Shown: positions 1 through 44,391 of the stretch, piece by piece
Position numbering within the stretch: the stretch's first letter is position 1
Layout of the letters: every line of letters begins with the position of its first letter
Source: Alphaproteobacteria bacterium
GTDB taxonomy: Bacteria > Pseudomonadota > Alphaproteobacteria > Micavibrionales > SZUA-601
DNA: 44,391 bases
Assembly: GCA_003250865.1 (NCBI GenBank)
Contig: QKJH01000181.1
Coordinates: 1 to 44,391 of the forward strand
Direction: 5' to 3'
The notes under the pieces: model-generated
Told to the model about the DNA's origin: nothing
The model's input: only the letters and a program-made list of their open reading frames with translations
The model's database searches: none
Made by a program: the position numbers and the translations under genes

Positions 1-52
1 ATAATATTGTTATGAGCATATGTCAATTAATCAAATATAAATATCTGATTAT

Positions 53-1006
53 TTACTGTTTTAAAGCATCAAGATTCCTTTTATAAAATCTTTTTCCCTC
101 ATATGTGTATTCAATAATTTTGTTCTGATCAATAAGTTCTTTTAATATCGAGCTGTCCGCTTTTTTTACTTTAATATAATGCCGGATGATTTCTTCTCTG
201 ATCGGATGTACGGAAGTAATGCTTAAAAGATCTTCCGCGACATTATCCGTAAAGAAGAACCCCTGTTCGGTATCGTCCTCGGTGATACATTCAACATTTA
301 CGCTGGAAATGCTGTTAATTATGCTTGCGGTTTTAATAAGACTTTCGCTTGTCGCTCTGTATATATTACTTTCGGCGGGTGGCCTTGTCGGCACCAATAT
401 ATATGATTTACGTGGATTGATTTTCAAAATTTGTTCTGCTATTCCCTCAATATGTCGGGGATCATCATTCAACCCCGATACAAGCATGGTTTCGGTCACA
501 AGGTTTCCTTTATATGATTTTGAAAAGTCGATCACGCCTTTCAAAACTTTTTGAAGGCTCAAGCCGCCGTGCGGTCTGTCGATCCGGTGCCAGACATCGT
601 CCGAAACAGCGTCGATTTTCACGGACACCCAATCCGATTTTGATAAATCTTCTTTCACTTCATCCATCCATAAAAGCGACGCATTCGTTATGACCGCCGT
701 TTTAATATTCAAATTTTTTATAAGATCAAGTTCGATACCTAAATTCTTATCAAGTGTCGGTTCGCCGTCCGGTACAAAGGATATATAATCCGGCTGTTTT
801 CCGTTTTCCTTGATCTGATTCACCTTAGTTTTTACCTCAGAATATATATCTTCAGGCTTGTAAAATTCTTTTCTGTATATCTTCATGTTTTTTGTTCTGC
901 CGATCTGACAGTAAACGCAGGAATAAGAACAAACTTTAGGAGGAATATTGTTGACTCCGAGGCTTTGTCCCAATCTTCGTGAGGGGACAGGACCGTATAC
1001 GAACAT
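53..1006 (-). CDS. radical SAM protein, uncharacterised family
   Basis: ORF 53..1096. The likely start is MFVYGPVPSRRLG, with ATG at 1004-1006, 4 nt after the def stop and preceded by AGGAAA. CSYSCVYCQ is the CxxxCxxC radical-SAM cluster motif. Confidence 0.8.
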   Translation of the reverse strand: MFVYGPVPSRRLGQSLGVNNIPPKVCSYSCVYCQIGRTKNMKIYRKEFYKPEDIYSEVKTKVNQIKENGKQPDYISFVPDGEPTLDKNLGIELDLIKNLNIKTAVITNASLLWMDEVKEDLSKSDWVSVKIDAVSDDVWHRIDRPHGGLSLQKVLKGVIDFSKSYKGNLVTETMLVSGLNDDPRHIEGIAEQILKINPRKSYILVPTRPPAESNIYRATSESLIKTASIINSISSVNVECITEDDTEQGFFFTDNVAEDLLSITSVHPIREEIIRHYIKVKKADSSILKELIDQNKIIEYTYEGKRFYKRNLDALKQ

Positions 1007-1010
1007 AATA

Positions 1011-1493
1011 TCATTTCCTTTCTGTTGAAGCATCGCTGTTATATAAAGATTCGGGAGAAGCTTTATCAATAAATAAAATCCCATCAAGATGGTCAATTTC
1101 GTGACAGAAAGCTCGAGCCAATAGTCCCGTTCCTTTTAAAATAACAGAATCTCCATTTTCATTCAAAGTGCTGACTTCCACTTGCTCAGGCCGTTTTACA
1201 GTTCCGTAAATACCGGGGATACTTAAACATCCCTCAGTCTCCTGCTGTTCACCATAAGAGCTTACGATTTCCGGGTTTATTAGCTTTATCAAGCCTTCTC
1301 CCGCATCGATAACGACCAATCTTTTTAATATGCCAATCTGTACCGCAGCCAGCCCCGCGCCATCTGCCTGATACATGGTTTCTGCCATATCGTCAAGAAT
1401 GGATAATATCCTGCCGTCTATCTTTTCTACTGTTTTTGATTTTTTACGCAGAATATCATCCTTTTGATAATTCATTATATTTCTTATAGCCAT
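1011..1493 (-). CDS. def: peptide deformylase
   Basis: Translation MAIRNIM...GLAAVQIG...EGCLSIPG...HEIDHLDG carries the three deformylase motifs. The start was moved to M16 (ATG 1491-1493), which follows an AAGGA SD. Confidence 0.9.
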   Translation of the reverse strand: MAIRNIMNYQKDDILRKKSKTVEKIDGRILSILDDMAETMYQADGAGLAAVQIGILKRLVVIDAGEGLIKLINPEIVSSYGEQQETEGCLSIPGIYGTVKRPEQVEVSTLNENGDSVILKGTGLLARAFCHEIDHLDGILFIDKASPESLYNSDASTERK

Positions 1494-1536
1494 GTGTATC
1501 ATCCTTATATGATTAAAATGATAGTGAAATGCGAAC

Positions 1537-1559
1537 AAGGCAGGCCTCAGGCCTGCCTT
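1537..1559 (-). terminator. GC-rich hairpin between the last DUF5320-like gene and def (possible terminator or attenuator)
   Basis: AAGGCAGGCC-TCA-GGCCTGCCTT is a perfect 10-bp stem. The U-tract on the minus strand is weak (GTTCGCATTT). Confidence 0.35.
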
Positions 1560-1576
1560 TCGCTTTACCGACAGGG

Positions 1577-1903
1577 CTATTCTTCCGTGCTTCCTTCAAA
1601 GTCCGCAAGACGCTTTTTTACATCGTGAAGCTGATTTTCCAACAGCTTTGCCTGTCTTTTCAGAAGCTCTTTTTCATCAGCATCCGACGCATATGCCCCA
1701 TTTGTATTTTGGCCGCCGAAGCGTGCCCATCTCGGCAAACCGGTCGCATAAAACATTCGTCTGAAGCCTCGACCTCCACCGAAACCACATCCGTAACCGA
1801 CCGGATTTGCGTAACCCGGGGCAGCAAAGCCCGTACAGAAGCCCGCGCCTCGCCCTGTCATTGGACCCATTCCCATAGGTCCGGTTCCATCTCCTCTTGG
1901 CAT
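1577..1903 (-). CDS. DUF5320-like small protein (MPRGDGTGP N-terminus, Gly-rich, charged helical C-terminus)
   Basis: 108-aa ORF. The N-terminus MPRGDGTGPMGMGPMTGRGAGFC is shared with two paralogs in the same operon. Confidence 0.75.
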   Translation of the reverse strand: MPRGDGTGPMGMGPMTGRGAGFCTGFAAPGYANPVGYGCGFGGGRGFRRMFYATGLPRWARFGGQNTNGAYASDADEKELLKRQAKLLENQLHDVKKRLADFEGSTEE

Positions 1904-1929
1904 AATATCACCACCTTTCCTGTTAACTT

Positions 1930-2160
1930 TTATTTTTGTATTCTGTTGCGGTTAAATAACCGATAAGCCAGATACGCGCATCCGGGCAGCACTCCAGCGA
2001 GCCAGAACATACGTCTATAACCTCGACCTTGTCCGAACCACATTCCTCGTCGGACTCTTGTATTCGCATATCCGGGTGTTTTAAAGCCTGCGCAGAAACC
2101 TGCACCTCGTCCAGTCAATGATCCCATTCCCAAAGGACCGGTTCCGTCACCTCTCGGCAT
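1930..2160 (-). CDS. DUF5320-like small protein, paralog
   Basis: 76-aa ORF. MPRGDGTGPLGMGSLTGRGAGFCAGF is nearly identical over the first ~35 aa to the 1577..1903 product. Confidence 0.7.
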   Translation of the reverse strand: MPRGDGTGPLGMGSLTGRGAGFCAGFKTPGYANTRVRRGMWFGQGRGYRRMFWLAGVLPGCAYLAYRLFNRNRIQK

Positions 2161-2172
2161 AATATTCTCTCC

Positions 2173-2574
2173 TTATTCTTTTATACATAATAATTTGCTT
2201 ATTTGATTACTAAGCCTCTCTGCTGTTTCCGGACTGACAGCATGCTCCATTTTACAGGCATCTTTATTGGCGATTACTGCGTTTACTCCCAATACATCTA
2301 CTAAAAATGTTATGATGAGGTCGTGTTTGTTTTTTATTTGCATAGCAAGCTTATATCCGTTTTCTGTTAAAATAATGCTTCCGTATTTTTCTTTTTCAAT
2401 AAGTCCGGAGCTTTTCAGTTCTGTCATCATTCTGCTTACGCTGGCTCGTGTAATCCCAAGCCTCTCAGCAACACCCGACGATTGCACTTCTTTATTGCAT
2501 TCAGATAATTCATATATCACCCGTAAATAATCTTCCTTTGAACGAGTAATTGAATTTTTTTGAGTGGAATCCAT
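2173..2574 (-). CDS. DtxR/MntR-family metal-dependent transcriptional regulator
   Basis: 133 aa. It has an N-terminal winged HTH (EDYLRVIYEL...VAERLGITRASVSRMMTELK) followed by a dimerisation/metal helix region. Confidence 0.8.
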   Translation of the reverse strand: MDSTQKNSITRSKEDYLRVIYELSECNKEVQSSGVAERLGITRASVSRMMTELKSSGLIEKEKYGSIILTENGYKLAMQIKNKHDLIITFLVDVLGVNAVIANKDACKMEHAVSPETAERLSNQISKLLCIKE

Positions 2575-2576
2575 TT

Positions 2577-2789
2577 TTATGAGCCTCTAATCATGGATGT
2601 GCCGCATTTTGGGCATTTTACAGAAGTACATGGAATTCCCGGCGCATGTGCTATTTTTTCTCCGCATTTCGGACATACGCAATAGCCTCCGGGACCAGAG
2701 CGCATACCGCCTATTCTACCTTGTCTTCCAATGCCTCTTCCTGTAATCGGTCCCTGTCCCAACGGGCCTGTTCCGTCTTTATTCGGCAT
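2577..2789 (-). CDS. DUF5320-like small protein with C-terminal zinc ribbon
   Basis: MPNKDGTGPLGQGPITGRGIG N-terminus, then CVCPKCG...CPKCG (two CxxC pairs). Confidence 0.7.
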   Translation of the reverse strand: MPNKDGTGPLGQGPITGRGIGRQGRIGGMRSGPGGYCVCPKCGEKIAHAPGIPCTSVKCPKCGTSMIRGS

Positions 2790-2816
2790 AACAAAAACCT
2801 CCTCGAATAATATTAA

Positions 2817-3206
2817 TCAATCGTCATGTGGATGGTCGCAGACAGTTTTGTCCAATCCGTAACCTCGCCCCGTGCCGGGAACACATAGGCTTTCACCATT
2901 TGCTATAAGGGTTCCTTGTATAAAGGAATCAAGTGTATTGTTTACATCTCCGGTAACTCCCGCAATTACCTGTATCCCATAAGAATTAAATATTTCCGTT
3001 GCTCTTGCTCCGATGCCGCCGCAAATAATTCTATGAACACCCTTTGAATGTAGGAACTCCGGAATAGCTCCGGGAGCATGACCCGGATTTGGAAGCCTCT
3101 CTGATTTTATCAGTTTACTGCTCTGTATCTCCGCAATCAAAAACTCAGGACATCTTCCGAAATGCGCGGATACTGAGTTGCAATCAGTTGAAATTGCTAT
3201 TTTCAA
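2817..3206 (-). CDS. NifB/NifX-family (dinitrogenase Fe-Mo cofactor-binding fold) protein
   Basis: MKIAIST...HFGRCPEF...IICGGIGARA pattern is typical of the NifX/NifB C-terminal fold. It is a paralog of 4919..5290. Confidence 0.75.
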   Translation of the reverse strand: MKIAISTDCNSVSAHFGRCPEFLIAEIQSSKLIKSERLPNPGHAPGAIPEFLHSKGVHRIICGGIGARATEIFNSYGIQVIAGVTGDVNNTLDSFIQGTLIANGESLCVPGTGRGYGLDKTVCDHPHDD

Positions 3207-3211
3207 TGCAT

Positions 3212-4087
3212 TTACCTCCTTCTACCTGTTATTGTTGATATTTGTTCCGAAAGCTTTTCCCAGATATCTTCAATTTCTGCTGTAATATTTTCAAGTCCAG
3301 CGTCAATCGGCGTTTTAAACTCACGCAGCGCATAAACAATCTTCGGCTCAAACGGAATTTTTCCGATTACCTTAAAACCGTTCTTATCGCAAAAATCCTC
3401 AATTTGCCTTGTAATATCCGGGTTAAGATCATATTTATTAATGCACACATAACCCGGAATATCAAAATGCTTTGCTACTGCCAGAACTCTTTCAAGATCG
3501 CTAATCCCGGATTTTGTCGGCTCCGATACGGCAACGACGGCGTCAGCCCCGGTTATTGAAGCGATTACGACACAGCCGATTCCGGGGGAACCATCAATCA
3601 GCAGCCAATCCTCTTCGTTTATATGGTTCCTCGCGTTTTTCCTGACCTCTGTAACCAGCTTCCCCGAACCTTCAGCACCGATATCCAAAAGGGCATGGGA
3701 GAAGGTGCCTCTGTCCGTTTCAGAGACATAAGTATTTCCTGTTTTTACATCCTCAAGATGAATTGCACCTGCGGGACATATCAAGGTACATGCGCCGCAG
3801 CCCTCGCAGTGAAACGGGACGATCTCAAAATCCTCGCTGATAGCGCCGAACCGGCAGGTTCTGCGGCAAATACCGCAGGAAAGGCATTTATCCTTATCAA
3901 TAACCGCTTCTTTCGCACCGTAATAATCTTTTTCTTCCATGACCTTCCCATTCAGCAAAATATGAAGATTGGGAGCGTCAACATCGCAGTCGGCAAGCAT
4001 TTTATTCTGAACGATCTGACTTAAAGAAGCTACGAGCGTGGATTTTCCTGTTCCGCCTTTACCGCTGATAAAAACAATCTGCTTCAC
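3212..4087 (-). CDS. MinD/Mrp-like P-loop ATPase with inserted 4Fe-4S ferredoxin domain
   Basis: Deviant Walker A ISGKGGTGKST. Cys clusters CLSCGICRRTC and CEGCGACTLICP. Overlaps the upstream paralog by 4 nt. Confidence 0.8.
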   Translation of the reverse strand: MKQIVFISGKGGTGKSTLVASLSQIVQNKMLADCDVDAPNLHILLNGKVMEEKDYYGAKEAVIDKDKCLSCGICRRTCRFGAISEDFEIVPFHCEGCGACTLICPAGAIHLEDVKTGNTYVSETDRGTFSHALLDIGAEGSGKLVTEVRKNARNHINEEDWLLIDGSPGIGCVVIASITGADAVVAVSEPTKSGISDLERVLAVAKHFDIPGYVCINKYDLNPDITRQIEDFCDKNGFKVIGKIPFEPKIVYALREFKTPIDAGLENITAEIEDIWEKLSEQISTITGRRR

Positions 4088-4914
4088 TGTAAAACACGCT
4101 CCTTTATCTTGTCATATAGTTCTATAAAACGGGCCGCCCATTCTTTATTGTTTTGAACAGGTAGGGTGCCGCCGGAATAGTTTTTTGCGATTTCCTTTAA
4201 ATAAGGTATTTTGAGCAGAATTTCAATTCCTTCTTCTTTGCAGTAATCTTGAATTAAGCTGTTGTTTTCAAGCGCTTTATTGATCACAATGCCAAACGGA
4301 AACCCGAGCTTTTTAACAAGCGATACGGCAATTTTCAGATCATGCAATCCAAAGGGAGTCGGCTCAGTTACCAAAAGACAGAAATCGCAGCCTTCCAATG
4401 ACTGGACGACCGTACAGGATGCGCCCGGAGAGCAATCGAGAATAACCGGTATATCCGTTCTTAAATATTCCTTCAGTTTTTTTATTACAGGCACCGCAAC
4501 CGGTTCCCCGATATTCAGCTTTCCCTGAGCAAAAGTTTGGTCGTCATTCATCTCAATAACACCGATGGTTCTTTCCGAAGCAGTCATAGCGCCGGGCTTA
4601 CAGGCGATATAACAAGCTCCGCAGTGATGGCAGATTTCAGGGAAGAGTATGACCTTATTTTTGATAACGGCAAGCGCATGAAACTGGCAGGCCTTTGCGC
4701 AAGCTCCGCAGCTGGTACAAATCGATTCATCAACGCAGGGGATCTCAACGTTTACAGGAATCGAATGTTTGATGTCCGGTTTTAAGAAAATATATCCGTT
4801 CGGTTCCTCCACGTCACAATCAACATATTGGGAAGGCTTAATCGTTGCGGAAAGGCTGGCGGATACGGTTGTTTTACCCGTACCGCCTTTTCCGCTTAAT
4901 ACAGCGATCTTCAT
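4084..4914 (-). CDS. MinD/Mrp-like P-loop ATPase with inserted 4Fe-4S ferredoxin domain
   Basis: Walker A LSGKGGTGKTT. Cys clusters CTSCGACAKAC and CHHCGACYIAC. Confidence 0.8.
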   Translation of the reverse strand: MKIAVLSGKGGTGKTTVSASLSATIKPSQYVDCDVEEPNGYIFLKPDIKHSIPVNVEIPCVDESICTSCGACAKACQFHALAVIKNKVILFPEICHHCGACYIACKPGAMTASERTIGVIEMNDDQTFAQGKLNIGEPVAVPVIKKLKEYLRTDIPVILDCSPGASCTVVQSLEGCDFCLLVTEPTPFGLHDLKIAVSLVKKLGFPFGIVINKALENNSLIQDYCKEEGIEILLKIPYLKEIAKNYSGGTLPVQNNKEWAARFIELYDKIKERVLQ

Positions 4915-4918
4915 TACC

Positions 4919-5290
4919 TCAACTCCTGTTTCCCATTCCGAAATGTGAAGGAACGGTTTCAGTTATTTTTTCTAATTTTCCTGCTTTGTAATTTTCGATG
5001 TTCTCTTTTACGGATTCAGTTTTTCCTCTGTAAATGCTGATGCCCGCCGCTTTCAATACATTCATCGCATTGGGACCGACATTTCCGGTAACTATGGCTT
5101 CAACACCTTTTTCTACCATCAGCTGACCCGAACTGATTCCCGCGCCGCCACCGGAAACTCCGGCTTCATTCGGGATAACCGTATGCTCACCGGATTCTAA
5201 ATCAGCGACAACAAAGTACGAGCACCTTCCAAACCGGGGATCAAGCATGCTTTCAACTGTCTCACCGCTTGAGGTTATACAAATCTTCAT
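4919..5290 (-). CDS. NifB/NifX-family protein
   Basis: MKICITS...RFGRCSYF...IVTGNVGPNA. First gene of the minus-strand operon. Confidence 0.75.
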   Translation of the reverse strand: MKICITSSGETVESMLDPRFGRCSYFVVADLESGEHTVIPNEAGVSGGGAGISSGQLMVEKGVEAIVTGNVGPNAMNVLKAAGISIYRGKTESVKENIENYKAGKLEKITETVPSHFGMGNRS

Positions 5291-5312
5291 TTTATCGTCT
5301 CCTTTAATGTTA

Positions 5313-5360
5313 TTGGCATATGCCCATTACTATGATAATACTATTATGAGCATATGTCAA
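5313..5360 (-). promoter_or_regulatory. promoter of the NifX/MinD/DUF5320 operon with operator-like palindromes
   Basis: On the minus strand: TTGACA (5360-5355), a 17-nt spacer, then TATCAT (5337-5332). The 13-nt palindrome ATAATA-G-TATTAT (5335-5347) overlaps the -10 and the spacer. The perfect palindrome GGCATATGCC (5315-5324) lies just downstream of the -10. Confidence 0.5.
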
Positions 5361-5394
5361 TAACTTATTCGATATTTCATATAAATTTCTTTAT

Positions 5395-5419
5395 AAAAAA
5401 AGAGAGCCATAAGGCTCTC
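5395..5419 (-). terminator. rho-independent terminator after the Fur-family gene
   Basis: GAGAGCC-ATAA-GGCTCTC is a 7-bp perfect stem (5402-5419). It is followed on the minus strand by seven T (5395-5401). Confidence 0.7.
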
Positions 5420-5449
5420 CGGTAAAATTTTTTGACAAAGTCAAATTTA

Positions 5450-5881
5450 TTATAAATTATGAATTTGGCAATTAGGGCAATAACCGTAAATATTCAGATT
5501 GTGACCTTCTATAGTAAAATTTGTTTCATTTGCAAGGACTTTTTCATAACCCTCAAGAGGGCAGTGTTCTATAGCTAATATTTTTTTACAGCCAAGGCAA
5601 ATCAGGTGATGCCTGTGTATCATGTGGTTAAATTCAAATAACGTTCTGTTATCTCCTTTAACGTTTAGCTTTATTAAGAGATTTTTATCACACAACGTAT
5701 CAAGAGTTCTGTAAACAGTAGATAGATTAATGGATATTTTCCTTACCAGCATTTCCTCAAACAGCTGTTCAGCGGAAATAGGCTGGCTGCTTTTTTTCAA
5801 AATGTCAAGAATCATAGTACGGTGCTTCGTGTTTTTTAATCCATTTCTTTTTAATTCACTATAAATATCAGTTTTTTTCAT
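5450..5881 (-). CDS. Fur-family transcriptional regulator, probably Zur
   Basis: HTH region plus HHLICLGC and CPNC Zn-site pairs. Last gene of the metal ABC operon. Start moved to M6 (ATG 5879-5881) behind an AAGGTGA SD. Confidence 0.75.
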   Translation of the reverse strand: MKKTDIYSELKRNGLKNTKHRTMILDILKKSSQPISAEQLFEEMLVRKISINLSTVYRTLDTLCDKNLLIKLNVKGDNRTLFEFNHMIHRHHLICLGCKKILAIEHCPLEGYEKVLANETNFTIEGHNLNIYGYCPNCQIHNL

Positions 5882-6725
5882 TAAATTCACCTTCATGCGT
5901 ATTTTGAGTATCTTTTAATTTGTTATTTACTGTACGCACAGTATATGTTAATAAATAACTGATCACAGATATAACTACTATAACTGCTCCGGAAGCAATA
6001 TTCATCTCATAAGATATCCATAGACCGGCAATACAAAAGACACTGCCAAATAAAATTGAATACAGCATTCGTCTTTTAAAATCAAAGGTAAATACACTTG
6101 CTGTTGCGGCCGGAGCTGTGAGCAGGGCAAGCACAAGGATGATTCCGACAACCCGAATTAAAACAACTACAGTCATTGCAATAAGTAAGAGCAGCAGATA
6201 TTCCAGAAAGACTGTTTTAATACCAATAATTGTGGCGAATTCTTCGTCAAAAAGATAAGCTTTCCAATTATTGAATAAAGCAAAAATTACGAATATTACA
6301 ATAACCGTTAATAACACCATTAAGTAAAGATCAGATTTCGTAACCGAAAGAATGTTTCCGAAAAGATAAGAGCTTAAATCCGGGGGATATCCGGGCATTA
6401 AGGCAATGAAAAGAATACCAAGTGCCATTCCAAGCGACCAGAACAAACCAATTACCACATCAGAACGAGCACCGCCTTTTCTTTTTATATAACCTATTCC
6501 CAAAGCTGCACAAACAGAAAATAAAAACGCACCAATAATCGGTTCAAAGCCTAAAAGATAACCCAGCCCAACACCGCCGTACGAGGTATGTGCGATTCCT
6601 CCGCTCATCATAACCAGCTTTTTTTCAATAATAATATCGCCGATAATTCCGCATACGATGCTTGCCAATATACTGGCAAGCAAAGCATTTTGTAAAAATT
6701 GATATTCAAAGAGTGCTTTAATCAT
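5868..6725 (-). CDS. metal (Zn/Mn-type) ABC transporter permease
   Basis: Multi-TM ZnuB/TroC-like sequence. Start at M7 (ATG 6723-6725) behind GGAGG, overlapping the ATPase stop. Confidence 0.8.
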   Translation of the reverse strand: MIKALFEYQFLQNALLASILASIVCGIIGDIIIEKKLVMMSGGIAHTSYGGVGLGYLLGFEPIIGAFLFSVCAALGIGYIKRKGGARSDVVIGLFWSLGMALGILFIALMPGYPPDLSSYLFGNILSVTKSDLYLMVLLTVIVIFVIFALFNNWKAYLFDEEFATIIGIKTVFLEYLLLLLIAMTVVVLIRVVGIILVLALLTAPAATASVFTFDFKRRMLYSILFGSVFCIAGLWISYEMNIASGAVIVVISVISYLLTYTVRTVNNKLKDTQNTHEGEFNEKN

Positions 6726-7509
6726 TATAATTTTCCTCCTCATGCTCCTTTAGCACTCTATGAGGTACTCCATGAGCAATAAGGTCAACCGGGCAACCAT
6801 ATAGGCTGTTTACAATACTTTCGGTAAGCTCCGGCTCTCCATGATAAACAAGTCTTCCGTTCAGGCAAGCCAACCTGTGAACCTGTGACGAGATAGCAAG
6901 CAAATCATGTGTAACTAAGATAATGGTCATGCTTTTGTTTAATTCCGCAAGCAAATCATAAATCTGCCGCTGCGAAAAAGCATCCACACTGGCGGTTGGC
7001 TCATCTAAAAGCAATAGCTTTGGTTTGGTAGCCAACGCTCTTGCAATCAGCATTTTTTGAAATTCACCGCCTGACAATTCAGATATCTGACGATTTGCAA
7101 GGTTTGGAATACCAACCTTTTCAATGAGTTCATTTGCTAAATCCTTTTCCTTTGCGCTATATTTATAAAATGGTGTTAAGCCCTTCTTTAAGCATCCTGT
7201 AAGAACCACCTCAAGCAATGTAATCGGGAACCGCTTATCCATTGCAGCAAATTGCGGCACATAACTCATTAATGTTCTGCTTTTTTGGATACTGTTATCA
7301 TATATCTGCACATTTCCCGAGGCAATTGATACAAGACCGAGAATAGCCTTTAACAGTGTCGATTTACCTCCTCCGTTCGGGCCAATAATTCCAAGATATT
7401 CACCATCATCAACATCAAGGCAGATATTAGAAATTGCAGGTTTTTGGCCGTAATATACTGTAAGATTTTCAATATGTACCGCATAACTATTGTTCGCTGC
7501 ATTGTTCAT
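6718..7509 (-). CDS. metal ABC transporter ATP-binding protein
   Basis: Walker A GPNGGGKST, signature LSGGEFQ, Walker B LLLLDEP. Its start overlaps the stop of the upstream binding-protein gene (ATGA). Confidence 0.85.
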   Translation of the reverse strand: MNNAANNSYAVHIENLTVYYGQKPAISNICLDVDDGEYLGIIGPNGGGKSTLLKAILGLVSIASGNVQIYDNSIQKSRTLMSYVPQFAAMDKRFPITLLEVVLTGCLKKGLTPFYKYSAKEKDLANELIEKVGIPNLANRQISELSGGEFQKMLIARALATKPKLLLLDEPTASVDAFSQRQIYDLLAELNKSMTIILVTHDLLAISSQVHRLACLNGRLVYHGEPELTESIVNSLYGCPVDLIAHGVPHRVLKEHEEENYND

Positions 7510-8384
7510 TGCATAACCTCCGCCAATGTATCAGCCATTTTTTTCAGATTACTAATGTAATCTGCTGCTAAGGGCGCAAGCTGTATGGTTTTTCCGCCAA
7601 TTTCTTCAGCAAACGCTTCCGATTGACTGCTGTCAACTTCTTCTTGATAAAATATTACTTTAATTTTTTCTTTCTTTGCAAGGTCGATCATTTCCTGTAA
7701 GTTTTGGGGTGTCGCTTCTTTGCCTTCTTCCTGCAACGCATACATAGTTAAGCCATAATCATCGGCAAGATATCCGAAAGCGGGATGATAAACAATAAAC
7801 TTCTTATTTTGCACCTCTTTAACGGCATCTTTTATCTGCCTGTCAAGTTCATCGAGTTGATTGATATATACATCAGCATTTTCATTGTATTTACTCGCAT
7901 TATCAGGATCAAACTCACTCATTTTTTGAGCGATAACCTCAATAATGACCTTCACACGTTTGGGAGAAAGCCAGATATGGGGGTCTCTCTCTCCGGACTC
8001 AAATGTCCTGTCCGGATAAACTAAAGCAACTTCATCCTGAAGCAAAACTACTTTAACATCTCCGATATTAGGAAGTATATTTGACTTTTCCGTTGGTACT
8101 CCAATAGAAAAATATAAGGATGCTTTACTGAATTTCTCCATTTCTTTTGGGGTAGGTTCATAGTTTTCGGGACTGTTTCCCGGCGGAATAAGTGTGATAA
8201 CATCCACTAAATCACCGCATACCGCTTTAACATAGGTTTGTTCAGGTACAATGGTAACTGCGATTATTGGTTTTTCTGTCTGTATGGTTTCTTTACTGCA
8301 AGAAACTGTTGACAGAAGAACAAGAGTAAGAAATGTAATAGATATAATACCTATACAATTGCGAAACACCCTGTTGGATAACAT
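7506..8384 (-). CDS. metal ABC transporter substrate-binding lipoprotein (ZnuA/TroA-like)
   Basis: Signal peptide with lipobox-like STVSC. Cluster-9 SBP-like sequence (PHIWLSP, YHPAFGY). Confidence 0.8.
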   Translation of the reverse strand: MLSNRVFRNCIGIISITFLTLVLLSTVSCSKETIQTEKPIIAVTIVPEQTYVKAVCGDLVDVITLIPPGNSPENYEPTPKEMEKFSKASLYFSIGVPTEKSNILPNIGDVKVVLLQDEVALVYPDRTFESGERDPHIWLSPKRVKVIIEVIAQKMSEFDPDNASKYNENADVYINQLDELDRQIKDAVKEVQNKKFIVYHPAFGYLADDYGLTMYALQEEGKEATPQNLQEMIDLAKKEKIKVIFYQEEVDSSQSEAFAEEIGGKTIQLAPLAADYISNLKKMADTLAEVMQ

Positions 8385-8405
8385 TATATTTACCTCCTTT
8401 ATGAC

Positions 8406-8426
8406 AAATGCGAATCATTTGCATCT
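8406..8426 (-). promoter_or_regulatory. Zur/Fur-box-like operator
   Basis: AAATGCGAAT-C-ATTTGCATCT is an imperfect 10-1-10 palindrome (8 of 10 arm positions pair). It sits 2 nt downstream of the -10 and resembles the AAATCGTAAT-N-ATTACGATTT Zur-box pattern. Confidence 0.5.
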
Positions 8427-8428
8427 AC

Positions 8429-8457
8429 ATTATAAAGAAATTATGGTCATATGTCAA
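8429..8457 (-). promoter_or_regulatory. consensus sigma-A promoter of the metal ABC operon
   Basis: On the minus strand: TTGACA (8457-8452), exactly 17 nt, then TATAAT (8434-8429). Confidence 0.65.
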
Positions 8458-8465
8458 TAATTAAT

Positions 8466-8500
8466 AAAGCAGTTCTACCATTTTATGATCGAACTGCTTT
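8466..8500 (-). terminator. hairpin downstream of the Crp/Fnr gene
   Basis: AAAGCAGTTC and GAACTGCTTT form a 10-bp perfect stem with a 15-nt loop. The trailing T-tract is weak (ATTAATTATT). Confidence 0.45.
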
Positions 8501-8575
8501 ATTATAGGGAGATAGCTTCGCATTAATATATTTTATTTTTTATGCCATTTATCTAAACGAAAATAATAATATAAA

Positions 8576-9226
8576 TCATATTAAAACTTCAATTGATACA
8601 GCGTCAAATATAATCAGCCCGTCTTCTCTCATTTTAGCAAGTTCTCTGGATAAAGACGTCCTTTGCACGCCGATTCTTTCAGCCAATGCTTTTTTTGTCA
8701 TGTTTAGCCTGATAATGTTCGATTTTTGTTTCTTCCTCTCATAGTCCAGATAACTCATTATACTTTCACGAATTGTCCTGTTTACATAGTGTTTGATTCT
8801 ATCTCCGAGGATTACAGTATGGTCCGATACATATTCAAGATAACTTTTTAAAAATTCATGGTTATCCGAAAACAACTGAAACAACCGCTCTTTGTTTATC
8901 TCCAGAATCACTGTAGGTTGTTTTGCTGTAACGGTCATCGGATAATACGGGTTTTTTGAAAACATAAGATTGCCGCCAAGTATATCGCAGTTGAAAAACT
9001 CCGCTATTGTCATGAGATTGCCGGATTCGTCAATGCGCTCTATAACCACTTTCCCCGAAAGAATGATCTCCAGTTTTGAACATACTTCCCCGACAAAATG
9101 AACAATATTGTTTTTTCCGTACTCGGCAGTTTTAAAGCTCCCTTCATTCAGGTAAAACTCAATTTCTTTACAGTTTATTGATTTAGCAAGGTCAGTCTGT
9201 TTAATTAACCTCAAATATTTTTTCAC
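8576..9226 (-). CDS. Crp/Fnr-family transcriptional regulator
   Basis: cNMP-binding-like N-terminal domain plus C-terminal HTH (TKKALAERIGVQRTSLSRELAKMREDG). GTG start at 9224-9226, 7 nt after GGAGG. Confidence 0.85.
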   Translation of the reverse strand: MKKYLRLIKQTDLAKSINCKEIEFYLNEGSFKTAEYGKNNIVHFVGEVCSKLEIILSGKVVIERIDESGNLMTIAEFFNCDILGGNLMFSKNPYYPMTVTAKQPTVILEINKERLFQLFSDNHEFLKSYLEYVSDHTVILGDRIKHYVNRTIRESIMSYLDYERKKQKSNIIRLNMTKKALAERIGVQRTSLSRELAKMREDGLIIFDAVSIEVLI

Positions 9227-9240
9227 AAAAAATCCTCCAC

Positions 9241-9262
9241 AGGTGTTACATTGGTAACACCT
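9241..9262. promoter_or_regulatory. 22-bp perfect palindrome, candidate Crp/Fnr-family operator
   Basis: AGGTGTTAC-ATTG-GTAACACCT contains a TGTTAC-N4-GTAACA core. It lies between the divergent Crp/Fnr gene and the permease operon. Confidence 0.55.
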
Positions 9263-9280
9263 TTCTTTTTATTTTATCAA

Positions 9281-9286
9281 TATAAT
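9281..9286 (+). promoter_or_regulatory. -10 element (TATAAT) of the permease operon
   Basis: TATAAT is 30 nt upstream of the ATG at 9316. There is no good -35, which fits an activator-dependent promoter. Confidence 0.4.
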
Positions 9287-9315
9287 AAGAACATATCAAT
9301 AGGAGGAGGGCAAGT

Positions 9316-9798
9316 ATGGATATATTTACAATTGCGTTCTGGATAATAGCGATTGTTCTTACCGTTATTTCACTCATAAAAGATAAGAAGAAAACATTTG
9401 CGGCAATGAAAAAATCAAAGGGTATGATGGGAAATATGTTAGGCGAAATTATAGCCATCATATTTTTAATCGGTCTTGTTCTGACATTCATCCCGCCTGA
9501 AACGATAAAATCAGTTTTAGGCTCGGCAAACACATTTGTGTCAACTGTCGTTTCGGCGCTTGTTGGGAGCATTACTCTTATACCGGCTTTTGTTGCGTTT
9601 CCGTTGGTTGGCTCTTTGATTGACGTCGGCGCGAGCATCGTTCCAGCAGTCGCATTCCTTACAACGCTCACAATGGTTGGAATCGTAACCTTCCCGCTCG
9701 AAAAGAAAGAGTTCGGAACTAAATTTGCGCTTACCAGAAACGCACTGAGCTTTGGATTTGCGATTGTGATCGCACTGACAATGGGGGTGATTCTGTGA
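9316..9798 (+). CDS. integral membrane permease, first half of a split permease
   Basis: 160 aa, about 4-5 TM segments, AGGAGGAGG SD. Its end overlaps the next gene by 4 nt. Confidence 0.7.
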   Translation: MDIFTIAFWIIAIVLTVISLIKDKKKTFAAMKKSKGMMGNMLGEIIAIIFLIGLVLTFIPPETIKSVLGSANTFVSTVVSALVGSITLIPAFVAFPLVGSLIDVGASIVPAVAFLTTLTMVGIVTFPLEKKEFGTKFALTRNALSFGFAIVIALTMGVIL

Positions 9799-10526
9799 AG
9801 GCTATATCAATAATAAAAAAGAACAAATTACTTATTTTTGTTGCACTCGCATACCTCGTGGTATTTGTTATATCGCCCGACAAGGCAATGAAATCGGTTG
9901 GTAACAGCGTATATTATCTGGTCGAGATGCTTCAGGTACTACCAGTAATATTCTTATTAACCGTTGTGATTGAAGCTCTGGTTCCTAAAGAAATGATCAT
10001 ACGCGGGTTCGGAGAAAAATCAGGTTTTAAGGGCAATCTGCTTGCTCTATTACTGGGGAGTATCTCGGCCGGTCCGATTTACGCCGCATTTCCTATCAGC
10101 AAGACTTTGCTTGGGAAAGGCGCAAGCATCTCTAACATCGTCATCATATTAAGCTCCTGGGCAGTCATCAAGGTTCCCATGCTTGCCAACGAGGCGAAGT
10201 TCCTTGGCATAAATTTCATGATTATCAGATGGGTGCTTACGGTTATTGCGATATTCGTAATGGCTTATATCACCGGCATGATAGTAAAAAAGAAGGATTT
10301 ACCTGTTGATTCAAAAAAGACGGAAACACTGGAGATTAAAGAAGATTATTGCATCGGCTGTGGGCTTTGTGCAAAGCTTCTCCCTGAGTATTATGAGATG
10401 AACCAAAACAAAGCCGTAGTTAGGAAAGTACCCGAAGGAAAGGATGCGCTGCAAGCCGTCAAGGAATCTATTGAAAAGTGTCCGTCCAAAGCGATTATTC
10501 TAAACAAGGAGGAGAAGACACCATGA
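9795..10526 (+). CDS. permease, second half, with C-terminal ferredoxin-like domain
   Basis: TM-rich N-terminal region followed by a soluble tail with YCIGCGLCAKLLP...KCPSKAI (single-cluster ferredoxin pattern). Confidence 0.7.
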   Translation: MKAISIIKKNKLLIFVALAYLVVFVISPDKAMKSVGNSVYYLVEMLQVLPVIFLLTVVIEALVPKEMIIRGFGEKSGFKGNLLALLLGSISAGPIYAAFPISKTLLGKGASISNIVIILSSWAVIKVPMLANEAKFLGINFMIIRWVLTVIAIFVMAYITGMIVKKKDLPVDSKKTETLEIKEDYCIGCGLCAKLLPEYYEMNQNKAVVRKVPEGKDALQAVKESIEKCPSKAIILNKEEKTP

Positions 10527-11155
10527 AATACATAGCCAACATTATTCGAATACTGTTTCTCGCCCTTTTCATCTTTCTATTGGCAAATGGGAAAGTAGTG
10601 CTTTGGCTTGCGTTGTTCGGAGTAAGTTTTGTTGTCACTCTGATTTTCGGCAGGGTTTACTGTGGGTATGTTTGCCCCATGAATACCCTGATGCTACCCA
10701 TTGAGTGGCTATCAAAAAAGTTCAAACTGCAAACGAATAAAACGCCCCGTTGGCTAAAAAACGGCTATTTCACATGGATAACTCTGGTTATCAGTGTATC
10801 GGTCATGCTGCTTTCTAAAAGACTGCTACATATTGATCTACCAGTTCTGCCATTCTGGCTGGTCATATCAGTACTTGTCACACTCAGATATAAACCGGAA
10901 GCATTCCATAACCTTATCTGCCCGTTTGGCGCTCTGCAAAGGACTTTTGGCCAGTTTGCGAGGCTTTCGGAAAAAGTAGATAAAGATGTCTGCATCGGCT
11001 GCAAGCTATGCGAAAAAGCCTGCCTCTCTCATGCGATTGTTGTTTCCTCGGAGGATAAAAAGGCCGTTATCAATACTGCGTTATGCCATCAATGCACAAA
11101 TTGCCGACAGGTTTGCCCCAAAAGCGCCATTCACTACGGTAAGCATGGAATATAA
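10523..11155 (+). CDS. membrane-bound 4Fe-4S binding protein (NapH/MauN-like polyferredoxin)
   Basis: Start at ATG 10523 (AAGGAGGAG SD, ATGA overlap). Motifs YCGYVCPMN and ICPFGALQ in TM loops, plus CIGCKLCEKAC and CHQCTNCRQVCP. Confidence 0.75.
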   Translation: MKYIANIIRILFLALFIFLLANGKVVLWLALFGVSFVVTLIFGRVYCGYVCPMNTLMLPIEWLSKKFKLQTNKTPRWLKNGYFTWITLVISVSVMLLSKRLLHIDLPVLPFWLVISVLVTLRYKPEAFHNLICPFGALQRTFGQFARLSEKVDKDVCIGCKLCEKACLSHAIVVSSEDKKAVINTALCHQCTNCRQVCPKSAIHYGKHGI

Positions 11156-11264
11156 AACTTTTCTTTGTTGTAATTGCAACATACCATGTTTAACTCGGTA
11201 TGATATAATAAAAAAAGTACAACGCATCGAATAATATTATGAAAAAATCAGGAGGTACATCGCT

Positions 11265-11579
11265 ATGGTTGAACAGTTATTTAAATTATCAAGAGGCAAC
11301 GAAAAGGCCGTGGAAAAAGTCATATTTGATGAGAACCTTCACTATCTACACATGGTATTCAACAAAGATGAGGGTCTACCGGAGCATTTTTCTAATTCAG
11401 ACGTATACATGACTGTAGTTCGCGGCAAGCTCTCCATCGGGTTGAATGATCAGGGCATTCATGAATACGAGGCTGGAACTCTGCTGAAAATTCCGTTCCA
11501 AACCAAGATGAATGTCAAAAATATGCATGACGAAACGTTGGAGCTGATTGTCGTAAAGGCGCCTGCTCCTAAAAATTAA
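11265..11579 (+). CDS. cupin domain protein
   Basis: 104 aa with a small beta-barrel-like sequence (HFSNSDVYMTVVRGKLSIG...LELIVVKAP) and a GGAGG SD. Confidence 0.65.
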   Translation: MVEQLFKLSRGNEKAVEKVIFDENLHYLHMVFNKDEGLPEHFSNSDVYMTVVRGKLSIGLNDQGIHEYEAGTLLKIPFQTKMNVKNMHDETLELIVVKAPAPKN

Positions 11580-11751
11580 GGAGAAAAAGACTATGATAAT
11601 TAAATAGGGAGATAAGAAACATCATTTCCTGTAATTGATAAACTGTTCTACACCTATTTTAATTAAATAGCATACGCACACAGCTATACTTCCATAAATT
11701 AAAAAGTAAGAAGCACTATGTATGGGCTGCCAAGCAAATGGCAGCTCCTTT

Positions 11752-13518
11752 TCAATATGCTGGTACTCCGTATCCAAGAATTTCATAGTAGCCAATCGGA
11801 TAACTTTTTTTCCGGCAGGTATCACCGGAGTTGCCCTCAATAATATAAACCATTCCATTCTCGACTTTTTCAACGATACCAGTATGGTCAGATTCCCCAT
11901 CCTGACCGCCATCATCGTCCCAATCGAAGAAGATTATATCTCCGGGATTTGGGGTATAGCTGTTGTCCTGCCATTGACCCCGTTCTTGAAACCAATGAAC
12001 GCCCCAAACGCAGCCCGCATATTTCGGAATGACGCCTGTATCAATATAGCCGCACTCATTTGCACACCAACTGACAAAACAGGCACACCACTCTACACGG
12101 CTGTTGAACCCGTACCAACTCCAATAAGGCTGGCCACCCACATTACCGACTTGTGACAGAGCGACAATAATAATGTCATCGTTTTCAGCGGTGATACCGT
12201 AAAGCGCCTGTGACCAAAGGCAATTATTTTTATCGTCCAGAAGTTCCGCAAGCTGTTTTCGCTGATCTGTATTAAAGCCGTATTTATTCGCCATTTCCTC
12301 GGCGGTCTTATGATTAACCGTGATATATAAATAGGTGCGTGTAACAGTAGTTTGGGTTTCAACGATGTTGCCGTGGCCATCATCGGATTCGATCACCTGT
12401 GTTTCAGTCTTGTTATCTGTTCTGGAGCTAATCTCATTCATTTCCCAAAAGATTTTTTTAAGAAGCTCCTTCTTATTGTCGTCAACGGTAGCAACCTCCT
12501 GCGGATTGCCGGGATCGGTGGTTGTCTTAACTGCATAGACAGCTAAAACCTCTTTCCACACTGCCCGACTGCCGGACATTTCAAGAACATCATAGCTATG
12601 AGCCAATTTGGTTTCTTCAAGACGGTTATCGTAATCTGTATTGATTTCCTGTACAGCCGTTTGCATTGTTTGACCTGTTCCGCTGTCCTCACCGGAAAAA
12701 AAGATGCCGAAGCAAGACCCGACAATAAGCCCAATCATGCAGATAACGATTATAAGCACAACCACAATCCAGCCGCCTGCGGCGATAGCCGATATAAGGG
12801 CTTTTGTAGCAGCAATGATAGCTTTGATGGTTGCGATGGTGACTTTCACAGTAATTTTCGCTGTTTGCACCGCCGCTTTTGCAGCAGCACGGGAAGCATG
12901 TGCCGCTGCTTTTGCTGCTTTTGCGGAAGCTTGTGCTGTTTTGTGGGCTGTTTTAGCGACCTGCTGTGTTGCCTTAACGGAGGTTTTCGCAGTACGCTCG
13001 GCAGTTTTAATTGATTTATGGGCTGTTTTTGCCGCACCTTTTCCGGTTGCCTTGATGGTTTTAGCTGACTGCTTGATGTTCTTTTTTGTGTGTTGAACAG
13101 TTTTAATGGATTTATCGACAACCTGTCGAGTGCGGTAAGCGGATTGTCTTGTAGCACCTTGCGTCTGTTTGATCGTTTCTTTCTTCGGCTGGTCTGCGGT
13201 TGTCTTTTTAACCACATTTTTAACATCGGACATATGCCGCTTGGCGTCCTGAAAATGCTGTTTAGCCCGATTCATGCTTTCTGAAGCCTTTTTATTCGGA
13301 TTTTTTAACTTATGCACTGCTTGTTCCGCTGTATCACGCGTTACCCCCGAAGTCGTATCCGTAGCATAACTTTCAGGTGTATCATATCCCGGTTCCTGCG
13401 TTTGTTCGGCAGAATCTTTTGATTTTACAAAGGTATTTTTCATATGGGCGGACATATCAGCGGTACGGTCAAAGACTTTTATATCTTTTACCGTTTCACG
13501 GATTTTGATTTTTGCCAC
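11752..13518 (-). CDS. CHAP-domain peptidoglycan hydrolase of the conjugation apparatus (membrane anchored)
   Basis: C-terminal CHAP signature (WCACFVSWCANECGY...DHTGIVEKV), a central TM segment and an Ala/Lys-rich low-complexity N-terminal half. The likely GTG start at 13516-13518 is 6 nt after GGAGGTG. Confidence 0.85.
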   Translation of the reverse strand: MAKIKIRETVKDIKVFDRTADMSAHMKNTFVKSKDSAEQTQEPGYDTPESYATDTTSGVTRDTAEQAVHKLKNPNKKASESMNRAKQHFQDAKRHMSDVKNVVKKTTADQPKKETIKQTQGATRQSAYRTRQVVDKSIKTVQHTKKNIKQSAKTIKATGKGAAKTAHKSIKTAERTAKTSVKATQQVAKTAHKTAQASAKAAKAAAHASRAAAKAAVQTAKITVKVTIATIKAIIAATKALISAIAAGGWIVVVLIIVICMIGLIVGSCFGIFFSGEDSGTGQTMQTAVQEINTDYDNRLEETKLAHSYDVLEMSGSRAVWKEVLAVYAVKTTTDPGNPQEVATVDDNKKELLKKIFWEMNEISSRTDNKTETQVIESDDGHGNIVETQTTVTRTYLYITVNHKTAEEMANKYGFNTDQRKQLAELLDDKNNCLWSQALYGITAENDDIIIVALSQVGNVGGQPYWSWYGFNSRVEWCACFVSWCANECGYIDTGVIPKYAGCVWGVHWFQERGQWQDNSYTPNPGDIIFFDWDDDGGQDGESDHTGIVEKVENGMVYIIEGNSGDTCRKKSYPIGYYEILGYGVPAY

Positions 13519-13543
13519 TCTTCTCACCTCCAATCTTTCAAAG

Positions 13544-13579
13544 AAACAGGCAGAGCGTTTCGAAACACTCTGCCTGTTT
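13544..13579 (-). terminator. strong hairpin plus T-tract between virB4-like and CHAP genes
   Basis: AAACAGGCAGAG ... CTCTGCCTGTTT is a 12-bp perfect stem. The loop contains the GTTTCGAAAC palindrome. TTTCTTTG follows on the minus strand. Confidence 0.6.
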
Positions 13580-13587
13580 TAAAATCA

Positions 13588-15930
13588 TTATATGGTTGTA
13601 TCGCGTGGCTTAGTGGTCATCAGCTTATAAAGCTCCGTGTTCTTCGGGAACTCATTTTTGAACGGTACAATCGCGCTGCCTATGCGTATCAACCCACTGC
13701 CAGCATCGGCATTGGTGATATAACTCATTTGTTCATTGGAGATATTTAGCAGCTTGGCAAGCCGCTCCCGGTCGGAAGCGGCCTGATTGTGCATGACGAT
13801 AAATTCAGAGTTTGAAAGCATGGTGCTGGCCAGCACGGAATCAAGCAGGTACTCCACGTTTTGAGTAATACCCGTGGGGTAGGCGTTCCGTTTGCGGAAT
13901 CTGCGCCATGCGGAGCTGAAAAACTGTCCGCTGTGTTCATTCTCAAACACCACATGAAACTCGTCAATGAAGATATGCGTCCGTTTTCCGCGCTTCCAGT
14001 TGTCGGTGACGCGGTTAATCATCGCGTCGGTAATTACCAAAAGACCCATTGTTTTAAGCTGCGCGCCCAAGTCCATGATGTTATAGCTTATTATGCGGTT
14101 ACGAATATCCACATTGGTTTTATGGGCGAAAGCGTTCAGACTTCCGCTGACGAACAGCTCCATTTTCAATGCCAGCCTGTGCGCTTCCGGCTCAGGTTGT
14201 TTTAATAGTTCTTCATACAACACTACTAATGTCGGCAGTTTGCCGCCAGCGCGGTAGTTGTCGTAAACATCACGCACACAACGGTCAATGATACTCTTTT
14301 CTTCCGGGAGCAAACCATTTTTGTCAAGCTGCTCAAATAGTGAACAGACAAATTCGGACTTATCAATAACCGGATCGCTGCCCTCACCGTAGCCGTCCAC
14401 CATATCAAGTGCATTGATGTGATCTTCACTTCCCGCCGCAATGCGGATGACTTCACCGCCAAGCGCCTTAATTAAAGCTGAATACTCGTTTTCAGGGTCG
14501 CAGACCAGAATGTCATCATCAGGGAACAGCAGGGCGATAATGACCAATTCCATTTTTGCCCCGAAGGATTTTCCGCTTCCGGGGACGCCCAGCCGAAAAG
14601 CGTTGGGGTTCATCAAATATTCCTTGAGGCACATAATCAGATTGTGCGAGATAGCGTTCTGACCGTAATAGATACCGCCGCGATCCTGTACCTCTTGAAC
14701 CTTGAAGGGCATCAGCACGGCAAGACTTTCGGTAGTAAGGGTGCGGATAGCGTGGATTTTTGTATGGCCGAAGGGCAGAACAGTATTCAGGCCGTCAAGC
14801 TGCTGGAAGGTCAGAGAGGCGATTTGGCACAGGTGCTTCCGCGCCGTGGACAACAGGCTTTCGGTATCGCTATCAAGCTGTTCCTTTGTGGCGGCAGTAT
14901 GCACTATGGTTAAGGTAGCGAAAATCATACGCTGATCGCGGCTCGTAATATCTTCAAGAAATTCGCGGCTTTCCTTGCGCTGCTGCTCCAAATCATACGG
15001 CACGATGGCGGAAAAATTGTTACTCTGATTTTGCCTGCGCTGCCAGTTGGTGATATTGGTTTCCACGCCAAGGACGCGCCGTTCTACTTCCCGGACAGCT
15101 TCTTCCATCGTTACTGGCCGGACGTCAATGGAAAGGGTCATGTTCTGATTCAATTCGGTCAATTCCATAATCATGGAGTCTTTGATATAGGAAGCATATT
15201 CTTTCAAAAATAGTGTGCGCCCGAAACGCTCACCGACCTTAAAATAGCTTTTATCAAATTCCATGCTGTCCGGGCAGATATAGTCTTTAAAGCTGTGGCC
15301 GCGCCGAATGGCATCAGACATATTAAAGTGGAAATTGCTTTCCTCGCCGGGGCGGTAAAAATCGTGCAGGATTTTCAGGCGTTCATTGACGTCCAATTCC
15401 GTGCATTTAGAGCCAAGTTGAGCGAAGTGCGCGGAGAGATCAGCGCTAACACGGGTAAAATACGCCCGCGCTTCCTCAATTTTCTTACAAACGGAAATGG
15501 TAATCAGTTTATCCAAAACGATAGCATCGGATTCCATAACCTTGTCCATCAGCATTTTATTAAGTTCCTGCCGATATTTGTCTAATCCGTCCCCGGCCAT
15601 CGGAATGAGAATATTCGCTTCATAATCGGATTTGCTCAATCGCCGTGCCATAATGGTCAGCTTTGCCGTCGCGCCGCTGTCAAGAGAGTTGAGCAGTTCG
15701 GAGTAATCCAGAAACATGGCTTCCTTATCCTCGCGGGACGCAACAGCATAGTTAATATCAGTGAATTTAAAAGTCTTACTGTATTTGTTTTGCCCAAACA
15801 AACCGCCCCTGCTGACAAGAAAAATCCCGTCCGGGTAAATAGCCTGAACGGGAATGACATCCTGTACGCCCTTTGGCACTTTAAACTGCTCCCGGTTTTC
15901 TCCTATCCAGAGTTTCAGTGTTTTAAGCAT
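13588..15930 (-). CDS. VirB4-like conjugal transfer ATPase
   Basis: 780 aa. Walker A GVPGSGKS, Walker B-like HIFIDEFH. Typical Firmicutes VirB4/TcpF-like layout. GGAGG SD. Confidence 0.9.
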   Translation of the reverse strand: MLKTLKLWIGENREQFKVPKGVQDVIPVQAIYPDGIFLVSRGGLFGQNKYSKTFKFTDINYAVASREDKEAMFLDYSELLNSLDSGATAKLTIMARRLSKSDYEANILIPMAGDGLDKYRQELNKMLMDKVMESDAIVLDKLITISVCKKIEEARAYFTRVSADLSAHFAQLGSKCTELDVNERLKILHDFYRPGEESNFHFNMSDAIRRGHSFKDYICPDSMEFDKSYFKVGERFGRTLFLKEYASYIKDSMIMELTELNQNMTLSIDVRPVTMEEAVREVERRVLGVETNITNWQRRQNQSNNFSAIVPYDLEQQRKESREFLEDITSRDQRMIFATLTIVHTAATKEQLDSDTESLLSTARKHLCQIASLTFQQLDGLNTVLPFGHTKIHAIRTLTTESLAVLMPFKVQEVQDRGGIYYGQNAISHNLIMCLKEYLMNPNAFRLGVPGSGKSFGAKMELVIIALLFPDDDILVCDPENEYSALIKALGGEVIRIAAGSEDHINALDMVDGYGEGSDPVIDKSEFVCSLFEQLDKNGLLPEEKSIIDRCVRDVYDNYRAGGKLPTLVVLYEELLKQPEPEAHRLALKMELFVSGSLNAFAHKTNVDIRNRIISYNIMDLGAQLKTMGLLVITDAMINRVTDNWKRGKRTHIFIDEFHVVFENEHSGQFFSSAWRRFRKRNAYPTGITQNVEYLLDSVLASTMLSNSEFIVMHNQAASDRERLAKLLNISNEQMSYITNADAGSGLIRIGSAIVPFKNEFPKNTELYKLMTTKPRDTTI

Positions 15931-16285
15931 CTTTCACCGCCTCCTTTTCCTTTTTATCAAGCAATGGCCTTATCGCTTCATAGTAGATATTCGTGGTGTA
16001 GAACGTCAGTCGCTTCGGCATGAGGAATTCCGATTTAAGCCATGTCCATGCGAATTGTTCGGCTGTCATACCATGATAGGTCACAAAGCCCATTGCGGCG
16101 AATGGAGCCGCGCCAAGAACGCATATCCATGATACCGTTTCCACACCAAGATGATCTCGCAGCCCAAAGAAAATGCCCACGGCCACACCGCAGGCAAGGA
16201 CAGAAAAAATACATTGCCGCAGAGAAAGGCCGAAAAACATACTCTCGGTGTAATCCCGGATTTCTTTATTGATCTTTACTTCCAT
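15923..16285 (-). CDS. PrgI-family (VirB3-like) membrane protein
   Basis: 120 aa. MEVKINKEIRDYTESMFFGLSLRQ followed by two TM helices. Immediately upstream of, and overlapping, virB4. Confidence 0.8.
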   Translation of the reverse strand: MEVKINKEIRDYTESMFFGLSLRQCIFSVLACGVAVGIFFGLRDHLGVETVSWICVLGAAPFAAMGFVTYHGMTAEQFAWTWLKSEFLMPKRLTFYTTNIYYEAIRPLLDKKEKEAVKDA

Positions 16286-16297
16286 ACGTCGCTCCTT

Positions 16298-16873
16298 TCA
16301 TCGCGCTCCCGTATCCCGCGCAGGAGCTTTCGGCTGATGCTCTCGAACCGTGAGCCCGTCCGTAGGCTTTAAGAAATCAAGCCGCCCCGCCGCATAAATG
16401 GCATTATCGGTGAGCTGCCGCTGATATGCGCCGTTCGTGTGTGAAAAGACAAATCCTGCATGGCGTAGGGCGTTGTGCCGCTCTTTACTTGTTCTCTCGT
16501 CAAAGAAAAGCTGAAGCCTGTCGAGTTCAGTATTTGCTTCGGCGTGACCGCCCTCAAACTCCCATCCGGCAAAGCCCTTGCTGACTTCTTTGACCTTGCT
16601 TTCCAGCCGCTTGATTTTGCTGTTGTTGTTCGTGAGGTCATAAGTTGAAAAGGGCTGTTTTTCCCACGAATAGCGGGCCGTGGCGATTTGTTCGTTCAAT
16701 TTTCGCGCCTGTTCGTCCGTGATGCCCGGCGCGCCTACACAAGTCCCGGTTTTACGCCAATAGGCATTGACGGCTTTCATGGTTTCCTGCAATTCCACGC
16801 ATTTATTCAGTTCCTCTGTCAGCTTTTCCGCAGACGGCGGTTCGCTGGCCTGCTTTGTGTTGTAATATGACAT
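16298..16873 (-). CDS. conjugative-element protein, DUF3560-like
   Basis: 191 aa, soluble, AGGAGG SD. The MKAVNAYWRKTGT...YDLTNNNSKIKRLESK pattern recalls DUF3560. The assignment is from memory only. Confidence 0.5.
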   Translation of the reverse strand: MSYYNTKQASEPPSAEKLTEELNKCVELQETMKAVNAYWRKTGTCVGAPGITDEQARKLNEQIATARYSWEKQPFSTYDLTNNNSKIKRLESKVKEVSKGFAGWEFEGGHAEANTELDRLQLFFDERTSKERHNALRHAGFVFSHTNGAYQRQLTDNAIYAAGRLDFLKPTDGLTVREHQPKAPARDTGAR

Positions 16874-16897
16874 TCTGATTTCCTCCTATCATTATTT

Positions 16898-17728
16898 TTA
16901 TAGGCCGAGCATTTCTCGAACCAATCTGTCAGCCATTTTGACCGCGCCGACGAGAACCAACATATTAAAAATCAGTTCCCCGACATAGCTCCAAACCTGT
17001 GTGACCGCTGCTGCGTTCGGGTCAACAACGGGCGGGCTGGACGCAAACAGGCTGAATATGATACAGGCCAGCACGATAATCGCGCCCTCCAAGCAGACCG
17101 CCGCATAGGATTTGATAAACGCTTTGCCCATGCTCTGTGATGGCTCTCCAGCAAAAGAAGCAAGGGGGACGGGCGCGATTGCCGTATACATATACAATTT
17201 CAGAAAACGGCCATAGACGGACATTATCATAATAAAGCTGAGTACCGTGATAAACAGACCGCCGATAAGAGTGACCGCCCATAACGGGATAGATTCAAAA
17301 AAGCCTGTATTGTTGATTGCGTCCTTAATGCTCTGTGGCAAGACAGTGTTATTTGCACCGGAAAATCCTGATGCTGTCATAATTCGAGAAATTAAACCTT
17401 GCACGATAGAGAACAATGCCATCATCAATTCCAAACCGTGCGTAACCACCGCTTTTGCGAGTGCAAAGCGGATAAACAGCTTCACGGCAATTTCAGGTCG
17501 CTTCAATTCGGCAATATTGCCGCAGCTTTTGACCACGCCTATCACGAAAAACAATACCAGTAGTCCAAGTCCTACGGCTTGTACCGCGCCATGAATATCT
17601 TTTATGACATTCCAAATCCCGCCGCCTTTAAAGGTTTCCGGAGATTGGGTAAGAAGCTGAAAAATCTCAGCCATTTTACTGTTCCATGTGTTCAGGGCGT
17701 TTTCAAGATTTTCTATAATCCAGTTCAC
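16898..17728 (-). CDS. VirB6/TrbL-like conjugal transfer membrane protein
   Basis: 276 aa, about 6 TM segments. GTG start after GAGAGGTGGTGG. Sits in the position typical of the VirB6 analogue. Confidence 0.75.
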   Translation of the reverse strand: MNWIIENLENALNTWNSKMAEIFQLLTQSPETFKGGGIWNVIKDIHGAVQAVGLGLLVLFFVIGVVKSCGNIAELKRPEIAVKLFIRFALAKAVVTHGLELMMALFSIVQGLISRIMTASGFSGANNTVLPQSIKDAINNTGFFESIPLWAVTLIGGLFITVLSFIMIMSVYGRFLKLYMYTAIAPVPLASFAGEPSQSMGKAFIKSYAAVCLEGAIIVLACIIFSLFASSPPVVDPNAAAVTQVWSYVGELIFNMLVLVGAVKMADRLVREMLGL

Positions 17729-17759
17729 AGATTAACCACCACCTCTCTTTAAAAAGATT

Positions 17760-17792
17760 GCGGGGGCAAACCGTTCGTCTGGCTTGCCCCGC
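17760..17792 (-). terminator. hairpin plus T-tract inside the T4SS gene cluster
   Basis: GCGGGGGCAA ... TTGCCCCGC is a 9-bp stem with one bulged G. AATCTTTTT follows on the minus strand. Confidence 0.5.
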
Positions 17793-17798
17793 ACTGTT

Positions 17799-18035
17799 TT
17801 ATCGTCCTTGCTCCTGCGATGGCGATTCCCGGATAACCCCGTATTTGTCATCAACATAATAACGTCCGGCAAAGGGGTTAAAGAGGGCATGGCATTTTAC
17901 GCCGTTGTAATCCGCCAGATAGTCGTTATCGCCCAGCCGCCTGATGATGGTTGCTTCTGCCAACACATTGGTTTCGCCCTGTTTTAAGGAGTGGATATAA
18001 CACTCACATTTTGTAATATAGTCCTGCATATCCAT
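17799..18035 (-). CDS. small hypothetical conjugative-element protein
   Basis: Only the last 78 codons of ORF 17799..18281 are used. The ATG at 18033-18035 overlaps the Maff2 stop (ATGA). Confidence 0.55.
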   Translation of the reverse strand: MDMQDYITKCECYIHSLKQGETNVLAEATIIRRLGDNDYLADYNGVKCHALFNPFAGRYYVDDKYGVIRESPSQEQGR

Positions 18036-18385
18036 CAACCTCCCATAATCAGGTTCAGAATTTCTTTCGCAAATGTGATTATAACGCCGCCCGCAAGGGT
18101 CAAAAACCCGTTTGCTCGTTGGCTCGGATCGTGAGATTTCAAACTCAACCCAATTTGCACGATACCGAAGCCCAGCAGAATTAGGCCGATTGCGCGGATC
18201 AAGCCAAAAATGAAGTTGCTTAGGTTGTTCACGACTGTTATAGGATCGTTTTCTGCGGCAAAGGCTGTCACACCAAAGCAAAACATCAGTGTAAAAATAA
18301 ACACCGCAGCAACATAGACGCGGAAGCCTTTTTTGACACCGCTGCTCATCGGCAGCTTGCAGGTGGGTTTACTGTTTTTCCTCAT
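18035..18385 (-). CDS. Maff2-family small membrane protein
   Basis: Signal/TM segment, then AENDPITVVNNLSNFIFGLIRAIGLILLGFGIVQIGLSLKSHDPSQRANG, which is the characteristic Maff2-type sequence. Confidence 0.8.
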   Translation of the reverse strand: MRKNSKPTCKLPMSSGVKKGFRVYVAAVFIFTLMFCFGVTAFAAENDPITVVNNLSNFIFGLIRAIGLILLGFGIVQIGLSLKSHDPSQRANGFLTLAGGVIITFAKEILNLIMGG

Positions 18386-20186
18386 GGGATGTGTCCTCCT
18401 TCATAAATAGTTTTTCTAAATCTTCCTCAGACAACAGTTCGTAATCTGCGTCCGTGGGTTCGGGTCCCGGCAGATCTGCCGGGTCGATGTCCGGGTCAAA
18501 TACAAGCGTTGCAACCGTATCGGTGACAGCGCCATGCTGGAATGGTTCGGTTTTTCCGTCCGTAGTGCCATTTACGTTTGGATGGCGCAGGATGTCAAAT
18601 TTCTCGTCTATAATCGGACGCTCGCCGCGAATAAAAAGCAGGGCATAGCGGTTATCCAGCATCCTCACCTCGTCCGGGGTAAGAAGTTCCCGGCCTGAAA
18701 TCTGATAGTTCGTGCTGTAATTACCGTTACGCCCCGTACTTTTACCGTAGGTGTTGGTATCCAGCGTTTCTTTTCCCAAAAGCTCGGAAACGTATTTGTG
18801 TGTGCTTTGCTCATTGCCTCCAAGGTATAAAAACTCGTCGCAGTTGCCGACGATGCTCTCCCACTGCTTTTCAAACAATGCTTTGAGTTGCGCCATGTTT
18901 TGCAGGATGATACTGACCGAAACGCCGCGCGAACGCATGACAGACAGGATTTTGTCAAAATCATCTGGCAATGACACGTTCGCAAATTCGTCCATTAGAA
19001 AATGAACGTGGATAGGCAAGCTCCCGCCGTACTTGTGGTCGGCGCTATAAAAAAGTTGCTGGAAAAGTTGGGTATATAAAATACTGACCAAGAAATTGAA
19101 TGAGCTATCGTTATCAGGTATGATGATGAAAAGCGCGGTTTTCTTCTCACCAATGCTCTCTAATTCTAATTCGTCGGTGACGGTCAGGCTTGCCAGTGAT
19201 TCTAAATTGAATTTTTCCAAACGCGCGGCCAGCGTGATTTGAATGCTTTTCAGGGTTTTTGCACTTCCTGAACGGTAATCTCTATAATATTTAACTGCGA
19301 TATGATCGGGACTTCGCATTTCCAGTCTGTCAAATAGTTCATCCAATGGAGATTGATAACTATCATCATCTTCCCGAACCTCTCCGGCGCGCAGCATTTC
19401 CATCACCATCGAAAAGTTCTGCTCATCAGGCGGCGCTTCGTACTTTAGATAAAACATAAGCGCCAAAAGAAACATAGAGGCCGCTGTATCCCAAAAAGGG
19501 TCTTGGGTCTGTGCGCCTTTAGGGGTGGTACTTTTAAATAAATTTGTGACCAATCTTTGTACGTCGTTGTCCTCTTTGAGATAGACAAAAGGGTTGTAGC
19601 AATGGGAACGTTCCATGTTGATTAAATCCAGCACCTTAACCTCCATTTTTTCTCTCAAAAGGTTGCCAACATCTCTTGTGATTTCACCCTTACAATCCAA
19701 AATTACCATTGAGGTGTTGCAGTTCATTGCGTTTGGTTTGACATAAAATCTTGTTTTACCCGCGCCGGAACCCCCGCACACCAGCACATTCATATTGCGC
19801 CTGTGCTTATGCGCGTCAAAACCAATCCGCACATGCTGTGTCAAAATTTTATTCTCGATAAAGTGTTTATCCGCGTATTTGCGGTTGAGTGCGGCAGCTT
19901 CGCCCCATTTTGCAGAACCGTGTTCCTTACGGGGACGGGTATTGCGTTTGGTGGAAAGATAAATCCCGATCCCCATCCCATAAGCGGCAATAAAAAAGAG
20001 GACAGTTTTTACACTGTCCCCGCACCAAGTTATATTCAAAGGATGATTGATTGCCGTTGTCAGGTTTTGCAGGATTGCGGGAAGTCCTCCTGAAATGGCA
20101 GGGGCGGCAAGCAACGCCGCCCACACCACCGGGATAAGTCCAAACGCAGCCAAAATTAATGTTTGCTTTGGACTATCTCGCTTCAT
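18369..20186 (-). CDS. VirD4/TraG-family type IV coupling protein
   Basis: 605 aa with two N-terminal TM segments. Walker A VCGGSGAGKT, Walker B-like HFLMDEFAN. Confidence 0.9.
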   Translation of the reverse strand: MKRDSPKQTLILAAFGLIPVVWAALLAAPAISGGLPAILQNLTTAINHPLNITWCGDSVKTVLFFIAAYGMGIGIYLSTKRNTRPRKEHGSAKWGEAAALNRKYADKHFIENKILTQHVRIGFDAHKHRRNMNVLVCGGSGAGKTRFYVKPNAMNCNTSMVILDCKGEITRDVGNLLREKMEVKVLDLINMERSHCYNPFVYLKEDNDVQRLVTNLFKSTTPKGAQTQDPFWDTAASMFLLALMFYLKYEAPPDEQNFSMVMEMLRAGEVREDDDSYQSPLDELFDRLEMRSPDHIAVKYYRDYRSGSAKTLKSIQITLAARLEKFNLESLASLTVTDELELESIGEKKTALFIIIPDNDSSFNFLVSILYTQLFQQLFYSADHKYGGSLPIHVHFLMDEFANVSLPDDFDKILSVMRSRGVSVSIILQNMAQLKALFEKQWESIVGNCDEFLYLGGNEQSTHKYVSELLGKETLDTNTYGKSTGRNGNYSTNYQISGRELLTPDEVRMLDNRYALLFIRGERPIIDEKFDILRHPNVNGTTDGKTEPFQHGAVTDTVATLVFDPDIDPADLPGPEPTDADYELLSEEDLEKLFMKEDTSHEEKQ

Positions 20187-20358
20187 CCCGTACCCTCACT
20201 TTCTTTTGAGGGGCATGGAGGATTTTCAGAAGCAGGTCATCTACAAAGTCGGTGGAATTTTTATCCTCAAGTTCTTTGTTGCGCATATCATTTAGAGCGG
20301 TAATGACCGCGCCCTCCTCGTAGGGGTCAAGAGCGACAATGCGCTGTTCCTCTTTCAT
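20173..20358 (-). CDS. small hypothetical protein
   Basis: 61 codons from ATG 20356-20358 behind a GAGGTGA SD. Overlaps the virD4 start. Confidence 0.5.
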   Translation of the reverse strand: MKEEQRIVALDPYEEGAVITALNDMRNKELEDKNSTDFVDDLLLKILHAPQKKVRVRDEAR

Positions 20359-20364
20359 CACTCA

Positions 20365-21246
20365 TCACCTCGCTTCGTTATTTTTTGCCGCCTTTTGCTG
20401 TGCGTCAAGATGCCGTGCCATACGCCCGGAAATTTCTTCGGCAGCGTCGCGGATTTGCGCAAGCCCGCCCTTGACCTCCTGCGCGTCCATACCGTCAAAT
20501 ACACTGTCCACTTTGTCAAAATTAAATTCCTTTGTTTCCGCGCCGTATTTCTTGCAAAGCAAGTACGTTGCGGAATAGGCACAAAACTCTTGTTCCGGCG
20601 ACAGTTCGGGGTCGGTAGCCAATTCAGCGCCTGCCATCTCATACGCCACACTGCGAAAAGTATCGGAAAACGCCATACCTTTGCGAACGAGAATATCACC
20701 ATCGAGATTGGTCATCGCGCCGAGGTCGTCAGGCAGTTCGTCCACTCCTATAATTTTCATCGGGTATTTAGAAATGAGCGCACCTAAAATCTGACGTTCG
20801 GTATAATTGGTTGGCGGCGTATTCCTCAGCTTGCGGGTGTCTACCTGAGAAATGTCAAATACCTTTTTCACGTTATAGCCTGTACCCGGTGAACCGTCCT
20901 CCTTGGTATATTCATGCGGTTCCAAAATTGAGATGGCCGTTTGTCCCGGTCTGACCGAGCAGTTTTTACTTTTCCAGTAGTCGAAGCTGCCCAGCCGAGT
21001 AGCTTCCGGGTTTTGCGCTAAAATTAACAGAGCGTTGACTGTGCTGTAACGGTCGAGAGTTGCCTGTACATCAAGGTATTGTTGGAATCTGCCGCTGTCC
21101 CCGGATACCTCCAGTGCAGTCTGGTCGGATAAAGTGAAAGCATCCTCGCGCTCGTTCTTTTTCTTCGCGGCATATTCTTCCTTGGTAAGCTGTTCGCTCT
21201 GTTCTTCGGCGGGTTCATTGTTCAACAAATCATCAAAATTAGCCAT
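20365..21246 (-). CDS. ArdC-N-like (DUF1738-type) ssDNA-binding domain protein
   Basis: NALLILAQNPEATRLGSFDYWKSKNCSVRPGQTAISILEP resembles the ArdC N-terminal domain pattern. No metallopeptidase HExxH motif was seen. Confidence 0.55.
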   Translation of the reverse strand: MANFDDLLNNEPAEEQSEQLTKEEYAAKKKNEREDAFTLSDQTALEVSGDSGRFQQYLDVQATLDRYSTVNALLILAQNPEATRLGSFDYWKSKNCSVRPGQTAISILEPHEYTKEDGSPGTGYNVKKVFDISQVDTRKLRNTPPTNYTERQILGALISKYPMKIIGVDELPDDLGAMTNLDGDILVRKGMAFSDTFRSVAYEMAGAELATDPELSPEQEFCAYSATYLLCKKYGAETKEFNFDKVDSVFDGMDAQEVKGGLAQIRDAAEEISGRMARHLDAQQKAAKNNEAR

Positions 21247-21248
21247 GT

Positions 21249-22085
21249 TTAAGACCTCTCTTTCGATTTTTTGGATTTTGATTTTCCTCTGTTTAGTGGC
21301 TGTTTGTGAGTAGTGGCGGTATTGGTTCTCGGTTTTTCCGAAGTCTGCTGTTCATCACGCTTCGGCGCATCCGCTTCTTTCTTCGCCTGCGCCGCCTTGA
21401 TTTCCCGGAGTTCTTCTTTTACAGACGGCTTACTCGAAATACCCCTTGCGGACTTGCTTGGCTTCTCGGAGGTAGGCTCGGACAGACGGGATTTCGTTGT
21501 CTTTGCCAAGTCGGGGTTTTTTTGTGCCGGAGCCTCATTTTGAATTGTGGTTTCAGTTTCCGGCTTGGCTTTGCCCTCGTCCGACGGTAGCAACTCGTCC
21601 AGTAACTTTTCGGTATCGTTCTTGTCCGGGGCTTCCGGCTCCATGCCTTGCGATTTCTCGGACTTGGTTTTAATGATTTCGCTCTCGATCCTCGCCTTAT
21701 CCACCGTCGCAAATTTGAAGCGTTCAATGACACGGCTGATTTTCGGTGCGTCATCGGCCTTTACCAAAATGTCGCACAGGCCGTCCGGGGTGTTTTTGCG
21801 GTTACGCAGGACACAGTAAACAATACCGTATTGCTTTGCGCCCTGTGCGAATTTTTGAAGATCGCTGTCCTTTACTGAAAAAATCTCCAATGCCTTACCG
21901 GATTTCAACATGGATGTCATTCTGGCCTTGCCTTTTAGCTTCAGCTTGCTGTCCTTACTTTTCAGCGCCGCCACTAAAAATGTGGCAATTTCTTTTGCAG
22001 CCGCGCCCGTGATTTTGGCGGCAACCTCAACGCCCTCCAAGCTCATACGGACAATCTGTTCAGCGGCGTCCCCTGAATGGTTCAT
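21249..22085 (-). CDS. PcfB-family (DUF3801) protein
   Basis: The N-terminal AAEQIVRMSLEGVEVAAKITGAAAKEIATFLVAALK pattern is typical of PcfB. The C-terminal half is charged and low complexity. Confidence 0.75.
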   Translation of the reverse strand: MNHSGDAAEQIVRMSLEGVEVAAKITGAAAKEIATFLVAALKSKDSKLKLKGKARMTSMLKSGKALEIFSVKDSDLQKFAQGAKQYGIVYCVLRNRKNTPDGLCDILVKADDAPKISRVIERFKFATVDKARIESEIIKTKSEKSQGMEPEAPDKNDTEKLLDELLPSDEGKAKPETETTIQNEAPAQKNPDLAKTTKSRLSEPTSEKPSKSARGISSKPSVKEELREIKAAQAKKEADAPKRDEQQTSEKPRTNTATTHKQPLNRGKSKSKKSKERS

Positions 22086-23490
22086 GCTTATCCATCTCCT
22101 TTCCTTGTGTTTTTTCCTGATCTTCTGCTGCTCTACGGAGCTTATCCTTCATATCCGCAGAGCGTTTTTCAATGTCCTCACATAATCTCACCTCCCGGCG
22201 TAATTCTCCGATTTTCTCGGACAATTCGGATATTTGCGCTTTCACCGCCGCCAGTTTTTCTTCATCCCGGATGCTCCGGGACTGATAGCGCAAATGCTTC
22301 CGTGTTCCACAAAGACGGATAAGCTCCTTTGTCAATCCATCCTTATATCCGGCAAGCTGTTCCGCTGTATCAATACCGTACTTCACCAGAAGCCGCGTTT
22401 CCTTTGCGATATTCTGAACAAAGCGAATATCCTCGCGGAACAAAAAATAGACTTGTTTGGGATTCGGTTCTTTTTTCTTTGGAAGAACGCCCATTTTATA
22501 CAGATAAGAAAAATACAGGGCGCGAAGCCCTGTAATCCGTCTGGCCGTATTCAGTTTGCCGATAAAACGGTATTGCTTGGATGGTCGTTCTGCCGGGATG
22601 ATTCGCCGCTCCGGGCGGGTGTTCGCTAAGATACGGTTTCGGATAGATTCAATGGAATAATCCTCGCCAAAGTTGCGATAAAGCTTTAATCCGCTGTCTT
22701 TCCCCGGTGGCCGTACCGTAATGTCCTTGCCGAATTTGATATGCCAGCCTTTTTTATAAAGGTTATCCCAAAGCTGCCGCTCGGTCATGGATTCGGTTAT
22801 CGCTTGGTCAATGTCGGCTTTCACCAAAATACGGTAAGTGGGTTTCCCTTCCTTTTCGGCTTTCCACTCGCCGTAGTGCTTGGACTTTCCGCGCTTCGGT
22901 TCATCAATGACCGTCAGGCCATATTCCCGGCACAGCTTATCGGATTCGACTTGCATATTATAAAAATCCTTTTCAGTGCGGTGATAACGGATTCCGTCCA
23001 CCCACGAAACCGTGTTGACGATGAAGTGTGAGTGTAGATGATTGACTTTATCCAAATGAGTAGCGACAATCACCTGATATTTTTCTCCCCAAAGCCGCTG
23101 TGCCAGCTTCACGCCGATTTCATGCGCCATGTCGGGGGTAATCCCCGCCTGCAAATCTTCGGGCGCGAAAGACTGTATACCATGATAAGCGACAACGCCG
23201 TTTTCCTTCCCGAATTTCATTTTTGCCGCCATCATCTCGTCGCGGGCGATTTCCGGCTGACAGTTGATTCCGGTAACATAGTTCCGCAGGATTTCAGCCT
23301 TTTCATCGGTAAGCTGTGTTTTACGGGTTTGAGAAGCGTAATCTATAACATCGGAAAGCCCCTGCGTCTGCTTTTCCGTCATGCCCTGTTTTTCAAAATA
23401 GGCGGGGTTTGCGGTTTTGTCGGGATTCTCCGCATAAACCACCAATTTACCAAGCCAGCCCTTGACCGACCATATAGAAGTAACTGCCAT
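22060..23490 (-). CDS. relaxase / mobilisation nuclease
   Basis: N-terminal relaxase domain with the His triad HLDKVNHLHSHFIVN and a coiled-coil C-terminus. Its start overlaps the mobC stop. Confidence 0.85.
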   Translation of the reverse strand: MAVTSIWSVKGWLGKLVVYAENPDKTANPAYFEKQGMTEKQTQGLSDVIDYASQTRKTQLTDEKAEILRNYVTGINCQPEIARDEMMAAKMKFGKENGVVAYHGIQSFAPEDLQAGITPDMAHEIGVKLAQRLWGEKYQVIVATHLDKVNHLHSHFIVNTVSWVDGIRYHRTEKDFYNMQVESDKLCREYGLTVIDEPKRGKSKHYGEWKAEKEGKPTYRILVKADIDQAITESMTERQLWDNLYKKGWHIKFGKDITVRPPGKDSGLKLYRNFGEDYSIESIRNRILANTRPERRIIPAERPSKQYRFIGKLNTARRITGLRALYFSYLYKMGVLPKKKEPNPKQVYFLFREDIRFVQNIAKETRLLVKYGIDTAEQLAGYKDGLTKELIRLCGTRKHLRYQSRSIRDEEKLAAVKAQISELSEKIGELRREVRLCEDIEKRSADMKDKLRRAAEDQEKTQGKEMDKHEPFRGRR

Positions 23491-23831
23491 TATTCATTCT
23501 TCCTTTCCATTTGGCGGGGAAGCATAACGGCATTGGTGATCTCCACGATAGCCTGATGGAGAGCGGCGGCACTATCGTCGTACCGCTTCACATCCAGCAC
23601 ATTCAGTGTATGGGCTTTCTGTGCGATCTGATTGAGATTCCGGCCAATGCCATGAAGTTCTCTCATCATGTTGTAGTAATCGGGCGGCGGTACGTCGGTA
23701 GGAACAAGGCCGTTAATGATATGGCGCAGATAACTTTCACGGGATAATGCACTTTTTTTGACACGCTTATTGAGTGCTTCGGCTTCTTTTTTATTCAATC
23801 GTAATTTAATTTCAACCGTTCTGTTTTGCAT
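23490..23831 (-). CDS. MobC-family relaxosome accessory protein
   Basis: Start at ATG 23829-23831 (AAAGGAG SD). RLNKKEAEALNKRVKKSALSRESYLRHIING...LHGIGRNLNQIAQKAH is the MobC/RHH pattern. Confidence 0.8.
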   Translation of the reverse strand: MQNRTVEIKLRLNKKEAEALNKRVKKSALSRESYLRHIINGLVPTDVPPPDYYNMMRELHGIGRNLNQIAQKAHTLNVLDVKRYDDSAAALHQAIVEITNAVMLPRQMERKNE

Positions 23832-23857
23832 AGTCCGGCTCCTTTCATTGAGGGGTT

Positions 23858-23922
23858 TTAGGGGATTTTCCCCTAACAAGTTGCCCTTTGGGGACAAAGG
23901 GCGATGCTTGCCAGTATAGTGC
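23858..23922 (+). other. candidate oriT
   Basis: Two perfect inverted repeats: TTAGGGGA-TTT-TCCCCTAA (23858-23876) and GCCCTTTG-GGGA-CAAAGGGC (23883-23902). They are followed by GCTTGCCAGTATAGTGC, which loosely resembles ATAAGTGCGCC-type nic cores. The whole region lies directly upstream of mobC-relaxase. Confidence 0.55.
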
Positions 23923-23971
23923 ATTTCCGAAAGCTCGATCTTTCAGGAGTTCACCGTCCGAAAAAGAAAGC

Positions 23972-24157
23972 TCACCGCTCCTTCTCACGGTCGAGCAGCG
24001 TTCTGAAGGTCACGCCTTTAAAATGGTCGGCGTCCAGAATATAATCGCCGTCTTTCCAATTGCGTTCGGCAATCTCTCGCGCCTGCGCCGCGTTCGCAGC
24101 TTCCACCGTCACGGTCATTCCGAGAGTTTCTGTGATTTTGATTTCATATTCTTTCAT
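23972..24157 (-). CDS. DpnD/PcfM-family small protein
   Basis: MKEYEIKITETLGMTVTVEAANAAQAREIAERNWKDGDYILDADHF matches the remembered DpnD/PcfM pattern. Confidence 0.7.
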   Translation of the reverse strand: MKEYEIKITETLGMTVTVEAANAAQAREIAERNWKDGDYILDADHFKGVTFRTLLDREKER

Positions 24158-25110
24158 CGTGCAAAGCTCCTTTCTTTCGATTGATAGCGGGGCAACCCAA
24201 AACGATCACAGAGGTAATCGTTGTAGTCCTTGCCGGTGGGCGGTGGCTCGTCTGTTGCCTTGTACTGCGCTGGCAGGACTGTCATAATTGCTTTTGTAGC
24301 CAATCGCCCGGCAATATCATTGTCAAGATGCAAATGAACGTGCTGAATGTTCGGGTGATCGGTTAAGAACTGCGTAAGGGCAGGCGGTAAAGTGCTGTCC
24401 TCGATTTTCTTCTTAGGCTTATAAACACCCGAAAGGGAAAGCAGATTGCCATAGGCATGGTTTGTGTCTTTCTCCAATGTGACAAAAGAAAGTAGGTCAA
24501 TGGCGCTTTCAAACAAATGCAAATGCTGGCTTTTGCGGGGCATGGCAAAGGAGTAGTTTTTGTTGCTGCCGGAAACGTCACCTCTGAAATCGCTGTCAAT
24601 GCCCCGAACCGTAGCATATCGCGGAACTTTTTCGGTGTCATAACCCACAAAAACAATATTGTAATAACCGTTCCTATAATTCTGATACACCAGTTCGGAA
24701 TCGGTGCATAGGTGAATCAGGTCGTAGCTGATACCACGTTTATGCAAATACCTCTCCACCATAGACAAGCTGCAATCCCGTTTGGGAAGAACAAAGGGAA
24801 CGCTTTTTTGCGGCTTCGGTGTAGATATGAAAACGGGCGGCTGAATCGCCGCCCGTCCCATAATCTGTTCCACCGCATCGGTGAAGCTCAAACCTTTCAC
24901 CTTAATGAGATAATCTAAAGCCGATCTGCCACCAATCCCACGACTGTGCCAGCACCATTTTCCGTTGCTGATTTTCAGGCTGTCGTGGGTGCGGGTACAA
25001 TAGACGTTTCCGGAAAAGTGAACCAACTCCTGCGGTTCATAATTTTGGAGGTAAGCCAGCAAGTCCATTTTCTTAGCTTCCAGAATTACCTCCGGATCAA
25101 TATATGGCAT
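24154..25110 (-). CDS. DUF3991 plus Toprim domain protein (primase-like)
   Basis: Start MPYIDPE at ATG 25108-25110, 6 nt after AGGAGGTG. N-terminal zinc-binding-like / DUF3991 region. C-terminal Toprim acidic motifs (HLFESAIDLLS, HLHLDNDIAG). Confidence 0.75.
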   Translation of the reverse strand: MPYIDPEVILEAKKMDLLAYLQNYEPQELVHFSGNVYCTRTHDSLKISNGKWCWHSRGIGGRSALDYLIKVKGLSFTDAVEQIMGRAAIQPPVFISTPKPQKSVPFVLPKRDCSLSMVERYLHKRGISYDLIHLCTDSELVYQNYRNGYYNIVFVGYDTEKVPRYATVRGIDSDFRGDVSGSNKNYSFAMPRKSQHLHLFESAIDLLSFVTLEKDTNHAYGNLLSLSGVYKPKKKIEDSTLPPALTQFLTDHPNIQHVHLHLDNDIAGRLATKAIMTVLPAQYKATDEPPPTGKDYNDYLCDRFGLPRYQSKERSFAR

Positions 25111-25134
25111 AGAAACACCTCCTGACATGAAATA

Positions 25135-25162
25135 AGCCGATTGGCTGTTATACCAATCGGCT
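25135..25162 (-). terminator. hairpin after the 414-aa orphan gene
   Basis: AGCCGATTGG-CTGTTATA-CCAATCGGCT is a perfect 10-bp stem. TATTT follows on the minus strand. Confidence 0.5.
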
Positions 25163-25206
25163 ATGTAAAAAGTCTTTAAAAAATTTTTGAGTTAAATTCA
25201 AATACG

Positions 25207-26451
25207 TTATTTTGATAATAATACGAAATATTGAAATAGCTTATTTAATCTTTCAATTTCCTCAGAGTAAATTTTCTCCTGTTGTTTAAAATTCTGAATT
25301 CCCAATGTGCTTAATATATGAGCTTTGGTAGTTTCCTGTTTATCTTTTGAAAGCAGATGGTCTAAGTATATACGGTAATCATGTAGAATATATAATGGCG
25401 AAATCAGTATTTCGATGTCAATATTCTTTTCCATTCCATCACAAAATTTCTTCAATACTTCTTTGAGCAGACGAATAGACTGCCATTTTTTATATTCTTT
25501 TTTCCTTTCCGTTTCAATATATAAGGCTTCATATAACAATCTTAGTTGTTCGACATTAAAGCCCTCAACTAAAATTTTATCAAAGGCATTTATTACACCA
25601 GATACGCTTTGCTCGGTAAAAATAATAGGTCGCTTAACGTTTTTAGCATGAGAAACACATTCTTCATCCAAATGAGTTAAATCAATCCCATACTTCTTTT
25701 TTATATTTGAGATAAAGTTGTCTTTATTGATTAATATCTGATTTTCTCTTATTGGCTCACTAAAAATGCAATTCATCTGTGCCTGAAAAAATTCTGAATT
25801 TGTTATCAAATGGTCAGAGTCTATATTAAAACTTTTAAGAATAGCTTGGCTTTGATCATCCATATCATTCAAGTCACCTAACCAAAATACCAATTTCCCA
25901 TGAGAATTGAACCCAAATGGAACAGCCCATTCATATTGATATATACTTTCTGGGTCTTTTTTCCCTATGTGTCCATATGTTTCAGAAAAAATATCTACTT
26001 CAAAATCGGGAACAGATATAAAATAAATTAGAGCTTTTCTATCAAAATATACCGGAGTTAAAAAACCTTCTACTGAATGTTCCTCATCATAACATAATCC
26101 GGGTATACTGTAATAATCTCTATAATCATAGGAAAAATCCTGACGTTGGCAGTAATCAAACTTTTTTCTATATTCCTTGCGAATGAAATTTCCTTCGAGT
26201 TGATTTTCTTCTACCATACTTTTATAACATCCATCAATCATTCTTTTTGAATGCATAGACAGACACTTTGCTCCACATTTTGCGCATTCAAACACAAGTA
26301 GTTCAGCATAATACAAAAATCTATCCTCTATTTTTACTGTTACTTCATCTTCAACAATTTCTCGTATTCCATTGCAGTTGTTACATTTGTCCATATGGTA
26401 TCTTTTATATTCAGACAAAAAATCATCATAGGTTTTAAACTCAATGTTCAT
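25207..26451 (-). CDS. hypothetical protein with N-terminal zinc-ribbon-like motif (AT-rich cargo gene)
   Basis: 414-aa ORF with CNNCNG ... CAKCGAKC. Codon usage and base composition are strikingly AT-rich compared with both neighbours. No family recognised. Confidence 0.7.
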   Translation of the reverse strand: MNIEFKTYDDFLSEYKRYHMDKCNNCNGIREIVEDEVTVKIEDRFLYYAELLVFECAKCGAKCLSMHSKRMIDGCYKSMVEENQLEGNFIRKEYRKKFDYCQRQDFSYDYRDYYSIPGLCYDEEHSVEGFLTPVYFDRKALIYFISVPDFEVDIFSETYGHIGKKDPESIYQYEWAVPFGFNSHGKLVFWLGDLNDMDDQSQAILKSFNIDSDHLITNSEFFQAQMNCIFSEPIRENQILINKDNFISNIKKKYGIDLTHLDEECVSHAKNVKRPIIFTEQSVSGVINAFDKILVEGFNVEQLRLLYEALYIETERKKEYKKWQSIRLLKEVLKKFCDGMEKNIDIEILISPLYILHDYRIYLDHLLSKDKQETTKAHILSTLGIQNFKQQEKIYSEEIERLNKLFQYFVLLSK

Positions 26452-26517
26452 AAGCGCACTCCATTTATAATTTGTATAGTTAAACTTTTATTCAGTGCCT
26501 ATCAGTTTGAGATTATA

Positions 26518-26546
26518 ATTATATCATAAATTTATGGGATTTTCTA
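26518..26546 (-). promoter_or_regulatory. promoter of the 414-aa orphan gene
   Basis: On the minus strand: TAGAAA (26546-26541), 17 nt, then an extended -10 TGATATAAT (26526-26518). This is about 65 nt upstream of the ATG. Confidence 0.5.
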
Positions 26547-26708
26547 CCCTCGAGGGGTATGTAAAAAGCAGCATCAGCCATCAGCTAATGCCACTTTCTG
26601 CAAAATTCATTCAGTTAAATCGCACCAATCTTTTAAGATACGCTAAGTTGTCTGCGTGTCCGTAAAATAAAGGCTCTGCTCTTCGGCTTCCAACTGCAAA
26701 TGTGCGAA

Positions 26709-29700
26709 TTACCGTTCCAAACCCGCGACCTTTGGAGCGCGTTCCGTTTCGCCCTCATCTGGGGCGTAGTCAAGAATCGCACTGTCTTTTTCATCCATGT
26801 TTAGCAAAGAGTTCACTTCCCGGAGCCGTGCAGATTTCGTCAAATATTCCTGCTCCTGCGGAAACGGGCGTAATACCTCGCCCTGTGCTGATTTAAACTG
26901 CGTTTGCGTATCCGCAAGGGTACTTTCGCAACGTTGGAGCGATGAAGAAAAGCTCTCCAGCGCATTGTCAAGGCGGGTGATATTGCCGTGGATGTCCGTA
27001 CCCAATTTGATCGTGTGGGAGAGCGCGCCGGACAGCGTAACACGGTACTCTTTTGCGTAGCTGTCAAAGGATAATATCATCTGAAAGCCGCGATATTCGC
27101 CCACCGGAACAGGGTCGGGGGAAGTCATGGCTTTGCAGGCTTCAATGATGGCTTTGCCCGCGTCGGCTTTCTCGGCATAAAGAATCCCGCCTACGGTCAT
27201 GGGCGGGAAGTGGTCTTTATCTGCCGGGTGCTTTGCTGAGGTTTCCATATCGGCCTTATAGCCTGCTATCCGTTCAGTCATCCGTTTGATTTCCTGCGGA
27301 TATTCCTTCAAAATCTTATCTTCAAGAGCGTACCGCTGGCTCAAATGGCTGGCTTGCAGGATCTTCAGCTTGTTCACGTCCATTTCAAGCTGGCACTTTT
27401 CGATAATCAGTGGATTTCCCGTTGCCAACGCTTTGATTTCAGCATAACTCAAAGCCGTTTCGTCCACGTCCTCGGCAATGCGGGCGGGCGTTTTGCTGGT
27501 CATGACTTGGGCTATAAACTTCTGTTTGTTTTCCACAAGCTGATAGAGGTAGCTGTCGAACGTTCCCTCGGTAACATAACGGAATATCTCGACTTCGGCG
27601 TTTTTATTGCCCTGCCGGACAATACGCCCAAGCCGCTGTGCAAGGTCGCTCGGCCGCCAAGGGCAGTCGAGGTCATGCAAGGCAATAAGTTTATCCTGCA
27701 CGTTGGTTCCCGCACCCATTTTCTGTGTGCTTCCCATCAGATTACGGATTTGACCTTTGCGCACCTTTGCAAAAAGTTCCTTTTTTTGTGCTTCAGTAGT
27801 GGCTTCGTGGATAAAAACGGTTTCATCTACGGGAACGCCTTTTGCGATTAGTTTCTTTCTGAGGTCGTCATATACATTGAGAAATTCGACAGAATGAAGT
27901 TCACCGTCTTTTTCTACCATCTCATTGTTCTTTTTTGGTGTGGATAAATCGCAGAAAATAAGCTGTGCCAACTGTTTATCTTTATTTTCTTCCCAAATAC
28001 GGAATACCTTTTCGGCACAGACCGCAACTTTGCCTTCCGGGTCGTCGGGTAACATGGGATTGATAAGCCGCTGGTCAAGCGCCAGCTTCCTGCCGTCGTT
28101 CGTCACCTTGAGCATATTATCAACGGTAGGATCAACATCGCCTTTGCGTATAGCTTCGGCGCGCTCGGCCAGTTCCGCTACCATATCCTGCTGCCACTGG
28201 CTCGGTTTGATGACGATGGTGTGAAAATTCGCCTTTGGCACGGGTAGTTTGAGCATATCGGCGGTTTGAATGTCGGCAACCTGCCGAAACATAGCCATAA
28301 GCTCCGGGAGATTGTAAAACTTAGCGAATCGGGTTTTGGCGCGGTAGCCGGTTCCCTCCGGCGCAAGCTCGATGGCGGTCACCGTTTCCCCGAACGTACT
28401 CGCCCATGCGTCAAAATGCTGCAAGCCCTGACGTACCAATTCCTTGTATTGAAGATACCGCTGCATGGTATATAGCTCCACCATGCTGTTTGAGATCGGC
28501 GTACCTGTGGCAAAGACTGTGCCGCGACTGCCCGTAAGCTCATCAAGATATTGTGTTTTCATGAACAAGTCGGAGCTTTTCTGAGCTTCGGTCTGTGCGA
28601 TACCGCCCACATTCCGCATTTTTGTTAGCAAAAATAAATTTTTAAAATAGTGCGCCTCGTCGATAAAAAGGCGGTCTGTACCAAGTTCTTCAAAGGTGAC
28701 AACGTCATCCTTGCGGCTTTGATCGTTCAGCTTTTTCAGCTTCACCTCAAGGTTTTTCTTCATTTTTTCCATTGCCTTGATTGTATAGCGTTCGCCGTTG
28801 TTTGCCTTGATTTCAGAAATGCCCATGACAATTTCATCAATCTGCCGCTCCATCATAGCCTGCTGGCGTTCTACGCTCATGGGGATTTTTTCAAACTGCG
28901 AATGTCCGATGATAATTGCGTCGTAATCCCCGGTGGCGATCCGGGCGCAGAATTTTTTACGGTTTTTGGTTTCAAAATCCTTTTTGGTCGCTACAAGGAT
29001 ATTCGCGGAAGGATAAAGCTGCAAAAACTCTGACGCCCACTGCTCGGTGATATGATTCGGTACGACGATCAGGCTTTTGTTGCACAGCCCCAAACGCTTG
29101 CTTTCCATCGCGGCGGCTACCATTTCAAAGGTTTTGCCCGCGCCCACTTCGTGCGCCAATAGGGTGTTGCCGCCATATAGGATGTGGGCGATTGCGTCTA
29201 TCTGGTGCTTTCTCAATATAATTTCGGGGTTCATGCCGGGGAAGGTAAGGTGTGAGCCGTCATACTCGCGGGGTCTTATGCTGTTGAATTTGTCGTTATA
29301 CATCCGGCAGAGCCGTTCACGCCGGGCGGGGTCTTGCCATATCCATTCCTGAAACTTGGAACGGATAAGCTCCTGCTTGGCCTGCGCGATGGCGGTTTCT
29401 TTTTTATTCAGGACGCGCTTTTCAGTTCCGTCCGGGTCATACACCTTGTCCCAAACGCGAACATCCCGCAGATTCAGTGATTCTTCGATGATTTTATAGG
29501 CGTTGATACGCTGTGTGCCGTAGGTGTTAAAGGAATGGATATTGCTTCTGTCGTAGTTCTTTTCGGTTATATTCCATTCCCCATTATAATGGGTATAATG
29601 CACCTTTACGCGCCCACGGGCATAACTCGGTGTTTGCAAAAGTTCATACATGAACTGCTGAACAACATCCTCCGGGAGCCATGTCGCGCCCAGGCGCACC

Positions 29701-32700
29701 GATATTTCGGCGGCGGTCAGGTCGGGCGGCTGCGCCGCTTCAAGGGCTTTGACATTAACGGTATAATCCTCCGGGTAAAGCTCGGCACTCTTTTTCGCCC
29801 ATTCCAGCTTTTCCCGGACGTTGCCGGAAAGGTATTCATCGGCGGTCAGGTATTTTTCTTGATTGTTACCGCTATATCCGTGCATAGGATTGAGGAAAAT
29901 CACGCCTTCAAGCTCCTTGGCCAGCGTTTCCTCGGTCATGCTTGTAAGCTGCGCCATGAAAGGCAGATCAACCCTTGCTTTTTCGGCCAGTGATACCGCC
30001 AACGCTTCGCTTGCCGTGTCCACATGGGTAACGGGGATATGCGCCTGTATGGTGCGCTTACTAAACATATCGGCTTTGCGCTCCAGCTCGCCGTTTTCGT
30101 CGATGACTTCCAGAGAGCAAAGCAGGCAATAGGCGCTGTCCTGTGAAAACGCTATGCTGTTGCCGCGCGAATTGATAAGCCCGTATTTGCGGGTAAAGCT
30201 GTCATACAGGCGGTTCAGCTTTGCCTGTTCCGCTTGTATGGCGCTGTCAGGATAATCGCTGGTCTGATAGAAAATCAGGTTACGGACGCACTCCCGCAGT
30301 TCTATCAAGCCCTTTACACGGCTTTGCGTCGTAACAGGCAGCTCCACGGGAACCATGCGGCTGTCCTGCCGGTAGTAGATTTGTCCTTCCACAAGGGTAT
30401 AGCTGAAATTACGCACATTCGGGTCAGAGGGGATGGAATGATCTTCTTCCAGTTCGTCCTCATCGTATTCGTATTCGGTGATTTCAGCGTGAATATTGGT
30501 GATAGCTTCGTCAAGCTGTGCCGGAAGGTCGCTGTCCTCAAACGGGTTACAGGCGGTTTCTTTCCCGTTGCCGTACATCCTATCGTCCCACGCCATTGTG
30601 CCGAGTATCATGTCGGGGTGTTCGGCAAAATAGCTGTTGACGGGTATGCCGTCCTCTGTTTGTCCCAAATGCACCCAATCGGGTTCAATGTCGATAATAC
30701 GGTCACGTTTTTGTAAAAAGATGATGTCTGTGGTGACTTCCGTTCCGGCATTGGCTTTGAAAGCCGTGTTGGGAAGCCGTATCGCGCCGAGCAGATCCGC
30801 CCGCTGCGCAATATACTTACGGACGGCGGGGTTTTCTTTGTCCAGCGTTCCCTTTGAGGTTACAAACGCCACGATACCACCGGGGCGTACCTTGTCCAGC
30901 GTCCGGGCAAAGAAATAATCGTGGATGTGGAATTTGTATTTGTCATACCGCTTGTCGGCAACCTTATAATTCCCAAACGGCACATTGCCGATGGCAAGAT
31001 CGAAAAAGCTGTCGGGCAGGTCGGTTTTTTCAAAGCCTTGTATGGCAATGCTGTTCCTTTGGTATAGCTGTTGGGCGATGCGCCCGGTCAGGCTGTCAAG
31101 CTCCACACCGAACAGCTTGCTCTCCCTCATAGATTCGGGCAGAAGGCCAAAGAAATTACCGATGCCGCAGGATGGTTCCAGCACATTACCCGTCTTGAAG
31201 CCCATGTTTTCCACAACTTTATAGATGGCTTTGATAACGGTGGGGCTGGTGTAATGGGCGTTCAGGGTGCTTGACCGCGCTGATTCGTATTCGTCAGGTG
31301 AAAGCGTAGCTTGAAGCTCAGAAAACTCATTTGTCCATGAGGTACTCTCAGGGTCGAACGCCTGCGGTAAGCCGCCCCATCCCACATACCGCGCCAATAC
31401 TTCCTGTTCCTCCGGCGTGGCAAAGCGGTTTTCAAGCTCAATCGCTTGCAGGGTCTTGATCGCTTCCATATTGTTGCGGAATTTCGTCTTTGCACCGCCC
31501 ACGCCTAAATCATCGTCTATAATACGGTAATTATGGCGCTCGGACATGGGAATTTCCGGGTGCGGGTCAAAGGTCTGCGTCCGGCTGCGGCGTTTGGCCT
31601 GCTCCCACGCGGGGATCAGGGTTTCTTCTTTTTCGGCTGGCTTGTAGGGAGGGAGGTCAATAACAATGCTCTTTAATCCGCCCTCTATCTCCTTGAATAC
31701 GGGTTCATCAGATGTAGTCTGCTGTGTTTCTTTTTCGGCTGGTAAGTCCTGCGGCTTTTCTTCTATGGGGTCATACTGACGGATAAAGTCCAGCGGTTCG
31801 CTGCGGAATATGGGAAAACCCACGCCGTTTTCAAAGGTAACATCCCGCAGCTTGATCTCGTCGGCGTCCTCGTCTACGCTGTCAACGATAAACTGCCTGC
31901 CGTCGATTTCATACCGCTTACCGACAAGGAATTCCGGCGTTTCTTCCTCTGTGAGATAGGCGTACTCGATAAAGTCGGCAATCTCCTTGTAATCGCCTGT
32001 ACCGCCTCGATTGTCGTATTCCTCCAGACCGACCTCAATCAATTCGTCGGAAACGATATACCCGCGCCAGTCCAGCGCGTCACGGATTTGGTCTTTCAGT
32101 TCCGCATCTTTGTCAATGTCCGGTTCCTGCTGCGGTTCCGTTACGCCCTCATCGGTCTTGATAAGCCCGTCATTCAAGTGGTTTTCCCGCAGCTTGCGGT
32201 CAAATTCGTCGCGGGGCATTTCCTGTGTGAATATCGGAAATTTCACGTCCCGAAGCACCACATGGGTATCGTCAAAGGAATAAATCTCGTATTCATCCGT
32301 ACCGAGATACACCGAAACGCCAAGCTGAAGGTCATACTGGACAGCTTCATCAGTGGGAACGGCAGACAACTCCGGCGCTTTGGGTGCGGGAGCAGCCGTT
32401 TCTTTTTCGGCAGGTTTCATAGGAGTGAACAGCGAAAACGTGCCGTTTTGATATGCGGTCAGGTGGTCGAACGCTCTCCGCATCAATTCATAATTACGGT
32501 CAAAATCGGCGGTATTGTCGAGCATCACCGCCATTTGGCTGAGAATTTCTGCGACACGCTCCGGCTCGTCAAGCTGTGGACGAACGATTTTCACGCTGTC
32601 CCAAAAGTCCGTACCGTGAGGAAACTGACGCGGTAAATCTTCCGACTGATAGGGGTAGAAGCTGACAACCTCTCTTGCCAGTTCTTCCTTTTCATATTCA

Positions 32701-34964
32701 GGAATATAGTCAAGCTCACGCTGGCTCATATACCGCCCGTCCGCGATAAGCTCATCAATGCGCTTGGCAACCTTGCCCCACGGCAGGATAACCTTGTCGT
32801 AGGGCATATGATTATTTTCCCGGCTGAATGAAATACCTTTGCTGTCGTGCCATTCGGTAGTACCACTGCCACCTGTTCCGTATTCATCTTTTAAGAAATT
32901 GGATTTTTCTTTGGCGGTATGGTTTTGTAAAAAGAAAGAATAGACGCGGAATTTACTGTCCTCAATATTTGCCCCGCCGATTAAGAGCGCGTCAACCTCG
33001 TCCTGTGTTATAAAACCCGGACGCGCGGTGGAAACCGATTCGTCGGCGGTAAACACAAGAGATTCGCGCTGTAAGTCTTTAAGCCCGCGCAGAGCGTCCG
33101 GTACATGCCAATGGAGATAATTTATCCACTTAAAATCATCTGATAATGCACCTGACCGCGCAATCTGCCAATCGCCGTCCAACTTATTGATAACGAGCTG
33201 GAGAGTTTCGGGATTGCATAGATGTTCTGCTATTACAGGGACACATTGATGGAAATTGGAACCGTTTACTGTCCATTCCTGCGGCAGTTTTCCCACGCCG
33301 TCCCGGTAGATGAAATACAGTTTTGAGGTCAATTCCGATAACACAAGGCCGTCTGCCTTGTCGATTTCTTTTTGCGGGGCATATCGGCCCATGTCCAGCA
33401 GTTCGCGGATTCGCCTTGCCGCCTGTTCCCATGTAACAACGGAAGCGTCTGCGACGTTCAGCGCGGTGTCGCCTACGGCAACATGGATTCCGCTCTCGTT
33501 AAACCAAGCCGCTACATGATTCCCGCCGAAAAGAAAGCCCTTGCCGCCGCTGCCGTACTCCTGTTTGAGAAAATCAGCATTATCGGCTGTTGTATGGTCT
33601 TTTTTGAAATAGTAAACAATACGGTGGATGCTATTTTCCTTGTTGCCGCCGCTGGTCAAAACTTCGTCAATGATTTGCTGAGAAAAAGAAAAAGCGGAGG
33701 ATTTGGCTTTCGCCGTTTCCTCCGCTTCACCCATAAGGGTAAGCTGTTGGTATTCTGTTGGCAGGGGTTTTATGCGAATATCAGGTCGTTCAGTATCGTT
33801 TCCTCCGCCGCCTGCCGGATGTTGTTCATCAACCCCACCCACTGCATTTGATTCTCGGCTTTCATCTGCTCCGTAACGCCCTGTGCCGCCGCCATCTGTG
33901 CGGTCAGCAGTTCCATCCTCTCGTTGGCCGTCTGCTCGGTCTCCATCAGGTGTTGGTTGAGGGTGCAACTCGTCAGCAGATTGGTGAACAGAATCCTGCG
34001 GTGCTGTTTCAGATATTTCTTTCGGAGCAATGCGTACTTGCCAAGGGTTACGGGCGGTTCCTCCGGTACTGTCAGGTTGGGTACGCGATAGTTGCTCTCC
34101 ATCCGATATGTCAGTTCCATATTCAAAACTCCTCTCATGTTGCTCTTTATTTGTATCATCATTATGGGGTATTTTCTCTTTGGATGCAAATGTGCGATTT
34201 ATATTTCTTTCTTGTTTTTGCAAAGTTATCACGGTAGCCGCAATTTCACGCAGACAGGTTTCCGCAATGTCGCTGGTCGCTATACCGAGAGCATTGACGG
34301 TCTGCCGGGTATTAAATTCCGCAATGCTTTGAAAGTCCTCAAAATTAAAATAGCTTTCACCGTCGATACCGCAGCGGATCAGAAGCATATACGCTACGCT
34401 GTTTTGAAGTGCGGTACGGTAAGCCACTTCCACGTTGAAGTCGTCCAGTTCTTCCAAAAAGCTGTCCTCACGGCAGTACTTGAGTTCATTCAGATAATCT
34501 GTGAGGTTATCGTCCACGGCGTTTTTTGCCGCAGAAATAAGGGCGGCGGCCAATGTGGACGTGTCCTCAAGCTCGCCAAAGGAATTTTCCAAATGCTCAA
34601 TGACTTCGGCATCATACCGTGCGTTCATCTGCCAAATTGGTACAGGTCGGGCGTTACGGCTCTCATGGGTGTCTGAAATATCAAAATAATGCTTCAGACG
34701 GGAATTGCCGTTATGCTCATCATCAAAGACGGCAATCCCTGTCGCGCCTTTGTTTACCCATCGGCCAAACTGCTTGTTCCATTTTTCAATTTCAAGGACA
34801 GCCGTTGCGTCCGGGCGTTGGGTGTAAATCAGGATTTGCTCGTCAAAGCGGCATTTGTAGTTGCGGCAGGCAGAGCGCATGAACCTCATCCACTCGGTCG
34901 GTGTGTTTGTCACCCGCCCAAGGGTGGATTCATATGCGTCTGTGATTAGCTGGTATTTTGTCAT
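26709..34964 (-). CDS. polyvalent protein: ArdC-N-like domain, duplicated LPD-type domains, N6-adenine DNA methyltransferase, SNF2-family helicase
   Basis: Uninterrupted 2751-codon ORF with an AAAGGAGG SD. MTase motif I NVLEPSCGIGNFF (31149-31187) and motif IV GNVPFG (30972-30989). Helicase GAGKT (29130-29144), DEAH (28650-28661), TGTPISNS and QRLGRIVRQGN. Confidence 0.85.
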   Translation of the reverse strand: MTKYQLITDAYESTLGRVTNTPTEWMRFMRSACRNYKCRFDEQILIYTQRPDATAVLEIEKWNKQFGRWVNKGATGIAVFDDEHNGNSRLKHYFDISDTHESRNARPVPIWQMNARYDAEVIEHLENSFGELEDTSTLAAALISAAKNAVDDNLTDYLNELKYCREDSFLEELDDFNVEVAYRTALQNSVAYMLLIRCGIDGESYFNFEDFQSIAEFNTRQTVNALGIATSDIAETCLREIAATVITLQKQERNINRTFASKEKIPHNDDTNKEQHERSFEYGTDISDGEQLSRTQPDSTGGTARNPWQVRIAPKEISETAPQDSVHQSADELHPQPTPDGDRADGQREDGTADRTDGGGTGRYGADESRESNAVGGVDEQHPAGGGGNDTERPDIRIKPLPTEYQQLTLMGEAEETAKAKSSAFSFSQQIIDEVLTSGGNKENSIHRIVYYFKKDHTTADNADFLKQEYGSGGKGFLFGGNHVAAWFNESGIHVAVGDTALNVADASVVTWEQAARRIRELLDMGRYAPQKEIDKADGLVLSELTSKLYFIYRDGVGKLPQEWTVNGSNFHQCVPVIAEHLCNPETLQLVINKLDGDWQIARSGALSDDFKWINYLHWHVPDALRGLKDLQRESLVFTADESVSTARPGFITQDEVDALLIGGANIEDSKFRVYSFFLQNHTAKEKSNFLKDEYGTGGSGTTEWHDSKGISFSRENNHMPYDKVILPWGKVAKRIDELIADGRYMSQRELDYIPEYEKEELAREVVSFYPYQSEDLPRQFPHGTDFWDSVKIVRPQLDEPERVAEILSQMAVMLDNTADFDRNYELMRRAFDHLTAYQNGTFSLFTPMKPAEKETAAPAPKAPELSAVPTDEAVQYDLQLGVSVYLGTDEYEIYSFDDTHVVLRDVKFPIFTQEMPRDEFDRKLRENHLNDGLIKTDEGVTEPQQEPDIDKDAELKDQIRDALDWRGYIVSDELIEVGLEEYDNRGGTGDYKEIADFIEYAYLTEEETPEFLVGKRYEIDGRQFIVDSVDEDADEIKLRDVTFENGVGFPIFRSEPLDFIRQYDPIEEKPQDLPAEKETQQTTSDEPVFKEIEGGLKSIVIDLPPYKPAEKEETLIPAWEQAKRRSRTQTFDPHPEIPMSERHNYRIIDDDLGVGGAKTKFRNNMEAIKTLQAIELENRFATPEEQEVLARYVGWGGLPQAFDPESTSWTNEFSELQATLSPDEYESARSSTLNAHYTSPTVIKAIYKVVENMGFKTGNVLEPSCGIGNFFGLLPESMRESKLFGVELDSLTGRIAQQLYQRNSIAIQGFEKTDLPDSFFDLAIGNVPFGNYKVADKRYDKYKFHIHDYFFARTLDKVRPGGIVAFVTSKGTLDKENPAVRKYIAQRADLLGAIRLPNTAFKANAGTEVTTDIIFLQKRDRIIDIEPDWVHLGQTEDGIPVNSYFAEHPDMILGTMAWDDRMYGNGKETACNPFEDSDLPAQLDEAITNIHAEITEYEYDEDELEEDHSIPSDPNVRNFSYTLVEGQIYYRQDSRMVPVELPVTTQSRVKGLIELRECVRNLIFYQTSDYPDSAIQAEQAKLNRLYDSFTRKYGLINSRGNSIAFSQDSAYCLLCSLEVIDENGELERKADMFSKRTIQAHIPVTHVDTASEALAVSLAEKARVDLPFMAQLTSMTEETLAKELEGVIFLNPMHGYSGNNQEKYLTADEYLSGNVREKLEWAKKSAELYPEDYTVNVKALEAAQPPDLTAAEISVRLGATWLPEDVVQQFMYELLQTPSYARGRVKVHYTHYNGEWNITEKNYDRSNIHSFNTYGTQRINAYKIIEESLNLRDVRVWDKVYDPDGTEKRVLNKKETAIAQAKQELIRSKFQEWIWQDPARRERLCRMYNDKFNSIRPREYDGSHLTFPGMNPEIILRKHQIDAIAHILYGGNTLLAHEVGAGKTFEMVAAAMESKRLGLCNKSLIVVPNHITEQWASEFLQLYPSANILVATKKDFETKNRKKFCARIATGDYDAIIIGHSQFEKIPMSVERQQAMMERQIDEIVMGISEIKANNGERYTIKAMEKMKKNLEVKLKKLNDQSRKDDVVTFEELGTDRLFIDEAHYFKNLFLLTKMRNVGGIAQTEAQKSSDLFMKTQYLDELTGSRGTVFATGTPISNSMVELYTMQRYLQYKELVRQGLQHFDAWASTFGETVTAIELAPEGTGYRAKTRFAKFYNLPELMAMFRQVADIQTADMLKLPVPKANFHTIVIKPSQWQQDMVAELAERAEAIRKGDVDPTVDNMLKVTNDGRKLALDQRLINPMLPDDPEGKVAVCAEKVFRIWEENKDKQLAQLIFCDLSTPKKNNEMVEKDGELHSVEFLNVYDDLRKKLIAKGVPVDETVFIHEATTEAQKKELFAKVRKGQIRNLMGSTQKMGAGTNVQDKLIALHDLDCPWRPSDLAQRLGRIVRQGNKNAEVEIFRYVTEGTFDSYLYQLVENKQKFIAQVMTSKTPARIAEDVDETALSYAEIKALATGNPLIIEKCQLEMDVNKLKILQASHLSQRYALEDKILKEYPQEIKRMTERIAGYKADMETSAKHPADKDHFPPMTVGGILYAEKADAGKAIIEACKAMTSPDPVPVGEYRGFQMILSFDSYAKEYRVTLSGALSHTIKLGTDIHGNITRLDNALESFSSSLQRCESTLADTQTQFKSAQGEVLRPFPQEQEYLTKSARLREVNSLLNMDEKDSAILDYAPDEGETERAPKVAGLER
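33770..34120 (-). CDS. TnpV-like protein, encoded in an alternative frame inside the polyvalent ORF
   Basis: 116 codons from ATG 34118-34120, with a GAGAGGAG SD 8 nt upstream. MELTYR..YRVPNLTVPEE...LGKYALLRKKYLKQHRRILFTNLL...GVTEQMKAENQMQWVGLMNNIRQAAEETILNDLIFA follows the remembered TnpV family pattern. Confidence 0.6.
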   Translation of the reverse strand: MELTYRMESNYRVPNLTVPEEPPVTLGKYALLRKKYLKQHRRILFTNLLTSCTLNQHLMETEQTANERMELLTAQMAAAQGVTEQMKAENQMQWVGLMNNIRQAAEETILNDLIFA

Positions 34965-34978
34965 GGAGATACCTCCTT

Positions 34979-35233
34979 TCAGCGTTCATAATCTCTGTGC
35001 TTTTTATAAAAGCACGGATCGGTTCCGTGTAATTCTCCCGTATATTCAAACAGGTTGTATGCGGGGATATATATTTTTCCGTTTTCCTCACACTTGAAAA
35101 GGTCGCAATCCCTGATCGGTGAGGCGGTGTAAAAATCTTCATACGAGAAATTTTTATCATTCATAATCGGCGCATTGTAATCTACGCCCATTGCCATATT
35201 TTCAAAACTTGCAGCCTTTCCCGTTAGCTTCAT
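34979..35233 (-). CDS. small hypothetical protein (start uncertain)
   Basis: 84 codons from ATG 35231-35233, but that ATG has no SD. The frame stays open upstream to the TGA at 35297-35299, and the only SD (AAGGAGAGG) is there. Confidence 0.5.
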   Translation of the reverse strand: MKLTGKAASFENMAMGVDYNAPIMNDKNFSYEDFYTASPIRDCDLFKCEENGKIYIPAYNLFEYTGELHGTDPCFYKKHRDYER

Positions 35234-35296
35234 AAACGGCGTGAAATGATAGCCGCCGTATTCAAATGTTAGAGCATTTATTTTAATCCTCTCCTT

Positions 35297-36039
35297 TCAG
35301 CGTTCCGGTTCCTTCTTTTTCGGCTGGTTCGGGTTTCGGAGAGTGCCGTCCGCTTCATAATTCCACGGTTTTGCGCCGGGAACAGTCCAACCGAACATAC
35401 TCCCGGTACGCATAGCTTCCTCCTGCGCCTTTGTTATTTCCAATCTTTCATTGATGAGGTCGGCGGTTCTGCGGTTCGTCTGTCGGCCATTGGTTGTATA
35501 ATCACAGCGATAATAGCCCGATTCGCCGCGTTTAATGATAATGACCTCCCCCCGGTATCCGGCAATGTGCTGTAACAAAATTCCGGCAGTTCATGCTGTC
35601 CGGCCAGTTCGGGCAAGAGATAACGATTATCAAAGCAGAAGATATACAGGTCATAATCGCCTTCATGAGGTGTACAGCGAACATAATAGCTGTAAGCGTC
35701 AGTCTGAATTTTGAATCCGGCCTTTGTGTCATGCCAGCCTCCGTTTATATGCTGTTCGGGATGGGCGTAGCAGTATCTGCGCATATCAGCACGGCTTTTT
35801 AATACGGGGTTTTCGATATTCTCCCGAAGATAATTTACCATACCATCAAACTCCGCTTTGAACGCTTCACTTTTTAAATGCTTCTGATTGTCAAACCATG
35901 TGGTATAGAACAGGCTTCCGGTATCGAAATCTCCACGCAAATGCCCGATTGCGCCGAACCGCGCAGGGTCGTCATCCAGCGCGAAAAACAATTTGTGTTC
36001 CTCAGACTGTACGGGTAATAATTCATATTTTTCATTCAT
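35297..36039 (-). pseudogene. LPD-type conjugative-element gene split by a frameshift at a homopolymer
   Basis: ORF 35434..36039 (start MNEKYELL behind TAGGAGG) and ORF 35297..35578 overlap and switch frame at the C6 run 35548-35553 (G6 on the coding strand). The downstream piece has no SD of its own. Confidence 0.55.
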
Positions 36040-36052
36040 CTGCGTAAACCTC

Positions 36053-36871
36053 CTATCGTTCATAATCTCTGCGTTTTGGCTTTTCAGGTTTGAAAGGCAG
36101 ACTGTCTTTCTCCTTGTTTACCCGTCGATACAAATCCCTCATGGCATCCACGCGGCGGTCATAATAATGCCCCCAATCGAAACGCTTGCTGTTTTTATAC
36201 CCCTGCCATGTGACAAAAGGTTGGACGGCACGAGGATTCTCAGCCAATATAAATATCTTTTCATCAACCGGAATCCGAACGGTAGTGGTATAGCCGGATA
36301 CGGTATCTCTATGTGAGACGGGAAGCGTCTCAGGTTCAAAAAAGGATTGCACCGGGACAAAGCCAAAGCTGTCCACATAATATGCCGTAACAGCGTTGTC
36401 CTTCAATAGAACCACCACATCACTCACGGATAACGACCGCATTTTTTGCCCAAACGGTCGGTCATCCGAGTTGTGCCACGCGAACAGCCCATCCAAAGAC
36501 TGACCCCGAGAGAGCATGGCGGCATATACACGCGTATAATCCAGCGGATTGAATGCTATTTTCGCTTCCTCAAAGGAGCGAAAAGCATAATCGGTATTTC
36601 GGATGTCCCGAATTTGATAAATCTCATACATCCCTATATCTTCAGGACGCCTATCGCTTGGGGTGAACACCGCGCTTTTTTCGGCCTGCTCCTGCGCAAA
36701 AGCTCCAGCTTCATAGATACAGCCCCCGATATTTGTTTCAACTGCGCTCACATACTTGCAGGTGAGCGTCGTTTTTTGCCCGATAAAGGAAATGACTTCA
36801 ATACAGGTATTATCGGGCATACGAAACAACTCCCGACGATTTGTATCTGTAAAAACAATCTGTTTGTCCAT
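36053..36871 (-). CDS. YodL-like domain protein
   Basis: MYEIYQIRD...YAFRSFEEA...YTRVYAAML...LSVSDVVVL...AYYVDSFGF follows the YodL-like domain pattern seen in conjugative elements. Confidence 0.6.
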   Translation of the reverse strand: MDKQIVFTDTNRRELFRMPDNTCIEVISFIGQKTTLTCKYVSAVETNIGGCIYEAGAFAQEQAEKSAVFTPSDRRPEDIGMYEIYQIRDIRNTDYAFRSFEEAKIAFNPLDYTRVYAAMLSRGQSLDGLFAWHNSDDRPFGQKMRSLSVSDVVVLLKDNAVTAYYVDSFGFVPVQSFFEPETLPVSHRDTVSGYTTTVRIPVDEKIFILAENPRAVQPFVTWQGYKNSKRFDWGHYYDRRVDAMRDLYRRVNKEKDSLPFKPEKPKRRDYER

Positions 36872-36874
36872 TCG

Positions 36875-37738
36875 TTATCTCTCCTTATCCCTGTATTTTT
36901 CCGCGCCCGATTTTTCTGCTTGAATTGCGGCCGATTTTTCTTTTGCCCACGGGGGCAAGCACTCTGCCCGAACCTCACCCAATACCTCATAACGTTCAAA
37001 CCGGGTGCGCTTACCGTCATGCAGGTGATTACAGAAAACAGCGTTTCCGTGCGGGTTAGCTCTCGCGCCGTTACCTCCTGTGACAAGCACAAGCTGGACA
37101 TCGCCACGGCAGTATTCCGGGCGAAAGACAGCCGCTTTAATGGCAACAATTTTCCCTTCTATGCTTTGGCTGTAATCATTCGGGTAACAATGCTCTGCGG
37201 TAAATAATTCATGGGGCATTTTGCTTTGACTTATCTCATTACGCATCATTTCAATTTGCTTGCTCACCCGTTCGGTAAACTCCTGCATCGCTTCCAGAAA
37301 ATCGTCGCTCACCATACAGTCGGAATATTGTCCAATCAAATCGTTGCAGGTGTAATTGCCAACAAAATAACACATCCCGTTTTCCGCTTTTTCATCCACG
37401 GCAAACAGGATTTCCTTATCACCCACATGAATACCGTGCTTCACTTCATAAGCTGTATCGCTCACCATGCGGATTTGCTCTTTGGCTTCCAGCTTTTCTT
37501 CTATTTCGCGCAAGCCTTCTAACAGCGGCTTGACCTCCGCAACATAAATCTCATGATCGTCGAAGGTATCGGATATTTCCTCAATATCCTTGATGGTTTC
37601 CCGTACTAACGGGAGATCGGATAAATAGTCCTCAATCTCGGCAATAGGAGTCTGCGAATCATCGTTTTCATAATGGCCGTTTTTGTCATTATCCTTTAGA
37701 AATTCATATATTTGTTTGGCAAATGCCTTTTTATCCAT
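36875..37738 (-). CDS. hypothetical conjugative-element protein
   Basis: 287-aa ORF, acidic N-terminal half, AAAGGAGAGAG SD. No family recognised with confidence. Confidence 0.6.
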   Translation of the reverse strand: MDKKAFAKQIYEFLKDNDKNGHYENDDSQTPIAEIEDYLSDLPLVRETIKDIEEISDTFDDHEIYVAEVKPLLEGLREIEEKLEAKEQIRMVSDTAYEVKHGIHVGDKEILFAVDEKAENGMCYFVGNYTCNDLIGQYSDCMVSDDFLEAMQEFTERVSKQIEMMRNEISQSKMPHELFTAEHCYPNDYSQSIEGKIVAIKAAVFRPEYCRGDVQLVLVTGGNGARANPHGNAVFCNHLHDGKRTRFERYEVLGEVRAECLPPWAKEKSAAIQAEKSGAEKYRDKER

Positions 37739-37762
37739 AAAAACTCTCTCCTTTTTAATTTC

Positions 37763-38026
37763 TCATTTCAAAATATACTTGTTAGGCGCACGGCCTCCGT
37801 AATCGTCGTATTGTGCGACAACCTCGATATAACCCGCGTCACGGAGCCTGCGCAGATTGCGGCTGACGGTGGATTTCGCAATCCGCAGGGATTCGCTGAT
37901 CCGGCGCTGTGGAATGGTCACGACATTGTTTTCGTCTGTAATATCCATCAGGATAAGGTAAAGCAGCTTGCCGGATATGGATGTGTCCACCTCTCCGAAG
38001 GGCTTGTACTTTGCCATTTTATTCAT
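37763..38026 (-). CDS. winged-helix / HTH transcriptional regulator
   Basis: Start at ATG 38024-38026, 8 nt after AAGGAGG. IPQRRISESLRIAKSTVSRNLRRLRDAGYI is the HTH. Confidence 0.7.
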   Translation of the reverse strand: MNKMAKYKPFGEVDTSISGKLLYLILMDITDENNVVTIPQRRISESLRIAKSTVSRNLRRLRDAGYIEVVAQYDDYGGRAPNKYILK

Positions 38027-38055
38027 TAAATAAACCTCCTTGTTCATGTAAGAAA

Positions 38056-38078
38056 GGGCGGCTTTTAGAAAGTCGCCC
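38056..38078 (-). terminator. weak hairpin after the 927-aa gene
   Basis: GGGCG ... CGCCC is a 5-6 bp stem, with TTTCTT following on the minus strand. Confidence 0.3.
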
Positions 38079-38096
38079 CTCGTCTGTGATTCTGAT

Positions 38097-40880
38097 TTAT
38101 CGTCCTATATAATGATCGTCGTATGCCGAACCGTTGATATTGATGGCGTTGGAATTGATTCGCGCCGACAACATTCCTGCTGGTGTCCAGTAATCATATA
38201 AATAGCAGGATACGGTATAATTCCCGTTCGGGAACCAAAGCGGAGTGTAATGAAGCCTTCTTCCGTCCGCATACGGATTTATCTGAAATTGAAATGTTCC
38301 CGATATAGATTGCAAGGTACGGTATTTGCCTGTTACCGCCTGATATGAAAACTCAGGGAAAGTGGCATAAGCACGTTGAATCGCCGTATATCCCGCGCTT
38401 CCGGGATAAACTGCACCGCTTACCGAAGTCATTGAGGGATAAAGCGAAAGCGTGTACCCATATCCCGATTTCATGTGCCACTGCCCGCCTGCGTATTGTG
38501 CGGATGGAGAGTTGCTATCAGGCGTTATTGTCGGTGTTGAGGCGGTGGATATTCTAATACCGTAGGTTGTTCTGACAAACGTACCACCTGAATAGCTCCA
38601 TTCGCTCCATGTGGCGGTATCAGCATAAACGGTGGGCGATGAGCTTACCGTCCACCCGGCAGGCTTATTTGCTTCGTACTGCGTGTTTGGCGTTTGCGAC
38701 GTAGCGTCTGAATAAATATATTGAGAAGTATAGAAATAATTGTTACCTGTGTTGCCATCGTAGATATTTGAAGATACAGACGCATTCAGATAAACATATC
38801 TGCCCGACGCATCAGGAGGGATATACCATTTAAAATAGACAAGATTGCTGTCATATGCGGGAATGACGGTTCCTTTGGCTGTATTCACAAGATAAACCAA
38901 CGATCCGCTGGGATTGTAATAATAGGCGTAAAACCAAACAGTGGCATTGTTGCCCGGTATCAGATTTCGTCCACTGTAATTGTTAATTCTATAGCTTGTG
39001 ATGACTTCCGTTCCTGCACGATAATTACTATTTGGTGCAATGATGGAAATGCCCGCATCTACCTGACTGTTGACTGTTATAGTTGTGGAAGCTGTTTGAT
39101 TATTTGTGGTGTTTGCTTCGGAAGCTCGGTCATTCCAGTTTATCCGTGCATAAATGATTTTTGTCCCCGTACCACTTCCGACATTCAGATTGAAGGTATG
39201 ATAACCTATGCCGTATGCTGAAAAATTAACATATTGAGTAGCCACCACCTGACCGTTGTAAACAAGCTCAACAGGGATATTGTAATAGGCTTTTAAAAGG
39301 TTCCAGTTATCGGTACGACATGTGACGGTTACGGTTTGGCTTTCATAAACAGATGTTGACGATACCGACAGATCGCTAATGGAAAAATCCCGGTATTCTT
39401 TGACCGGAAAGGTTGTTGTTCTCTCATTATCATATGGGTCGGTTTCAGAATCCTTGGCAGCAAAGTTGATGCGGGTTTTCAGCACACGGTCATTTGTTCC
39501 CCAGCCGATATTTTTCGTGTAAGTTCGTGTAATAGTTTGATAACCGCCCGAAAAGTTAATATAGTCGGTATAAAAAAGCACATTGTCCAGATACAATTCG
39601 CACTTCACGTTGTTTTGAGCAATGTTCCGGTAATTTGTCCAATTTACCTCGAATGTGCAATTGGTATTTTCCGTAAGCTTTGCTGTACCGTATGATGTTA
39701 CTTGTTCACCGCTGATATTATACGCCGTCAGCCCCCATGTCCCAAAATCCCGCAACAAATGGATATTAACTGTTTTGGTACGGACATTATCTGAGTAGGT
39801 TGTTTCTGAGAAAGAATGTGAACCACTTGTACCGCCGTTTATTGCTGCCGTCAGAGTTTTGCTACCTTCAGAATAACCATTGACCGTGTAAGTTACCCAA
39901 TAACCTGAATATAGATCTGTATTCATCGACAGGTTATAATCAATGCTGCTGCCGCCCGACAGCGTGAGATTGGTCGGGATTGTCTGTGTTCCTTTTCCGT
40001 TATGATCGTTGGAATATAACACTCTGACCGTACCGCTTTCGGTGATGGTAGAATCCGCCTGTATTTCAGAAACCTTAAAATTCGTGGGATTTTGCCGGAC
40101 GATGGTACGCTTGTAATATTCTCTGATAGCGGGAGTACCAGAGGAACTGAATTCGCACAACATGGCTGCATTCTGCCAGTCTGACGCATAATAGGGCGCT
40201 GAATAATTCCGCACCGTGTCAGCCGTAAAGGTACTTGGATTTAATGGGTAAGTTGCTGTTTTGCAGTTGTTCATCCTTGTGGCATAGTAACTCCAACAAT
40301 AAGATTTCTGACTCCAATTCCAAAACTTGACCGGAAAAGTTTTTATCTGTGATGTCCAGTTTGAAGCATACACTTCCTTGCTCGGTGTTTCTACATTGCT
40401 TGAATCATTGATCTTAGCCTGTACCCAGCCTGTTTTACCTGCCTTTACACATTTATAATCATTATAGCTACTGGAATAGCCGCCGCCTTTTTGCCATAAG
40501 GTAAAGACCGTGTTAAGAGTCATCGTTCCGTTATAATTGTAAAAGTAGTTTTCAGCAAGCGTTTTTCCGCTCGATCCGTGTTCTGTGTTAAACTCCGCGA
40601 TGATGGTCGAATAGCGGAATTGATGATAATCCATGCCGCCCTCCAGAAACACCGTTTTTGAGGTAGAACCGGAAGAAATATTGATAAGATAGCCAAAAGC
40701 GTGTATTGCATATCCGGCGCTTCCATCATAGGACGGCATGGTGGTAGTCAATACGATTTTCTGCTGAACATCGTCCGCGCGAAATTCTGGCGTTGCCGCG
40801 CTTGCCGTAGCCGAACAAAAAATGACGCCGACTGTTGTCAGCGCCATTGTAAAAAGAATTTTTAATATTTTATTTTTCAC
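38097..40880 (-). CDS. large secreted beta-rich surface protein with CARDB-like repeats (putative adhesin)
   Basis: 927 aa. Signal peptide ending ATASA-AT. Composition rich in Y/T/N/S. Repeated units resemble CARDB domains (for example DLSVSSTSVYESQTVTVTCRTDN). No LPXTG motif. Confidence 0.65.
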   Translation of the reverse strand: MKNKILKILFTMALTTVGVIFCSATASAATPEFRADDVQQKIVLTTTMPSYDGSAGYAIHAFGYLINISSGSTSKTVFLEGGMDYHQFRYSTIIAEFNTEHGSSGKTLAENYFYNYNGTMTLNTVFTLWQKGGGYSSSYNDYKCVKAGKTGWVQAKINDSSNVETPSKEVYASNWTSQIKTFPVKFWNWSQKSYCWSYYATRMNNCKTATYPLNPSTFTADTVRNYSAPYYASDWQNAAMLCEFSSSGTPAIREYYKRTIVRQNPTNFKVSEIQADSTITESGTVRVLYSNDHNGKGTQTIPTNLTLSGGSSIDYNLSMNTDLYSGYWVTYTVNGYSEGSKTLTAAINGGTSGSHSFSETTYSDNVRTKTVNIHLLRDFGTWGLTAYNISGEQVTSYGTAKLTENTNCTFEVNWTNYRNIAQNNVKCELYLDNVLFYTDYINFSGGYQTITRTYTKNIGWGTNDRVLKTRINFAAKDSETDPYDNERTTTFPVKEYRDFSISDLSVSSTSVYESQTVTVTCRTDNWNLLKAYYNIPVELVYNGQVVATQYVNFSAYGIGYHTFNLNVGSGTGTKIIYARINWNDRASEANTTNNQTASTTITVNSQVDAGISIIAPNSNYRAGTEVITSYRINNYSGRNLIPGNNATVWFYAYYYNPSGSLVYLVNTAKGTVIPAYDSNLVYFKWYIPPDASGRYVYLNASVSSNIYDGNTGNNYFYTSQYIYSDATSQTPNTQYEANKPAGWTVSSSPTVYADTATWSEWSYSGGTFVRTTYGIRISTASTPTITPDSNSPSAQYAGGQWHMKSGYGYTLSLYPSMTSVSGAVYPGSAGYTAIQRAYATFPEFSYQAVTGKYRTLQSISGTFQFQINPYADGRRLHYTPLWFPNGNYTVSCYLYDYWTPAGMLSARINSNAININGSAYDDHYIGR

Positions 40881-40892
40881 TTTTATTTCCTC

Positions 40893-41948
40893 CTATGCCT
40901 TTTTCCAATCGCACAAGAAGTTGAAGCAATTTTCACTGAATAACAGGACATTAAAATCGTTGCACTTGCCAAAGCCATAGCGATCCTCCCCGGTGGAGGG
41001 GTAAACGGCTACCTCGACATCCCGATAATATTTGATTCCGTTTTGCAGCTCATACGCGGATGCTCCGCTCTCAAAGGTTACATATACCCGCGCCCGGATA
41101 AGCTGAACGCCGTTGTTATACATCAGGTTTCCGTCAGTAACCACACTGGCGGTTGAAATAATTTTATTATTTATGGCAAATTGCATATATTCGCAAATAT
41201 CCATGTGTGCGGATTCTCCTGTCCAAAACACAAGATCGGTCAAATATTTATCCCTGTCATTAGGATTAACACTTTGAATTTTACGGTAATCAATCGAATA
41301 ATACTGCGTCAGACCGCCGATGGCTGCATTGGCGGCTTTATCCCATGTGTTATAACCGCGCCACTTCATCTGTGCGCCAGTGATGATGTCCCCGCCCTCC
41401 ATTATGGTATAATCATAATTATATAGCTCTTGCGGAACATTGCTGTTGACGGATACCCAATCAGTTGCCTTTGGCTTGTTTCCGCTTGCCCCGGCAGGTT
41501 CATCACCGCGCGGAACGGGGTCTACGCCGACCACACCGCCGGGTGGATTTGAGGGCGTTTTATCGGGATTATTTCCTTTACTGTCGCCCGTACCGACCGA
41601 AACATCGTTATCGGTCTTGGACGGCGTTTTGGTTTCGGTTTTAACATCCCCTTGTGCCGTAGGTGAATTAGGATCGTTTGTGGAACTGGGCGTTTTGTCC
41701 TCACCTACCTCTACGGAGATGTCTGCTCCGGTTTCCCCGGAATTAATGTCCGTCCCGGACTGTTCTGTTTCGGCGGGTGACGGAAACTGAACATTTATAT
41801 CCGAGGTCGTTCCGGGTGTTCCCTTCTGCTGGTCGGTTGGTACGGAAGGCTTATCGGCTGTCATCATTATGCCTGTGACAACAAGCATAATGACCAACAC
41901 AGCAGAGGTGACGGCAATAACAATTTTGTTTTTAGACAGCTTTTTCAT
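40893..41948 (-). CDS. membrane-anchored protein with P/T/G/D-rich linker and C-terminal globular domain
   Basis: 351 aa with an N-terminal TM helix, about 130 aa of low-complexity linker, then a globular domain of about 190 aa. Confidence 0.65.
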   Translation of the reverse strand: MKKLSKNKIVIAVTSAVLVIMLVVTGIMMTADKPSVPTDQQKGTPGTTSDINVQFPSPAETEQSGTDINSGETGADISVEVGEDKTPSSTNDPNSPTAQGDVKTETKTPSKTDNDVSVGTGDSKGNNPDKTPSNPPGGVVGVDPVPRGDEPAGASGNKPKATDWVSVNSNVPQELYNYDYTIMEGGDIITGAQMKWRGYNTWDKAANAAIGGLTQYYSIDYRKIQSVNPNDRDKYLTDLVFWTGESAHMDICEYMQFAINNKIISTASVVTDGNLMYNNGVQLIRARVYVTFESGASAYELQNGIKYYRDVEVAVYPSTGEDRYGFGKCNDFNVLLFSENCFNFLCDWKKA

Positions 41949-41970
41949 GGCCTTAATTTCCTCCTTTATA

Positions 41971-42450
41971 TTATTTTAAGTTGTAATACGCGGTGACCTT
42001 TTGCGAAATGTTCAGGTCAAACAATCGGTGTCCCGCAAAAGTTATGGGGACAATCACATTGTAAGTTGCCCTGAGCTTTAAGGTGTTTTCATACTCAAAG
42101 TCAACATTTGGACAGGTCATTTTATAAATCACATTCCCGTCTGAGTCTTTATGATACATCATGTTTCGTTCAATTCCTAACGTGTAAAAGGATAAAAGCG
42201 AAGTAACATAGAGGTTTTCATCAATGTTCTCGGTAAAGTCGGTTCCTTTTTTAATGGAATCGTAAATCGTAATGGCGTTTTTGGTCACGAAGCCATCCAG
42301 CACAATCTGGGTGTTTTCCCTTGCGCTTTGAATCATCGTCATGGTATTTGCATAAAACAGAACAACCGAAAGGATCATGGCGATTACCAGCGTAATAATG
42401 CAGGGCGTTATATAGCCGCTGCCGCGTTTGTTTAATATTTTCTTATTCAT
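41971..42450 (-). CDS. TadE-like / pseudopilin-like protein
   Basis: Start MNKKILNKRGSGYITPCIITLVIAMIL at ATG 42448-42450. A short basic leader is followed by a hydrophobic helix, as in class III (Flp/Tad) signal peptides. Confidence 0.55.
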   Translation of the reverse strand: MNKKILNKRGSGYITPCIITLVIAMILSVVLFYANTMTMIQSARENTQIVLDGFVTKNAITIYDSIKKGTDFTENIDENLYVTSLLSFYTLGIERNMMYHKDSDGNVIYKMTCPNVDFEYENTLKLRATYNVIVPITFAGHRLFDLNISQKVTAYYNLK

Positions 42451-42458
42451 CCCTCCAC

Positions 42459-42866
42459 CTACTTCCAATACTTTTCGGATATACCACTGTAAGCTGCCGT
42501 CAGCGTTATTGGAATTTTAAATGCCCCTAAACCTCTGACATAAGTGGAATAGGTCAATGTGATTTTCAAACTGTCACCAAGCTGTACCCGCTGGTATGTG
42601 GCGTTGTAATAGCTGGCCGTCCATGAATAAGAGGGGTATAGCCCCGTTTCACCCGCAAGCTCGTAATATCGCGTGCTGGTTTCACCCGTGGTGCTCCCGC
42701 TTGCGGTTGCAGCTTCAACCATTTCCTTTGCAAAGTAGTCCAAATCCTGTTTTATTGTGAGAAAAGAAAAGACATTCAGAGCCAAAACAATGACCATCAT
42801 AGAAACCATGACGCCTACTACGGTGTCAATATATCCCTCACCGTTTTTGCGTTTTAATATTTTCAT
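42459..42866 (-). CDS. TadE-like / pseudopilin-like protein (DUF4320-like)
   Basis: Start MKILKRKNGEGYIDTVVGVMVSMMVIV at ATG 42864-42866 after GGAGGTGG. Same leader-helix architecture as its neighbour. Confidence 0.55.
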   Translation of the reverse strand: MKILKRKNGEGYIDTVVGVMVSMMVIVLALNVFSFLTIKQDLDYFAKEMVEAATASGSTTGETSTRYYELAGETGLYPSYSWTASYYNATYQRVQLGDSLKITLTYSTYVRGLGAFKIPITLTAAYSGISEKYWK

Positions 42867-42879
42867 ACCGCCACCTCCG

Positions 42880-43749
42880 TCAACTGAACAGAACGCCAAT
42901 GGAACTCATGATTTCCGTGATAATTACCACTGCATATACAAGCATAAAGCAGAACAGCAGGCAGAAGGATAACCGTTTGACCTTTCCCGGCACTTTTTGC
43001 GCTCTCATTCTGAGCAGTTGCCTTTGTATGTCTGCGAATTTCACCGAAAGCGACGCCCAATAAACGGCTGTATCATCGCCTCGGAGAACGCCGATCAGCC
43101 CCCGGCATACGTCGCTCATCATGGATGAACCGACGCGGGATTCTAACCTCGTCAAAGCGGCTTCGTAATTGCCGCTTCTCATATCGGCAACCGTAATATC
43201 CAATTCGTGTTTTAATTCTGATCCTGCATTTTCCCGGTAGGTTTCAAGAATATATAACACATCGCGGTTGTGTTTGATTGTTTTATCAATCGCAAAGACT
43301 AAACGCGGCAACTCGTATTCAATGGCCTCTCTCTTTGCCCGGATGCGCATACTCACGCCCCGGTATTCTCTTTGATACATATAGATTGTCAGAACCAGCA
43401 CGATGGGCGTAAACAACGGAAAAATAAAAAACACCGGCACTATAAAAATGCCGATGATCGCCGCTTTGATGATTGCGTTCGCCATGTGCCGTTCGGGGGA
43501 GATATTCATTCTGGCTGTCTGCAAGTCAGATTCAAGCTGTAACCGTCTGTATTCATTTAATCGGAGCTTCGACGAAATCCAGCTTGCTAAGTCTTTCAGC
43601 CATATTTCAAAACCGCTTATTTTCCGGCTCTGCATTTTGGATAACCCGGCAGCGGCTTTCGATGCTCTATAAAAGGGAATGCGAAAACAGTCTGCCAATA
43701 TAAAAAACAAGCCAATCCCTGATAGAGCGCCAACAATACCATGAAGCAT
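42880..43749 (-). CDS. type II secretion system F-family protein (TadC-like)
   Basis: 289 aa with TM-soluble-TM topology. The T2SSF-type segment is EYELPRLVFAID...SGNYEAALTRLESR. AAGGAGGTGG SD. Confidence 0.75.
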   Translation of the reverse strand: MLHGIVGALSGIGLFFILADCFRIPFYRASKAAAGLSKMQSRKISGFEIWLKDLASWISSKLRLNEYRRLQLESDLQTARMNISPERHMANAIIKAAIIGIFIVPVFFIFPLFTPIVLVLTIYMYQREYRGVSMRIRAKREAIEYELPRLVFAIDKTIKHNRDVLYILETYRENAGSELKHELDITVADMRSGNYEAALTRLESRVGSSMMSDVCRGLIGVLRGDDTAVYWASLSVKFADIQRQLLRMRAQKVPGKVKRLSFCLLFCFMLVYAVVIITEIMSSIGVLFS

Positions 43750-43761
43750 TAGACCACCTCC

Positions 43762-44391
43762 TTAACGCTTGTATTCAATGGGCTTCGTATATTTTTTCAT
43801 AAACAAATCCGTTATCAAAATGACCGTTCCGCAGATGCCGAGTATGAGTTTTCCGGGGAAGCTGAATAATAAGGTATCAAACCAATCCCGGTTGAGCATA
43901 TACAACAAAGGAATATTCATCACGACCAAAAGAATCATCATCCAGTATTCATTTTTAGCGGCAGACAGCATTGTTTTCAATTCGCTGTTTACAATACGTA
44001 CGTCGGTCAATTTGCCCACGACCGAAAGAAGCGTATCCTTTAAGGTTCTATCGTCCTGGCATTGCAGGAGTGTGTCAACCCATTCCCTAAAAATGTCATT
44101 ATCAATTTTATTTTTTAGGTTGTTCAACGCGCGCTTCACATCGGAAGAAACGGCGGCTGTTTCGCCTAAAAATCCTCTGAATATCTCCCGGATCGGCGGC
44201 TTGATATAGATAATGTTTTCACTGACAGCCGCGATAATATCGTCACTTCTTATATATGATGTGCTGATGATACTAAGCGAAGTTTCCAATTCTTCTTTGA
44301 TATGCTTATCATAATAGGTCAGGGCGCTTTGTACATAAAAGAACGGGATGAGTGCCATTACCACTGAAAGGACGGGAAATAGAAAGAGATT
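43762..44391 (-). CDS. type II secretion system F-family protein (TadB-like), 5' end outside the window
   Basis: The frame stays open to the window edge (NLFLFPVLSVVMALIPFFYV reads as a TM helix). The GTG at 44364 is probably not the real start. Confidence 0.7.
   Translation of the reverse strand, partial: NLFLFPVLSVVMALIPFFYVQSALTYYDKHIKEELETSLSIISTSYIRSDDIIAAVSENIIYIKPPIREIFRGFLGETAAVSSDVKRALNNLKNKIDNDIFREWVDTLLQCQDDRTLKDTLLSVVGKLTDVRIVNSELKTMLSAAKNEYWMMILLVVMNIPLLYMLNRDWFDTLLFSFPGKLILGICGTVILITDLFMKKYTKPIEYKR

What the first reader, a model, noticed from the sequence alone, without database searches (positions are those of the whole stretch)
1577..5365. Uncharacterised DUF5320 x3 / NifX-like x2 / MinD-FeS ATPase x2 / DtxR operon
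**What the sequence shows**
- Eight tightly packed minus-strand genes sit behind one promoter.
- Two encode NifX/NifB-C-like cofactor-binding-fold proteins.
- Two encode MinD/Mrp-like ATPases, each interrupted by a double 4Fe-4S ferredoxin insert.
- One encodes a DtxR/MntR-family repressor.
- Three encode small paralogs sharing the N-terminus MP(R/N)(G/K)DGTGP.G.G..TGRG.G, with divergent tails: one helical and charged, one hydrophobic, one a zinc ribbon.

**Interpretation**
- No nitrogenase genes are present, so the NifX-like proteins must handle something else.
- The combination suggests an ATP-driven metallocluster assembly, storage or trafficking system under metal control.
- The role of the Gly-rich small proteins is unknown; they may be scaffolds, chaperoned cargo or condensate-forming proteins.
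Basis: partly seen in the sequence, partly recalled or inferred. Interest (0 to 1): 0.6.

Follow-up and report, generated by a model that had tools for sequence, protein, structure and literature searches.

The report
Orange-protein-type iron-sulfur operon with DUF5320
This is a sludge Clostridia version of the widespread but still unexplained "orange protein" gene cluster of anaerobes, which most likely holds and hands on iron-sulfide material, and its three small DUF5320 proteins look like detached copies of the tail that related carrier proteins carry fused.

Summary
All eight genes are real and tightly packed, and they sit behind one sigma-70-type promoter.

**What it is**
- The cluster is not wholly uncharacterised. 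Its core (a NifX-like carrier plus two MinD-type ATPases with ferredoxin inserts) matches the Desulfovibrio ORP (orange protein) complex.
- DUF5320 co-occurs with that core in at least 14 phyla: NifX-like genes in 61 of 80 loci and the ATPases in 55 of 80.
- DUF5320 is very often fused to the C-terminus of NifX-like domains (118 of the 120 best hits).
- DUF5320 has three conserved subtypes, and this window carries one of each:
  - a disordered cationic Gly/Arg/aromatic region plus a helix;
  - a hydrophobic-tailed form;
  - a six-cysteine module that sits where Orp5 sits.

**Best reading**
- It is an ATP- and electron-driven machine for handling or storing iron sulfide, working like IssA. This is inferred, not shown.

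- The paired 20-bp palindromes at the promoter recur across Bacillota. They track DUF134 regulators, not the embedded DtxR-like gene. In this strain the DUF134 gene lies just outside the window.
- A leaky hairpin leads on to def and a co-conserved radical SAM gene.

**Limit**
- IssA and Orp5 sequences could not be obtained, so membership in those families is untested.

The parts
5401..5420 (-). Intrinsic terminator of the upstream znuACB-fur operon; it separates that operon from the cluster.
   Evidence: Scan finds an 8-bp stem with 5 GC pairs followed by TTTTTTT. The sequence is shown.
5332..5360 (-). Sigma-70-type promoter of the cluster (TTGACA-17-TATCAT).
   Evidence: It matches 11 of 12 consensus positions. 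The same promoter architecture is conserved in L004, L009, L010, L014 and L020.
5344..5363 (.). Operator O1, a 20-bp palindrome TTATnnnCATATGnnnATAA overlapping the -35 hexamer.
   Evidence: - It matches the pattern with 0 mismatches. The window holds 4 sites against 0.04 expected by chance.
- It forms a 19-nt inverted repeat with 5309-5327.
- It is conserved in more than 20 Bacillota loci.
5310..5329 (.). Operator O2, a second copy of the palindrome between the -10 hexamer and the ribosome-binding site.
   Evidence: Shown. The O1/O2 pair is conserved in L004, L008, L009, L010, L011, L014, L017, L020, L023, L025, L034 and L040.
4919..5290 (-). NifXa, a 123-aa single-domain Nitro_FeMo-Co protein of the MTH1175 / orange-protein (Orp8) type.
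   Evidence: - Pfam scores 82.8 bits.
- PDB matches are 1eo1 MTH1175 at 2.9e-20, 1rdu at 2.1e-20 and 2wfb D. gigas ORP at 3.5e-14.
4084..4914 (-). MinD-type P-loop ATPase 1 (276 aa) with an inserted 2x[4Fe-4S] ferredoxin domain; Orp3/Orp4-like.
   Evidence: - Pfam finds CbiA/ParA plus Fer4.
- It carries GKGGTGKT and two CxxCxxCxxxC motifs.
- It scores far below the MinD equivalog cut-offs.
3212..4087 (-). MinD-type P-loop ATPase 2 (291 aa) with an inserted 2x[4Fe-4S] ferredoxin domain; a paralogue of ATPase 1, overlapping it by 4 nt.
   Evidence: Shown. No solved structure covers the whole architecture.
2817..3206 (-). NifXb, a 129-aa Nitro_FeMo-Co protein of the MrpORP Di-Nase type, with HFGxC, PGHxPGxxP and C-terminal CDH motifs.
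   Evidence: - NCBIfam MrpORP model positions 265-365 score 92 bits, E = 4.5e-26.
- PDB matches are PH0822 and TM1816.
- The motifs are compared with those described in PMC6345978.
2577..2789 (-). DUF5320 type B (70 aa): an MPNKDGTGP N-motif, a Gly/Arg stretch, and a six-Cys module CxCPxCG-x5-H-x3-GxPC-x4-CPKCG.
   Evidence: - Pfam scores 27.9 bits.
- The subtype is conserved across phyla and has 1457 representative clusters.
- In Desulfobacterota loci that hold a true MrpORP, it lies directly upstream of the two ATPases.
2173..2574 (-). Two-domain DtxR/MntR-family regulator (133 aa), translationally coupled to type B.
   Evidence: - Both Pfam domains match, and the nearest structures are SloR, MntR and IdeR.
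- The metal-site positions read D15, H84, C106, E109 and H110. Only C-x-x-E-H is kept in orthologues.
1930..2160 (-). DUF5320 type C (76 aa, pI 11.6): the same N-motif followed by a hydrophobic C-terminal helix.
   Evidence: Pfam scores 61.4 bits. Composition is, and orthologues occur in L001-L005, L007, L009, L014 and L017.
1577..1903 (-). DUF5320 type A (108 aa): a disordered cationic Gly/Arg/aromatic region (residues 1-66, pI 10.8, 30% Gly) plus a conserved C-terminal helix.
   Evidence: - Pfam scores 113.9 bits.
- In the AF2 model, pLDDT is 43-47 for residues 1-48 and 93-94 for helix 74-106.
- The helix is homologous to the tails of NifX fusions (hhalign probability 99.15, E = 3.9e-19).
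- It is the best-covered gene in metatranscriptome contigs.
1531..1563 (-). GC-rich hairpin after the DUF5320 A stop codon; a probable leaky terminator or RNA stabiliser.
   Evidence: The fold has -31.2 kcal/mol and z = -3.25. It has no clean U-tract and was not called by the scan. Contig depth drops downstream of it.
1011..1493 (-). Peptide deformylase paralogue; a probable read-through member of the unit.
   Evidence: Pfam Pep_deformylase scores 159 bits. The gene call comes from L085. The same position is occupied in L014, L017 and L021.
53..1006 (-). Radical SAM protein (317 aa, one CxxxCxxC cluster motif) of an uncharacterised family; it co-occurs with DUF5320.
   Evidence: - Pfam Radical_SAM scores 59 bits.
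- A homologue lies within 8 kb of DUF5320 in 22 of 80 loci, and in 14 of 34 full-length loci.
- The AF2 model has pLDDT 91.9, but it has only generic radical SAM neighbours in the PDB.
10..29 (.). Third copy of the palindrome, at the promoter of the next operon. That operon runs off the window and encodes Pyr_redox, DUF6125, CGGC, ARMT1-like and DUF134.
   Evidence: Shown. The continuation is read in L085, which is 99.97% identical over 3644 nt.
5450..8384 (-). Upstream operon: a ZnuA-family metal ABC importer (znuA, znuC, znuB) and a Fur-family regulator.
   Evidence: ORFs are, the Pfam FUR match, and the gene calls and Pfam assignments in L086. The same adjacency occurs in L009, L014, L015 and L017.
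8441..8460 (.). Fourth copy of the palindrome, overlapping the -35 hexamer of the znuA promoter.
   Evidence: It matches with 0 mismatches. The promoter is TTGACA-17-TATAAT, 12 of 12 positions.

Best explanation
**What it is**
- The cluster is a Bacillota variant of the anaerobe-specific ORP (orange protein) module. In its mechanism it resembles the IssA iron-sulfur store.

**Proposed working (inferred)**
- The two tail-less NifX-like proteins bind inorganic iron-sulfide species. NifXa is of the MTH1175/Orp8 type and NifXb of the MrpORP Di-Nase type.
- DUF5320 A and C supply in trans what many relatives carry fused to the NifX-like domain: a floppy cationic Gly/Arg/aromatic segment that can wrap anionic Fe-S material.
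  - In type A, a helix follows that would drive oligomerisation.
  - In type C, a hydrophobic helix follows that may anchor or nucleate the assembly.
- DUF5320 B sits at the Orp5 position. It is a small six-cysteine protein that would bind its own cluster or metal and act as donor, acceptor or sensor.
- The two paralogous MinD-type ATPases are Orp3/Orp4-like, each with two [4Fe-4S] clusters. They would form a nucleotide-switched dimer that couples ATP hydrolysis and electron transfer to loading or reductive release of clusters towards apo-proteins.

**Transcription**
- Transcription starts at one sigma-70 promoter bracketed by two 20-bp palindromes.
- These palindromes most likely bind a DUF134 regulator encoded 5.3 kb further on.
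- The embedded DtxR-like protein adds a second, still undefined, metal input.

**Shown versus inferred**
- Shown here: gene content, homologies, co-occurrence, domain fusions, and conservation of the operator.
- Inferred: the cargo, the roles of the individual proteins, and which regulator binds.
For: **Homology to ORP parts**
- NifXa matches the D. gigas ORP structure 2wfb (3.5e-14) and MTH1175 (2.9e-20).
- NifXb matches the Di-Nase half of the MrpORP model (92 bits).
- Both ATPases have the Orp3/Orp4 architecture (PMC6345978).

**Co-conservation**
- Within 8 kb of DUF5320, in 80 loci from at least 14 phyla, NifX-like genes occur in 61, MinD-ferredoxin ATPases in 55 and the radical SAM gene in 22.
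- In Desulfobacterota loci with true MrpORP equivalogs (534 and 524 bits, cut-off 450), the order is A - B - ATPase - ATPase - MrpORP.

**Fusions**
- 118 of the 120 best hits to a NifX+tail protein carry PF02579 plus PF17253.
- Five of six tails tested score above the DUF5320 gathering threshold.
- hhalign of stand-alone type A against the fused tails gives probability 99.15, E = 3.9e-19.
- The type B module is fused to NifX-like domains in L016 and in P0363, which has five copies between two domains. It is also fused to DUF134.

**Chemistry**
- The type A N-region has pI 10.8, 30% Gly, 15% aromatic and 11% cationic residues, and is predicted disordered.
- The published IssA tail has pI 10.7, 21% Gly, 20% aromatic and 10% cationic residues, and is unstructured (PMC5524996).

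**Context**
- The same strain's island continues with a NifU_N scaffold, an Mrp ATPase (341 bits to the P-loop part of MrpORP), a CoA-disulfide-reductase-like flavoprotein, a NifX-flavin reductase fusion and DUF134.

**Published behaviour of relatives**
- Orp3/4/8 co-purify as Fe-S proteins loaded by MrpORP.
- The orp operons are on only at low redox potential with sulfide present (PMC8359166).
- IssA is made when Fe and sulfide abound.
Against: - No cargo has been shown for any protein of this cluster. The function of the ORP complex itself is unresolved; the literature calls it 'putatively involved in cell division'.
- The NifX+DUF5320 fusions do not meet the published IssA or IssX criteria (0 of 120 and 1 of 120; median pI 6.6).
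- Their Gly-rich parts are poor in aromatic residues (2.7%).
- Only the C-terminal helix aligns between stand-alone and fused forms. Pairwise BLASTP finds nothing.
- The DUF5320 N-motif is far more strictly conserved than a purely electrostatic tail needs: 16 invariant columns in 41 sequences. This points to a specific site.
- The IssA and Orp5 sequences could not be obtained, so neither equivalence was tested by sequence.
- The RNA evidence is weak. It consists of short contigs from relatives, in libraries that may contain DNA.
Confidence: 0.55

Rival explanations
1. The module handles molybdenum, tungsten or copper thiometallates. The NifX-like proteins would bind Mo/Cu-sulfide clusters, as the purified D. 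gigas orange protein does. The module would then store, detoxify or deliver thiomolybdate-type species for Mo/W enzymes.
For: - NifXa is homologous to the orange protein structure 2wfb. That protein carries a [S2MoS2CuS2MoS2] cluster (cited in PMC6345978).
- The Pfam family is named after FeMo-cofactor binding.
Against: - No Mo or W transporter or cofactor genes lie in the window, in L085, or recurrently in the 80 loci.
- The neighbours are Fe-S themed: NifU_N, Mrp and ferredoxins.
- The regulators belong to the Fur, DtxR and DUF134 families.
- MrpORP and IssA, both relatives, bind Fe-S material.
Confidence: 0.1
2. The module has a cell-division or positioning role. The MinD-like ATPases would place a complex at the pole or septum, as was proposed for the Desulfovibrio ORP complex. 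The small proteins would be adaptors.
For: - Published papers describe the orp genes as putatively involved in cell division or septum positioning, and report polar localisation of MrpORP.
- Both ATPases belong to the MinD/ParA class.
Against: - Both ATPases score 21-47 bits against MinD models whose cut-offs are 202-213 bits, and both carry ferredoxin inserts.
- No division genes lie nearby.
- Every recurrent neighbour is related to a metal or to Fe-S.
Confidence: 0.07
3. The module serves zinc or general metal homeostasis. It would buffer or chaperone Zn (or Mn) together with the adjacent ZnuA-family importer, with the Cys-rich ribbon proteins acting as metal stores.
For: - A znuACB-fur operon lies directly upstream. 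It shares palindrome O1, and the adjacency recurs in L009, L014, L015 and L017.
- Type B has ribbon-like CPxCG pairs.
- A DtxR/MntR-family gene is embedded in the cluster.
Against: - The importer adjacency is limited to some Bacillota (4-5 of 80 loci), whereas the link between NifX, the ATPases and DUF5320 spans phyla.
- Ferredoxin-bearing ATPases and NifX-like domains have no known role with zinc.
- ZnuA-family importers also carry Mn or Fe, so the adjacency need not mean zinc.
Confidence: 0.08
4. The DUF5320 proteins are not passive tails. They are substrates or cofactor carriers for the co-conserved radical SAM enzyme, helped by the def paralogue, and the modification or cluster is built on the invariant MP..DGTGP..TGRG.G.C motif.
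For: - The N-motif is strictly conserved, including Met1-Pro2 and Cys23.
- The radical SAM gene follows the DUF5320 genes in many Bacillota loci, and def does in several.
- Radical SAM and NifX-like genes are translationally coupled in L044, L061 and L070.
- NifB appears among the structural neighbours.
Against: - The radical SAM gene is present in only 22 of 80 loci.
- It has a single cluster motif and no auxiliary Cys.
- Its structural neighbours are generic, with TM about 0.55.
- Fused DUF5320 tails lack the N-motif.
Confidence: 0.08

Closest known systems
ORP (orange protein) complex and orp operons of Desulfovibrio vulgaris Hildenborough / D. alaskensis / D. gigas (Orp3, Orp4, Orp5, Orp8, Orp9 = MrpORP)
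   Same: - Both have two paralogous MinD-type ATPases with two [4Fe-4S] motifs each.
- Both have a single-domain Nitro_FeMo-Co protein homologous to the orange protein (2wfb).
- Both have a Di-Nase domain of the MrpORP type.
- Both have a small Cys-rich protein next to the ATPases.
- Both are specific to anaerobes.
   Different: - There is no sigma-54 promoter and no OrpR activator. Instead there is a sigma-70 promoter with paired palindromes and an embedded DtxR-like gene.
- MrpORP is split here. NifXb lies in the window and a separate Mrp gene lies in L085, scoring 341 bits against a cut-off of 450.
- There are three DUF5320 genes, plus def and a radical SAM gene.
- Identity of type B with Orp5 rests on gene position only.
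IssA of Pyrococcus furiosus (thioferrate iron-sulfur storage protein, PMC5524996)
   Same: - Both have a Nitro_FeMo-Co (IPR003731) globular domain of the MTH1175 clade.
- Both have a disordered cationic Gly/aromatic/Arg segment of about 65-70 residues with one conserved Cys (pI 10.8 here, 10.7 in IssA).
   Different: - Domain and 'tail' are on separate polypeptides here.
- DUF5320 A adds a conserved helix and a strict N-motif that are not described for IssA.
- The NifX+DUF5320 fusions fail the published IssA and IssX criteria.
NifB / NifX / NafY with NifH in nitrogenase cofactor assembly
   Same: - Both use the NifX-like carrier fold for a complex Fe-S species.
- Both include a SIMIBI-class ATPase carrying Fe-S clusters.
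- Both have a radical SAM enzyme nearby.
   Different: - There are no nif genes and no NifH signature.
- No NifB, NifX or NafY model matched.
- The radical SAM protein has no auxiliary cluster ligands.
DUF134 (PF02001, UPF0251) putative DNA-binding proteins
   Same: - A DUF134 gene lies in the same regulon in this strain (L085 6904-7380).
- The 20-bp palindrome found at this promoter lies directly upstream of DUF134 genes in several phyla.
   Different: - Binding has never been shown.
- In this window the DUF134 gene lies outside the given coordinates.
- A DtxR-like regulator is embedded in the cluster instead.
DtxR/IdeR/MntR/SloR metalloregulators
   Same: Both have the two-domain fold, and both keep the Cys-x-x-Glu-His part of the primary metal site as in DtxR/IdeR.
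   Different: - There is no SH3-like third domain.
- The other ligand positions vary among orthologues (Asp or Asn; His or Tyr).
- The window holds no IdeR/DtxR-type box.

Membership tests
ORP complex / orp operon | Two paralogous MinD-type P-loop ATPases, each with two [4Fe-4S] ferredoxin motifs (Orp3/Orp4). | tested here: met
   Both proteins have CbiA/ParA plus Fer4 domains, GKGGTGK[TS], and two CxxCxxCxxxC motifs each.
ORP complex / orp operon | A single-domain Nitro_FeMo-Co protein homologous to the orange protein (Orp8). | tested here: met
   NifXa matches 2wfb_A (D. gigas ORP) at E = 3.5e-14, 56 bits.
ORP complex / orp operon | MrpORP (Orp9): an Mrp/NBP35 P-loop fused to a Di-Nase domain. 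| tested here: not met
   - There is no fusion here.
- NifXb matches only model positions 265-365 (92 bits).
- A separate Mrp gene in L085 matches positions 2-245 (341 bits, cut-off 450).
ORP complex / orp operon | A small Cys-rich protein (Orp5, a homologue of the [2Fe-2S] protein Dde_3197) next to the ATPases. | tested here: inconclusive
   - Type B occupies that position in L029 and L064, which hold true MrpORP.
- The DVU2105 and Dde_3197 sequences could not be obtained.
ORP complex / orp operon | A sigma-54 promoter activated by OrpR. | tested here: not met
   The promoter is sigma-70-type, TTGACA-17-TATCAT, and there is no enhancer-binding protein gene in the window or in L085.
ORP complex / orp operon | The proteins form a physical complex. 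| not testable with these tools
   This needs co-purification.
IssA (thioferrate store) | An IPR003731 / Nitro_FeMo-Co domain of the MTH1175/IssA clade. | tested here: inconclusive
   NifXa matches MTH1175 at 2.9e-20. No tree was built against IssA.
IssA (thioferrate store) | A C-terminal cationic Gly-rich tail on the same protein (pI at least 9, at least 20% Gly in the last 40 residues, fewer than 5 Cys). | tested here: not met
   - NifXa and NifXb have no tail, and their pI values are 5.7 and 6.0.
- Related NifX+DUF5320 fusions also fail the criteria (0 of 120).
IssA (thioferrate store) | Binds thioferrate and forms nanoparticles. | not testable with these tools
   This needs anaerobic biochemistry, XAS and TEM.
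DUF5320 (PF17253) | A score at or above the Pfam gathering threshold of 27 bits. | tested here: met
   The three proteins score 113.9, 61.4 and 27.9 bits. Type B matches only the N-terminal 29 residues.
DtxR/MntR family | Both the N-terminal DNA-binding domain and the metal-binding/dimerisation domain are present. | tested here: met
   PF01325 scores 56.5 bits and PF02742 scores 62.4 bits.
DtxR/MntR family | A complete set of metal ligands of a known subtype (Fe-type Met/Cys/Glu/His, or Mn-type Asp/Glu/His/Glu/Glu/His). | tested here: inconclusive
   The set is a hybrid: D15, H84, C106, E109, H110. Orthologues keep only C-x-x-E-H. Ligand numbering for the reference proteins is from my own knowledge.
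NifX/NafY/NifB nitrogenase maturation | A match to the specific models, plus nif gene context. | tested here: not met
   No NifX, NafY or NifB model matched in NCBIfam. There is no NifH signature in the window or in L085.
MinD cell-division ATPase | A score above the MinD equivalog cut-off. | tested here: not met
   minD_bact scores 21-38 bits against a cut-off of 212.9, and minD_arch scores 43-47 bits against 201.75.

The most novel reading that the evidence does not exclude
**Proposal**
- DUF5320 proteins are free-standing, modular counterparts of the Gly/Arg tails of NifX-like carriers.
- Together with tail-less NifX-like proteins they nucleate membrane-less iron-sulfide (thioferrate-like) storage granules in anaerobic bacteria. 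This would be the anaerobes' answer to ferritin.

**Proposed roles of the other parts**
- The Orp3/Orp4-type ferredoxin-ATPases are the long-sought loading and reductive-unloading motor.
- The six-Cys type B module, which also occurs fused to DUF134 regulators, reports the filling state of the store to a cross-phylum 20-bp operator.

**What this would explain**
- It would give the ORP complex a function and tie ORP, IssA, DUF5320 and DUF134 into one system.
Probability: 0.3. Interest if true: 0.8.

Novelty: new variant of a known kind. Interest (0 to 1): 0.55.

Why it matters
- The function of the ORP complex has been open since 2011, and it remains unclear how general IssA-type iron-sulfur storage is.
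- This locus and its relatives turn both questions into a concrete test. DUF5320 has thousands of sequence clusters and no informative literature, and it is genomically and physically (by fusion) tied to NifX-like carriers and ferredoxin-ATPases in at least 14 anaerobic phyla.
- If the split-carrier reading is right, it describes how strict anaerobes store and mobilise iron sulfide. That matters for Fe-S enzyme supply in digesters, sediments and guts.
- The conserved paired operator gives a handle on how the system is switched.
- Cultured relatives (Herbinix hemicellulosilytica, Thermoclostridium caenicola, Caproicibacter fermentans, Caldicoprobacter algeriensis) carry the module and can be used for experiments.

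Tried and rejected
**Tools and papers that were unavailable**
I therefore made no whole-genome profile and no check for nif or suf genes elsewhere in the genome.
- Fievet 2011 (PMC3133258) is not held.

**Sequences I could not obtain**
- The P. furiosus IssA (Q8TZG9) sequence was not found in the paper supplements.
- Orp5 (DVU2105 / Dde_3197) was not found by literature search, nor by cluster look-up of ten type B relatives, which returned no names.

**Searches that found nothing useful**
- Pairwise BLASTP of DUF5320 A against a fused tail found nothing. Only profile comparison works.
- A literature search for DUF5320 gave two irrelevant papers. Searches for COG1149/COG1433 and 'inserted ferredoxin domain' gave nothing useful.
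- An IdeR/DtxR box search of the window gave no match.

**Radical SAM protein**
- It has no PDB relative by sequence, and only generic radical SAM folds by structure. The idea of a NifB-like cluster-fusing enzyme is therefore unsupported, and it lacks auxiliary Cys ligands.

**Rejected readings**
- A true MinD or ParA function, because the scores lie far below the cut-offs.
- A nitrogenase accessory role, because there is no nif context.
- Chance low-complexity ORFs for the DUF5320 genes, because they are conserved in three subtypes across phyla and relatives express them.

Full report
**Observation**

The eight minus-strand ORFs exist exactly where stated. They are separated by -4 to 27 nt.

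Pfam gives:
- Nitro_FeMo-Co for 4919-5290 (NifXa) and 2817-3206 (NifXb);
- CbiA/ParA P-loop plus Fer4 for 4084-4914 and 3212-4087;
- both DtxR-family domains for 2173-2574;
- DUF5320 for 1577-1903 (113.9 bits), 1930-2160 (61.4 bits) and 2577-2789 (27.9 bits, N-terminal 29 residues only).

Each ATPase has the deviant Walker A GKGGTGK[TS] and two CxxCxxCxxxC motifs.

A terminator hairpin at 5420-5401 ends the upstream fur gene. A TTGACA-17-TATCAT promoter follows at 5360-5332.

**Ends of the unit**

A GC-rich hairpin lies directly after the stop of the last DUF5320 gene (1531-1563; -31.2 kcal/mol, z = -3.25). It has no clean U-tract, and the terminator scan did not call it.

Next come def (1011-1493) and a radical SAM gene (53-1006). 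They have ribosome-binding sites but no convincing promoter. I read this as a leaky terminator or stabiliser with read-through.

In metatranscriptome contigs of close relatives, the DUF5320 A gene is by far the best covered part. One contig spans the C/A gene junction, and depth falls after the hairpin. This is weak evidence: the contigs are short, they come from relatives, and the libraries may hold DNA.

**What the parts are**

- NifXa matches the solved structures of MTH1175 (2.9e-20), TM1290 and the D. gigas orange protein 2wfb (3.5e-14).
- NifXb matches the C-terminal 'Di-Nase' domain of the NCBIfam MrpORP equivalog (92 bits). It carries the HFGxC, PxHxPGxxP and CDH motifs described for that domain (PMC6345978).
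- The two ATPases have the architecture of Orp3 and Orp4. They score far below the MinD cut-offs, and no solved structure covers the whole protein.

The core is therefore the anaerobe-specific ORP (orange protein) module. Published work on it shows:
- Orp3, Orp4 and Orp8 co-purify as Fe-S proteins, and MrpORP can load them;
- the orp operons are expressed only at low redox potential, and sparging out H2S switches them off (PMC8359166);
- its function is still called 'putatively cell division'.

**Co-conservation**

The best 80 come from at least 14 phyla.

I ran phmmer with the window's proteins against all ORFs of these 80 loci. Within 8 kb of DUF5320 the counts were:

| Gene | Loci of 80 |
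|---|---|
| NifX-like | 61 |
| Ferredoxin-ATPase | 55 |
| Homologue of the window's radical SAM gene | 22 |
| Fur-family | 14 |
| def | 8 |
| DtxR-like | 5 |
| ZnuA-type importer | 4-5 |

Among the 34 loci with full flanks the counts are 25, 26 and 14 for the first three, and 19 for DUF134.

- L004 (Oscillospiraceae) has the window's gene order without DtxR and def.
- L014 and L017 have ferredoxin - B - DtxR - C - A - def - radical SAM without adjacent NifX or ATPase genes. The window's operon is therefore a join of two sub-modules.
- Desulfobacterota loci L029 and L064 hold true MrpORP equivalogs (534 and 524 bits, cut-off 450). Their order is A - B - ATPase - ATPase - MrpORP, so DUF5320 belongs to bona fide orp loci and type B sits where orp5 sits (orp5-orp4-orp3).

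**DUF5320 anatomy**

Three subtypes recur across phyla.

- **Type A**
  - It has the motif MPxxDGTGPxGxGxxTGRGxGxC, a Gly/Arg/aromatic stretch and a C-terminal helix.
  - 16 columns are invariant in 41 sequences.
  - In the AlphaFold2 model, residues 1-48 have pLDDT 43-47 and helix 74-106 has 93-94.
  - The first 66 residues have pI 10.8, 30% Gly, 15% aromatic and 11% cationic residues.
- **Type B**
  - It has the same start, a Gly/Arg stretch, and the module CxCPxCG-x5-H-x3-GxPC-x4-CPxCG.
  - It has 1457 representative clusters at E <= 0.001.
- **Type C**
  - It has the same start and then a hydrophobic or Arg/Trp-rich end.

The window has one gene of each subtype.

**Fusions**

- NifX-like proteins in the same loci carry C-terminal (GRGMG)n tails ending in a helix. 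Five of six tested score as DUF5320 above threshold.
- A search with one such protein returned 118 of 120 best hits annotated with both PF02579 and PF17253, from bacteria and archaea.
- hhalign of stand-alone type A against the fused tails gives probability 99.15, E = 3.9e-19 over the 33-column helix. The Gly-rich parts do not align, and pairwise BLASTP finds nothing.
- The type B module is fused:
  - to a NifX-like domain (L016);
  - five-fold between two NifX-like domains in a 985-aa PDZ protein (P0363);
  - to DUF134 regulators;
  - to an RnfB-type Fe-S domain (P0397).

These fusions are strong evidence that DUF5320 works with NifX-like domains.

**Relation to IssA**

IssA is a NifX-like domain plus a 70-residue unstructured tail with pI 10.7, 15 Gly, 14 aromatic and 7 cationic residues and one Cys. 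The tail is proposed to wrap anionic thioferrate (PMC5524996). The N-region of type A has nearly the same chemistry.

The match is an analogy only:
- the NifX+DUF5320 fusions fail the published IssA and IssX criteria (0 of 120 and 1 of 120);
- their Gly-rich parts are poor in aromatics;
- I could not obtain the IssA sequence to test homology.

**Regulation**

The promoter is bracketed by two copies of a 20-bp palindrome, TTATnnnCATATGnnnATAA, at 5344-5363 over the -35 and at 5310-5329 after the -10. Further copies lie at the znuA promoter (8441-8460) and at 10-29. That makes four sites against 0.04 expected.

The same promoter-operator pair is conserved almost base for base in L004, L009, L010, L014 and L020, and in many other Bacillota loci. 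There it precedes NifX-like, DUF5320, ferredoxin, ATPase, def, MBL-fold, CGGC and DUF134 genes.

Across the 80 loci:

| | Motif present (24 loci) | Motif absent (56 loci) |
|---|---|---|
| Carry DUF134 | 20 | 15 |
| Carry DtxR | 5 | 0 |
| Carry Fur | 6 | 8 |

The palindrome lies directly upstream of DUF134 genes in Mahella, Anaerotignum, Latescibacterota and Victivallales. With two mismatches it also does so in Syntrophaceticus and Nitrospiraceae. I conclude that the operator more likely belongs to DUF134 than to the embedded DtxR-like protein. Shared ancestry among the Bacillota loci weakens this statistic, and binding is untested.

The DtxR-like protein keeps the Cys-x-x-Glu-His of the DtxR/IdeR primary site. 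Its other ligand positions vary among orthologues. The window holds no IdeR-type box, so its target and signal remain open.

**Beyond the window**

A contig of the same strain (L085; 99.97% identity over 3644 nt) continues past the window's left edge.
- After the radical SAM gene comes the palindrome-bearing promoter.
- The next operon encodes a CoA-disulfide-reductase-like flavoprotein, DUF6125, CGGC, an ARMT1-like protein and DUF134 (158 aa with a Cys-rich C-terminus).
- Another double palindrome follows.
- The operon after that encodes an MBL-fold protein, EamA, NifU_N, a BMC-domain protein, a NifX-flavin reductase fusion and an Mrp ATPase. The Mrp matches the P-loop half of MrpORP (341 bits).

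The cluster is thus one operon of a larger Fe-S themed regulon. No NifH signature occurs anywhere in this 52 kb.

**Mechanism, with steps marked**

Shown here: homology to ORP parts, cross-phylum co-occurrence, domain fusions, disorder plus helix in type A, and the conserved operator.

Inferred:
- the NifX-like proteins hold inorganic Fe-S species;
- DUF5320 A and C act in trans as cationic wrapping and oligomerising partners;
- type B binds its own cluster or metal, as reported for the Orp5 homologue Dde_3197 (cited);
- the two ferredoxin-ATPases couple ATP and electrons to loading or reductive release;
- expression is set by a DUF134-type repressor, with DtxR-like and Fur-like inputs.

The strict conservation of the N-motif, together with the neighbouring radical SAM and def genes, leaves room for a specific docking or modification step. 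The radical SAM model is confident (pLDDT 91.9), but it resembles only generic family members: PFL-activase, TYW1, viperin and NifB, with TM about 0.55.

**Novelty and earlier notes**

The held literature has nothing informative on DUF5320. Earlier agents of this scan reached the same ORP/IssA reading, and the DUF134-palindrome idea, in other genomes. Those are not independent evidence.

I had written down the ORP and IssA-tail leads before opening those notes. I tested the DUF134 idea here on my own loci.

Relative to the literature this is a new variant of a known kind. The variant features are an embedded DtxR-like gene, a split MrpORP, all three DUF5320 subtypes, and def plus a radical SAM gene.

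**Limits**

- Fievet 2011 is not held.
- All functional statements rest on comparative inference.

Noticed in passing
window 10-29, 5310-5329, 5344-5363, 8441-8460; L085 3616-3635, 7471-7490, 7508-7527: - A 20-bp palindrome, TTATnnnCATATGnnnATAA, marks at least four promoters of this strain.
- It is conserved at promoters of DUF5320, NifX-like, ferredoxin and DUF134 genes in more than 20 Bacillota loci, and upstream of DUF134 genes in other phyla.
- The DUF134 gene of this strain lies off-window (L085 6904-7380).
   Followed up: yes
window 1531-1563 (minus strand): A strong GC-rich hairpin without a U-tract follows DUF5320 A. Metatranscriptome contig depth is highest on that gene and drops after the hairpin, which suggests a stabilised or attenuated 3' end.
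   Followed up: partly
window 1011-1493; L011, L014, L017, L021: A peptide deformylase paralogue follows the DUF5320 genes in several Bacillota loci. Met1-Pro2 is invariant in all 41 type A proteins aligned, so N-terminal processing to Pro1 may matter.
   Followed up: no
P0363 (985 aa, from the representatives search): A membrane-anchored protein has two PDZ domains, a NifX-like domain, five tandem six-Cys (type B) modules and a second NifX-like domain.
   Followed up: partly
P0362, P0366: These proteins have an N-terminal signal-peptide-like segment followed by two or three tandem six-Cys modules, so the module may also act outside the cytoplasm.
   Followed up: no
L085 9388-10120: A NifU_N scaffold gene and a BMC (microcompartment shell) domain gene sit side by side in the extended island, behind a double palindrome.
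   Followed up: no
L024 7881-8381, L054 7872-8381, L061 4100-4642, L073 7238-7702: These ORFs have two in-frame copies of the DUF5320 N-motif (MPxFDGxGP... then MPRGDGTGP...). They are either tandem fusions or two genes read as one.
   Followed up: no
window 8400-8430: The znuA promoter carries a separate inverted repeat, CAAATG-5-CATTTG, downstream of the -10, in addition to the shared palindrome. It may be the site of the Fur-family regulator.
   Followed up: no
L014 4732-6687: In a Bacillota MAG, a two-gene permease pair occupies the place of the NifX and ATPase genes, between fur and the ferredoxin/DUF5320 sub-module.
   Followed up: no

Follow-up and report, generated by a model that had tools for sequence, protein, structure and literature searches.

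Gene content of the window and of the block beside the transfer origin

The window, the whole stretch of 44,391 nt that was analysed, includes an end portion of a gut conjugative element, integrative and of the Tn1549/CTn4 kind. Bases 1-11.5 kb carry housekeeping genes, which places the left end of the element at ~11.7 kb. The element encodes a MOBP7-type relaxase and a Firmicute type IV secretion system (T4SS), whose parts include VirB4, PrgI, a CHAP hydrolase and a coupling protein. Identity of the relaxase is 29% with MobA of pC221 (E 7e-24) and 31% with the relaxase of Tn1549, and MOB-suite typed both plasmid records used in these comparisons as MOBP. Next to the relaxase genes, the stretch of 23.9-37.7 kb is a conserved DNA-processing/anti-restriction block beside the transfer origin, in an arrangement that is already known. 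The features of this region are as follows.

20365-21246, minus strand: ArdC-N-like gene (293-aa protein with PF08401), on the would-be last-entering side
22060..23490, minus strand: relaxase of the MobA/VirD2 type (PF03432, E 9e-34)
23490..23831, minus strand: MobC/NikA-like relaxosome accessory protein, 113 aa (PF21983, E 9e-13; PF05713), with a ribosome-binding site and ATG at 23831
23972..24157, minus strand: DpnD/PcfM-like small protein (PF14207, E 1e-18), which would be the first gene past the predicted nick
24154..25128, minus strand: DUF3991-Toprim (Toprim_2) primase-like protein (PF13154, PF13155; PHROG DNA primase)
25159..26568, minus strand: AT-rich single-gene cassette, apparently cargo (gene 25207-26451, 414 aa)
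26709..34964, minus strand: DarB-like polyvalent protein, 2751 aa (methylase at ~aa 1214-1440, SNF2 helicase at ~aa 1915-2520)
34979..35296, minus strand: small protein of ~100 aa, its start probably upstream of the ATG at 35233
35297..36063, minus strand: frameshift-split gene (ORF 35297..36039), with the frameshift near a G-run at ~35550
36053..36871, minus strand: YodL-like protein (PF14191, E 2e-18)
36875..37738, minus strand: 287-aa backbone protein with at least 184 homologues
37763..38047, minus strand: small DNA-binding protein of the winged-helix type, its gene paired with that of the 287-aa protein (profile match; contexts in relatives)

All substantial ORFs in 23.9-37.7 kb lie on the minus strand, as an earlier note on this DNA had stated, and a transferred plus strand would be their template. 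The note had counted this co-orientation as part of a leading-region layout. Every element gene between 11.7 and 44.4 kb, including those of the T4SS and mobilization module, is on the minus strand, so co-orientation does not single out this block.

The 2751-aa protein matched PF07669, PF00176, PF00271 and PF04851 in Pfam, giving Eco57I-like/type II methylase and SNF2/helicase regions, and PADLOC assigned it MTase_II and BrxH/DrmD-like helicase models. The PHROG family phrog_10089, "DarB-like antirestriction", matched aa 1140-2728 (E=0), and by this family label the protein may be a DarB-like antirestriction protein. Its earlier description as an ArdC-N/MTase/SNF2 protein stands for the methylase and SNF2 regions, but the ArdC-N head is weak: a search of aa 1-400 gave no Pfam match to PF08401 at E<=0.1, and pairwise comparison of the head with the ArdC-N-bearing 293-aa protein gave only a weak match (E 6e-5).

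The DpnD/PcfM, DUF3991-Toprim and YodL identities were confirmed by Pfam matches. Judged from its domains, the DUF3991-Toprim protein is probably a conjugative primase; its gene is conserved beside the origin in relatives, and in L025 a primase-polymerase-like gene takes its place there. Relatives of the ORF at 34979..35233 are ~100 aa long and also align with the part 5' of its ATG, and in some relatives the domain of this protein is fused to DpnD/PcfM. The frameshifted gene has its closest intact relative in a protein of 245 aa. Its domain is modular and occurs widely, and a contiguous paralogue is found on contig C175 of the same genome. The 287-aa gene follows a small winged-helix gene in five of five relatives checked; a fold search with its protein model (pLDDT 86.5) gave no match. 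The unassigned ORFs had been put forward as the best anti-defence candidates; of these, 25207..26451 is likely cargo and 36875..37738 is a backbone gene with a winged-helix neighbour. No Frpo/ssi-like single-strand promoters were found in the block. Between 38.0 and 26.7 kb the genes follow one another gap-free, and the one gap of any size, 26452-26708, shows no stronger folding than its shuffled versions (z = -0.44).

Origin of transfer and predicted nick

On sequence grounds, the 140-bp gap 5' of mobC is the location of a predicted origin of transfer of the pC221/Tn1549 type (MOBP7), with the parts listed below (vertical bar, nick).

23852..23912, plus strand: whole origin of transfer, pC221/Tn1549-type (MOBP7), with the architecture found upstream of mobC in pC221
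23852-23859, plus strand: tail GGGGTTTT
23858-23864 and 23870-23876, plus strand: palindrome TTAGGGG / CCCCTAA
23877-23880 and 23907-23910, plus strand: outer stem CAAG / CTTG
23883-23902, plus strand: inner hairpin GCCCTTTG-GGGA-CAAAGGGC
23906-23912, plus strand: nick core GCTTG|CC, predicted nick 23910|23911

The module is present in single copy in the window. Its edge lies 21 nt from the mobC start, which the ribosome-binding site and ATG move from the earlier 23924 to 23831, and the origin directly adjoins the mobC-relaxase operon. Two perfect hairpins were found upstream of mobC, and folding of the region as single-stranded DNA gave z = -2.7. The outer stem covaries in 62/100 family members vs. 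9/100 shuffled controls, with the variants CAAGC/GCTTG, CGAGC/GCTCG, CAAGA/TCTTG and CTAGA/TCTAG among relatives. The palindrome, which is conserved in sequence, is a probable MobC binding site. The composite hairpin, which varies in sequence among relatives with its pairing kept, is probably a specificity element for the relaxase, and the putative nick core comes after it.

The origin modules of pC221 and the window align element by element, and GCTTG|CCAG (23906-23914, plus strand) aligns with the pC221 nick GCTTG|CCAAA, with 8/10 bases identical. The pC221 nick is tabulated as TTTGG/CAAGC (Caryl et al., 2004, in PMC5789077); this entry reads GCTTG|CCAAA on the nicked strand, since the same tabulation gives RP4 as CCGGG/CAGGA in the same complement notation (PMC5789077). 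Because the mapped pC221 nick core is found on the plus strand of the window, antisense to mobC, the relaxase would cut at 23910|23911 and the plus strand would be led 5'-first into the recipient. The 23.9-37.7 kb block thus probably enters first, and the relaxase and T4SS genes last. Synteny, gene identities, the homology of the origin, the covariation of its outer stem and the genomic settings of the cargo gene are observed, whereas the nick itself, the order of entry, the timing of expression and the functions of all the proteins are inferred. The nick prediction draws on 8/10 identical bases and a common architecture with pC221, whose MobA has only 29% identity to the relaxase here.

This order of entry and the choice of the plus strand had been proposed in the earlier note, and both are likely, on better ground than the note's own reason. 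That reason was a nic-like sequence, GTATAGTGC (23914-23922, plus strand), located 3 nt past the predicted nick on its 3' side. It occurs once in the window, 17/100 shuffles also give at least one match, and it was not found conserved in Tn1549, L008 or pC221.

With this nick, the PcfM gene would enter first, followed by the DUF3991-Toprim primase, which would prime the complementary strand, and the cargo slot. The DarB-like methylase/SNF2 polyvalent gene would come fourth, and its giant product, through methylation and/or DarB-like action, would shield the entering DNA against restriction. The small modular genes, YodL and the winged-helix gene with its partner would be next, then the adhesin and Tad-like pilus genes, and the Mob and T4SS genes would be seventh and last.

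Among 85 family loci with enough flanking sequence, mobC lies downstream in the window's orientation in 57, and in 55 of these the relaxase does too. By contrast with these, pC221 and at least six sister loci from metagenomes (including L031, L081, L097 and L109) carry the module inverted with the same gene order. The orientation of the origin is therefore evolutionarily labile in the family, and a leading position is not a fixed property of the block: where the origin is inverted, as in pC221 and some sister elements, the block would enter last.

We give a probability of about 65% to the whole reading, i.e., an element of the Tn1549/CTn4 kind whose pC221-type origin is nicked on the plus strand, with a conserved leading backbone in which the AT-rich gene is cargo.

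Conserved backbone, alternative readings and the AT-rich gene

Four relatives (L003, L008, L009 and L010) have a common order: polyvalent gene, slot, Toprim, slot, origin, MobC, relaxase, PcfB, ArdC-N-like protein and coupling protein. The two small slots are the only variable places in the syntenic block. Distant relatives keep the order of PcfM, primase, the 2,751-aa DarB-like protein, small modular proteins, YodL and the winged-helix partner protein. The block had been described as an "island"; it is not a variable one but the syntenic backbone of a family whose relaxases are only 35-84% identical. The proposal of a leading anti-defence island survives in part: the likely leading side, the DarB-like gene and the listed families support it, whereas the block is a backbone and not an island, and its orientation is not fixed.

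It is possible, though we find it doubtful, that the block stands beside the origin by descent as a DNA-processing module, without selection for early entry, which would make "leading-region island" the wrong frame. The products of the block could then work from within the donor or reach the recipient as proteins. The four named sister loci, in which the block would enter last, fit this explanation, as do the conservation of the block, its lack of space for single-strand promoters and the single strand that carries all element genes. However, in the sampled family loci oriented like the window are more frequent than inverted ones (57 vs. about 6), a ratio biased because the sample was picked by motif, and leading regions of other elements show a statistical enrichment of the DarB, ArdC and primase families (PMC11541004).

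A nick on the strand that is sense for mobC, i.e., the minus strand, is unlikely. One candidate site would follow the conserved tail CCCCTAAAACCCC|, adjoining the mobC ribosome-binding site. Transfer would then begin with the genes for MobC, the relaxase, PcfB, the ArdC-N-like protein and the T4SS and end with 23.9-37.7 kb. This tail of 6-8 nt (AAWACCCC) is strictly conserved and follows the palindrome on the minus strand in a "hairpin plus 8 nt" geometry, which many relaxases use. On the same strand, the string TATACTGG|C is similar to the ColE1 nick region. The ArdC-N-like gene is 2.7 kb away on that side, and pC221, for which alone among the family members compared a mapped nick is listed, is cut on the sense strand upstream of mobC. 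But the whole module is inverted in pC221, which fully explains its sense-strand nick, and the mapped cut falls within GCTTG|CC, where the composite hairpin ends, rather than past the palindrome tail; in the window that sequence is on the plus strand. The ColE1-like string (the ColE1 10-mer is tabulated in PMC5789077) is not conserved among relatives.

The preferred reading, with a plus-strand nick and a conserved leading backbone, leaves the AT-rich gene to be placed. Its stretch is AT-rich, as noted earlier, with a GC content of 0.32 vs. about 0.48 on both sides, and the following elements surround the gene.

25159-25172 and 26555-26568: 14-nt direct repeat GG(C/G)TATGTAAAAAG flanking the cassette
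26546-26518: promoter-like site
25162-25135: terminator-like hairpin

The gene had been called an orphan and has at least 178 homologues. No homologue was found in five syntenic relatives, and its slot holds different genes in different relatives. Homologues elsewhere adjoin defence-island-like genes, i.e., Lamassu-like (LmuB_C/MC3/CTD7), TIR, SIR2 (SIR2_2+ResIII), BREX (PglZ/BrxL), type I restriction and FokI-like genes. Others lie after prophage lysis genes (prophage ends) and among insertion sequences, and one interrupts a peptidase M42 gene. The 414-aa protein gave no match in PADLOC, Pfam, NCBIfam or PHROG, and a fold search with its confident model gave none except an N-terminal MqsA-like zinc ribbon. 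It looks like unrelated cargo in a family-wide variable slot and, given its absence from syntenic relatives and the contexts of its homologues, a role in defence or as a moron is likelier for it than one in counter-defence. That it is a counter-defence gene gained in the leading region is quite unlikely: its distance of 1.3-2.5 kb to the predicted nick, its place on the template strand, its own promoter-like site and a fold without known counterpart would be compatible with such a role, but all syntenic relatives lack it, homologues lie in the defence-island-like, post-lysis and insertion-sequence settings above, and the one other conjugative element found with it carries it in a reverse-oriented cargo block.

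Comparison with known systems

The oriT-mobC-mobA module (MOBP7) of pC221/pC223 has homologous MobC and relaxase proteins (29%) and shares with the window the short palindrome, CAAGC, inner hairpin and GCTTG|CC, with 8/10 nick bases identical. The whole module of pC221 is inverted relative to mobC. Its nick is on the sense strand and mobC-proximal, so that the mob genes lead, whereas the predicted nick of the window is antisense and distal and the mob genes would come last. Since members of the family carry the origin in either orientation, the rule that the relaxase side lags should not be assumed for MOBP7. pC221 is a 4.6-kb rolling-circle plasmid; the origin in the window belongs to a conjugative element.

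Tsvetkova and colleagues are said to have placed the Tn1549 oriT in the orf29-orf28 gap in 2010. Tn1549 and the CTn2/4/5-like elements of Clostridia resemble the window in having a MobC and MOBP relaxase operon straight behind the origin and a giant protein with YodL, and the relaxase and MobC of the window are homologous to Orf27/Orf28 of Tn1549. The module orientation of Tn1549 is the same, with GCTTG|CTAC antisense and a palindrome TTGGGG..CCCCAA adjoining mobC. In two relatives with the window's gene order (L008 and L010; not in the Tn1549 stretch itself), VirB4 belongs to the CD1110 family and VirD4 to the CD1115 family. Tn1549 differs in its relaxase (31% identity only) and, upstream of the origin, has vanB cargo on the other strand without a primase/DarB block.

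Polyvalent proteins of conjugative elements were reportedly described by Iyer and colleagues in 2017. Like these polyvalent proteins and DarB of phage P1, the giant protein combines an N6-adenine-type methylase and an SNF2-type helicase in one polypeptide, but it has an extra N-terminal part of 1,100 aa made of repeated modules, with a weakly supported ArdC-N head.

Leading-region anti-defence islands of conjugative plasmids (PMC11541004) differ from the block described here, which is mostly conserved backbone with one dominant 8.2-kb gene, lies in a chromosomal element and has no detected Frpo/ssi-like element. They share with it a position across the origin from the relaxase, a transferred strand that serves as template, and DarB-like, ArdC-like, methylase, primase, PcfM-like and YodL-like families (PMC11541004). 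DarB, ArdC, primase, DpnD/PcfM-like and YodL-like families are all in the supplementary table of leading-region-enriched families of Samuel et al. (2024; PMC11541004), and the gene types of the block are already listed as enriched in leading regions.

Gene content and extent of the element

The window corresponds to an entire contig, 44.4 kb long, from a fragmented metagenome-assembled genome. Bases 1-11.5 kb carry housekeeping genes (for peptide deformylase, Fur, a Znu-type ABC transporter and Fe-S proteins), and all substantial genes between 11.75 kb and the right end of the contig are carried by the minus strand. We concluded that the window holds one end of an integrative conjugative element, with its left junction near 11.7 kb and the remainder, integrase included, off the contig. 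The features are as follows.

11580-11750: transition from host housekeeping genes (GC 0.40) to the element, just below the CHAP gene stop
Minus strand, transfer genes in order: CHAP hydrolase, VirB4-like ATPase, PrgI, VirB6-like protein, pilin-like protein
Minus strand, next in order: VirD4-type coupling protein, 293-aa protein with an ArdC-N domain, PcfB/DUF3801
Minus strand, last before a 140-bp gap: MobA/VirD2-type relaxase, NikA/MobC-like protein (mobC start at 23831)
23852-23912, plus strand: origin module (palindrome, composite hairpin and GCTTG|CC), in the gap upstream of mobC
Minus strand, beyond the 140-bp gap: PcfM, DUF3991-Toprim, the AT-rich 414-aa gene (25207..26451), 2751-aa protein, two small genes, YodL
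Minus strand, then: 287-aa gene, small winged-helix gene, 927-aa protein, DUF4320-containing pilus-like genes

No attachment site or integrase is definable at the left junction, since the contig does not reach the other end of the element. Two further contigs of the same genome bin (C157 and C175) hold a second, related element, also conjugative, with a giant protein 57-72% identical and a VirB4 93% identical to those of the window.

Domain, defence-model and PHROG matches bore out the gene identities that the earlier note had given for the minus-strand genes at 23858-37738. The 2751-aa protein, described there as an ArdC-N/MTase/SNF2 polyvalent protein, does contain methylase and SNF2 helicase regions, and matches the PHROG 'DarB-like antirestriction' over aa 1140-2728 (E = 0), but its ArdC-N head is weakly supported and gave no Pfam match. 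Pairwise comparison of the giant protein with the ArdC-N-bearing 293-aa protein gave an E-value of 6e-5.

Predicted nicked strand and direction of transfer

Relatives reached via the relaxase carry a near-identical gap, and their hairpins show compensatory changes. Relaxase identity was 83-84% for two MAG loci (L002 and L003), 35-55% for plasmid-collection records and 31% for Tn1549 on pMG2200; a class-wide search with the relaxase matched 2 of 401 genomes and yielded no comparative material. Scanning metagenomes for the motif gave 120 loci with one common architecture. On the strand with the nick core, the order is GGGGTWTT, the palindrome TTAGGGG-loop-CCCCTAA, the first arm of an outer stem, a variable inner hairpin and the second arm of that stem. 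Covariation is seen in the outer stem (CAAGC/GCTTG, CGAGC/GCTCG, CAAGA/TCTTG, CTAGA/TCTAG), which 62 of the 100 unique sequences carry vs. 9 of 100 shuffled controls. Where enough flank was available, mobC lay just downstream in the window's orientation at 57 of 85 loci, and 55 of these 57 also had the relaxase. A second, inverted copy of the origin was sought in the window and not found.

Both flanks of the module could serve as the inverted repeat 5' of a nick, leaving the strand ambiguous from sequence logic alone, and the minus strand of the window even resembles the ColE1 nick. Comparison with pC221 pointed to the plus strand. Plasmid pC221 is typed MOBP by MOB-suite, its MobA is 29% identical to the window relaxase, and upstream of its mobC it carries the same module, GGGTAT-GGGATATAATCCC-AT-CAAGC-hairpin-GCTTGCCAAACC. 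The entries of Supplementary Table S1 of PMC5789077 used here give experimentally determined nick sites as 10-mers of the complement with the cut at the center: RP4 CCGGG/CAGGA, ColE1 TTAAG/CCAGT and, for pC221 (MOBP7; Caryl et al., 2004), TTTGG/CAAGC. By that notation, the nicked strand of pC221 reads GCTTG|CCAAA. The plus strand of the window has GATGCTTG|CCAGTATAG at the equivalent position in the module, so that a nick is predicted at 23910|23911 of this strand. Transfer of the plus strand would therefore probably run 5'-first toward higher coordinates, as far as can be predicted from sequence, and the direction proposed in the earlier note gains support from this homology. A stand-alone ArdC-N-domain protein (20365-21246), at a position conserved in all syntenic relatives, lies on the predicted last-entering side.

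Other nick positions fared less well. A nick after the palindrome tail AAWACCCC has an attractive hairpin-plus-8-nt geometry; it was set aside because the mapped pC221 cut, as tabulated, is at GCTTG|CC. The 'nic-like' motif favored previously, GTATAGTGC, lies 3 nt beyond this better-supported site, and although it occurs once, 17 of 100 shuffles also match it. An RP4-like heptamer, which some relatives carry as TATCTTG|C, is too short for significance alone and was superseded by the direct pC221 match. Neither the ColE1-like string TATACTGG|C on the minus strand nor the pMV158-like string GTATAGTG on the plus strand is conserved among relatives. The prediction is tied to an experimentally mapped relative and not to a guessed motif, and it offers a testable nick and entry order for a common class of conjugative elements of gut Clostridia.

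Backbone genes, slots and cargo

The stretch is probably a conserved block of DNA-processing and anti-restriction genes that enters first in an element of the Tn1549/pC221 type. It had been proposed to be an island; tblastn of the window proteins against the relatives instead showed a conserved backbone, in which the entire gene order is retained: 287-aa gene, split small gene, giant protein, slot, Toprim, slot and origin, followed by MobC, relaxase, PcfB, the ArdC-N-like protein, coupling protein and T4SS. Variation is limited to the two slots. In relatives, the slot on the giant-gene side of Toprim holds DUF6664, DUF3848, a lipoprotein or other unknowns. Occupants of the slot on the origin side are DUF3846, DUF3789, PcfM or a HipA-like kinase with a fused HTH domain. 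In a Subdoligranulum element (L009, 13651-15045), a 464-aa HTH and HipA-like kinase gene, of toxin-antitoxin type, fills the oriT-proximal slot between Toprim and PcfM. In another relative (L025, 18348-19262), a primase-polymerase-like gene with an NrS1-1 pol-like domain occupies the DUF3991-Toprim position, a non-orthologous replacement of the origin-adjacent primase; replacement at the same position supports a priming role for this backbone slot.

Families enriched in leading regions, among the entries considered in the supplementary table of Samuel et al., include DarB, ArdC, primase/helicase, DpnD/PcfM-like and YodL-like genes, and the gene content of the block is what Samuel et al. already describe. 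The main additions here are the homology-anchored nick prediction and an origin orientation that is not fixed in the family. No Frpo/ssi-like structure was evident in the stretch, where genes are packed and the sole intergenic gap folds no better than chance. The candidates for a role in establishment are the 8.2-kb DarB-like gene and the primase.

Four unassigned ORFs had been put forward as the best candidates for new anti-defense activities. Relatives of 34979..35233 are ∼100 aa long and cover its upstream extension, and some have this domain joined to PcfM. The ORF at 35297..36039 is frameshifted; its closest intact relative has 245 aa, an apparently intact copy is found in the second element of the same genome bin, and its domain is widespread, either stand-alone or embedded in larger proteins. 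The 287-aa gene (36875..37738) is a backbone gene: in each of the five relatives examined it comes after a small winged-helix gene, and one lineage has it behind ParA-ParB. Fold search of this protein against PDB gave no meaningful match despite a confident model. It looks regulatory or maintenance-related, and not obviously counter-defense.

The AT-rich gene (25207..26451) had been called an orphan, yet it has at least 178 homologs (45-76% identity) across Clostridia and Negativicutes. None was found by tblastn in the syntenic relatives. Neighbors of the homologs include LmuB_C/MC3/CTD7 genes with a TIR protein and an AEP-SNF2 protein; SIR2_2 with ResIII; a type I restriction system; a STAND-like ATPase with a FokI-like nuclease; and PglZ/BrxL. 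Homologs also stand last in a prophage lysis cassette or amid several insertion sequences, and one belongs to a cargo block that lies in reverse orientation in another conjugative element. Exchangeable cargo is the best reading, with defense or a moron likelier than counter-defense, and the gene is better pursued as a defense or cargo gene. It has its own promoter-like site and a terminator-like hairpin. Its structure model is confident (pLDDT 91.9), and fold search against PDB and BFVD gave no meaningful match beyond an MqsA-like zinc ribbon.

The cassette is flanked by a 14-nt direct repeat, GG(C/G)TATGTAAAAAG (25159-25172 and 26555-26568; CTTTTTACATA(G/C)CC on the minus strand), with a hairpin adjoining each copy. 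The repeat resembles the core TACATAGC(T/C)GAG at the edge of a cargo slot in another genome. An insertion-sequence identity was rejected for the gene, since copies share DNA similarity only as far as the ORF ends and lack conserved terminal repeats. At one locus (L150, 7911-10585), a homolog lies between 346-aa and 92-aa fragments of a peptidase M42 gene, into which it appears to have inserted, beside BREX genes (PglZ, BrxL). An identical 425-aa homolog at loci L015-L018 has the same right-hand neighbors (an IS30-like integrase, IS66 and two DUF6273 genes) and differing left-hand ones (either a prophage lysis cassette or the gene for a tRNA methyltransferase), and seems to move within a larger block.

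Origin orientation within MOBP7

We consider it an even chance (probability of about 0.5) that, within MOBP7, an origin module of ∼60-90 nt has been flipped against an otherwise unchanged order of primase, origin, MobC and relaxase. The DarB/primase block would then enter first, with the template strand transferred, in elements of the window/Tn1549 type, and last, behind the relaxase side and with the non-template strand transferred, in pC221 and in metagenomic loci L031, L081, L097 and L109. At least six metagenomic sister loci show the inversion, including these four and probably L071. Where flanks are present, the inverted loci retain the order polyvalent gene, Toprim, origin, MobC, relaxase and coupling protein.

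Given inverted origins in the family, the relaxase side does not reveal the leading side, and the primase/DarB block would enter first in some elements and last in others. Leading regions are thus not assignable from relaxase position alone in MOBP7, which bears on large-scale surveys of anti-defense genes: the shortcut that equates the relaxase side with the lagging side would mislabel some of the Firmicute elements. Should both orientations prove functional in full-size elements, they provide a natural experiment on whether early entry of anti-restriction genes matters, and put to the test the alternative that anti-restriction proteins work from the donor side or are delivered in protein form.

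The difference is clearest between the window and pC221 (L151). The pC221 module, at 3085-3160, is inverted relative to mobC compared with that of the window; its nick falls on the sense strand and adjoins mobC, so that in pC221 the mob genes enter first.

Follow-up and report, generated by a model that had tools for sequence, protein, structure and literature searches.

A single AT-rich gene carried by a Clostridia ICE has, in our estimate, an even chance of encoding a new anti-phage or abortive-infection protein of the single-gene type that is expressed constitutively. The gene lies within a stretch of 44,391 nt (the window) and forms a cassette that separates the polyvalent gene of the ICE from its DUF3991/Toprim gene. 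As judged from profile and structure searches, its product belongs to an undescribed protein family and is therefore a good candidate, though a candidate only, for a new single-gene immunity protein. The features of the locus, in the order of transcription, are:

26709-34964, minus strand: polyvalent gene, 2751 aa, upstream neighbour of the cassette, from the list of open reading frames
26597-26690, minus strand: C-terminus of DUF6664, probably a frameshifted remnant of about 27 codons, aligned at the nucleotide level to the 3' end of DUF6664 in L108-L112
26562-26599, minus strand: terminator-like hairpin ending the unit of polyvalent gene and DUF6664 remnant (-21 kcal/mol, z -4.9), conserved in L109
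26558-26568, minus strand: 11-bp direct repeat CTTTTTACATA, upstream copy; the U-tract of the upstream terminator is formed by its first bases
26518-26546, minus strand: promoter-like site TAGAAA-17-TGxTATAAT (extended -10), scoring 10/12, joint-best in the region, kept in L109 and L099
26459-26462, minus strand: ribosome-binding site GGAG, 7 nt 5' of the ATG, read from the sequence
25207-26451, minus strand: cassette open reading frame, 414 aa (P0001), uncharacterised family, starting MNIEFKTYDD
25162-25172, minus strand: downstream copy of CTTTTTACATA; cassette-free relatives have one copy about 60 bp upstream of Toprim
25135-25162, minus strand: hairpin with an 11-bp stem in the gap between cassette and Toprim gene, either cassette terminator or Toprim leader, probably backbone
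24154-25110, minus strand: DUF3991/Toprim_2 gene, downstream neighbour; the start is likely the ATG at 25110 behind AGGAGG, not 25128

The cassette is compositionally foreign single-gene cargo with its own promoter-like site. The GC content was 0.31-0.32 across 25001-26500 and 0.46-0.52 in both flanks (500-nt windows), in agreement with the AT-richness described in an earlier note on this DNA. The insert itself (25173-26557) had a GC content of 0.30 and a GC3 of only 0.25, compared to a GC3 of 0.54 for the Toprim gene and 0.57 for the polyvalent gene. The cassette thus had 30% GC within an ICE of 47-48% and a host MAG of 46.6%. Only 0.07% of the 1.4-kb windows of the MAG were equally AT-rich, and these were essentially the cassette itself, where the AT content of the MAG peaks at the 1.4-kb scale. 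The gene was present as a single copy in its genome.

The extended -10 promoter with TAGAAA that the earlier note had assigned to the cassette held up as the joint-best site of a scan that was overall not above chance (12 sites versus 8.8 expected), and its -35 and extended -10 blocks were conserved in both other cassette-bearing lineages. The hairpin at 25135-25162, which had been claimed as the cassette's own terminator, does exist. It was the only terminator-like site in the terminator scan, the 91-nt stretch that includes it (25120-25210) folded with -22.6 kcal/mol (z = -5.1), and its stem showed covariation in L099 (GAGTGG/CCACTC against GATTGG/CCAATC). The claim of ownership did not stand. 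The 5' arm of the hairpin (TACATAGCCGATTGG) recurred upstream of Toprim in the related ICE L020, whose cargo is different, and the hairpin is therefore probably part of the ICE backbone rather than of the cassette, although it is located where a terminator would be expected. The upstream hairpin at about 26562-26599 had been missed in the first reading; as predicted from its folding, it acts as an insulator between the polyvalent gene and the cassette. A search of Rfam gave nothing meaningful.

The backbone of the ICE has the order polyvalent gene, DUF6664, cargo, Toprim, NikA-like gene and relaxase. Among 51 related ICE loci, the distance between the polyvalent gene and Toprim ranged from 18 bp to 4.1 kb, with 18-49 bp in 10 loci and 354-4130 bp in the other 41, and the gap was often lower in GC than its flanks. 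The junction of this slot carried the motif CTTTTTACATAG. Six of the 10 largest cargo proteins matched a defence or candidate-defence model of PADLOC over most of the relevant domain, namely DarG (6e-135), AbiU (1e-103), SoFic (3e-116), PDC-S27 (1e-54) and, in two cases, PDC-M03A (1e-17). A seventh, with Schlafen/AlbA_2 and HATPase_c_4 domains, showed weaker and partial matches to pAgo-associated models (8e-16). HTH+HipA-like cargo was also found in the slot. The cassette is therefore located in a variable slot where relatives bear known defence systems. The slot also harbors other, uncharacterised AT-rich cargo, a 337-aa protein in L020 and a 476-aa protein in L047. When the cassette family was compared to other slot cargo by hhalign, the probability was below 1% for AbiU (L063) as well as for the 476-aa and the 337-aa protein.

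Comparison with related ICEs at the exact junction placed the cassette in three lineages. Proteins with 71-75% identity and matching flanks occupied this junction in two further ICE lineages (L109 and L099), and the cassette was missing from 7 ICEs, in which CTTTTTACATA was single-copy at the equivalent site. Exact copies of this 11-bp repeat flank the insert, and only 3 copies were found in the 1.28-Mb MAG, 2 of them at the insert borders. The L099 copy, with TTTACATAG repeats, was considered as an independent insertion context and rejected, because the alignment revealed DUF6664 and Toprim remnants on its two sides and thus the same junction. At the protein level, the similarity of the DUF6664 remnant in the window was weak (score 32). 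The earlier description of the gene as recently acquired holds only in part, since the cassette is shared by three diverged ICE lineages at one site: horizontal acquisition agrees with the foreign GC content, and recency was not supported. The Toprim protein of one of the other cassette-bearing lineages was only 50% identical to Toprim of the window; the comparison suggests either an old association with the site or exchange between diverged ICEs. An exact-sequence look-up of the Toprim protein with both start codons, aimed at the same ICE with an empty site, returned no record, and the ICE was not found in 60 relatives of the MAG.

AlphaFold models of the product were confident (pLDDT 92-93) and allowed us to delimit three parts:

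26197-26451, minus strand: zinc-ribbon domain, residues 1-85 (C23, C26, C56, C59), fold similar to the N-terminal domain of MqsA
25747-26169, minus strand: alpha/beta core, residues ~95-235 (GFLTPVYF, FGxN182, WLGD193, N209xxSD213H), pLDDT ~90
25210-25746, minus strand: all-helical domain, residues 236-414, with D358-x-R360-x4-H365, domain-model pLDDT 93.4

The two CxxC pairs noted earlier are C23-x2-C26 and C56-x2-C59, and both are conserved across 46 homologs with 21-51% identity: C56 is invariant and the other three cysteines are present in at least 90%. Residues ~1-70 were the only part resembling a solved structure in Foldseek, the zinc-binding N-domain of the antitoxin MqsA. The entries 3gn5 and 3ga8 were matched with a probability of 0.95-0.96 and an rmsd of 3.3 over 65 columns; for 3gn5_B, 3ga8 and 3hi2_A together, the probability was 0.84-0.96, the rmsd 3.3-3.9 over 64-66 columns and the TM score (target) 0.35-0.58, with weak E values of 0.2-0.4. 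The profile search of the PDB also gave a weak match of the zinc-ribbon residues to the MqsA N-domain (E 0.17-0.46), and the sequence and profile searches of the PDB revealed nothing beyond it. For the remaining ~340 residues, core and helical domain, Foldseek detected no structural relative. R360 was invariant among the 46 homologs, and D358 and H365 were conserved in at least 90%. Even in a distant architecture of 526-610 aa, F136, N182, D193, N209 and E236 were conserved, D213 aligned by inspection to D or E, and the R-x4-H motif (R360-IYLD-H365) was retained in most of the distant relatives of 535-610 aa. As judged from the alignments, the family is under strong purifying selection, with many polar residues invariant. 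The N-terminus is modular, as the zinc ribbon is exchanged for an unrelated module of ~300 aa in distant homologs; a Pfam search of these 526-610-aa relatives revealed no extra domains.

The DxRx4H motif suggested a HEPN RNase, and this candidate was rejected: no HEPN protein was among the top 50 PDB matches of the model of residues 236-414 (pLDDT 93; best probability 0.18), and Pfam gave no HEPN match to the protein (E<=10) or to the 46 homologs (E<=1). The R-x4-6-H motif of the superfamily is present, whereas a match to its four-helix fold or HMM is absent, and we keep the apparent link to HEPN as a motif-level lead only.

That the product fits no recognised family, as the earlier note had remarked, was borne out by four HMM libraries: neither the protein nor the 46 remote homologs matched a Pfam, NCBIfam, PHROG or PADLOC model, and with PADLOC-DB v2 the cassette protein hit 0 families at E<=10. 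The same libraries revealed no similarity to ArdA/ArdC/KlcA/PsiB/SSB-type families. The profile and AlphaFold/Foldseek searches that had been proposed thus yielded the MqsA-like N-domain and left the rest of the protein without a relative. We found 178 word-indexed homologs and 286 cluster representatives at E<=1e-3, and the family comprises at least 286 clusters at 50% identity. Within the phylum it is sparse and accessory (10 of 401 genomes). It was absent from 50,697 phage genomes and was present in 2 plasmid records and at 1 locus of IMG/VR, outside the recombinase pair. The literature was searched with the homolog accession numbers, and no mention of them was found.

The survey of homolog neighbourhoods revealed a broad range of defence systems. 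Homologs occur in a Lamassu-type context with LmuB (2.5e-136), an SpbK-like TIR protein, a PrimPol/PbeA-like helicase and PDC-M12A/AbiLi; others are located beside SIR2-APAZ/pAgo (E=0) together with type I R-M, beside BREX PglZ/BrxL, with a retron-type RT II-A (1e-120) in an island after guaA, or with a FokI-domain protein and a STAND-like NTPase. A further homolog, from a P. syringae plasmid, directly follows GmtY/Z/X (gamma-mobile-trio). Defence genes were present within 8 kb in ~8 of 13 distinct contexts, a raw, qualitative count without background correction. Some contexts contained no recognised defence gene, the distant 535-610-aa homologs had only a modest number of defence matches in their neighbourhoods, and the contig of the remote homolog P0149 was too short to give a context. 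Many homologs were chromosomal and adjoined defence systems, with conjugation genes absent nearby.

Taken together, the slot cargo, the homolog islands and the absence from phage genomes favour defence over anti-defence; of the earlier reading as a defence, anti-defence or exclusion determinant, the first part gains support from the comparison with relatives and anti-defence is less favoured. The cassette would be horizontally acquired cargo in a variable slot of a Clostridia ICE, and its product a single-polypeptide immunity protein of abortive-infection or fused sensor-effector type, probably expressed constitutively in the ICE-bearing cell. In MqsA, the N-terminal zinc domain binds the partner toxin, and the MqsA-like zinc ribbon may act as a recognition or auto-inhibitory module. 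Residues ~95-414, with the near-invariant N182, D193, N209, D213, E236, R360 and H365, may constitute the effector. The mix of acidic, amide, Arg and His residues would fit a metal-dependent hydrolase with nucleic acid or a nucleotide as its substrate, a guess at the chemistry of a core for which no fold relative was found. Infection would release or activate the effector, phage propagation would stop, and ICE and host would be protected. Against this reading, PADLOC and Foldseek revealed no PADLOC match, enzymatic fold or motif; the slot cargos DarTG, HipA-like and Fic are also TA-type and can stabilise an element; and the gene may lie in the leading region, where anti-defence genes are typical. 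A further step is possible but doubtful: the modelled core could be an undescribed effector fold combined with interchangeable N-terminal sensors (zinc ribbon or ~300-aa module), in which case the family would represent a novel class of single-chain bacterial immunity proteins whose biochemical mechanism would also be new.

An addiction or stabilisation module, in which an MqsA-N-like domain restrains a toxic core in cis and mainly serves ICE retention, would agree with the resemblance of the N-domain to the toxin-binding domain of an antitoxin, with the TA-type cargo in the same slot (DarTG, HTH+HipA-like, Fic) and with documented single-gene TA fusions (PMC11980606). A single stable polypeptide, however, lacks the differential stability required for post-segregational killing, homologs also reside in chromosomal defence islands away from any element needing stabilisation, and DarTG and SoFic are themselves catalogued as phage defences in PADLOC; we consider this explanation quite unlikely. 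Improbable, too, is an anti-defence or establishment factor of the leading region that would be made early in the recipient and work alongside polyvalent and ArdC-like proteins. The cassette is co-oriented with and adjoins the polyvalent gene and the relaxase module, and an ArdC-N protein is encoded at 20365-21246 of the same stretch, but the cargo of relatives in this slot is defence and not anti-defence, the promoter-like site is of the ordinary double-strand sigma-70 type, and the chromosomal homologs beside defence systems, together with 0 homologs in phage genomes and only 2 plasmid records, also argue against it.

We see very little prospect for a selfish cassette, in which the 414-aa protein would be a so far unrecognised recombinase or insertase and would itself have inserted the 1.4 kb at CTTTTTACATA. 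The exact flanking repeat, its single copy in cassette-free ICEs and its rarity in the MAG would fit, as would a homolog in L101 with a complete M42 peptidase gene on one side and, on the other, a duplicated 3' fragment of that gene (84 codons). All three repeat-flanked lineages nevertheless share one ICE junction, flanked by remnants of DUF6664 and Toprim, so that one insertion event suffices; in 10 other contexts there were neither conserved ends nor inverted repeats, and no flanking repeat was significant. Inverted terminal repeats are absent, the gene is single-copy, and the four HMM libraries and Foldseek gave no recombinase or transposase similarity. Another accessory function, such as a regulator, stress or metabolic protein hitch-hiking in variable regions, is unlikely. 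No function is legible from sequence or fold and some contexts lack a recognised defence gene, but the protein recurs by diverse defence systems in unrelated genomes and the slot is dedicated to defence-type cargo.

If the gene does act in defence, a family of at least 286 clusters would be involved, with 340 of 414 residues lacking a Pfam, PADLOC or structural relative and yet a confident predicted structure. As one gene that brings its own promoter, the cassette could serve as an inexpensive test of what may be a new immune effector, and gut Clostridia are thinly represented in defence-system catalogues. The analysis would also define where a widespread family of Clostridia ICEs carries its cargo, together with the junction motif of that slot, and show ICEs shuttling immunity genes among gut bacteria. 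DarTG, AbiU and SoFic alternate with uncharacterised AT-rich genes in the slot, which can therefore be mined for further candidates.

Among known systems, the HEPN Abi proteins (AbiD/F, AbiJ, AbiU2, AbiV) share with the cassette gene the single-gene organisation, an all-helical C-terminal region and an invariant R-x4-H (R360...H365), and differ in that the cassette protein has no HEPN HMM or structure match and two helices after the motif. MqsA has the same ~65-residue four-Cys zinc ribbon fold, with the weak profile match; instead of its C-terminal HTH-XRE domain, the cassette protein contains 340 unrelated residues in one chain. No HTH family was matched, and no small co-oriented open reading frame was present in 26452-26708 or 25111-25206, so an mqsR-like neighbour gene is absent. 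CapRel-SJ46 is a fused toxin-antitoxin single-gene module. Fusions of MqsA (MqsR-MqsA, DUF4258-MqsA) occur as single-gene TA systems, and for some TA gene fusions a role in phage defence is stated (PMC11980606). Like fused TA modules, the cassette protein combines an antitoxin-type domain and a larger conserved module in one chain, and its gene stands alone, in mobile as well as defence contexts. Unlike in these, the antitoxin-like domain comes first, and the attached module is not BECR/RelE-fold or a recognised toxin, because it has no Pfam or fold match.

Hotspot 5 of SXT is another ICE hotspot with defence cargo. SpbK of ICEBs1 is an example of defence cargo borne by an ICE (PMC8880864). 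The cassette protein resembles neither SpbK nor any PADLOC model, and the ICE differs from ICEBs1- and SXT-type ICEs by its MOB relaxase/NikA/DUF3991-Toprim/polyvalent backbone from gut Clostridia. What it has in common with these hotspots is an accessory gene, here predicted to be independently expressed, in a fixed variable slot in which the anti-phage systems differ between relatives.

The window, which is the complete contig C50 of a MAG of 1.28 Mb (65% complete), carries a conjugative element with nearly all genes on the minus strand. The genes around the cassette were as follows.

Genes of the element around the cassette
26709-34964: polyvalent protein, 2751 aa
25207-26451, minus strand: cassette ORF, 414 aa
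24154-25110: DUF3991/Toprim_2 protein
23490-23924: NikA-like protein
22060-23490: relaxase
21249-22085: DUF3801 protein
20365-21246: ArdC-N protein
18369-20186: coupling protein

The 414-aa ORF was real and intact, and GGAG was present 7 nt upstream of its ATG. For the Toprim ORF, the ATG at 25110, preceded by AGGAGG, was a more likely start than the first in-frame ATG at 25128.

As the earlier note had described, the cassette was more AT-rich than the ICE DNA on both sides, with a GC content of 0.31-0.32 over 25001-26500 compared to 0.46-0.52 in the flanks. The insert (25173-26557) had a GC of 0.30 and a GC3 of 0.25, while GC3 was 0.54 for the Toprim gene and 0.57 for the polyvalent gene. Only 0.07% of the 1.4-kb windows of the host MAG (GC 0.466) were equally AT-rich, effectively the cassette window alone. 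By these contrasts, the cassette DNA is foreign to the ICE and also to the host. Elsewhere in the element, GC is also lowered at 5501-9500 (0.32-0.39), which may be a further cargo region.

The same cassette was found at the same junction in two other lineages, so that recent acquisition, as originally proposed, is not the simplest reading. The closest homolog, P0002 (75% amino acid and 76% nucleotide identity, GC 0.31), lies in six metagenome contigs directly upstream of the DUF3991/Toprim_2, NikA-like and relaxase genes, with the small backbone gene DUF6664 before it. The Toprim protein of this lineage is only 50% identical to that of the window; the backbone has thus diverged more than the cargo. 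A third copy, P0017 (71%), lies between what is left of DUF6664 and of the 5' end of the Toprim gene. Either the insertion is older than much of the ICE divergence and its composition was not ameliorated, or the cassette was exchanged among diverged ICEs at this junction. At one locus of the P0002 lineage (L108:2036-3406), the gene of a caspase-like Peptidase_C14 protein was present upstream of the cassette together with another copy of DUF6664, showing that the slot of this lineage holds several cargo genes.

Two exact copies of CTTTTTACATA, and no others in the window, are located exactly at the compositional borders (26558-26568 and 25162-25172); the whole MAG has three. Both copies recur in the P0002 lineage, the downstream one with a single mismatch, and the P0017 lineage retained TTTACATAG on both sides. 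Seven related ICEs lacking the cassette (L025, L026, L027, L029, L032, L036, L039) have a single copy about 60 bp upstream of Toprim, in the layout GC-rich hairpin, CTTTTTACATAG, CCG..., RBS, Toprim. CTTTTTACATAG after the hairpin is a conserved junction motif in a sub-lineage of the ICE family, and it was duplicated solely where the 414-aa cassette was present. Judged from the sequence, the simplest model would be a single event that placed about 1385 bp directly behind CTTTTTACATA and duplicated the 11-mer, and the motif may mark a point of cargo insertion or exchange.

The earlier note had also proposed an own promoter and an own terminator. The extended -10 promoter held up as a prediction: TAGAAA-17-TATAAT with an upstream TG (26546-26518) was the joint-best promoter-like site within 24900-26900, in a scan whose overall yield was at chance level (12 sites for 8.8 expected), and its -35 and extended -10 blocks are kept in the two other cassette-bearing lineages. 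The downstream hairpin (25162-25135) was the sole terminator-like site detected by the scan (folding z = -5.1 for the 91-nt stretch), and its stem covaries in L099. Its 5' arm also occurs in L020, an ICE locus with different cargo, so this hairpin probably belongs to the ICE backbone and not to the cassette. Another hairpin, missed in the first reading, is located upstream at about 26562-26599 (-21 kcal/mol, z = -4.9). This terminator-like structure, whose U-tract is supplied by the upstream CTTTTTACATA copy, is predicted to end the polyvalent transcription unit. With hairpins on both sides, the cassette gene appears insulated and has its own promoter-like site.

To compare the slot, we took 80 loci whose Toprim proteins are related to that of the window (35-86% identity); 51 of these loci also have the polyvalent C-terminus upstream. 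None of the 80 encodes a homolog of the cassette protein. Slot length varies among the 51: the polyvalent and Toprim genes lie 18 bp apart in 4 loci, 38-49 bp apart in 6 and 354-4130 bp apart in 41, compared to 1598 bp in the window. The GC content of the slot DNA is often below that of the flanks. DUF6664 usually follows the polyvalent gene, and the cargo lies between DUF6664 and Toprim. The window has a probable, weakly supported remnant of the DUF6664 C-terminus (about the last 27 codons, frameshifted, about 26597-26690, minus strand), which would imply a deletion in this ICE.

The ten largest slot proteins were scanned with PADLOC and Pfam models. Six gave convincing matches to PADLOC defence or candidate-defence models.

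Slot cargo with PADLOC matches
L023: DarG, with an upstream 218-aa ORF that may be DarT, E 6e-135
L063: AbiU/AIPR, E 1e-103
L091: SoFic, E 3e-116
L031: PDC-S27, E 1e-54
L022, L024: HTH+HipA-like PDC-M03A, E 1e-17

The cargo of L083 was identified mainly by Pfam as Schlafen/AlbA_2 with HATPase_c_4 (1e-22 to 1e-27) and had just weaker partial PADLOC matches to pAgo-associated models (8e-16). Defence and toxin-antitoxin-type proteins are therefore the dominant cargo of the slot. The remaining three proteins had neither a PADLOC match nor a recognised family: L020:3917-4930 (337 aa), L047:3475-4905 (476 aa) and L088:3056-4261 (401 aa). In L020 and L047 the gene is much more AT-rich than its flanks, in L088 only slightly so. 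All three add to the candidates for new defence genes.

No family had been recognized for the cassette product, and this remained so in Pfam, NCBIfam, PHROG and PADLOC (no match at E<=10); 46 homologs (21-51% identity) matched only generic zinc-ribbon models. The family is a genuine one of fair size, with 178 word-indexed homologs, all annotated hypothetical, and 286 representatives at 50% clustering (E<=1e-3), and it is sparse (10 of 401 genomes sampled from the phylum). The AlphaFold2 model was confident (pLDDT 92, pTM 0.79). Foldseek against PDB and BFVD matched residues 1-70 or so only, to the zinc-binding N-domain of the antitoxin MqsA (prob 0.95-0.96, rmsd 3.3), and weak MqsA matches to the same residues came independently from a profile search against PDB sequences. 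All four cysteines of the N-terminal zinc ribbon are conserved. Foldseek found no structural relative for the alpha/beta core (residues ~95-235) or for the helical C-terminal domain (236-414), even when the latter was modelled alone (pLDDT 93.4). None of the libraries searched describes the family or most of its fold, and no paper in the literature search mentioned the homolog accessions.

Conserved polar residues are D112, N182, D193, N209, S212-D213-H214, E296, D358, R360 and H365. Distant relatives of 526-610 aa, with no Pfam domains, have an unrelated N-terminal region of about 300 aa in place of the zinc ribbon. They retain F136, N182, D193, N209, E236, D or E at D213 and mostly the R-x4-H motif; in L117, L118, L120, L121 and L107:7188-8768 the common part is the core only (model positions ~120-350) plus the R-x4-H helix. 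The family therefore combines a conserved core with an N-terminal module that varies. D358-x-R360-x4-H365 fits the HEPN pattern R-x4-6-H, but no HEPN HMM matched and no HEPN structure was among the 50 best matches of the confident C-terminal model, so the protein was not filed as HEPN. The homologs P0106-P0120 (335-608 aa, mostly 571-576; one seen on 52 contigs) share a C-terminal part of ~246 aa, 72% identical to residues 169-414, and all but one have a Wzy_C (O-antigen ligase) domain; they are probably truncated cassette-gene copies fused in frame to a neighbouring gene.

Outside this ICE, defence genes adjoin several homologs. P0016 (71% identical) lies amid a Lamassu-type locus (LmuB 2.5e-136), an SpbK-like TIR, a PrimPol/PbeA-like helicase and a PDC-M12A/AbiLi ATPase. 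The neighbour of P0101 is, depending on the locus, a SIR2-APAZ/pAgo fusion (E=0), a type I R-M system or serine recombinases. In its clade (L012, L013, L015, L016) the gene is preceded at ~200 bp, in several different contexts, by a conserved ORF of 136 aa that matches HARE-HTH weakly; the window has no equivalent. P0074 directly follows BREX PglZ/BrxL. It sits (L101:6911-9585) between an intact Peptidase_M42 gene and a repeat of the last 84 codons of that gene (77% aa, 87% nt), by sequence the signature of integration into a gene 3' end, yet with just one gene between the repeats. P0050 leads an island after guaA that includes a retron-type RT, and P0012 has a STAND-like NTPase on one side and a FokI-domain protein on the other. 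Among 60 proteins encoded around seven distant homologs of the long form, defence matches were scattered (PDC-S02, PD-T4-6, mad6, type II REase). On a Pseudomonas syringae plasmid, a distant long-form homolog comes directly after the gamma-mobile-trio genes, as their first cargo gene. P0052 adjoins IS elements and has either a prophage end or the gene of a tRNA methyltransferase upstream, and a copy on a Clostridium plasmid has dcm and an integrase nearby. The family had no match in 50,697 phage genome records, and in the one IMG/VR locus the gene lies beyond the prophage recombinases, beside SUKH immunity and Tox-GHH genes.

The evidence favours, with about an even chance, an immunity gene that the ICE carries as an accessory. 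The zinc ribbon may then act as a sensor or cis-inhibitor, and the conserved core as an effector, possibly a metal-dependent hydrolase, that would be activated by infection. An unrelated accessory function is rather unlikely. We consider an anti-defence role improbable, and that the cassette inserts itself is very improbable.

Cargo of the immunity type in an ICE hotspot is of a kind already known. A fused toxin-antitoxin module serving stabilisation is an unlikely alternative to an immunity gene. Fused antitoxin-toxin single genes, MqsA fusions included (PMC11980606), are the nearest conceptual precedent for the cassette protein.
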